Shown here piece by piece: positions 1 to 64,000 of a stretch of 64,000 nucleotides of DNA. The translations under genes and the position numbers were made by a program. A model generated the notes under the pieces. It was not told where the DNA came from and did not search any database. It was given only the letters and a program-made list of their open reading frames with translations. The DNA comes from Chrysomallon squamiferum (lineage: Eukaryota > Animalia > Mollusca), in contig CM022673.1 in NCBI GenBank assembly GCA_012295275.1, forward strand, positions 1,178,001 through 1,242,000. Reading direction: 5' to 3'. Within the stretch, counting starts at the first letter, position 1, and each line of letters opens with the position of its first letter.

Positions 1-411
1 AATGTACACTTTACACTGTTCAAAGAAACATGAGATAAAACACAATTAAACCTGAGACAGTGTACACTTTCTGGATGAGTTCTTGTGTGCAACGTGATGA
101 ACACTGTTTTAATTGATAGTGTTTGTGTAAATACCTTGGAGTTCATTAAAATAACATCTTTGATAAAAATATTAAAGCAAAACAAAAAATACAAAATAAA
201 GTAAAATGATATAAAAAAAAAACAATAACAATAAAAGTTTAATGTTGTATATTAATATATGTTTATATTAACTATATGTTTCAGTGTATTTTTATTTAAA
301 AAAAAAAAATTCTGATTAATTTTATTTTAATTTAAGAAAATTTGATTAAGAATACTGCAAAATTAGTTTGATTTTATACAAATGAATGCAAAAATACATC
401 AATAAACATAA

Positions 412-1317
412 TTATAGATTATTATCTATTTTAATCTTTTTGCCTAAAATTGATATACTTGTTGTAGTTGTTGTTGGTGATGTAGTTGGAGACACATCAC
501 AGTTGAAACGTCCATCCATTGAATATCTCTGTTTCATCACTGTATAGGCTTCAATTAACTTCTGGTCACAGTTTTGAACTCTTGGTTCCATGCAGTTTAC
601 ATACTGTTCAAAAGCTCTGAAGTAAATAAAGAAAGAAAGAAAGTTTGAAAAGGAAGAATATAAAGAAGAATAAATATCATTATGCAACATCAAACATTTA
701 GTTCATTTGTGTTTGCACCTTAAGATACTCAAAAACAGGACTGTTTATTGAAAGTAAAGATGAGCTGCAATAAAAACTCACATTTGTGCATTGTTCTTAA
801 ACATTGGTTTAAAATACATATTAAGTAAATAATAGTAATAAGCAAATAAGCAAATACATAGAAATGATACTTAGTCCTGTATGCTCATTTGATTCATCTC
901 AGTTTTAAATCTTTTGTTTTCTGTAAATCAAGAACTGAAATATCTGTTTATTCATTATTACAACATTTGACTTAAGTCACACAGTACATGTTGCTGTCAA
1001 CAAACAAAACGTGAACTTTTAAGTCAACAAAAATGTTACAAGCTTAAAGCTGGAACATTCTTTAGTGCATGACAGCTGAGAAAAATTCTCATTGTTCCTG
1101 CTTGATGAGCATTTTCGTTTACATTACATAGTCAGCCTGGGTTGTTATTGATTGAAACCTTCCATGACAATACAGTTGTTTTCTAATTTGGAAGTAAATG
1201 AATTTCAGTTATCTGGTAAATGTGAGATTCACTTTGTGGGCATTCTTGATTTGAAATCCGCTTCACACACTCTCACACACACAGACAGACACATAGACAC
1301 ACACACACACAGACACA

Positions 1318-1355
<38 letters not shown>

Positions 1356-4300
1356 TATACTACACACATTAAATTATATAACTAACAGGAGTAAAGTAAC
1401 TGCTAGGCATTTTGTTTTATAGTTTAAACAGTTTACTCAAACACCTGGTCAATTAAGTAACTGTCAGGTAAACTGATGGCAAACATGGACATCTCCTACT
1501 GTTTTGAGACGAACAAATCAACATTGATTCAGAGAAATTGTCGCGACACATCTTTATATGCCTGAACCTTTTGTCTTTTGTTGCTTCTTACAGAGAAGAT
1601 CTGTGTGGTGAAGAAACAATTAACAAAGTCCTAGATTAGTAGTCATTTCGATGAAATAACTTGGAAGATGTCATCATGTTTGAATTAGTTTGAACCAGTC
1701 TGTGATACGTTACGTAAACAGCAGTTAACATGTCATTTTATTTAGTAATGGACAGATTCACAGAAACTGAATTTATATTTGTTGTTATGCTGATTAATTA
1801 CATTGTGGATAGGTTGATATACAGAAGTAATGTCATCATATTTGACTTAATTAACCACATCATGGTTAGTCATAATTATTTCCTGTAATTTGTAATTTTA
1901 TTTAAGTTAATTAACAAAGTTGATAGTAGATGTATAAACGGTATGACTTGTAATGACATGATATTTGAATTAAAAACTAATTCATGGTTAGTCAAGTACA
2001 TAATTTTCTAGTAATTTGTCATTTTGTTCATGGTAATCAAAAAAATTGTCAGATTTGCAGGAATTAACTTTTAATTAACAAATTTGTAGATTGGTAGAAA
2101 CATAGATGAGATAAACTATAATGCTATCATAGTTAAGTTAATTAACCAATTCATGATTAGCTACATACATATTTATTTTTATTTATCTTAATTAACAAAG
2201 TTAATAATGGTCAAATTTTTGTCAGTAATTTCAGATAGACAGATACATACAGAGGAGGAAATTATGGTCATCTTATTTATCTTAAAGTGTATTTACTTGT
2301 AATAAATTATTTGGTTTGTTAATTAACAGTTGTAGGTAGTCTGAGGAGATAACTTGTATTATGTCTAAGTTCATTAACAGTTTTATGGTCCGTCAAATAC
2401 ATAACATTTTGTTTGTTACATTTCATTATATTTTTATGACTTAATAAAATTAAAAATGGACAGATAAATAAGAATAAACATTTAATTAGGTTCACCTTAA
2501 TTAACAAAGTAGTTGATAGATGCCTTGAGGAGATGATTTTCAGTAAATCATCATATTTGAAATACGTAAATAAATAATAAATTTGAAAAAAATGTTTGAC
2601 AGTTTTATAATTTTACAGAAAATGTGTTATATTTATTGCAGAGTGTAAAAGTAAAATGCATAGAATTAAATTTCTTTAAGTCTTCTCCAGTTTGAAAGAT
2701 AGAAAAAGCAACGCATAGAAAAAGAAAATAACTTGTGTAAAATGCTAATATTGCAGATGCCTGTTTGGGTAAAAAGCTAAAACCTTGTGTGCAGCAGATA
2801 TGTGTAAACAAATTATGTGCAAACATGCAAATATTTTTCTTTGTGCATTTGCAGCAATTTGTAAAAATGTTTCACCTTAAAATCATGTCACTTCAAAAGT
2901 TATTGTGCTTTACAAAACAATGGTAGTTGTACTTTAAATATTTACTGTTCTTCACACTTTGTGGATAATTTAGAATCTTAGGATTATTAGTGTGTGTGTG
3001 TGTGTGTGTAAATTGAAATTATAATTCATATTTTTCTAAAGAAGTTTATTTATTTATATTTTTGACTATCATAATTTATTGAATTTGCTGACAGTTATTA
3101 ATTTTATTTTTTATTATTCAAAATAATTTTCAGACTTAAATAAAATTGTTTTAGTATTTGAAAAGAAATATTTTATAATTATTTTTAAAAATATTGTTTT
3201 GTTTTGTCATATTTTGATTCTGCAGGCATGATGTTAAAAAAAGAATTGTAATTTTCTTTTTAGCTGTTATTTTAACTAGACATTTTAGCTATTTAAGATA
3301 TCTTTGCATTAAAAAAAATAAAAAGTTATTTTTATTAATTTTAAATATAGATAGAGTCAATTATTTCTTTTTAAAGTTTTAAATATTTAAGAATGTTGTC
3401 AAATAATTTGTTGTTTTCATTATATATAACACATTTAAATAAATAAATAAATAAATCAATCTGTTTTACTCTAAAACATCTAAGATATTAGAACAACATA
3501 AGTATTTAAGAGTGTTGTGTCGTTTGTGTTACAACTGTATCAGTGATATGTGGTAACACTAAGTGTTTAATTACATGTTTCAATGTAAATAATTAAAAAA
3601 ATACGTGACATAGGAAAAGTGTCTTACTGGCATATCTGATAGTGTGTTGAATGAGGGCTCTTGCCTGCCCGGTTGAGGTTTTCACGAGGTTTGCTGCATG
3701 CATAGAGAGCTTCAATGACATTCTTATCACTGCAGCCGTGACTGACTGAAAGAAAACAGAAACATGAAAGTTATCACATTTGAATAACCTGCCTTTCAAA
3801 TATGCTAGTCATTGCAGAACAATATTTATAATTTTCTAAAATGCAACCCAACATGTTATATATTTTTACCACATATGTTGGAATTAGTCGTGACGTTCAG
3901 TGCAGACAATAGCTGTTCAAATTGGGAACGTTGTTTTATGAAATCTTATTTGAGCTATTTCTTTGTCTTAAATGTTAGAATAAAAAATGAAGCACCTTTT
4001 TCTTTTATTTTTAAAATGATTTTTTTTTTTTTTTTTTTCTTGTCCATATTGGGACTATAATATATGAAATATATGTTAATTATTTCTTTTGTCTTTAAAT
4101 ATGTCATATAATATGCATTTTTTAATCTATTTATTTATTTTTATTTTTTTATTATTATTTGTCCTACCAATATAATTTCTGAAAAATGTATTTCAGTTTT
4201 CACCTTTGCGGATTGGGAATATAATTTCTGAAACATGTTGACTATTTCTTTATCTGAATTTTTGTAGTTTTCTTTCTTATTTTTTTCTTTTTATTTTTTA

Positions 4301-4692
4301 AGGGAGAAAGTAAAAACATTTGTATTAATACATAGTAAGGGCCACAATTTTTAAAATGTTTATTTCATGACCTAATGCACATGTTTTATCTTTTTTGTCC
4401 CAAACTATTACATCATGTATGAATTAACTGACAAATATTCAGATATATCAAATTAATATGAGTGTTTTGCTTCATTTTATAAAGTTATTCACAAAATATT
4501 TTCCATTATAACATTATTATTTCTTGGGTGGTTTTTTGTTTGTTTTATTGTGCTATTATTATTATTATTATTGTTATTTTATCATCATTATCATATCAAT
4601 ATTGTTATTATTATCATCATTATCATTATCATTATCCTCATCAATTAAATTATTATTATTATTACTATTATGATGATGAAGATGTTTTAATT

Positions 4693-4744
<52 letters not shown>

Positions 4745-5542
4745 TTATTGTTGTCATTGACATTAATTCTTTTGTAAATTCCATTTTTCTTCTTTTGATT
4801 TGAATATACATACTGATATTTTGTATCCTGTTTGTTTGAAAATATTCCAGTGAAGCATACAAATTATCTTATTCAAAACACTGTTGGGTGTGAGACAGGT
4901 AATGGCCATGGAGGTAAACTTTAATTGTTCTTGTGCAGTGAAGTTGTGTTTGTTCTGATGACTTGTCTGAAAACGACAGGTCAACTTGGAAAATCTCACC
5001 AGCATGTTGGTGTTGTTGTTAGTTTTTAATTTTTGTTTTTTTTCTCTTCAAATTACCATGATGAAGTGGTTACTCACATTTTCACAATTTCTTTTGCTTC
5101 GTAAAACATTTCATATGATCATACAGCATTCTGTGAATTTTGTGATGCTGTTAATAATAAATTTTGTTTCAAATGATTATTTTTGTATTTAAAAATCAAG
5201 ATATTTTTTTCTTTTAATTTATTTTGTTTTACTTCATAAAATATTTCCCAATGAACCAGAGCATTTTGCATATTTTGTCATACAGGTAGTAATAGGTTTT
5301 ATCTCAGAGGGTTATTTTTGTATTTAAACATCTAGATATTTTTTGGTTTAAATTATTTTGTTTTGCATTATTCATACCAGTTGATGATGATTTGAAAACA
5401 GTAAAATAATGGAATGTAAAACCATTTCCCACAGTTACTCAGAAACGAAGTAAGATTTCTTTTTTAACCCATTTCAGATTTGTTTCCTTGTTTAAAAGAT
5501 TTACTCATATTAAATCATAGGAAAAGTATGCTACTATTATAA

Positions 5543-5593
<51 letters not shown>

Positions 5594-6311
5594 AAAGAAC
5601 ATAAACAAACAGTAAGAAAATATTATTTATTTTCTTATATATTTATTTAATTTCTTAATATTATTACTATTATTATTTTGGTCTTTTAGATAAATAGTAT
5701 TTATAGAATACTTATAGAAGATAATGAATCAACTGTATATCTTAAATAATGCAATTAATTATTTTCTTTTGTTGTTTTTTGTTTTGTTGATTTTAATTGT
5801 AACTGTAAATAAAGGATAAGAAATGTCATTGAAATGATAATAATAATAATAACAATAAAAACAACTATAAACAAAAACAGTAAAGTAAAATAAAATATAA
5901 GTAAACATAAATTAAAAATTAATTGAATGTAATTATTAAAATCTTAAGTGTGATTATGGTTACATTTAACAAACATGTCAATGGCAATTATTTGATGTCA
6001 CTTTGCAGCATTTGAATGTAAAATTCTTTCAAGAAACTTTAAATAAAACATTTTATAAACATTTTAACAATAAATTTAAAAATAAAAAGGAAACAATAAT
6101 TACTTTTTTCTTTTTCAAATTACAATTTTACATTTTTTATAATAATAAAATAATAATAAATATAATAAAAAGAACAAATGAAAATCCCAAAATATAAATA
6201 TTGTTTAAGTATATGCCATGTTTGGAATGTTTGTTTTGTTGTAAATAACATGTACTTACTCTGTGTTGTTAATCCAAGCAGAAAAACGCTGATATACACC
6301 CACACAGCCAT
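412..6311 (-). CDS. Small secreted 6-cysteine protein (neuritin/RGM-N-like Cys spacing), 3 coding exons, nested antisense in MINDY intron
   Basis: Exons 6311-6260 (ATG..A|gtaagt), 3745-3628 (ttttctttcag|..|gtaaga), 616-412 (tttacttcag|..TAA). Phases 1 and 2 match. 124 aa: MAVWVYISVFLLGLTTQISHG-CSDKNVIEALYACSKPRENLNRAGKSPHSTHYQICQAFEQYVNCMEPRVQNCDQKLIEAYTVMKQRYSMDGRFNCDVSPTTSPTTTTTSISILGKKIKIDNNL. Signal peptide, 6 Cys, Thr-rich stalk. 3' end uncertain. Confidence 0.8.
1265..1368. repeat. (CA)n / (CAGA) microsatellite
   Basis: Directly visible CA run with interruptions. Confidence 0.9.
4555..4741. repeat. Compound (ATT/ATC)n and (CA)n microsatellite
   Basis: Directly visible; generates the spurious ORF 4528..4803. 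Confidence 0.85.
5541..5594. repeat. (TAAA)n microsatellite
   Basis: Directly visible. Confidence 0.9.
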
Positions 6312-7370
6312 GTTGTGATTAACAATCCAGAGGTGTTTCATCTTCTTTCTTTTTCCTTTTCTTAAAAAAATTTTGGTTTTCAAAGCAGGATTTCGGTGTT
6401 GGCAGAATTTTAATATTTATCCTGGTTAAATTCTTGCTGTATCACACGCTTCACAAAACAAGCATCTCTGTTTGGAATGATTCGAAAGATGTCTTTAAAC
6501 ACTTACACGTTTCTACAATAAATACAGTCAGGGGGGAAAAAACCCCACCTTAATTCGTTGTAGACTTAAAAACTTTTGCTTCTTTTAATTTTTAAAATTG
6601 TTTATTTTTTAAAATTATGATTTCATTACCAATCACATTTCAGAAATCTTTTCAAAAAAAATATAATATCTTTAACGTCCTTTTTCTTGTTTTTGCGGTT
6701 TCGAAAATTCTTTTGAAACTGTTCCTGACCACCCTTGTGGGATTTTAAGAGGAAGACCTTCCAGGTGAACACAACTGAAGCCAGGATTGTTTGTTTGTGT
6801 ATTGAAGTTTTTTGACGCAGTTCTTTGCCCAATGCCGAAATTCACAGGAAGTCGCAGTCAACAGTGAGCAAATTTGTGATAGCTTAAAAACGTAGAAGGG
6901 TTTTTGTTGCAGTTCGTTGCCACTTGTACCAAGTTCATAATTAGAAGTCGAGACCCAATACTATTTGACCATTCTCTCCTGTCACCAGAGTCTAATATTT
7001 TCATATTTGTTTTCAAATTCTCTTCGTTTAATTTATGAAGAAATATTTGATTTAAGTCAACATTTTTTTTTTTTTTTTTTTTTTTTTGTACCTTAGTTTT
7101 TAAAGATTACATTCAGGATTTTTATGAAAACAATTAAATACCAAAATTTAATTTTTCAAGAGTAGCTAAACTTACTAGATTTAGTTGTGATGCTTTTAGA
7201 AGTATGTAATAGTTTTCAAGAGTTCAAAAGCTTCATTTAGTATACTAGAAAATGTAATCATTATTTCACCTTTCACTATTTTTCAAAAGAAATATTTTTT
7301 TCTTGTCTTCTATGTAAAATTTTAACAGAAAATGTAATTATTGTTAAACCATTTTTTCCATAAAGAAAAA

Positions 7371-7414
<44 letters not shown>

Positions 7415-8424
7415 TTAATAATTAAGAGTAATATAAATATTTTTTTCATTCATTTTCATTTTCATTTTTTTTTTCTAAAGTTAATTTCCAAAATAATTTT
7501 TTTTTCTTGTCTCATCCGTGATATTTGTTGGAAAATGATTTATAAGCATACAGTGAAAAATCAACTCATCTGGCAGATCCAGTTTACCATAATGTTATTA
7601 CTGTGATTATCAGCTTACCTTCATGTGCAAATATTCATTCTTTGAAATGGAACACATTTACAAAAGCCTTGAAAAGTTGTCAGTTTTATTTGGTTATGTT
7701 TGAAATTAATAAATGCCAGAAACAAACACAGAGTGAGCAATTTCATTGTTCAGAAGGAAGGTGATGAAGAAGAGAAGATAAAGAAGAGATTTGGGGAGTA
7801 GAGAGAAATGAGAAGGAAACAACTATATAGGTAGACTGATAGATAGATAATAACTAATAATAATAAAATAAAATAAAAAATAATCAGAACAGCTACATTT
7901 TATTTAAAATTTTCTTTTTGTGGCAACTATTATTATCTTATTTACTTGAAATTGGCATTAATAATGTTTTTTGACATAACAAAAAGAAGGAAAAAAATCT
8001 TTTAGAGAGGAGCAAAAAAAATCTTTTAAGAAATCTTTTAAGGGGAAAAAAAAAAAAAAAGATGTTTTTTACAAAATAATTCAGAAAACGAAGTTTTTGA
8101 ACCAGTAACCCTCTCCATGTGTCTTTAGGAAAAGCCTGCAGAGACGCATTGATCATCTTTGATTTAAAGGATTTCTCCAAGTTTTTACTTGTTTATCAGT
8201 CAACAGAGAAAGTGGCCTGTGTAAACAAACATCCGCGGAGAGATTTGTTGATAAATATATGTCGCTTGCTCACACCTGGACGTTTGGTTCACCGTGTTAC
8301 CAGACTGAATCATCTCATGTCAGAAATTCTAGCAGTAACATTTTTAAAACACCATTTAGACATCTTCGTGATTATCATCCAGTGTTGAAATGTAGTTAGT
8401 TGTTTGGTGAATTTCAGTAGTCTT

Positions 8425-8728
8425 TGGAAATAACTGTTGTTAAACATTAAATGCATACTTTAATTTGTTAAAAAGTAATTTGTGAATTATGTGTCAACAG
8501 ACTTTTCAGAAATAAATATTGTTAAACATTAGATACATGCTTTAATTTGTTGCAGTTTGTGAATTATATGTTAACAGACCTTTTAGAAATACTGTTGTTA
8601 AACATTAAATACATACTTTGATTTGTTATAAAGTAATTTGTGAAATATGTGTAGACAGACTTTTTAGAAATTACTGTTGTTAAACATTAAATACATGAAT
8701 TAATTTGTTGTAAAATAATTTGTCAATT
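8425..8728. repeat. ~80-bp minisatellite, ~3.6 copies
   Basis: ttaaacatta recurs at 8440, 8522, 8598, 8680 with conserved flanks (aatttgtgaattatgtgt..acagactttt). Confidence 0.85.
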
Positions 8729-9384
8729 ACATATCAGTTTTCAAGATACAGGTAAAACAAATATTTTTAGATAAGTATAATTTCTTCATTTTTTTTTATT
8801 TCTGTGATTAAGACATAGTCTTAAATGAATTGATCAAATATGCCTAATTTTTTCAACAGTGATAAAAAGTTTAATGTTCAAAATAAATAAATAATAATAA
8901 TCAAAATAAAAAATTAATGAGAAGACAAAGAAATTGAGCTGGTTACAATATATTGTATTCAGTTTTAATAATTTTGACAGAATTGTTTATCTTCATTAAA
9001 AACATATATACAAAAATATTTCCTCAAAAGTGAAAAATCAACAGTAGAAAGAAATAAAGAAAAAAGACAAACAAGCTCAACCCCACCCAAAATAAAACAC
9101 AAAGATATATTATAAAAAAAATTCACAATAATAATACTTTAGCTAACAAAAACAATAAAAAAAAAAAAATAAAAAAAAATTGAAAAATAAAATAACAAAC
9201 AGAATAAATAAGCAAAACTAAATAAATAAAGAAGAAACACTGGTAGTGATACTGATACATAAAACAAATCAGTAATGTGTCCATGTCCTATATCCAGCTG
9301 ATATTCTACTGGTCCCATTTCACAAACACATCGTTTTAAAACCTCAGTTTAATTTTTTTAACATTTAATTTTTTTTAATTTCAG

Positions 9385-12266
9385 AATGAACTGTTTCTGC
9401 TGATAACTGACCAGGGTTTTCTCACAGAGAGCAATGTTGTCTGGGAAACACTGTCCAACGTGGAAGGTGACTGTCATTTTGTCGATGGCAATTTCCGCAC
9501 ATACACAAAACCTGAACCATCATCTGCAGCTATCGCAGCATCAGAACTTCCCCTCGGAAGTGACCAGCAGATAGATCAAGAGTAAGTGTGTTTTTTATTA
9601 ATTAATTAACTGAATATTATTATTAATACTGTTTTTATTGTCATTTTTATTTTGTTTTATCTTATTTATTTTAAATAATTAACGTGTGTTTCAATATTAT
9701 TGAATTTTAAAAAAAAAAATAAAAAAAAAAATTTTTATCTTTATATTATTGAATGGTTTTTATTTTTTGTTTATATTGATTATTATTTATTATTATCAAA
9801 AGTTTGTTAGTAATTTGTTAATATAATTATATGTCAAATTCTTCTACTTTAAAGCAAAAGGGAGGAAAAAATCACAAAAAAAGACATCTCTAAGAAAGAA
9901 AGAAAAAAATCCATCCCACACCATATTATAATGAAAAACTCCAACAAATAGAAAAAAAAAAAAAATATATATATATATATATATATCAACTCCTGGCCAA
10001 AACTATTTTTCCCCCCCCAAAACCTACAGTTTTTAAGCCATTCTTGGTTTGTTCATTCAGTGCACAAGGAAATCAATTTTCTTTAGGCTAGTTCTTGAAA
10101 ACTAAAGACCAACATAGTCAGAACCTTTTACCTTGGGGACTTGTGTTTTTCTTGAACAGAAGTTTGTCTCTAATCCACGCTGTTATCTATCTGTGTACAC
10201 AGAAGTAAAGGAGGGAAGCCAGATTGTTTCAAGTTCTTAAACTTGGCTCTCGGATCATCAAGGCTGAACACGCCAGCATACCTGGGCGGATTCTGACTGT
10301 TTGTTGTTGTGCTGTTGCCTGCTTATGGCTCATTGGAAAATCGAACAAGTTATTTAAATGTGATAATATTTGCTTCAACTTTTGCACACATTTAGTGAGA
10401 ATTGTGGAACTCTTCAAACAAGAAAAAAGTGTACAAAAAAAACACAAAAAACATCAACATCCTGTACAGTTATTAACTCTTGCTCCAAAACAAACAGAAA
10501 TCCTAAGGTGTTGTGCCGTGGAAAGTGGCCTGTTTTAATTGATAAAGTCCATCATGTGGTTTACGTAGTTGATTTGTGTCATTTTTTGTCTATACAAGAC
10601 TTGCATTTCATCTTGAATATTACATGCATTCAGGACAAAAGCTTTTGTTTAAAGAGTCTGCAAGAATTTTAAGATTTTAAATTGAAACAGTAATGTGGAA
10701 AAAAAAAAAAAAATTAATTTACTTGATAAAAATAAAATAAACATGTGGTGTGGAATCCCAGTCCCACAAAAAAACCTGAACCCCCCCCCCAAAACCAAAC
10801 AAAGAAAAAACAAACCAAAAAAACCCTGAAACAAACAAACAGCCACAAACAACTAACCTACAAACTATTATTAACCCGAAAAAAAAGAAGAAAAAAAAGG
10901 AATCTAATAAGTAAAAATAAATGAAAAAATAAATGTCATTAAGATGATTAACACATTTCTACATTAATTGTATTACTTTTATTATTGCATGAATTTAATG
11001 TATTTACTTCTTTTTTTTTTAACTTTTTTTTTTTACAAATTCCAAAAGGCACAAAAGACTATCATTGATAAGAAAGGAGAAAACATCTAAAAATATCTAA
11101 AATATAAGAATACTGAATTTGTGTTCTGTACAATCTAATTACCTGTAACAATATTTTATCTCATTTTATAGCTACCAGGTGGCACTGTCACTGCAACAGG
11201 AAGTTCAGCTGAGAGATGAAACGGCAGATAACTGGGGTCAGTGTGAACAGAATCAAAGTGACATGCAGCTGGCCGAGTTAGTACTTCACATTTTTAGTTT
11301 TATTTTAATTTTGTTTTATCTTTGTCTGGGATAAAGAGAAATTAAGAATTTTGGAAAAGAACACCTACATTGCAGTTGATAATTTTTTTAAAGAATTATT
11401 GACAAATTCATTTTATTTTATTAAATCTTTGCGTGGGTCACAAGTAACTATTCCCTCTTATCACCTTTTATGATAAACAACCCCACTGTTTCATTGGAAT
11501 CTGCATTTTACTTTGATTTTTCAAGAATTGTTAAATGTAATGACCTTTCCTCAGCAATACAAGCAAATATTTAGTTGTAGATATTTTAAACCAAAAATGT
11601 CTAATTATCACAGATAAAGTATAATCTGTGAATCTTTATTTGCTGTCAGTCATGAACTGGCCAGGAGACTGCAAGAGGAAGAGGACAGGAGAGCTGCAGC
11701 AGCCAATGCTGCTCATCAGAGGTCATCTCAAGGTTATGCTTCATCTGCACAAGGTCAAGGCCATTCATCATCACATTCCTCGTCATCTCGACAGCGAGAA
11801 AGACACGAAAGACGAGAACAAGAGAAAGAAAAAGTAATTGATATTTATTTTCAATAGACTAGGCAAAAATAATCTATTTTAATGGATTATTTTCTGATAA
11901 TTAATACTTTTGGAAACATGTTTGGTACTAGTAGCCCTGATTTGTATGGCTTAGAATCAGCTTCTCTCTCAACATCTTTCACTATAATGATTCAATCTCA
12001 TTTCAATAATTATTTTTGGTTTATGCAATTTTTCAGTCTCACTCTTTATTTGTACATTGTTAGCTTTGCTTGTGTAACAACTTCTTTTTTTAATTATTTT
12101 CATTAAATACTAAATCATTTAAAATTGTTGCTGCAAATCTTTTATAGCAGGTAATGTTTCCTGCTGCCTAGTAATTTATTTCTAATTATACGTGTATATT
12201 GGTGTTTGTGTACAAATTTAATAAACGACAAAACTGTTTTTGTATTTTCAGTGCATTATCTTGTGA
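9385..12266 (+). CDS. MINDY2: Ubiquitin carboxyl-terminal hydrolase MINDY-1/2 (FAM63) family, last four coding exons; 5' part lies outside window
   Basis: Exons 9385-9581 (NELFLLITDQGFLTESNVVWETLSNVEGDCHFVDGNF, matches the MINDY1/2 C-terminal catalytic-domain motif), 11172-11276 (DYQVALSLQQE, MIU), 11650-11833 (DHELARRLQEEE, MIU), 12252-12266 (CIIL*, CaaX). Phases consistent. MINDY1 and MINDY2 cannot be distinguished here; probably a single co-orthologue. Confidence 0.93.
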
Positions 12267-14115
12267 CGGGAATGGCAGGATCCACAGTGCTTTCAATTAC
12301 TATCCTTGGACCGAACAACTTTATACCTGACGCAATCTATCCTTGAAAAAGCGCCACTCTGTGTTACCTCACAAACCATCAATTTGAGGCCTTTGGTTTG
12401 AAATCATGATACCACAGATGGTGATAAAGCTGCTTCACATACTTGGGTAATGGGCATGATGGACAAATATTTTAACCTTTTTAATTTATACTTTTTTCAA
12501 ATTCTTCTTTTCACGCATGAACAGTCAGAATCTGTGGTCATCATTTTTTTTTTTTAATTATTATTATTAGCAAACAATTGTGAATGTATTTAAATTTGTC
12601 TCTTTCTGACATATTAACAGAACCTTTGTTGAAATGAAATGGGTATAAAAACTGAATCATGATTGTGGTTTTGATTGGTTCTTTTCATACACTGTTTTGT
12701 ATGACTAATTTTTATGTGAATCGTAAAAGGCAATCTTTGTATGCAGAATGAATAATCATGTTTTAAAATATTCTACATCAAAGATTACTGTGCTAGAGAT
12801 GTCTCTAAAAACAATAGTCTGTCTCTCCCTCAAGCTCCCATGCTGTTAAATTTAGTGATTAAAGGCAAGGGATGTGTAACATGCACCTTCCCATAGAAGA
12901 AATTCATTGTGGGCACAGAATATAGTATAATTTGTGAGTCATTAAAAGAAAATGTATTTTGTGATGGAAATTATACACTATGTTAGAATTTCAAGCTGAA
13001 TCTAGAATTGGTCGTAAGCCACAGTTCTCAACAACCACTTCAAAGATTTCATTTATAATGTTCTGTGAAGTTTAGGTTTTTACATTTTGCAAAGTCTGGG
13101 AAAGATAAAAGGAATTTCTGACAGGAAACAGAGAAAAAAACAAACTCTGTAATTATATATAAATAATATTATAAATTTATTATTTTTAATTTTACATAAT
13201 TCATTCAAAATAAACAGATGTTCAAAAAATCTATGTATAAAATGGTTGATTTTCTTTTCTTTCTTTTTCACAATTTCTGTTAAAAAATAACAGATTATTA
13301 AAAACATTACAACAGTATAATGTACACTAGGTTTTTTGTTGTTTTTTCTTGGCTTTATTTTTTATGATTGCAATTTCTAGTTCTAAATCATGTAAACTAA
13401 TTTTTAAAACAACTATTCTTTTTAATGGTCTGTATATGCAAGTGAACATTTCTATTAAAATTATTTATCAGTTTTTACTAAGTGCATCAATGGATTTAAA
13501 GAGAATTGTAATGAAATTGTTTTCTTAAATGATTCCCTTTGTTTGTATTGTTAAAATTAAAATTAATAATTCATCATAAGAATAAAATAAGATTAATTTA
13601 ATATACACATACGCACAAGAAAAAGAAAATATACATCAATAACATCTATATAAATTTTCTACATTATAAAAATTCTGGAATAATGAAAAAAATATTTACA
13701 TTTCTATATACAAATAAATTATGTTTTTGTAATAAAATATATTATTTTATGATACAGTAATATATATGAAGTCAAACCTCTACACTATTAAGTAAAATAT
13801 GGACGGAATGATTAAAATTATGAAAATAGAAAAACATTTTTATAAATTCAACAAAAATTACATGCTTTCACAGAAATACATACAAACCAAAACACAACTA
13901 TTATCAGTAAATAATAAAAACCTTTAGGTTTGCAGGATTTTTAAAATCATAAAAATAATGCATCTTTATCAGTAGAAGAAAATAGCATTTTTAATTCACA
14001 AAAACAAAAAGCCAACTATATCATTTTATATGAACTAATTAATTATAAATGAAACGAAGATTATTAGTATAGAAATGCAGTTTGTATTAAAAATATCAAG
14101 GCTATGTGAAAGCTA

Positions 14116-17100
14116 TTAATGTGCTGTCCATATTACACAACAAAGATAAGACACAACCACATCAAAAATCAAAATGAAGCGACTGAAGCTGAGATTAGGT
14201 GCTGTTCCACTGAGGAAGGGATAGAAGAAATCGTACGGCAGTTTGGCCAGGAAAAGTGGAGCTTCCCCTTGGTACCCAGTGGCTGGCACTGACACATCAA
14301 CAAAGGAAACAGAACTGGTAATCTCCACTCTCACAAAATTATTCTCCGTACCAGGCTGACACTGGAAACCTATGCACTAATCAAACAAATGTAAAGAATA
14401 AACAAATATAACAGAAAAAAAAAACTTAGCGTTGATATTTTTTTCTTTTTTTCTTAATTTCTTAATTTATTATAGGGTCGTATTCATGATTAATAGCAAT
14501 ATGGATGACATGAGAAAATCCTTGTTATTGGTCACTCTTTAATAAAAAAAATTTCAAAACAAGGGATACAGAACTTCAAAATCACTTCCTTTGATGAACC
14601 AGTTGTGTGATACAGGATGGAGCAGGAATATTCTAAGTAAAATAACATTCTTTGCAAATGTACAAAATAATAATTGATATAATTAAGTTAGAACCTAATC
14701 CATCCATTGAAATTTGTGATCATTGGAATGTTTATATCAAAAAATTATCTCACACTATTAATAGCTGCCCACTATATCATCATATATATATATATTAATC
14801 TACCTCAAATGTAATAAAACAGACAATTTAATTGTGTCAGAGACCTGTTTAATCTGGTTCAGATTATTTTCAAATTTAATTTTAGTAAGATACTCGATCA
14901 GCAGATAATCCATATAAAAACAACTTCTTTTCAAAACCTGCTGTAAAACTGATATTATGATTAAAATACAACTGAATAACACAATTTGTTTAGTTTAAAC
15001 TACATTGAAACTAATTAAAATCTGGAAGGAAAAAAACAAAAAGAAGTGATATGAAACATTTGAACTACATTTTGTATCTTTACTTACTTTGAAAAAGACA
15101 TTTTTTAAAGAAAAAAGAACAACAAAAAAAAGAAGATATAAAACATCTGAACTTCTGTTTATAATTTTACTTACTTCGAAAAAAACATCTTGTTTATTAT
15201 CGTAAATAAAAGACACACCAAGTATTTTGGCCTGAGGGTTTGCCAGAGATCCCACATTGGCATACAGTATCTGTATGTGCATGCCCAGAGACAAACTGCA
15301 AGTATATTCACCTGCCTGGAAAAAACAAAACAAAAGAAAGTATAAAAGATATGAAAATTGTTTTTGGGATAATATTAACATCATTTTGTTAGTATGTATT
15401 ATTTTTAGCAAGTTACAGTTGTTCACATAAAAGCTCATTAAAAAAAAAAAAAAAAAAAAAAAACACCCCAGTATTTAATATTCAGTTTGTCTTACAATTA
15501 AAATGAACAGATGGTAACTGCAGTTGTCAACTGACAAAGAGGTAAAAAAGAGAAAAAGAAATTAACATCAACTCATTACAAAATATGTATATCCAACATC
15601 AGATTTTTGTTTTGTTTTTTTAATGAATTTTTATTTTAAACACCTAATCCTGTATTGTTTTATTTTGCAAATGGTTTTATGTCCACTTTGGAAGTTTCAA
15701 GTTTTTAGGTGCTTCTCTGCATCTATAATTACTTGGTATTGTGCATTTTGGACTGAAATATATTTTATTATATTCAGCAAAATATTTATTCTGCTTATTT
15801 AATTTTAATTGTAATAATTAACAAAAAGAAAAATTTTAATTCTCACAACAATGGATTTTGGTACATTCTGGAATATAATTGGAACCCAGTCACCAACTTT
15901 CATAACATCAGCATTTCCAAATATTGCCACAAAACGCTGATCATCTTTTTTGTAAGCTCCCTCCAAAGCATTAACAATAACTTCTTGCAGCAAACTGCAA
16001 AACTGAGACATATTTGTTTGTTGAAATCTGAAAAAAAAAAAAAATTCCTTTTGTTTTAAACTCAACTGATTCATAAACCACTAATTGTACAATCTTCACT
16101 GTATTGGTTTGATTTAACTACTGCTACCAACTTCAGTTACTCTTCTTTTTAGTTAAGAGCAAGGGATATTTTATATATGACAGTGTCTACCACATTAAGT
16201 GAACATAATGAACACAGGTGGTGTAGTTCAATAATAAACATTCAGGGCAACATTATGCTTTAAAAAGATTTAGATAATTAACACATTCAGTAAAGCATTT
16301 TGATCAAATAAACACACTCATTGGTAACATGCTGATCTAAAATAAATAAGAAACATTCTGATCTAAAATAGAAAAACAATTAAAATACTCAATGAAGCAT
16401 TCTGATTCAAAATATATAAACAAACATACTGAAAGAAACCTGATTTAAAACAGAAAAATGATAAACATAGTGAAACATCCTGATATAAAATAGAAAAACA
16501 ATAAGCATACTCAATGAAACATTCTGATCTAAAACAGAAAAACAACAAACATACTCAATGAAACATTCTGATCTAAAGGAGAAAAACAACAAACATACTC
16601 AATGAAACATCCTGATCTGATATCCTCTCCAAATCTAACTGAAATTCTTCCCTTGTTTGCGTCTGTGATACAGTTACCTTGTGCAGACGCTCTCACCACT
16701 GTAAACCACTGGTCCCGATTTTCATTTAACTCAATTTTACTTCTAGTGTTAAAGAATATAATGTAGAAAAAAACAGTTATATTTGTTACTTAACACTGCT
16801 CTTTAAATGAATGACACTAAAATGAACCAACAAGACAATAATTTAAAAAAGGAATAATGATTAAAAAACCAAATGTTTAAGCGTTTAGTTGTTAAAAAGC
16901 ATGATGGAATTTATTAGTTATTTGGTTTGTGTATTTTTTGGTAGTGGTTTTAGCAAGTGTTACAGAAAAGAATTCACTGAACTGAATACTGCAATTTACA
17001 GATGTTAGATTCTTTGTTTGTTCATATATTAAACAGAAAATACAACATATTAATTAATTTGATTAACTTTTCTACTAAGTCTAACATAATGTTGCTTCTT

Positions 17101-17823
17101 AAAATGAAAATGCATTCCTTAGTGATTACATTTTGTTATGTGATTTTCTTATCTGCAAAAGTTGTTCACTTATATGCTGTATTTTATTTTACGCATAGGT
17201 TTTCAACCTGAGGGTATGTTTTAGCTTTTTTCAACTTGACATGGAAGGAGGAATAAATAAAAACATATAGATAGGTTTGGGACCCTTCGTAGTGAATATA
17301 GATTCCTTTTGTACTGTCTTTGGTTGATGAAAATATGTTAACCCTAGATATTATTCAATCAAAAAATGTATAGGGGTCATCTGTCATACTGAGTTGCTTG
17401 TAAGGGGTTGTGGAATGAAAAAGGTTGAAAACCAATGTACTAAAGGATACACAGAGTTGACTGCTGGATCAGTTGAAGGTGAAGTTCTCAATATTCCGGC
17501 CATGACTGGCTCACCTACGACATAGCCCGGGTTGCCACTTCTTTTAAATGGTAAATTACCTCCTGTCTGCTGAAACTGTTAAAAAAATAATAATAATAAA
17601 GTAAAAAAAGATAATAAAAAAAAAAATAAAAAATAAAAAAATAAAAAAATAATAAATAATAGTAATAATAGTAATAATAATAATAAAAAGAATACCTTTT
17701 TTTTTAAACTTAAAAATAAAAATAAAAGTTTAGCAGTAACGAGAAATGCAATTTGGGAACACAAATTTCTGCGCTTTATTTAACAATCAAATCATAAAGT
17801 TAATTTAATATGAAATTATCTTT

Positions 17824-17854
<31 letters not shown>

Positions 17855-18591
17855 TTGTTATTATTATTATTATTTTTTGTTTTTGAATTGCTGGATTTTT
17901 ATTTTTTGTTACTTACTTGTTCAAACTCAGTAGTGAAAACTTGAGGAATCAGGTTTTCATTCATGTTTACATTATACAGTATGAATTGTGCCCATACATT
18001 AGTGATACCATAGGTACCATTGTACTGTATTCTGTATCTCACCTGAAAAACAATGACATTATTTTAAAACTCAAGAAGTTCTTGTGAAAATAATGAGATG
18101 CTAAAAATGATGAAAATTATGTTTATTTTTTATTTATTAGTAACAAAACAAAACAAAAAAAGATTTCACTGAAGCTGACATATTTAGAAAGAAAATATAA
18201 TTCATCTAATCCCCAAAAGAAAATAATAGTAAATAACATTATAACACACTAACACATCTTATTTAACATACATTATTATAAAAAATAATAAATGCAAGAA
18301 GTAAATTAATATATTTTCACTAATTAAAATTTTAAATAATACTACTTACTTTTTTAACCACATTATCACACCGATTTGCTGTAGTGTTCCTTCTGGGACT
18401 GCTGATTGTACAGTTATAGAACAGGCCATTATCATCCTCACAAAGTGTCTGTTCCAGCCCCACCCCAATAGTGTACGAGTTGTTATACAGATCAGTCACA
18501 TTGGGCAGGAATATGGAATTTGGACCTGTGCAATATGTAAGGCAAAAAGCATAATAAATATCCAATTTAATATTACTTAATTATTCATTAA

Positions 18592-18638
<47 letters not shown>

Positions 18639-21584
18639 TGAAACAGGTTATAAAAAAAAAAAAGAGAGAGAGAGAGAAAAAATTAGGTTGAGTCTAAAAA
18701 TGTCCATTTTGTGGAATCAATCCAAAATATAACTGTTTAAATTTAATCACTTATTCACAGAAATCCTAAAAAATAATTTAAAAACCTCAAAGAGTATAAT
18801 TTTTTCACAAACAAACAAACAAAAAATAAAATAAAAAAATTAAAAAAAAACATGAACAAATAAAAAATAAGATAAATATTATAATAATAATCATGTCTGT
18901 TTCTCTCAGTGCAGTATTTTAACAAGTGATTGAGTGTTTTGTGAAGCACTTTATTAATTATTAATATTCTTTGGAAGTGAACTTAAAACTACTTAAAATA
19001 TAGAAAATAAAAATCTCTTAATTAAAATATATATATTTAAAACAGTGTGGAAATAATAAAATGATGATAATAAAATATTTTTAAGAAATAAACAAAATTT
19101 AAAACACACAAAAAATGTTATTTTAATTTTATGTAATAAACAAAACCCAGATTGACTTCAGTAAGCATGTAAGTGAAAAATAGATTCATGTTTCATTCTT
19201 TGTTTCACAACAAAACAAACCTGAAGTGCCGTAAGCAGGTACCGTAAAGACAAAAGTATTGTTCACAGTCAGGTTATGTTCAGGAATGTATGTCCCAAAC
19301 AGAGCTGGTGTCTGTAAGAAATAAAAAGATACAACATTCATCTTTTCTTTCTTCTAACAATTTCTCAGAAGAAAAAAAATAAATCAATAATCTACATCAT
19401 TCTTCTTCTTGCTGATACGGATCAAGTGAGTGTGTATGAATGCACGAATGTTCAAGTCTGTCTCTGAAACAGTTATCAAAAGTAATGATATTAGTAGATT
19501 TGTTTGAATTTCAGAATCAGATTAAATGAAACAAAATGTTATTAGAAAAAGAATCATTCAGTGGACTGAACAGATATCCACAATTTACATTTCTTGTGTA
19601 TAATCTGACAGATCAGACAATTTTTGTTATTTTTTTATTATGCTTCAGAATTGAGACTACACATTGAACATCAAAATAAATCCATAATTTTATGCACAGA
19701 CTTTACAAAATTAAGAATAATAAATTATTTAATAGAGATAGCATACTGAATATCAAAACTTAATCCATTATGTTAGTTATAATAAACAAAAAAAAAGGAA
19801 AACAGAAAAAACTCACTGTAACAACTCTGAATTTCTGATAGTAGGAACTGGAGTCTAGCTGTTTGAGATTTTCACAGTCACTGGAAAGGCTCACTCGTCG
19901 AACACACTCATTACTTGATTCAATAAGGTAAGCTGAAACAATTACAGAAAGCACAATTATTTCGAAATAATTATCAATTACTAAGTAATGATATTTTCAT
20001 TGTCTAAATTTCACATCTAAATTATAAATTTATTGTCACTGTAGACTGGTTAAAATGTGCATTTTGTTTACAGCATTTAGGAATGTGTTGTATTACCAAT
20101 TAAATGCTCTTAAAAAATCACTACATAATCAAACAACAAACCTGCTGGATTTGCATCACTGCAAAGTGTTGAGGACAAGGCTTTTGGCTGACCTAATTTT
20201 CCTGTCGTCCGCGACTCATACACAACTAGAATTGCATCACCTGACTTCATAAATAAAAATTAAAAATTAAAAATAAAAATAAAAATAAAGAAATTCATGA
20301 TAAAGAAAGAAAAAAATAAATAAAAAATATGATTAATAATGATAACAAGAACAATAATAAAATTAAATAAAAAAACCAAAACAAGATAAAAAAAACAACA
20401 AAGTTATGATTAAAGGTGAAAGAAAAAAAACAGAGTTGAAATAAAATCCTTATTGTAATTAAATACTTAAGCATTGCAGTTTATGAAATTATGTCTTAAA
20501 GAGTAACTGCAGGAGCTGTAATGTCACATTCTTGGGTCAACTTTTATTATTAACTAAAGATGGTTTCAAGAACAAATAGAACAAAATCTTTAACAAGTTT
20601 ATTTTAATTATGTATGTGTGCATCTACAACACAGCTCAAACTAATTAAGGTGAAACAAAAATAAGAACATCACTGAAACTTACTTTATAGTAGCCTGAGG
20701 CTTCTTTTGGTGGTTCAGGTTTAGGTTGAAATGAAAAGCTTGGAAATTTGTTTAATTGTCTGTTAAAATCATTTTCTGTATTCACCAAATCTGGGTTCAT
20801 GTAGAAATTTTTTTCTTTATCTAAAAAAAATAAAATAAATTATGATGAAATTTAAAAAAAAAGGATAATAATAAAAAATATAATAATTAATTAAAAAAAA
20901 ATATATATATATATGTATGTATATTTTTTTTTAAGACAAAACTCACTTAAATTGTGTGAAATAACTGCATCAGCATTTTTACTTATAAAAGTTACTTTGA
21001 TACATAAATGTTTACTTACAGTTGTTAAAGTAAATACAAAACAAGTCATTTGATGTGACATTGTTCTGATACGGGATATTGTTAATCAGTATTATTTCAC
21101 TCTTCATACACAACTTGTCATCAACACTGAAATAACAAAGTGAATAATTTACTTTAAAAAATATCAGAAATAACTATTATTTATAAACAATTATTTGACT
21201 GACAAATTTGGTAATTGTGAACCTTAACTTTTTTTTGTGGGAGTCCATCTAAATATATAAAAAAAAATTAAAATCAGTTACATGAAATAACGATGTAGGC
21301 TAATATTATGAAAAACATCATAAATGCATACGTAAAAGAAAATGGAAGGCAGAAGCTAAATGATTTTTTATCATCTGCTGAACAGTCATCATCACAGCAG
21401 CAGTTGACATCACAGGAGAATGTAGTCAAGTCGCAAGGACATGGTCCAATATCTGAAAAACATTAATAATGAATTTCAATATTTTATTTAACACTCAGAT
21501 TATTTTTTAAATTTACATTTAAATTTTTGTTTCATTATTATTTCTTTTTATGCAGTATTTATTGGTGAATCATTATTTAAGAAG

Positions 21585-21657
<73 letters not shown>

Positions 21658-21781
21658 GTGTGTGTGTGTGTGTGGTAATAATAATAATTATATATATACT
21701 GTTTTTTCTTTAATTAATTAATAAAATTAATTATAAATTTTGCCATATAAATGATATATAATAATATATAATTAATTATTA

Positions 21782-21821
<40 letters not shown>

Positions 21822-22167
21822 GTGTGTGTGTGGTAATAATTAATTATATATTATTATATATGGCAAAATTTATAATTAATTTTATTGTAAAACTATTTAA
21901 ACAGTTAATGAATTAGCTAAAATAACCTCGGTTTTCTGCAATCGGTGATGGTGGTTGCGTAGTTGGAGCGGGAGTCGTTGTGGTCGTTGGAGTTGGTGTT
22001 GTGGTCGTTGGAGTTGATGTTGTTTGGTTCGTTATGCTGGCTTGAGGTGTCGTGATATTCTGGCAGTATGTAGCTGTCAGAAGAAAAAGACATACTATGG
22101 CAATATAAAACGGCCTATCACTGCATGAATACAGCCTGTACCTGCCGAAACCTGAATGTGCCGCCAT
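14116..22167 (-). CDS. TCTN1: Tectonic family ciliary transition-zone protein (TCTN1/TCTN3-like), 14 coding exons, ~689 aa
   Basis: Exons 22167-21927, 21452-21332 (CPCDLTTFSCDVNCCCDDDC), 21126-21020, 20820-20684, 20244-20142, 19932-19817, 19311-19221, 18525-18350, 18042-17917, 17575-17451 (RSGNPGYVVGEPVMAG), 16742(or 16739)-16599, 16027-15847 (VAIFGNAD..DWVPI), 15315-15175, 14376-14116 (LPYDFFYPF + hydrophobic tail). Signal peptide present; all phases match. Paralogue assignment (TCTN1 vs TCTN3) uncertain. Confidence 0.93.
15020..15195 (-). repeat. 87-bp tandem duplication spanning the Tectonic exon-13 donor
   Basis: gatgtttttttcgaa|gtaagtaaa at 15175 repeated as aatgtctttttcaaa|gtaagtaaa at 15088. 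Confidence 0.75.
16280..16618 (-). repeat. 44-bp degenerate tandem repeat (~8 copies) derived from the Tectonic exon-11/intron junction
   Basis: tcaatgaaacat at 16599, 16555, 16511 (period 44), decaying leftwards. Confidence 0.88.
16743..17450 (-). other. U12-type (minor spliceosome) GT-AG intron in Tectonic
   Basis: 5' site GTATCCTTT (17450-17442), branch-like TTCTTTAAC (16756-16748) immediately before TAG/AAG, no long pyrimidine tract. Confidence 0.88.
17194..17437. mobile_element. Non-autonomous DNA transposon (MITE), hAT/Charlie-like termini, 244 bp
   Basis: 16-bp terminal inverted repeats CATAGGTTTTCAACCT (17194-17209) / AGGTTGAAAACCAATG (17422-17437), 1 mismatch; resembles CAGTGGTTCTCAACCT-type hAT ends; no clear TSD. 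Confidence 0.7.
21587..21886. repeat. (TA)n(CA)n(TG)n microsatellites and ~165-bp fold-back inverted repeat (21720-21886)
   Basis: 21720-21749 is the exact reverse complement of 21857-21886; inner arms also pair around a (CA)n-TATA-(TG)n centre. Confidence 0.88.
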
Positions 22168-22691
22168 GATGTAAACTAACTATTGACTCACGGGTAATTT
22201 ATCTAAAACCATATTTTAATATAAATTATAAATTATTTTTTCATATCATCGTGATTTAATTTCAACCTATGTTATGATATCTGTAATAATATATGTATGT
22301 TTAATTAATTAGCGTAATTTAAGAATAATGATTTATAAACCGTAATGAAATTTAGGTCAATAATAGTGAATCTGTATGCGGATATTTAGCCAGTTTGGGT
22401 TTGTTTGATTTTATTTTTGATTATTACATGTATTTGCTTGTTGAATTGTACTTGAGAAATTTCTTAATTATATTTTTGGTTAAATGAAACTAAATAATAA
22501 AGAACATATAATTTTCTCATTAACTTAGCTCCTCAAATTACCTCCTAGAGTAAATATTTTCATTTATAATATTTATGCAGATTTTTAAATATTCCGTAAC
22601 ATAATTTGCAGCTTTGTGTATTGATTTCATAAAATCGATATAATTCTTACTTTGACGTTAAAAAGAGACGAACAGTTCGGATTTATTGATC

Positions 22692-22726
<35 letters not shown>

Positions 22727-23060
22727 TTTAGAAATATAGGACACCAACGTAACTAGTTTAATCTTTTTCTTCTTTTTTATTTTTATTTCTTCTTTCGTTT
22801 ATTTAAAAATCTAACATTGAAAGTGAAGAAGAACGTTTGCCTTCCCTTTTTCTAGCTTTTTCAGAAAAAAAGTAAAACGTTTTTAAATTCTTTCATCGAA
22901 GTCCGTCTTTTATATTTCAGTGTTTGTTCTGAACTGAGATTAAAATGAGTATATCCGTATTTCATACACAACGAAAGCGCCGATAAACAAAAGAGACCGG
23001 CGGTCTTAGAAGTTGATTTGATTTGGCGTCTGTGGCATATAACAAGGTGTTTAGGTTCGT
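22168..23060. promoter_or_regulatory. Probable bidirectional promoter (Tectonic / uncharacterised gene)
   Basis: Head-to-head genes; local excess of CpG dinucleotides versus CpG-poor introns; YY1-like ATGGCGGC at the Tectonic start. TSSs not defined. Confidence 0.55.
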
Positions 23061-23429
23061 TAGTTTGAATACTGACTACATAACTTCATAAATTCGATTG
23101 ATATCGATTCTGTTGAGTTAAAAGCTATAATATTTCAATGTTTCGTATGAAAAAATGTGTTCATTGTATCGTTTTGAAAATTCTTAGATTCAGACTGTAG
23201 TGCTAAGTGTAGCCAGTTACTGCATGATGTAGGTGTAACATGATCATCTCACATTAGCATCATGTGCACGGTGTTCTAGTATTTGAATTTCAGAAATGAT
23301 GATGATTGTTTAATAATTCAGTTTTCCCTGAATAATAGCATTAATCAGACATTTTAATTTTTAATAAAGAAAATAAAACTATTTCTTGGATATTAAAAGT
23401 AACCACTAAAGAAATGCAGTGGATTTATC

Positions 23430-23476
<47 letters not shown>

Positions 23477-23656
23477 TATCGCATTCATTTTTTAATTTTA
23501 TAAATAGTTACAGAAAATAAAGTTTTGTAGAAAAATAAATTAAATCTCTACACATAATAAATTTATTTCATATATTTTATTCTGATATATACTCATACTG
23601 ATAATTAAAATTTGAGCAAATGTAATTTGTAAATAAAATTTTCAGAACACATCATA

Positions 23657-26160
23657 ATGCCAGTCTCTGACATAAGATGGTCACTGTCTCACCAGCTGCC
23701 TGTGTTTGCTGTGTATGGAACAAAGCGAAAGATAGACTGGCAAAATGAACCAGAGCAAAACATTGATTCAGAGGTTAAATAATTTTTTAAATTTGATTTT
23801 AGCTTTATGATATTTCAGCATATTTTATTAACATGTAGCAGTTCTTTGGTGTCAAGCTTATGTTGTTGTTTTTTTTTAATGGTAAAGTGGTAGAGAAAAT
23901 AAAAAGTACTGTCATCAAAGACTTTTCTTTTTTGTGAACACATTTTCATAGTATTTCAGTAATAAATTATTTATCACTGGCTGAAATTGGAACCAGTCAT
24001 TTGTATCAGCAGGAAACTCATCATTAATTTGTTTTTATTTAATTAGTATAAATTTTTAATAATGAATGATTAATAGATATGAAATGAAATTTTGTTTGAA
24101 AGGCTTTAAAAAAATAAATAATGTTTATATATTTATTGTTTTTATTTCAGTTTAGTTTTAAGACTGAATTGCATAATATAATGTTTGTTGTTTCTTCCCA
24201 GGGGTTGGTTCCTGTTAAAAAACTGTGTTCAACACCGGATGTTCCAGAAAATGGAATGAATGATTTACTTACTCAAAATGTAATTTCTGATAACAGTCCA
24301 GCAAACCAGGTTTGTAACGTCAACCTGTTATCTCTTTTATTAAAAATATGATTTTATCAAAATCACATTGTTTAAAATCCAGTATACTAGATGATAGTTC
24401 TCCAGCAATTCTTAAAAGTAAAAGAAAAGGTTTCAGTGTCACTCAGAAGGATTATTTTCCAGCATTTTTGTGAAATCAATTATTTAAAGTGAAAAGTGTA
24501 CACATATTATCTGTTTTATGTTCTGTTTTGTCCATATTATAATTTTATTTGTTCCATTTTAGGAAAATAATCAACAATCTCATGCTGGTTCTATAGACAT
24601 GGAATCTAGTGATCATGAACTTTGCAACTGGAACAACAATGCATTTTGTCCACAGCAACAGCCTCCAGTAACAACAACTACTCAAAATAATTCAACATTT
24701 GTAAGTGAAAGACAAACTAAACCAGTTTGTCACTTTTTTGTTCGTTCTAGCAAATGGCTATAATTTATACTATAAATAGTAGCGTGGCTAAATACTGAGA
24801 TTTGAAGAATTTGAACAAAACCAACATTTTTGTTCAGGTTCATTATTTGTTCAACCTATCACATTTTTAACAATAAAATTTTATCTGGCTTGATTTATTT
24901 GTTAAATATCTCTTTGGAGGCATATTAGTGAGAGGAAAAAAACTATTACAAAATTTTCAAACCTGACTTACTGAAATCAAGAAATCAAATTGATATTTTT
25001 AGATTACATTATAATTATGCTTCATAATATAAAGCTCCATGATGAATCTATAGAAGGTACAGTATTCTGTTCTGTTGAGAAAACATGTAAGTCTCTATCT
25101 TGAATTAATGTTTTTAAACTGGTAAAACATTTTAATAAATGCTAGCTTCTTGTCTTACAACACAGTGACATATCCACCAGCCCCTATACAAATATTTCTG
25201 TCTAGAGTGGACTTGAGAGTTTTACACAGCATTCTTTTATAGCAGATACATATTAATGTGTGGTCTGTCTGCAATATTAATGTGTGGTCTGTCTGCAATA
25301 TTAATGTGTGGTCTGTCTGCAATATTAATGTGATTCTATCTGCAACACGATAACAGGCTTATGGATAGTATCCTGTTTCTGTGATAAATAATGAACTTTT
25401 AACTCCATGTTAAAAGCTCCCCTTACCCACTTCAGTGAGAAAAAGAATGCCAAGGCACTTGCAGGATTGCCATAGCAACCGTGTGACCAAATTTTACCCA
25501 AAATGTGGCCACATATGGGTGCCTTATCCCAAATAGGTGGATATGTGACTGAGTCATTCAGAAAACTGCATAGCACAAATATGTTGTTTCCTTCAGGCTG
25601 ATATTACCATGGATCTGGCTGAAGAAACACATACTAATACTCAGCTCCCAGCAGAAGCTGAATCTATGCATAATAACATGGACTCAGACTGTGTTCCTGA
25701 TTATCAGCAATATAAGATGGTTTTCTGTGATCCAAATTGTGTGTAAGTTTGATTTACATTTTAAGATTAAATTTTAAATGTATTCATGTTACAAAGTGTA
25801 GAAAAATCTTTAAGTCAAGAATGTCTTTTTTTTCTTCTTCTTTTTTTTTTTAACCAAAAAATTTATCTTTCATTTAGTGATATAAATTTCAGTATGGAGA
25901 CACAACACAAGTCCTTTTTAGTTTCAAAATGATTATTATTTTTTTAATTTTATAACAATAAATGTATTTATAATTTCCTTTTTATGCAAACCTTTTGTTT
26001 GATTCTGGGAGCTGAAGCTTAATGAATTATGAAGTAACATTTAAATAATATTTTCAGGGGTGGTGATAAAAGTCCTACATCTGGAAGAGTGCGATGTTAT
26101 TGCAAGCCATCATGGGAAGGGCTTGATGCTCCACGGCCATATGTATCTGACTATTATTAG
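23657..26160 (+). CDS. Uncharacterised protein, 203 aa, 5 coding exons, largely low-structure/acidic with basic KRK..KK motif and Cys/aromatic C-terminus
   Basis: Exons 23657-23773 (MPVSDIRWSLSHQLPVFAVYGTKRKIDW..; acceptor at 23645), 24202-24309, 24563-24700, 25597-25742, 26058-26160 (..GRVRCYCKPSWEGLDAPRPYVSDYY*). Canonical splice sites, phases 0,0,0,2 match, no internal stops. Confidence 0.8.
25250..25344. repeat. 24-bp tandem repeat, ~4 copies
   Basis: atattaatgtgtggtctgtctgca x3 perfect plus one diverged copy. Confidence 0.92.
25466..25479. promoter_or_regulatory. RFX X-box-like motif
   Basis: ATTGCCATAGCAAC vs consensus GTTGCCATGGCAAC (12/14), ~3.3 kb upstream of the Tectonic ATG. Confidence 0.35.
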
Positions 26161-29100
26161 TTTTCACTTGATCTCAATATATATTTTATTCTTCATATCA
26201 AAAAAGAAATATTTGTTGTTTAAAGATACTTTTTCACAAAAAGGATATCAAAACTGTTTCTTATAAGTGTTTCTTTTTGTAAGAAGGTGAAGAATGGTTG
26301 AAAGTATGAAACGATATACTTATCAGTCTTTCCGAAATTTTATACATTGGATGTATTTGTTATTATGAACAGATCTGAAGAATTGATCTGGAAAGGCTTC
26401 AGAATTTTCCTTCAGTATGACAGTAGTTAAGCTTCAAAACAATCCACATCTTAATATTTCTATTTATAAATTATGAAGATGGGCACTGTGTGTATATTAA
26501 AATGTATGAAAAAGGAATAGGATATTTGTTTGATATCACAAATTGCATTTTCTACGCAAATGAGTAGTGCCTTACACTGTTTTCTTGCTAAATATTTGAA
26601 ACATTTTTAAAAAAATTATGTTTACGTGTATATATTAGGTATTTTATGTATAACCTTACACTGTACTAGGTGCTCTTATATTTTACTTTTTATTTCATTT
26701 AGTTAAAGAATGGCACTTTGTTATTATTTGAAAAAAACTTTCTTCCTTAATGTGCCATCATACAAGATTTTGGGTTTGCAATGCAAGACAGTAATTGTTC
26801 CTTTACCAACCTTGTAGAGTCATGGGCCAACAGCCAATAAACAAAACAAAGGCTGTTTTACTTAAATTTTATTTTGATTTATTTTACTCTTCACAGTTTT
26901 TATTTATTTCACTATTCTCATTTTAATTATTAAGATGCTGTTATGTATTTAAAGTCAACTGATCTCAGAAAAATTATGGTCATTCATATTCACATCATTC
27001 ATACCCAGTGATTTTGTTTTAAACAATTGCTAATTCGATTAAATAAATAAAAAATCTGTCATTAATTGTTTAATGAAATTTTTGGATAAGAGGAAATAAT
27101 AATGTAGACTGAATTATTTGTTTTCCATAAAATATGTTTCGTTAAAGTAAAGTTAAACGTTAATGTTCAGATGCTTCTCCACTGAATTAATTATACACTG
27201 GTGCAAACAAAAGTGCTGAATCAAATGTCAACTATACATGTAATTAAAATATTAAAAATTACCTTTTTTATAAAAACAAATTGATGAGTGCATTGAAATA
27301 ACCTTTTACACTGTTTTTATTGTTGTTCAGCATTTACTTTAAAACTGTATTGGTGCCATTTTCATTTTTTTATGGAATTGTTACATATCGTATATATTAT
27401 ACATTTGTTTTCAGTTATTTTATATGAGAAAAAAAATGTTATCCAAATATAACAGATTATTGAAAAACACATTAAAAATTAAAAGACATACTATCCAGTA
27501 ATATGTATTAAACCACAAACTTAGATAGTTTAACAAAGTAATGTAAATTATTGAAGATTCCCCACACTGGATAAACAATCAAACAGTTTTGATGGACAGA
27601 TAAGATGCAGAGATGTGTAGTTTTTACATTTTCAAATACAATCTTTCCTTCAAAATGTTATCTATTTAATTTACCAAGTGTTGATTTTCTTTTGTTCTTA
27701 ATAATTTTTTCCCTTTGGTTTTGATTTATTTGTTGTTAGAAGTTGTTACTGTTGTGTACATTATTCTAGTTGACAAAATGTCTGTTACATGCAGTTATTA
27801 TTGTAATATTATTTATTACAGTTCATTATAATTAATATTTGTCCATTGTAAAGGTTTGGAAAAATTTCTGAAGTTGAAAAGTAAATAGCACAGTTTTATA
27901 AATTAGGGCTGTATTATATAATCATTTTTTAAAAAGTGGGGGAAAAAATCCACAAGACACTTGAGATATGTATCATTTAATACAAAAATAACAATTTTAA
28001 ATTTATTTTTTTTACTAAGATTAGAATAAAAAATAAAATGTAATGTCGTTTTTATTTTTTTATTTTTTAAAAACAAATATATAGCTTAACTAAGACAATT
28101 TAAAACATGTAGAAGGGGGAAAAAACCCACAAAGAAACATTTCACAGAAAGAAGATGGTGAATAATTTTTCAAACTCTATTACATGGATAATAAGAACAA
28201 AAATAATTCTATTGTATGTAGGTAAAACCCGGATTCATTTTATAGTAAATAAAGAGTAGATATAAAATTAAAAAATTGTACTGATTAGTTTTGGGTATAT
28301 TAATTCAAAATTGTATTTTGTTCATCATTAAGGATTCCCTGTCTCAAACATTTTGTTTTGCGCTAATTTAAATTTTAAATCTATTCATTTAATTTTACTG
28401 ATCTTAATTTTCCTGATTGAATTTTCAGTTGTCTATTTATAATACAGTTGAAAAGAATTTTTTATTTTCATTTAATTTTGTTCATTTTAAATCAGAAGAA
28501 AAATTATGAAAGGAATTTCTGTATTTGAAACATATTTGTTGTATTTAAGGGATTTGGAGTTCTTTTTTTAATACAGAAGTGTAAAATTTCAATAGAAACA
28601 AAACTGAAATGATTGAAAATTATTGATGCGACAAAAATTTAATATCATTTTTCCATTATGGGTGTTTAAATTAACATTTACTTAATATTAAAACCCATTT
28701 ATCATATTGTTAAAATTATCTGATGTGGATGAAAAATATACATATATATACCTTTATTGGTATTATTTGGATATTATAATGTATACAAAAATACAGGTTG
28801 TTATTAATTACAGCTGTTTTAACTTTTTATGATGTTTATTTTAGTTTATTTTTAAATTGTTTACATTTTGCCATTTAAAATGTAAAAAGCACAATTTTAT
28901 TATTTTGTGATTTATGATGTTCATCTGTGTATTTTTGAATAAAAAACCAATAACAACTGGAATTTGTTTATTTTATGTTGTCGTAATTTAGTTTTAAAAA
29001 CTGATTTAGAAGGTATTTGATTATTATATGACACTGTTTAGCTACCAAAACAGAAAAATAGAAATATGTGAAAGCTGACTTCTCAAAGTCAAGGGATTGT

Positions 29101-30075
29101 GGAATGTGAAATTTTAGAATTAATTTGAAATATAATGGTTAAAAATTATGGATCTCTTAGTTTCTGTATTATTATTCTAAGGAAGGGAGGGCATTTATTT
29201 TATTTTTATTTTTTAAATATAAAATCAAAATATTTAAATCCTTTGTAAGTAAATGTTTAAAAGAACATAGGTTATGGTGTATACATTTAATAAAATGAAT
29301 AAAACCAAAATCATTTTATAATTAAATAATTTATTCAAAATGTATAAATAGTAGAATTTTTTTTTCCAAAATTATGGAAAAAAAGTCAATGCTATAGTCA
29401 ACAAATTTAATCTGAAAATCTCTCTCTTCAAACAGAATTCTTTCAATCATTGAATCCATCCAATTCCATAAATTTATTTTACTAAAACTAATCATTTGGT
29501 CCCAAACATAGTTATGCCGTGATTATGACAAACGACAGAAACGTGATTTTCTTTCTAATAAATTGATAATTCTACTTGTTAAAAATGTTTTTATTTTATT
29601 TAAAAATTCAATATTATATATGTAAATTTCATATCTTTGTCTTCTGTTGAGCCTTAAAACTGGTAGTATTTGAATGTTTCTTTCCTACCAAAATTTGAGC
29701 AGCTACCTCCAACATATTTATATGTTCTTCATTTACTGGGCTCTTATTTTCAGTGTGTGAACAGAAAATAATAAATGAAAATTAATGCACAAACTGAACA
29801 GATTTACAAAATTTTACATTTCTGTAATAAAAAGAATATGTCATCTGTCAAATAAGACCGCACACTTTATTCTATGTTATGGAGGATTTAAGAAAACAAA
29901 AATTACAAAAAAATGCATTCACAAACTTTAGAATGAAAGAATATTTAATACTACATTTCAAACAAACAGTTCCCGAAATGAATTTCAACAATTTTTCTAT
30001 GCATTGCTTTATGCATCTCCATGTTATTTGTTTTAGTTGCCTTGGAATTTTTTTTTTTTTTTTTTAAATATAATT

Positions 30076-33000
30076 TCAGACAGATATGCTGCCTTCTCTG
30101 AAATTTGTTTTTCCAATCAGTGCATTGATAACAACACTGTGACCGTTCCTAGAATCAGCTGCAGCTTTTTCTAAAATTTCTCTGATCTGATCTTCATTAG
30201 TTCTGTCCAGTCTGTAACCTTTACCACCATAACCTTTGGAAACAATTTCATAGTCACAAAACTGAAAGAAACAAAATTAATTTACAAACATTTGTGTATC
30301 AACAGGTCAAAGGAATATAACATTAACGGTTAATAAGAATAAGTAATTTTCTAAAACAAAAAATTTGTTTCTTTTGTTTAATCATTTGCAAGAGAAAACT
30401 TGTATGCTAGTCTCATTTATATCAGTTAAAAATCCTTTATGAAGTTCTTTCCACAGATTAGAAAATCTGTTGTGATCTTTGATATACCACAAGTTAATGA
30501 GGGAAGAAGTCCAACTGAGGAACCATGAAACAAAACTTACAAATAGAAACAAAAAGTCATCACATGAATGTCAAATAGCAATTTTTATAACTGCAGTGAT
30601 TTTAAAAACTGTTTCTAATTTCAGTTAAATTAATTAATGTTATGTTCAGGTAGTTCTTTTAGAAAAAATAATAATACCAATAATAACAGTACAAAATGTT
30701 AACTTACTGATAATTTGCAAGCAACATCTGTTTTGAATGTAGGTACTTGTTCTCTAGCTATCTGCATCCAGCAGGCATCATTACCTATCAGTGCTACTAT
30801 TGGTGTCTGAAAAATTATGAAAATTAACATTAAAACTCATACTCTTATAATACATAACAAAACATTTATTACTGTTGTCCTTACTGATTTTAAGAACTGA
30901 AAAAAAGAATACAGCATTTTTTTTACAAACTTTGTTACATGTTAATATATACACATTCCCCCACCACTTTTAATGCTTATTTCTTCTTTTTCATGAACAA
31001 AATATATTCATATACAGAAACAAATGCATCGATTAAAAACCATTTAATGCCAGTATATGAAAACAACTCAAACAAATTATAAATTTATTAGTTCCCAGTA
31101 TTTTGTACCTTATGTCGTGTGAAAGTATCAATCTCAGCGATGCTGTATCCTGAAGAACCATCACCATAGATAATCCACACATCACTGTCTGGCCTACAAA
31201 TTTTAGCACCAAGAGCAAATCCTCCACCAACTCCCAAAGTTCCAAAGGCTCCTGGATCTAACCACTGAAGAGGACCCCGAGGTCTGAAACAGAAACAATG
31301 ATCTCACAGTCTTAAAATGATTAATGATACTAATAACAACCCTTCAGACTTTCTAACATTTTTCTATTACTAAGATATACATACAAAGTTAAATAAAATT
31401 AACCTCATGAGTGGTCTGAAAAAGAAGAAGAAAAAAAGAGATATTTCTATTTGGCTGCAGTTTAAAACATTATATTACTAAAGAACACATTCTTGAAAAT
31501 AAATATATTCAGATTGAAGTCTACCAGTTCATTTCAGTTTGGGAAATCTTGATATAGATGGACCTTTCTGACAATATTTTTCTAAAATTTCTATGAAAAC
31601 CAACAGCTTATATAATTATTAAAACATTCATTTATTTTGATAAACGTTAAAATGGGAAAATGTGTTTTGTGAACAGATGCATACCGAAGTATGTAAGCAG
31701 CTGTTGCCACAAAATCACCACCATCAGCGACGAGGATGCTGTTGTCGGAAAGAACATCCTCCAGAGTCATTAGAATCTTTAATGGATTTAAATGGACATC
31801 AGTTGTTTCTTCAGCTTTTATCCTACAATTATACATTCAGTGTTATAATAACTATAGAAATTAAAATACAATACATAGATTTTTAAAGAATTATCCTAAT
31901 CTATAATCACAGTGAATACAATTAATTAGTTTATTTATGTTTTTAAAATAATTTTAGAATTGTATATGAAAATGACTTAGACTTATAACACCTACAAACA
32001 GTTATTGCAGATCAGCTATTACTTATCTGAATACCTCCAGATCAGACTTAAATATTTACAGGTTTTATTTGTATGGAAGACATTCAATACAACTTCCAAC
32101 ATTTACAAAAATAAAAAATACATTTATTAGATGTCTGAAATCATAATAAAATTTTTATAACTGTAGAGTAATTACAATTTATTAGTAATCAGAATTTTCC
32201 AAATATAATCAGAACAACCTTTTTATTCTTGTATTCAATTGTCATTTAATTATTTTTTTATTATTATTATTTGGGTTTTTTCTGGTTGCATCAACTCATT
32301 TAATCAAAGGTATGTACTTGAATTAAAAAAATTCAAATCAGAATGATGAGATTTGTATTACTGGTTGAAAATATACTTGAAATAAAAAATATTTAAATCT
32401 GCTATATATAACTGTTAACGAAATACTTAAACGTGATCATCAGTTCTCAATCTATTTTGAGAGGAACCTTAAGTTTCCTGACACGAGAGCCATGCAACCC
32501 TGAGGCATATTAATGTCTTGCATGTGACCTTATTGTGGACAACCCTTGACCATGGTTTTGGTCATGTAATCAGCAGAACAACTGTGATGATTTTTAGAAA
32601 GGAAAACTGCATTCATCTAATTTTAGTGGTATTTACCTATTGGCCTTCACTGTTTCGTTATCTCTGTCAATCAGCAACTTCACCCAATCAGGATCACATG
32701 TGTAGCCTTTCAAACCATGAACCAAATCAACGACAAACTGGCCAACATCTCCTTGAACTGCCAGAGTAGGTTTCCAGAACATATCAGAGTTCTACAAATA
32801 ACATACGTTCCTCTGTTCTGAGACTTTGTTGATTAAGATGAATTTAATGTTAAATCTGGTTATTATTATGCACATAAAGCATAAGAACATATAAATACTT
32901 AATACATTTTTAAATAAATGTATTAGATGATGTACACAACATATTAATCTTAAGTCAGTTATATTAAATTTAATATTATTTATAACCAAAGATAAAACCT

Positions 33001-33648
33001 TGTTTTTATCATTTACTGTATTATTTACCTAAACTGTAAAAATAAATAATCTAAAAGCTTTTTTTTTCATACTTTTCAGTAATTGTTTTGTTTCTCATAT
33101 TTGCCAGTATTTGATTCCTGACAGTTAATATAATTCTATGAAAATAGATATAGAAACTGAGCTTTTCAAAACACTCTTGATATTTCATAACATATACATG
33201 ATATAGAAATGTGCAAAACACACTCTTACAAAAAAGAAAAATCTGTCATTTTTCAAAGAGGAAAATCATAATATGGAGAAACATAACTGATAATGAGATT
33301 TTACTGTAGATAATTATGTGATACTGTCAACAGATAATATCTATCAAATTGTGCAATTGTAAAATAGTTTATACACTCATTTATTAAAAATGAATCATAT
33401 TTTCACAATTATATAATTTGTTTCTGACATGTTAATGCTACATTAAAATAATCAATACCTTGTATAACTGTTCCTTGTTTCTGTTCACAGCAATAATTTT
33501 TGATTTTCGACTGAAAACTTTTCCATATTGAAGTCGAAAATCACAAACTGCACCTAAAACAAAGAAGCAAATTTAATTTTATTAATTAAGATGAAAAAAC
33601 ATAATTATTTATCAAAATTAATATGTATCTCTAGATTTATGATGTTAA

Positions 33649-33685
<37 letters not shown>

Positions 33686-34041
33686 GAAGAAGAAGAAGAA
33701 AGAAGAAGAAGAAGAAAAAGAAGAAGAAGAAGAAAGTAATATACTGATCTGATGGGGACTAAATATTTTAATACTCTATTTTGTGATTTTCTGTCTGGAA
33801 TGAAATATTTCATTATGCCAATTTAAACCAGTCATTTTGTTCTGTGATAAAAAATAATTATATTACAACTTTCAAATAATGAATTAAAAAACCCCTGAAA
33901 ATTATCGAGTATGTGAGTAAGATACAAGTGGCAAAAGCAAACCTTAAAATTTGTTTGAATTTATATATATAATGTTTAATGCCACTTCACATTTATTTGG
34001 TATTAGGGAAGAGGAGGAAGAGGAAGTGAGAGAGAGTGAGT

Positions 34042-34117
<76 letters not shown>

Positions 34118-37100
34118 GAGAGTGGAAGAGAGAGAGAGAGAGGGGGGGAAAGCAGAAGATGAGGGAAAGTGATGACTACATTATGGAGAGACAGTGTATG
34201 TTGAGGTGTGTATTCACAACACGTGAAGTGTTCTGTGTTCTAACCTGCTAGAATGACGAGGTCTGCATCTTTCAGAGCATCGCGTCGCCGCTGTCTCGCC
34301 TGAATCGGACTGTTTCTGCCCAACAACCCACGTGACATTCCTCCAAGAAAACACGGAATCCCAAGTGACTGGGAGAAAAATAGAATATAAATAAAACAAG
34401 AACTTTTTTAAAACCAACACCAGTGTCAGGTCAGAGAATATTTGTGGATTGGTGGATAAATAACTGAGGGATACATTTGTCTTGAATATAGGGATATTCT
34501 TCTTCTTTTTCTTTTTTTTATGAATGAAAGTGAAAACATTCATCCCTAAATCCATTTATCATTGATAGCTATTAAGCATATTGTGAAAAATGTCAGTGAT
34601 GCAACAAATTAGCCAAGACAACACCCAATAAGATAACACCTGAAATATAACTATATTCTGCTATGAAATTATTGTTATTTGCAATATAAACATTCGTCTT
34701 TAAAATTATTATCACACCTCCAGTGCTTCTCTCAGATCATCTGAATGGACAGGAGGTAGTGTAGCTTGACTGCCAACCAGAATCACAGGCTTCTTAGCTT
34801 TGGAAACCAGTTCAACACATCTTTGAACTGAAATAACAATATTAAAACTTAACTTTTGTAATTAATTTTCTTTTATTAATAAATTTCATTTTCTAAAGAA
34901 AAAAATATATTCATTCATTCTTAATAATAGTATAACTGTTAGTATTCTGAAAAAAAAAAAAATTAACTAATCATTTGCAAAGACAAAAAAAATTGATTCG
35001 TATCATTTCATAGCCATTCCAATTTTTTTTTTTTTTTTTTTTTTTTAATATTTCCTAAAATTGGTTATATCCAATATTGTCAGATTATCATTATTATTTT
35101 TTTGAATATTAGAAATTCATTTTGATTTTTAATACTAATTTGTTTAATGAGTTTGTCTGATTACTTGTAACAACCTTGTGTCTGAGATGCAATTGGTCTC
35201 TTGACTTGCAGAGGTGTTTTATCCCGTTCTTCAAAGGCTCCAGCAAACAGGTTATTCAAGTGATTTTGAAGATACCTAATATGAAAATTACCATATTAGG
35301 AAATGCAAATTATGGGTATTAATAAATGATGATGAGTTACATTCATAATAAAAGCAGTAAACTTTTATCATTTTTCTAACAAATAAAATTGAATAAAAAT
35401 GTTGGGTTTATTTAAAATCACCCAGTCGATCTCAGCAATCATTTTAAATAGCATCTAGTTGCACATGTATGGATAGTGATTTCACCCATGTGGAAACTAA
35501 ATTTATGCGGATCTCATGTGGACGAGATCACCTTCCTTCATTAACAAAATTTTTTTAGTGTAACAAGACAGTTAGGACACAGATAGTCATCACTTTAACA
35601 AAATTCTTTATGATTCACAACTCATTATGTTTATGCATATTGTTGTATAATCACCAAAAACAAAATGATCATTGTTAAATAAAACATTTCTTTCTTTCTT
35701 CCTCACACAACACTTACCAGTTGATGATTTTCTGAACAATTCCACCACCTTTGTTTTTTATTCCAAGTTCTTTCTGAACCATCTGATATGGATAAAGGGT
35801 ATCAATTGGGAATTCAATAAAAACTGGACCTAAACAAGAAATATTAATCAAAGACTGACCAGCACTGACCAACTGAACATTTAAAATAAAACAAAAAAAA
35901 CCCTAGTATGAGCAATAATAAAAAAATGAAAGCAGTACCCTACATTTATGAAACAATTATGAATAAAAAGTAAAAAAGATTTAAGATATATGTTTTTGTA
36001 TATACAAACTGGAATTAGCAGCAGACTGATGAATTCACATCAATGCAACAATCCTGAACATCAGGATAGCACTATACCATAAACATTTGACCCAACCGTA
36101 AATCGCATTACTACTACCTAATATCTTTAACTATAAGAAAGTTCCAATTTATTTGCATGTGTTTCAGCATGTGTTTCACCCCAAGATCAAAACATGAACA
36201 ATGCGAAAAAGGTATGCACCTTCTGCAAGAAATTAAGCAATTGTTCCAAAACTATCACTGATGCACAATATATGACTACATAAGTTAAATGCATAAATCC
36301 TTTAAGACTGATTTTATTTCTGTACTGTGTACCTGGAGTTCCAGACTGAGCAATCTGTAAAGCTTTCTGAACTGTTGGCACAATGTCTCTAAGCCTGTTG
36401 ACAGAGGCTGTGAACTTACACAGTGGTTTGAACAGAGACAGCTGATCTATGTCCTGCAGAGCTCCTCTGCCCTGTAAAATGTACAATGGAAATTATCTTC
36501 TACACTTCTGTAAAATAGTCATGAAGAACCCAGACTGCAAATCCTGGGAATTAGCTGTATTTCAAATAAAAATAAAAAATAAAAATAAATAAATAAATAA
36601 AATAGAATAAAATAAAATAATTAAAAAAATAAACAATAATAATATGTTACTTTTAACTTAAATCAGAAAAGGTAGTATCATAGCAGATTATACATTATAC
36701 ATGAATGAACTACTGAAATTAACACAGTGGCAGAAGTACATTTTGGGGGCCCTGAAACTTCAACAATTATGGTGGCCCTTTGCAATTCAGCAAATTAGAA
36801 TGGGTAACCACTGTTATTTTCTTCTATGGCATTGCTCCAAGACAGGTTTTATAAATTTAGACACATCTCAGATTTTTATTAAAAGATTAAGCAATATGGA
36901 TTAAAGTTGCTTCTTGCTCCCCTCTGCAATTAGGGGCCCTGAAGTTTAAGCTTCATTAGTTTCGTAACAGATCTGCCCCTCAGTAAAAGTCAACTAATAC
37001 CTTGAGTAAAGTTGCAGCAGCTCCACCTATGAGCAAGACAGGTGACTCAGCCATCTGTGCATTTTTCACAGCAGTGATAGTGTTTGTAAGACCTGAAAAG

Positions 37101-37932
37101 CAAACAGTGCCTTAATCCATCAGTAAATTATACATAATGTTTATCAGTAATGTGTAAAAAAGAAACTCTCTACAAAGTTATAGTATAATTATAATACTGA
37201 AATATCAAACAAATTTAACATTTATTTTTTAAGTAAAGTCATATAATATTTTATGTGAAAAAAGATAAAAATAAAAAAGATGAAAAAAGAGATGTATATA
37301 TTTTTTAAATAATTTACTTTATATTATTGTGACAGTGATTTTTAAAAAAAAACAGTTTATCTTAAAATACTGTGAAATGATGTTTTAAAATAGTTTATTT
37401 TATAATATTGTGACAGTTTTTGTTTCTCAAAAGTTAACTTCATAATATTTTGAAAATTTGTTTAAAAGTAGTTTGCTTTGTAATAATATGATAGTGTTTT
37501 TTAAAAATAGCTTACTTTATAATAATGTGACAGTGTTTTTTTCAAAACAGAATACTTTATAATATTGTGACAGTTCTTTAAAAAATAGTATACTTTTTAG
37601 TACTGTGACAGGATTTTATCAATTTAAAAATAATTTTTCTGTACTCACCTGGACCTGCAGTTACTGCAGCAACACCTACAGTTCCTGATAACCTTGCAAC
37701 AGCATCGGCAGCAAACACTGCAGTAGCCTAAACAGAACAAAGAAAACAAAAAAACTTAAAAAACTAAAATAGAGTTCTGTTTTATTCTTCAAATCAACAA
37801 AATAAAACTAATAAATAATTAAATACAAATAATAATAATAGCAACAGAAGTAAAACTGGATTTCTATTTTCTTGTTTGTATAAACAACAACAAAAAAAAA
37901 AAAAAAAAAAAAAAAATAATCATAATAATAAC

Positions 37933-37996
<64 letters not shown>

Positions 37997-39450
37997 TTGG
38001 AATTCTGTTTAATTCTTCACATATTGAAATGTTTTGAAAATATCAAACCCTCTAAAATTATCAAATGAATTTTGTATTTTATTTTTATGCTGCACAATAC
38101 AAGATATGCCAGTCACGGAAAAATTCCTAAATGACATTCTCCTTTACATATAAGCAATATCATAAATAAATAAAACTGTATCATTTAAGAATCTTATTTT
38201 AATCTTTTCTTTCTTGTGACCTAACTCTTCAAAATATTATCATTAATGACTTGGGTTTCTTTTTAAATTTATTTATTCTGGTATATTCAGCTTACTTCAT
38301 GGCGTGTATCAATAACATGTATTCCAAGTGTTTCGCAGGCAACTAATATGGGAGAGATGTGACCTCCCACTAGAGTGAACACATTTTTAACACCATGGGC
38401 CTGAAATACCAAATATAAACTACATTTTAAAAAAACCAAACATATTTCAACAAATTACTATAATATTATTATTTTAAAACTAATAATTTGAAAAAGAAAA
38501 AGTCAAACTAACACAAACTGATCACATAGATCAGCTATAAACAAAATAGAATAAAAGTAAAAAAGACAAAATATTCAGTAAATAGTGGTTTGCCACTGAT
38601 TTATGTATATATGTAAGTACTTTCTTTAGATACCCAGTTCCATTTTATATACATATATTTATCCATTTCCATTTCAATCCAAAGAAAAAGATTTAAAAAA
38701 TATTGATATATAAATGTTGGTCAAACCTGTAAAACTTCAGCTACCAGATTGCCTCCATGTTTTGCAATTTTATCATCAACCTAGAAAATTTGTCAAAATA
38801 TACTTACATATAAGAAACATTATCTTTTCAAGTTTAAAAAAAAAAAAATAATAATAATAATAATAATAATCTTTAAAGTTTTATTTAGAGTGACTGAATG
38901 GAATAATGCAGAAATTAAAAATAATAATTAAAAAAAAAAGGTTATTAAAAATAACAGAAACTGAAAAAATTAGATTGACAACAGTGCACAATTTCTAAAT
39001 GTAATTAATATGAATAGAAAATACATTTCTGGCAGTCATAAATACAGATTTAATTTGTTACATTTTGTTACACCATACAAAAAAAGAAGAAAAAAGTAAA
39101 TAAATAAAAATAATAATAATAATAACTACATAATTATAATAATAAATAAATTACACTTTCAGAACATGTATAAAGAGACTGAATTGCTTAGAATTCATTA
39201 TAAATTTGATAAATTTAAATTCATTCTGCAATTATTCAACACATAACATTTCAAAGTTCAAAGTTCACAAATTTATTCAGTATAAATTTTATTTTAATAA
39301 GTAATGTCATCAAACAACCTTGTGAAAAAGTTGATAAAAAATGCCTAATCTTTTAAGAAAGACAAGTGTTCCCACGGCTGTTGCTGACAAACCAAATGGA
39401 ATAGCCAGCGAAAGCCAATTATGTTGCAACTCCAAAATATATTTATCCAT
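30076..39450 (-). CDS. ILVBL: 2-hydroxyacyl-CoA lyase 2 / acetolactate synthase-like protein, 16 coding exons, 631 aa
   Basis: Exons 39450-39319 (N-terminal membrane anchor, [11 protein letters not shown]), 38780-38727, 38400-38296 ([15 protein letters not shown]), 37727-37649 (VTAGPG), 37092-37001, 36471-36333, 35829-35718, 35275-35175, 34827-34718, 34368-34245, 33553-33459, 32791-32637, 31822-31685 (DGGDFV), 31283-31109 ([17 protein letters not shown]; GDGS TPP motif), 30806-30708 (GNDACW), 30261-30076 ([10 protein letters not shown]). All phases match. Confidence 0.97.
34029..34141. repeat. (AG)n microsatellite
   Basis: Directly visible. Confidence 0.92.
36725..36981. mobile_element. Degraded hAT-like MITE in ILVBL intron
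   Basis: Ends CAGTGGCAGA.. / ..AGATCTGCCCCTC form imperfect inverted termini; subterminal GGGGCCCTGAA occurs twice; TSD not recognisable. Confidence 0.5.
37312..37612. repeat. ~40-bp degenerate minisatellite, ~8 copies
   Basis: tttataatattgtgacagt core recurring near 37328, 37371, 37409, 37449, 37487, 37526, 37566, 37604. Confidence 0.82.
37917..37993. repeat. (AAT)n microsatellite
   Basis: Directly visible; similar runs at 7374-7412, 18594-18636, 22694-22725, 33654-33733, 40125-40168. Confidence 0.9.
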
Positions 39451-39773
39451 GCCAAATCTTCGAGAGACCTTCACCTTTGCCACTAAGCAGAGAAAAATGT
39501 ATGAAATATTAAAATATTTCTTTCGTTGATTCAGTTTATGAAATAAAGTATTAAAATAATGGAAGATTTATTTTAAAAAATAAAAAATATTATTATAAAA
39601 TACTTTGCACATTACTATTATTATTTTTATTTTTTTGTCGTCTTCTGCATTTAACTCAAATTACAACTTCCGGGTAATGTCAGAAAAGTGATAAAATAAA
39701 AATACAGTCGAAGTGGCACTGCTTGGAAATTTGATACGTATTTGTAAAAATTTGTCGACGTGTTGCTTTTTTG
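39451..39773. promoter_or_regulatory. Compact bidirectional promoter ILVBL / MFSD4 with probable non-coding first exon of MFSD4
   Basis: CpG-containing patch, ETS/GABP core ACTTCCGG at 39666-39673, strong + strand donor ttg|gtaagt at 39773/39774. Confidence 0.6.
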
Positions 39774-40122
39774 GTAAGTATTTGTTCCTCATTTCAATTA
39801 CAGTTTGTTAATTTTCAAACGAATTTATTTGGTGTCTTTTGGTTTTATTCTTAAAGACATAAACATTCCTGATAATCACCGAGTCGGACTGAACTAAACT
39901 TTCTAAAGCCTTTAGTAAAGAGAGCTATTCTGTATTCATACATCTAAGAGTAAGTTTAAACTTTAAAGATATCCTTTTAAATAATCATTTATTTTGTATA
40001 TTATTCGGTAAGGAAAATATGATTTATTTATTATTTTAGTTGGTATTATTAGTACTTTTAAATATAATTTAATGATTAAATCATTAATGATTAATTTACT
40101 TAATTATATTCAGATGCTTTCA

Positions 40123-40169
<47 letters not shown>

Positions 40170-41291
40170 GTATCAGTAACAACTAATTGTTGCTGACATA
40201 ATACAACCTTTTATCATTTTTTATGACTCATTTGAAATCAGCCATTTTGTGCATTTAAAATTACTTATATTTATGTAACAACATTTGTTTATCATCATCA
40301 TCATCATCATTATTATTATTATTATTATTGTAAACAAATATTTTTTTGATCATGTATGAAAAGTTTAGCTCAGAGAGTTTCATTTTCAGTCAAATAACTG
40401 ATCACATTAAAATAAAATGATATATCATTTAATAAATCCATTTTTTAAATTTATTTTTTTATTTTTTTACCTTGACCATGGTTTCTTATTTAAATAAATA
40501 GAACAAAGTAATATCAAAATAGTAGTCTGTTGGTCACCAAAATAATTTATAATAATAAAAATAATGAAAAAAATAAATAAAAAATATATATATAATATAT
40601 ATAATTGGTATGGCATGTTTTTATTATTTTATTTTAATTATTTAATGGCAGATTTTTTATTCGTTTCTTCTTCTTTAGATAATAATAAATACAGTTATTA
40701 TTTATTATTCAAGATCAGTCTTTAGATATTTCAGCAAGTGAGCAATAATCTAACAAATGTTTTCATAAAAACATCAATAACTGACCAAACTGTATATTAA
40801 AATGAAGATCAACATTTTGACATTCAGCCCTTTACACTCAGGATAAAATAAAATATTTATTAATGAGGCTTACAAAAAATCTGTTGTTAGTCAGTGTTTG
40901 CATAAGATATTTTTATTTTCTTTTTTTTTAATTATTTTTTTTAATTAATTAATTTATTTATTCAAATTGTTTTACTATAATAAAGATTCTGACATAAAAA
41001 TGTTAAATTTGTTTTAATTTGGTAATAAAATTATAGATCTGGCCATTATGAATAGGGCATTAAAAATACATGATCTTAGCCATGTACTGTATCCCTAATG
41101 TTAACTGACCTAGTTGTTTTGTAGATTTTTATCAAATATATACGACAATACTTGCATCAGCTGTAAGATATACTGATAATAAATAACTGAATTCATCGTC
41201 ATATTTTCTCGTAAATTAGAATATATATGAAAGGATTTTTGACACATATTTTAGGTACATACATATCTGTGAATAAATATTGACGCAGAAA

Positions 41292-44200
41292 ATGTTGCGA
41301 GATGTTGATGATGAAGATACTGTGTTTGACAAACAAAATCTGCTTGACAGTGACCCTGTCGATCCTGACATTGAGTTCTCAGGAGGTCAGAAGTCTGACT
41401 GGTGCAGTCGCTTTATCAAAACCATTGTCCTCTCCATTGCTTTTTTCGCTTTGGTAGGTTACTGTTTTTGTTTCTGATTTATATAATTTTAATAATAATT
41501 GTCATGGTTTGTGAATGCTAAGAAATTTTAACAAGCAAGTCAGTTCAGCTTTATTGTGTTATACAGTATTTTATTAAAACATTGTTTAGTGTAAATCATG
41601 TTAAAATTCAAGAGTCATTATAACTGCCCATTAAACATAATAGGCCATATATAACACTATATGCGTGCACATTCATTTGTTTGTATAAAATGATAGAAAT
41701 AAAAAAATAATAATGATTTAGTAACATCATTTTTTATCATCTAGTAGTTTATTATTTTTTTCCAGCAAGTTTGGAATTTTATTTCTTTACTTGGTATTAG
41801 CATTAATTATGATATATTTAAAAAAAATGTATTTTGATACACATATAAAGTTAAATAACAAAAACTGAGAAAATAGTTTAAAACATTACTAACTCTATAA
41901 TTCAGGGTCTCTGTAATGTCTGAATCTGAGAAAATAGATTAAAACCTCACTGTCTCTGTAATTCAGGGTCTCTGTATTGCCATGCCTGGACCAACTCTGT
42001 TAGATCTGGGAGAGAGAGTGCAGAAAGACACAGAACATATGTCAATGATTTTTGTGGCACGGTCAATTGGTTATCTTCTCGGCTCCATCATTGGTGGATT
42101 CTTGTTTGACCACTTTGACCAGCAGATTCTCATGTTTTACACACTCATCTTGACAGCCATAGCTACAGTTGTTGCTCCTTGGTGTACAGTTCTCATAGTA
42201 CTGGCTGTGATGATTGCATTTCAAGGCTTGTCCATGGGAATTCTTGATACAGGTATGTAATAATGAGATTATATTAATAGACATTCAGACATTTATTTTA
42301 GTTTGTTGTTCTTTTCTTTTTTTTTCTTTTTTGTTTTTATATAATATATTATAAGGTATGTTGCAAATATTCTTATATTTTTCAATTTCTGTGAAATATT
42401 TGGGCATAAGAATCACAAATTTCATTGTACCTGTGACAGAATTATTTAAATATATTAATGGGAAAAATAAATTAAAAAAAATTTAAACCAACATTTTTAA
42501 ATGCTGGATATTTTGTTTTCAATTTACAATTAAAACAAAATATTGTTATAAAATGGGATCAAATTTTAAACCCATTTCAATATACAATTAGACTACATGT
42601 TTCTCTATAAACTGATGTGCAGTTAAGGGACCATATTATTTTATAAGATTAACTTCAGCTGTATTAATACACTCAAGCAAAATATATACTAAGACTGTAA
42701 ATACTATGAATTTTTTTTTAGCATTGCATTTAGTACCCTTACTGAACATTATACAACATACATTAACTCTTTCGTTTTTTTCCAACAGGAGGCAATGTAT
42801 TTTGCATTAATATATGGAAACATAAAAGCGGTCCATACATGCAGGGCATGCACTTTGCTTTTGGCATTGGGGCTTTCATAGCTCCATTGTTGGCACGTCC
42901 ATTTCTGAATCTCCCAACTGAGCTGATTCAAGCCAACAATTCTTTATTATCATTTCCCCACAGCATTACTCCAATTGTTCCAAGCATACCAGACTATGCA
43001 CTGATGCCTCATTCCTCTGAGAACTACAAAGAGCACCTTCTGGTACGCAGAAATTCAGACGAACAAGAAAATTCTACTTCAAATGCTATGGATGACGTTA
43101 CAGTAGCAAATCTAAATGTTTCAAACTCCAGTGTTTCGGATGTTAACATTACAACTTCAACCATTAATTCTGTTATAACAAAGAAACCAGCGAAGCCAGA
43201 TTTTGTTGATGGCGGAATAATGAAAAAAGAATATTCTGATGGTGACAAAATTAAAGATGCAATCAAAGATTCAGTGAAAAAGAAAGTGGTGGGAGACAAA
43301 AAAACTGATGCTGAAAAAAATGATAATGAAAAGCCTGTGAGTTCAACAGCGGCAGTGAATGTTTCTACAAACAATGGCACCCAGACAACTTTTAGTCCTG
43401 GAAATTCAAGTTCGACTGAGGGTAATGATGTCAATAATACTACAGTTACAATATCAACTTCCACATCAATGACACAAGCATCAAAAACAACTCTTCAAAT
43501 ACAAACGACAACAGCACCAACAACAACACCCACAACTCAGGCAACAACAACACCCACAACTCAGGAAACAACATCAACAACTCGGGCACCAACATCAACA
43601 TCTCAACAACAAACAACTCAGAGAGCAACATCATCAACTCCAGAACAGACAAGTACTAAACAGAGCAACCTGTTATCTACTGCACCGACTGTCAACAAAA
43701 CAACTAATACATCTGCAGTTAATGAAACGGACCACAAGTTGAACAACACAGAAACAGAGAGACCGAAAAAGCCTGAGACATTTGGAGATTTCGTACACAA
43801 AACATTAAATGCTGTTGTGCACATGTCGAGGATTCAGTTTGCGTATGCTATAATAGGTGTTCTTCTCATTGTTAATGCTTTCATGTTCCTTGTTCTCTAC
43901 TGCAAAGATAAGCAACGCTCTCCGGCAGAAAGAAGAAGAGAGAGGGAACGTCATCACTATGGCAACGAAAGCACTGGATTCTGTGTAACAATGCTTTTCC
44001 TATTGTTTTTCTTCTTTTTCGCATACGTTGGCATGGAAGTTACATTTGGAGGTTTGTTGTCCACTTTTGTAGTGGAATATCTCAAATGGTCAAAACGTCA
44101 GGGTGCCACAGCTACTGCTCTGTTCTGGGGATCCCTCGCTGCTGGTCGGGGAATCAGTATATTTCTGGCCAAGTGCTTCAAGCCTCCTTGTATGCTTGTC

Positions 44201-44728
44201 TCCAACACAGTGCTTGTTGTCATTGGTGCTTTGATTCTTAGTTTTGGAATACAGGTGAATGATGTAGCTCTGTGGGTTGGCACAGTTACAATTGGTTTTG
44301 GCATGTCATCCATATTCCCTACAGGAATATCCTGGGCAGATCATTATTTTCCTCTGACAGGAAAAGCCACAGCTGTCTTTGTAGTGGGTTCAGCTTTAGG
44401 TGAGATGACAATTCCTGTTGTAACAGGCTACCTGTACACAAATAAGGACAAAATGTACCTTATGTACACAATGGTTGCTGTTGGCATATTCTGTTCTGTT
44501 TTGTATATAATAATGCAGTGTGTTGCTTCTCACAACCAGAAAACATCTGCTGCTTCTAAGAAGGGATTTCTGAGACTGGATGAAGATGAAAGTGTGCCCA
44601 TGGATTCCTTATCATCCAGCTACGGCACTTCGGATTATGCAGAGGTGATTCGAAAAAGACCAGCTAAAAATACGAATGGTGTGGACAAACAACCAGAATA
44701 TGATCGACTAATTGATATTGATGACTAG
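41292..44728 (+). CDS. MFSD4B: Major facilitator superfamily transporter, MFSD4 / sodium-dependent glucose transporter 1 (NaGLT1)-like, 3 coding exons, 795 aa
   Basis: Exons 41292-41453, 41967-42252 (GLCIAMPGPTLLDL..GYLLGSIIGG..GILDTG), 42789-44728 (GPYMQGMHFAFGIGAFIAP; YVGMEVTFGG; FWGSLAAGRG; GFGMSSIFPTGISW; GSALGEM). Phases match. MFSD4A/B orthology not resolvable. Confidence 0.92.
41865..41980 (+). repeat. 61-bp tandem duplication spanning MFSD4 acceptor site
   Basis: ctgagaaaatag..taattcag|ggtctctgta occurs twice (acceptors at 41905 and 41966). Confidence 0.85.
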
Positions 44729-47700
44729 ATTTCTGCTTAACAAGAAAACCTGAAAGAAATGAAGAAAAAATCATTAATTAAACAATAATAATAATAAATA
44801 ATAAGAATACATTCAGTTGATTGACATAGATGATCAGTTTCTGCTTGACAAAATCAAAACCCATAACATAAAAAAACAAAAATGAAATGAAAAGATGAAT
44901 AATTAATCATTGAATTGCATGAAGAAACAGCAATAATATAGTCAGTTATTTGACATTAGTGATAAGATGTCTACTTGACAGCATCAACAACAATAACTAC
45001 ATAAAGAATGGCTTTGAAAAAAAAAGAAGAAATGGAAAAAGTTAAATAATTAGTTTTTGAAATCTGTGGATAAGTAACAGTTATATATTTAATGACATTG
45101 ATGACATTGATGTTTACACACACACACACAAACACACACAGATACAAAATATTAAAACTGACAAAGAATATATATACTAAAGATCCCAATAACAGAGAAA
45201 TGATAATAACATGAAATGGAAATAATTAATCTTTGAAGTAGATGACAGAATAAATTTACAGAAATACCTGTAGAATGGAAAATATTTAGCAGAAGTTTTT
45301 TCCTATCTTGACTATTTTTATAGCTTAGCACACTTTGGTTAAAACTTTTGTATGATAAAAATGACACGGGAAAGATCCAGTAATTTCTATTACTGAAAAA
45401 TATGTAATCAAAAATATAATTTTGTTCAAACTATATTTTTAGTAGATGAATTCTCATTTGCATATTATCTTGCCATTTGCTACTTTTTTTCTTTTTTATA
45501 TATGTTTGTGTTTAAGCTTTGTTTAAGACTTGAAATTGTTATTTTATACATACTGGTTATGTAGTTAATCTATCTGCAATGTGTGTTTTTGTACTTAGCA
45601 ACTGTTCACAAAGACAAATGTATTCATCAGAATTCATCAAATACTACAAATCCAAAAAGTTTTTATAATGGTTTATTGTCTGCTGATTTTATACTAAAGA
45701 AATCAATATGTATGTGTTTATGATGTAAATACAAATTTAGAAATCCTTATTTTATCTCAGTATTGTAAAAATATATTTTTTGTTTTGGTAGGCTTGTTGC
45801 GTAAGTACAGCAAATCAGTATGGCTTGATAACTATGTGATTATTACTGTGTGACCAATAATAAAGAAAAAAAAATGTATCTTAACAAAGTTAAGTATAAA
45901 TCTTGTACATAATTTATTATTCTAGATTATGCATTTGTATGTGCAAATTGTAATATATATTGTACAGTTGAATAATCTAGAAATTAAGAAATGTATGCTT
46001 TAAAAGTTTGTGTGTGTGTGTGTGTGTGTGAACATGTCAGTTATCCTCATGTGTATTACAGAGCATTATTTCTCAGTATTTTCTTTAAATTGAATTGTTA
46101 TGTAATATATACAACTTATTTTCTTGTTCTTAATGTTGAATTATATTCACATTACAAGTAACTTTAGTAACCCATTTATATTATATATCATCATCATCAT
46201 TGAGATTATTTTTGTTATGTGCTAAATTATGTCTTGTTGCAATATGAATTAATGGTCTAGCACATTTTTTTTATATACTTCCAAGTTATTATTTTGCACT
46301 GTCTGTCATTGTTCATTACAGAATATTAGAATAAGATGATACTGCTACATAAGATTTGATTTTATTGCAGTATTTTCTTTTTCTTCTGTATATATATATA
46401 TATATACACACATAAATAAAAACAAAAGAACATATTTAATTTTTTTTTTTCCTAAATGTATAATTTAAAATTTAATACTTTCAAAGAAACAGTGTATGTG
46501 TATCTTATTTGTTTGATTTTTTTTTTTTTTTTTATCTCCATTGATGGATATGTCAGCATAAGATATTATTCTGCATAATGCAATGAACAAAAGTGTAAAG
46601 TAAAATACATAAACACTGTTTTACAGTTGTCCCCAGTTTTAGATATAATGTTTATGCTTCTGTGGTTGTATTAGTAATAAAAATATATGACCAGTAGATT
46701 GTTACTTTATTGTAAATAAATTAACATTTGTGATTGATAATCAGGGTAAGTCTCAACACATAATTTCAGAAAGTAATTTGATCTTGCTCAAACTTTTTTC
46801 TTCTTCTTTTTTTCTGCATCTTTTAAATAAATACTTTTGTGCCAAAGTTTATTTAATGCAGCTTTGAATGTTGATGTTTTGGTTTTAGTGAATACTGGCT
46901 GTCTCTGCAAGTTAATCAAGATCTGGCAACTATTTTTTTTAATTTTTTTATTTTAAATAATGATTTTTGGTGGGATATAGAAAAACAGATTTAATTTCTT
47001 GAAGAAATTTACTGTTTCTCAGATCATTGTCATTTAAAGTACTAAATATTTTACTTTTATTTTCAGTGATTTTATTTATTATATTATGCAGATATTAAAA
47101 ATGAGATTTTGAAATGAGATTTTAAAGTATCTAGGTTGTACATTTTGTATTGTTTGCTTATACTTTATCCGTCCATAAAGTAAATGTATATAAAAAAAAA
47201 AAAAAATGTATGAGTGTTCACATATACTTATTGATATGCATGTAAAAATTGCATTGTGTATTTTTTCATGGAAAAAGAATGTTTCTATTTTTCGAATATA
47301 TTGATAAACAAACCACCCACACAATTTTAAAAAAGTAAGGGGGCGGGGGCAGTAAAACTGTAGAAAATTGTGATAGAGACATTTACAAGGCAAGTTTACT
47401 TTTAACATGTTTTGTTAAAACTATGTAGGATACAGACAAAAAAACCACCAACAAAAACACTGCAGTTACTTAACTCCAGTGCAGTTACCATCTTATGGTG
47501 AGATTGGTAAATTAAATATAGTTATCAAAGCAAAATAGTGAAAAATGTATATTGTATCTAGGTATATTGTAAATAGTGTATGTAACTAAATGAAAAGATT
47601 TAAAAAATGTTTTGAAGCAATAATACTCCAACATTGTGAATTCTTATACTTTGTCATCCTTTCCTTTGCTTTGGATATGTAATTAGTCTGTGACAACCAT

Positions 47701-50700
47701 GCTGAAAAAAGTGTGTGTGTGTGTGTGTGTGTGTTTGTGTGTGTATGTGTGTGAAACTATATTTGGCTTTTTAAAAAAAAAAAGATCATGAAATATTACC
47801 TGATGGAGTATTCGTTTCTTTTTAGTGAAAAGAAAAGACTGCATAATGATTTTGTTTTTGTTTTAGTTGTTAATAAATATAATTCAGTTGTGTTGTTATA
47901 TGATCAGAAAATGTGACATAATGGTTTAAATGCTGGCAAATATATGCATACATTTAAATATGCATATATTCACTCACAAAAAATGGAAAATATGTCAGTA
48001 TTCGTTTATTATCCGTATCTTTTTGAAATAAATGTTATAAATAAATAAATAATTTAAAATAATAAAAATTGTCAGGCTAAATGTTGTTTATTTCATGAGT
48101 TCAGTACACTTTTTGTCAAAACTGCAAGAATGCATGATCAGGAATATTTGATTTTATTGTATCATTATTTTTATTTTGTTTTGTTTTGTTGCCCATTTTG
48201 TATTGTAATAGATGTGAATAAATATTTTTTGATTTCATTAACATCTTTTTTTGTTTTTTTTTCTTCCTTTACAGGAGAATTTTATTTCCAGTTTGTATTT
48301 GGAAATTAAACCATTGATTCGTGGACTTTGTGTTTGTGTAATGAAACCTTGGGTAATTTAAATATATAGTGAAAATGGTTTTTATAACCTATTAAAGAAC
48401 AGTGGAAAAATTTATCTAAAACATACTTTGGTAAAGCCAAAAATAAGCTTAAATGTCATTATAATATATTTTTTTTTCTCAAAATAATCATCACAAAGTA
48501 TTGGCTATTTTAAATCCATTTATAATAATAATTATTAATATTATTTCACATCAGCTGGATCTGACTGAAAGAGCAAAAGAAAGAAGGGGACAAGGCAGTT
48601 TCTACTTTTTGTTTTTTCTTTTTAAATTTACTTTTAATAAAAGTTGACTCATGAAAAATAAAATTATAATTTGAAAACACTAATGTATTGTGACAATGTT
48701 AATACTAAAACTTCAAGTGTATTTTTCTAGCTGATAACAAAGAGAAGATCAAGATTCAAATTTGTTTATTTCGAATGTAACCAACAAGTTCTATTGTCAG
48801 AACTTTCTACAGTCATTTGGCACACACTAAACAGACAAAATGACAGCAACCTGAAAATTAATAAAGGAATGTAAAAAAAAAAAAAATAATAATAATAATA
48901 AATAAATAAATAAATACTAATATATATATACCAGTAACTAAATGGACGGAATTAACACAAAATACAATCAAAACTCCTCACAAAGTTAATAAATAGAGAA
49001 ATAATACTAAATGTAAATAATGCATAATAAAATGTTCAATAAATTTGTTTTTTTTAAAAAGAAAAAGAAATTAAGTACTATTATGTGAACACAAATTAAA
49101 GTAATGTTACTTGTAATTACTGTCTTGAAATCTTGTAAATCTTACATAAAAATTTCCACATAAAGTATTATGACTGAATAACATTTTAATTTTAAAAAAA
49201 ACCTGTACTGCTTATTTGCATATTTAAACTACAATCATGCAGTTGAGTCTTGTATATCAAAATGAGATAAATATTTAAAAATCTATTTCTGTTATGTACT
49301 GGTGCAATTTTTTTCAAATGAAACTAAATAATATCCCTTGAGATATAATTAAAACTAATTAAATTATTAAATAAAAAGCACCATAAATTATCAGTTTGAT
49401 TATGTACAGCTTATACATAACACAGCAATATTTTTTTAAATTTTATTATGCTTAAAAGTTGACAATAATGCTTTTTTTTTTAAAATGAGGTAACAAATGT
49501 TAGTGATCTAGTGAATGTAATAATTCATAACTCCTGTTTTCTTCAGAGGTTATACAAGGTTTCCTTCTGCTATTTTGATAGATAAAACAAAATATACAAA
49601 AAATAGCAAAAACGTTGTTGGTTTTGTATTAATTCAGTTAAGTAAGCAACTACATTAACAGTAAAGTTTCTTAAAGAATGATAATCCAGTTTGTGATAAA
49701 ACACTATCATTGCCAGCTGAAAAGTATAATGTTATAAATATTTATCAGTGTAAAGATTTCTATGAAAAATTATTATTTTTCTTGTCTATGCAATCAGAAT
49801 TATATAAAAGAATATTCAAAAATAACCTGCATGCAATTGAGAAACTTACAAAAAAAAAAAAAAAAAAAAATTAAAAATATTAAATAAAAATCAGATAAAT
49901 TTTTTTTTACTTACTTCCATTTTTTATCAGTTAAATGCATTTACACATATAATAATAAATAATAATAATAAAAAAAGAAATAAGCAAGTAGAATAAAATT
50001 TGAGGATTTCGCATTTCAGCTGGTTAATTTTGTGTGGTTTTGTCAAGTCTGATCACAAGACATGTGAGTAAAAACCAAGATCACTAACTTCACAACACAT
50101 TCTAGTGAGTAATTTATGTACATCAAATAAGTAATACATCAGACTAAATCAACTCACAGGGGTAAGCAAACAGTCCACTGAAAATGATCAGTTGTTCAGA
50201 ACACACAAATCATAACCATAAGGAATATAGACAATTACAGTCATGTGATCATTACTTTTATAAAATTCAACTAGTAGAATACATTAAGCAAATATGATTC
50301 ACTGAATTTAGCTTTAGTACAATTCTGACTGTGTAAGACAGGAAAATTCAGCAAATGGAAAATTTGAGCAAATATTAAATATAACTGCTGTGAAATTTTC
50401 AATTGTGTATTTTCTCAGTTTTAATTAAATAACTAATTCTCCACACAACAAATAACAAAAATATCCAACTCTCTCATTTCTTCCTAAAATGAAAAAGTTG
50501 TGATTTTATATATTTTTTTTTTTTTGTAAATAAACACCTCCTACTTACAAAATATACATGTACACATTTTATAGTTAATAAACAAGAACTTGGCAACATA
50601 TTCACACAATTCCAGTTTTAACATACATTTGGTATATAATTACAATCATTGAAGTAACATTTTACAAGCACATTTATTTTTTGTTAAATTTATACCTTTC

Positions 50701-52087
50701 CATAACTTGCAAGTGGTTTTTTTTGGGGGTTGTGTAATTTTTCAGATTATCAGTGTATTTGATTAAAATAAAAATGTATATAATGTTTTGAACAAAACTG
50801 AATGACAAAAAAATTAATTAAATAAAAATAAATAAATAAATAACAATAAAAAAAAAAAAAAAAAAAAAAAATAAAAAAAATAATAAAAAATAATAAAAAT
50901 GAAAATTAAAAACCTTGCAGTTTTCACAAAAATACAAGTCATTTTTTGGTCTTTGTCTTATGGTAAGTAATATAAGGGGAAAAAAAAAGTGAAAAAAAAT
51001 GAAATAAATAATCATTAACTCATTGTACAGAGTAGCATAAAAAGAAAAGAAATGTAAAAGTTATTTTCAAAATACATGAACTGCATAAATATGGTGATTC
51101 AAGTGGTAAACGTTCAATAAAAGTGTCACAAGTCAGACTATTACAATTATTAATACATACTGAACCAGTTCAAAGCTGATCTGAAATCATTCAAATAAGT
51201 TTACTGTTATCTAGAATTACAGACGCTTCTCAGGTGAGTATATGTAGGTAAGAATTAAAACAAAATCTCTAACAAAGAAGAGACTATTTTTTTAAAATTT
51301 GGTCCCTGTGTGTTATGAAATATCTTTTTTAGACATAAACTTCACACTTTTAAACATTAAGAGATTTCACTTAGCAAAAATTCAATAACAAGTTGACATA
51401 TTTTAGTATTGAAAGCACAGATACATTTTATAATATGTAAAGTAACATTATTTCATCTTATTTCAAACATAAAAGATTATTTGAATGTTCTCACAGAAGT
51501 GCAAGAATTATTCAATTAAACTGCATACCTACAAAATCATTTCAGAAGAGCTTTACTCATGTACAATCATTATTCATTAAAAATGTCTTCACAAAACATA
51601 TATGATCATGGTCACAAGCAAAGATGAAAATGTCTTTCTGTTTAAACAGTTTTTTCAGTCCAAAGTTTTGTTACAAACACTTTCTTGCAAATAGGATTTA
51701 TTTATTTATTTTATTTTTTGTTTTTTTTTTTTTAAAATGAAAGGAAATGTTGGTTACAAGAATCAGAATACTTAAACTAAAATTTGAAAGAACAGTAATA
51801 TCACAAGAGTTTACAAAATACATTCAGCATGGCCAGCACAACCTTCACACTTTTTTCTTTTCACTAAAAAACTCAGTTATGTCAAATTAACAATAAACAG
51901 TAGCAAGATACACAGTGTAAAAAATAGATCCAAAATACTGCCAATTCTCAAAATTATTTCACATTGCATAATAATAATAATAATAATAAATACATTTTTT
52001 CAAAATGTACTGTACTTAAATTTTTTCCATTCCTAAAAAAAAAGAAGAAGAAGTGAAAGCTAAGGAGAAATAAAAGAGAAATCTGCT

Positions 52088-63501
<11,414 letters not shown>

Positions 63502-64000
63502 TTTTCTACACTCTGAACAAAACCCTGTTTAATCACTTAATGTGCAAACCAAGCCATGCCTCATCATCTACTGGAAGACAAAAACAAAATATGAATTAAC
63601 AAAGTGTTCTGAAATATTTAAGTTGCAGATAATAGTCTAGTTATTATCCCAATGAAATATAGAACTATGATTATTAATTAATATAATCATAGCAATTACA
63701 TAATTTATAAAACATTTACAATAAAATAAATAATGTGTCAAATAATTTGAAAACTATACTAAAATATACTTTCACAAAACATAATTTAGCACATACTTGC
63801 ATGTATTTATATAACATTTCTGAATAGTTTATGAAGTGCATATAGCATGCATACATATGTTGATGACATATAAAATTATAAAAATAATTATTTTACAGCG
63901 AGAATTAAAAATGTTTTGGCACAAAATAACTGAACTGATAAAATGTAATCAAACTCATTTCATTATGCAACTTTTATGATGGATGTAAATAAACCTTTCT

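What the first reader, a model, noticed from the sequence alone, without database searches (positions are those of the whole stretch)
412..6311. Hidden antisense gene nested in the MINDY intron: secreted 6-Cys protein with neuritin/RGM-N-like spacing
Seen: three minus-strand exons with strong splice sites and matching phases join a signal peptide (predicted cleavage after ..ISHG), a domain with C-x11-C-x21-C-x8-C-x7-C-x22-C, and a Thr/Pro stalk. The middle exon is in a different frame from the listed ORF, so the gene is invisible in the ORF track. Established: the C-x8-C-x7-C core is shared by neuritin/CPG15 (CTYWEDFHSCTVTALTDC) and the RGM N-terminal three-helix BMP-binding domain (CRALRSYALCTRRTARTC). 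Inference: an invertebrate helical-bundle ligand or co-receptor. It is nested in a deubiquitinase intron because the upstream MINDY exons are absent from 1-9384, while other introns here are mostly under 2 kb.
Basis: partly seen in the sequence, partly recalled or inferred. Interest (0 to 1): 0.8.

Follow-up and report, generated by a model that had tools for sequence, protein, structure and literature searches.

The report
Neuritin-like snail gene inside MINDY intron
A snail DNA stretch holds a likely real gene, with no match in the databases searched, lying backwards in what is likely a long intron of the MINDY deubiquitinase gene; it would encode a small secreted, probably lipid-anchored six-cysteine helical protein that resembles vertebrate neuritin and RGM but lacks the residues RGM uses to bind growth factors, and its splicing is not yet shown.

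The parts
6260..6311 (-). Coding exon 1: ATG and hydrophobic core of the predicted signal peptide; an in-frame ATG lies 30 nt upstream at 6341
   Evidence: (11-residue hydropathy 2.2-2.4 at the N-terminus)
3628..3745 (-). Coding exon 2: end of signal peptide (predicted cleavage after Gly21), Cys22, Cys34, Cys56, predicted helix 1 and long loop
   Evidence: 4 of 5 differences in run X5 synonymous in this frame
459..616 (-). Coding exon 3 core: Cys65, Cys73, Cys96, predicted helices 2 and 3, Thr/Pro stalk; weak phase-1 donor (GTATAT) at 458
412..458 (-).
   Evidence: -0.47 bits per codon, equal to the intron median -0.48; GC falls from 33-42% to 10-20%
20..157 (-). Candidate last exon: pyrimidine tract and AG at 157, GC back to 28-40%, and a frame (103-20) ending in small residues, polar spacer and 15 uncharged mostly hydrophobic residues before a stop, like a GPI signal; the acceptor that would bring it in frame is not fixed
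   Evidence: 17 of 374 non-coding frames end as hydrophobically
9385..9581 (+). MINDY1/2 exon: end of the MINDY_DUB domain, first host exon in the window, intact acceptor
   Evidence: PF04424, profile 228-264 of 264, E 1.2e-11; 91% to Gigantopelta aegis
11172..11276 (+). MINDY exon
   Evidence: (tblastn E 8e-8)
11650..11833 (+). MINDY exon with the helical ubiquitin-binding-type motif
   Evidence: tblastn E 8e-7; motif name recalled
12252..12266 (+). MINDY last coding exon: four residues (CaaX-type end, same as in P0003) and stop
1..9384 (+). Inferred host intron (at least 9,384 nt; its 5' end lies outside the window)
   Evidence: no MINDY exon for residues 1-391 by tblastn with 4 homologues or by a profile of 36

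Best explanation
An antisense reading frame of at least three exons, likely a real gene nested in a long MINDY intron, would encode a secreted three-helix domain braced by three disulfides, of the neuritin/RGM-N type, that is likely held on the cell surface by a Thr-rich stalk and a GPI anchor and likely acts as a tethered or shed ligand or co-receptor for a partner other than BMP. Shown: exon-intron signals, phases, Cys spacing, hydrophobic N-terminus, opposite strand to MINDY, absence of the upstream MINDY exons, a synonymous-biased difference pattern in exon 2, absence of the RGM BMP-binding motif. Inferred: transcription and splicing; cleavage after Gly21; helices at about 25-35, 59-70 and 75-88 packing into one bundle; O-glycosylation of the stalk; a fourth exon giving a GPI signal; release by phospholipase as for neuritin; the partner. 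The nesting itself is probably passive: opposite-strand nested genes in long introns of broadly expressed genes are common and usually not co-regulated with the host. Rough odds: real gene 0.88, nested 0.85, neuritin/RGM-N-type fold 0.7, GPI end 0.55, surface-ligand role 0.5.
Confidence: 0.5

Rival explanations
1. The gene is real but ends at the 412 stop: a soluble 103-residue secreted protein (about 11.7 kDa, pI 8.6) acting as a diffusible ligand, decoy or mucus or matrix component, one of many lineage-specific secreted Cys-rich proteins of this snail.
For: The frame is open to a stop without extra splicing; five AATAAA/ATTAAA hexamers follow (expected in such AT-rich DNA); donor 458 is non-consensus; mass and pI; earlier notes list several orphan secreted-peptide genes in this genome (unchecked).
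Against: The last 15 codons are intron-like and GC drops at 458; MINDY here also uses non-consensus donors; a GPI-like frame lies 350 nt further on.
Confidence: 0.25
2. It is a true, ancient orthologue of vertebrate neuritin (NRN1), kept inside the MINDY intron across molluscs and working in neurite growth and synapse maturation.
Confidence: 0.15
3. It is a stand-alone RGM-N domain that binds BMP/GDF ligands at the type I receptor site, as a co-receptor or decoy.
For: The last four Cys are spaced x8, x7, x22, against x8, x7, x21 in RGM-N (recalled); RGMC-N and RGMB-N are both in the top 50 of the fold search; Leu77 would sit at the place of the pivot Leu103 of RGMB.
Against: The alpha2-alpha3 linker reads Asp-Gln-Lys instead of RGD/RGN, and Ala80 stands where RGMB His106 stacks on the ligand's Trp; Gly and Leu changes in this linker cause disease and weaken BMP2 binding (PMC7354924, passages). 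The register rests on the recalled Cys just before the RGD motif.
Confidence: 0.05
4. Not a working gene: a decayed pseudogene or a chance assembly of GC-rich intron pieces; or a real gene that is merely next to a MINDY fragment or a misjoin.
For: No spliced RNA seen; no homologue anywhere; the left flank cannot be read.
Against: Intact sites and frame; MINDY's four visible exons are intact and 91% identical to G. aegis in the first, which argues against a dead fragment.
Confidence: 0.12

Closest known systems
Neuritin / CPG15 (NRN1, NRN1L; Pfam PF15056)
   Same: Signal peptide, one small six-Cys helical domain with the C-x8-C-x7-C core and a long loop between Cys2 and Cys3 (spacing recalled), probably a GPI end; neuritin is GPI-anchored or shed (PMC10123642, passages).
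   Different: Outer spacings differ by 2-5 residues (recalled); no Pfam hit on the exon pieces; a Thr/Pro stalk is inserted; almost no identity to the neuritin 83-100 peptide; GPI end and neural expression not shown.
RGM N-terminal domain (RGMA, RGMB, RGMC/hemojuvelin; PF06535; PDB 4UI1, 6Z3M)
   Same: Predicted three helices and three disulfides; last four Cys spaced almost alike (recalled); weak fold match of helices 2-3.
   Different: No RGD/RGN loop or His106 equivalent; Cys1-Cys2 spacing is x11, not x4 (recalled); no C-terminal Neogenin-binding domain in the window.
Invertebrate small Cys-braced helical secreted or GPI proteins (DUF19 PF01579, CPG4 PF15481; likeness recalled); the six-module abalone protein of note e1-9085081
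   Same: Same general plan: signal peptide, helical Cys module, stalk, GPI; lineage-specific sequences without the BMP-binding residues.
   Different: Single module; no Pfam hit on pieces; no direct comparison was possible.
Opposite-strand nested genes (Drosophila survey, PMC3814207)
   Same: Intron-bearing gene on the opposite strand in a long intron of a conserved host; fast-evolving and probably narrowly expressed.
   Different: Host's left flank unseen here; age of the nesting unknown.

Membership tests
Neuritin (PF15056) | Cleavable signal peptide | tested here: met
   Hydrophobic core at residues 3-14 and small residues at -3/-1 before Cys22; hydropathy only, SignalP not available
Neuritin (PF15056) | Six Cys with C-x8-C-x7-C core | tested here: met
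Neuritin (PF15056) | Profile match above the family cut-off | tested here: inconclusive
   No hit at E up to 1 or 10 on single exons; the whole spliced product was not scanned
Neuritin (PF15056) | C-terminal GPI signal | tested here: inconclusive
   Absent in the three-exon model; GPI-like frame at 103-20, reachable from donor 458 only through weak acceptors (81, 66, 51)
Neuritin (PF15056) | Neural expression and neurite-promoting activity | not testable with these tools
   No stranded tissue RNA among the 5 runs offered
RGM (PF06535 + C-terminal domain) | Three-helix bundle with three disulfides | tested here: inconclusive
RGM (PF06535 + C-terminal domain) | RGD/RGN loop and His106 that bind BMP/GDF | tested here: not met
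   Asp74-Gln75-Lys76 and Ala80 at those places (against PMC7354924 passages; register from the fifth Cys, recalled); only the Leu is kept
RGM (PF06535 + C-terminal domain) | C-terminal Neogenin-binding domain | tested here: not met
   All in-window models end within about 40 residues of Cys96, except a 51-codon frame running off the window, which has no Pfam hit; exons beyond the window edge cannot be excluded
DUF19 / CPG4 | Profile match | tested here: inconclusive
   No hit on single exons
Nested gene | Host exons on both sides | tested here: inconclusive
   3' host exons found, residues 1-391 absent from the window; no genome held; no MINDY locus in metagenome contigs
Nested gene | No host exon among the guest's exons; opposite strand | tested here: met
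   best profile hit inside 1-9384 E 7.6 or worse; 1 chance hit of 10 short MINDY motifs

The most novel reading that the evidence does not exclude
This is the protostome counterpart of neuritin: a GPI-anchored three-helix cue that has stayed nested, antisense, in the same MINDY intron since gastropods and cephalopods split, so neuritin-type surface signalling predates vertebrates and can be tested in molluscan neurons.
Probability: 0.15. Interest if true: 0.7.

Novelty: new member of a known kind. Interest (0 to 1): 0.38.

Why it matters
As it stands it adds one database-invisible gene to a loosely known class of invertebrate neuritin/RGM-N-like helical proteins, and shows how such genes escape ORF tracks and protein databases. 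It would matter more if the nesting proves conserved in cephalopods and the protein groups with neuritin: I found no paper that describes a molluscan neuritin (3 papers hold both words, none on this by title and abstract), and the MINDY intron would then be a positional handle for finding orthologues too diverged for sequence search.

Full report
Host and neighbourhood. The window is AT-rich animal DNA (24-30% GC). Its MINDY exon is 91% identical to Gigantopelta aegis, 77-83% to Haliotis and 72-73% to limpets, so the host is likely a gastropod close to Gigantopelta; earlier notes on this genome call it a vent snail (unchecked). No whole genome is held. To the right lie MINDY (+), a Tectonic-like gene (-, PF07773 just under cut-off), an acetolactate-synthase-like gene (-, recognised by eye), an MFS transporter (+) and a kinesin (-).

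The observation. The three exons, their splice signals, phases and the Cys pattern are as described (Cys at 22, 34, 56, 65, 73, 96). Exon 2 uses a different frame from the listed ORF. An enumeration with fixed rules over 1-9384 finds this model alone on the minus strand and none on the plus strand; 1 of 300 local shuffles gives any model and 0 of 300 one with C-x8-C-x7-C. The rules were written with the model in view, so this shows that the model is not easy to get by chance, not an exact P value.

Independent sign of coding. Run X5 (kind not on record; its contigs cross the exon borders unspliced) is 95-99% alike and differs at five listed places, all inside exon 2. In the claimed frame 4 of 5 are synonymous and the fifth falls at -2 of the signal cleavage site; in the listed ORF's frame 1 of 5 is synonymous; one plus-strand frame also has 4 of 5 but holds five stops. 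Placing the same changes at random gives 4 or more synonymous with P 0.021, or 0.019 with CpG context matched. Five changes are few, and X5 could be an allele or a close paralogue. Codon tests are mixed: against shuffles exon 1 P 0.046, exon 3 domain P 0.02, exon 2 P 0.22; against intron frames exons 1 and 2 and the stalk exceed the 95th percentile and the exon-3 domain lies just under it.

Expression. Not shown. Four RNA runs of one study hold 6-14% of the words. Only 3580-3850 was laid, on 3 of these 4: two gave nothing and one gave a depth-2 contig that runs from exon 2 into the intron, which may be DNA or host pre-mRNA.

Nesting. The exon at 9385 has an intact acceptor and starts at residue 392 of P0003, near the end of the catalytic domain. 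Neither tblastn with 4 homologues nor a profile of 36 of the 43 homologues (those of 340-750 aa) found residues 1-391 anywhere in the window, although less conserved 35-39-residue exons downstream were found at E below 1e-6. The visible MINDY exons are intact to the CaaX-type end. The simplest reading is an intron of at least 9.4 kb that holds the whole gene on the opposite strand; the other three introns are 0.37-1.6 kb. The far side is unseen. Nesting is ordinary: 9.5% of fly genes, mostly opposite strand, with little co-expression (PMC3814207, abstract and start of text).

The C-terminus needs revising. GC falls from 33-42% to 10-20% at a phase-1 GTATAT donor at 458, and the 15 codons after it score like intron. 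GC rises again below about 160, after a pyrimidine tract and AG at 157. One frame there (103-20) has the layout of a GPI signal: small residues, about nine polar ones, 15 uncharged mostly hydrophobic ones, stop; 17 of 374 non-coding frames of 25 or more codons end as hydrophobically. Donor 458 reaches this frame through acceptors at 81, 66 or 51, all weak; the acceptor at 157 opens another frame that runs off the window. So a GPI-anchored product is somewhat more likely than a soluble one, but unresolved.

Mechanism. I commit to a surface-tethered, sheddable three-helix ligand or co-receptor on a glycosylated stalk, with an unknown non-BMP partner; all steps after the reading frame are inferred (confidence 0.5). 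Rivals: soluble orphan protein (0.25), true neuritin orthologue (0.15), no working gene or not nested (0.12), BMP binder (0.05); these overlap in part.

Earlier notes. Note e1-8827333 describes a spliced, GPI-anchored six-Cys neuritin-like gene antisense in a MINDY intron in a genome it calls octopus. If independent, the nesting would be very old. But its length, 6311 letters, equals the ATG coordinate here, so it may be a second reading of this DNA; look-ups with exon 3 and with 1-12000 found no look-alike window, which leans the other way. I put it at about even odds and do not count it as support. Notes e1-9085081 (abalone, six such modules, no BMP residues) and e1-7595644 (arthropod) suggest the class is widespread; neither was checked.

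Literature. Ten searches (listings only unless named above) found no description of this gene or of a molluscan neuritin; the library lacks most subscription papers, and gene tables in supplements that I did not see may list it. Verdict: probably a real gene, a new member of a loosely known kind; interest 0.38.

Noticed in passing
window 42767-44728 (+): An MFS transporter exon of about 650 codons carries a roughly 300-residue Thr/Ser/Asn-rich low-complexity insertion between its two membrane parts.
   Followed up: no
window about 13000-24000 (-): Tectonic-like gene lies tail to tail with MINDY; signal peptide and Thr/Pro-rich first exon at 21913-22179.
   Followed up: partly
window about 25000-39600 (-) and 53000-64000 (-): Acetolactate-synthase-like gene (by eye; no Pfam hit on 3 pieces) and a kinesin gene (PF00225, E 1.9e-5).
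   Followed up: partly
window 6691-6990, 8191-8330, 10121-10360: GC-rich islands (44-50%) inside MINDY introns with no Pfam or Rfam match; the first could be the nested gene's promoter or 5' untranslated exon.
   Followed up: partly
window 8422-8792 and 1830-2580: Short degenerate tandem repeats (units of about 80 nt; and about 130-300 nt apart) in the host intron.
   Followed up: no
window 3671-3738: Run X5 differs at 5 of 118 exon-2 places but has no listed difference in the adjoining intron stretches away from contig ends; three of the five touch a CpG.
   Followed up: partly
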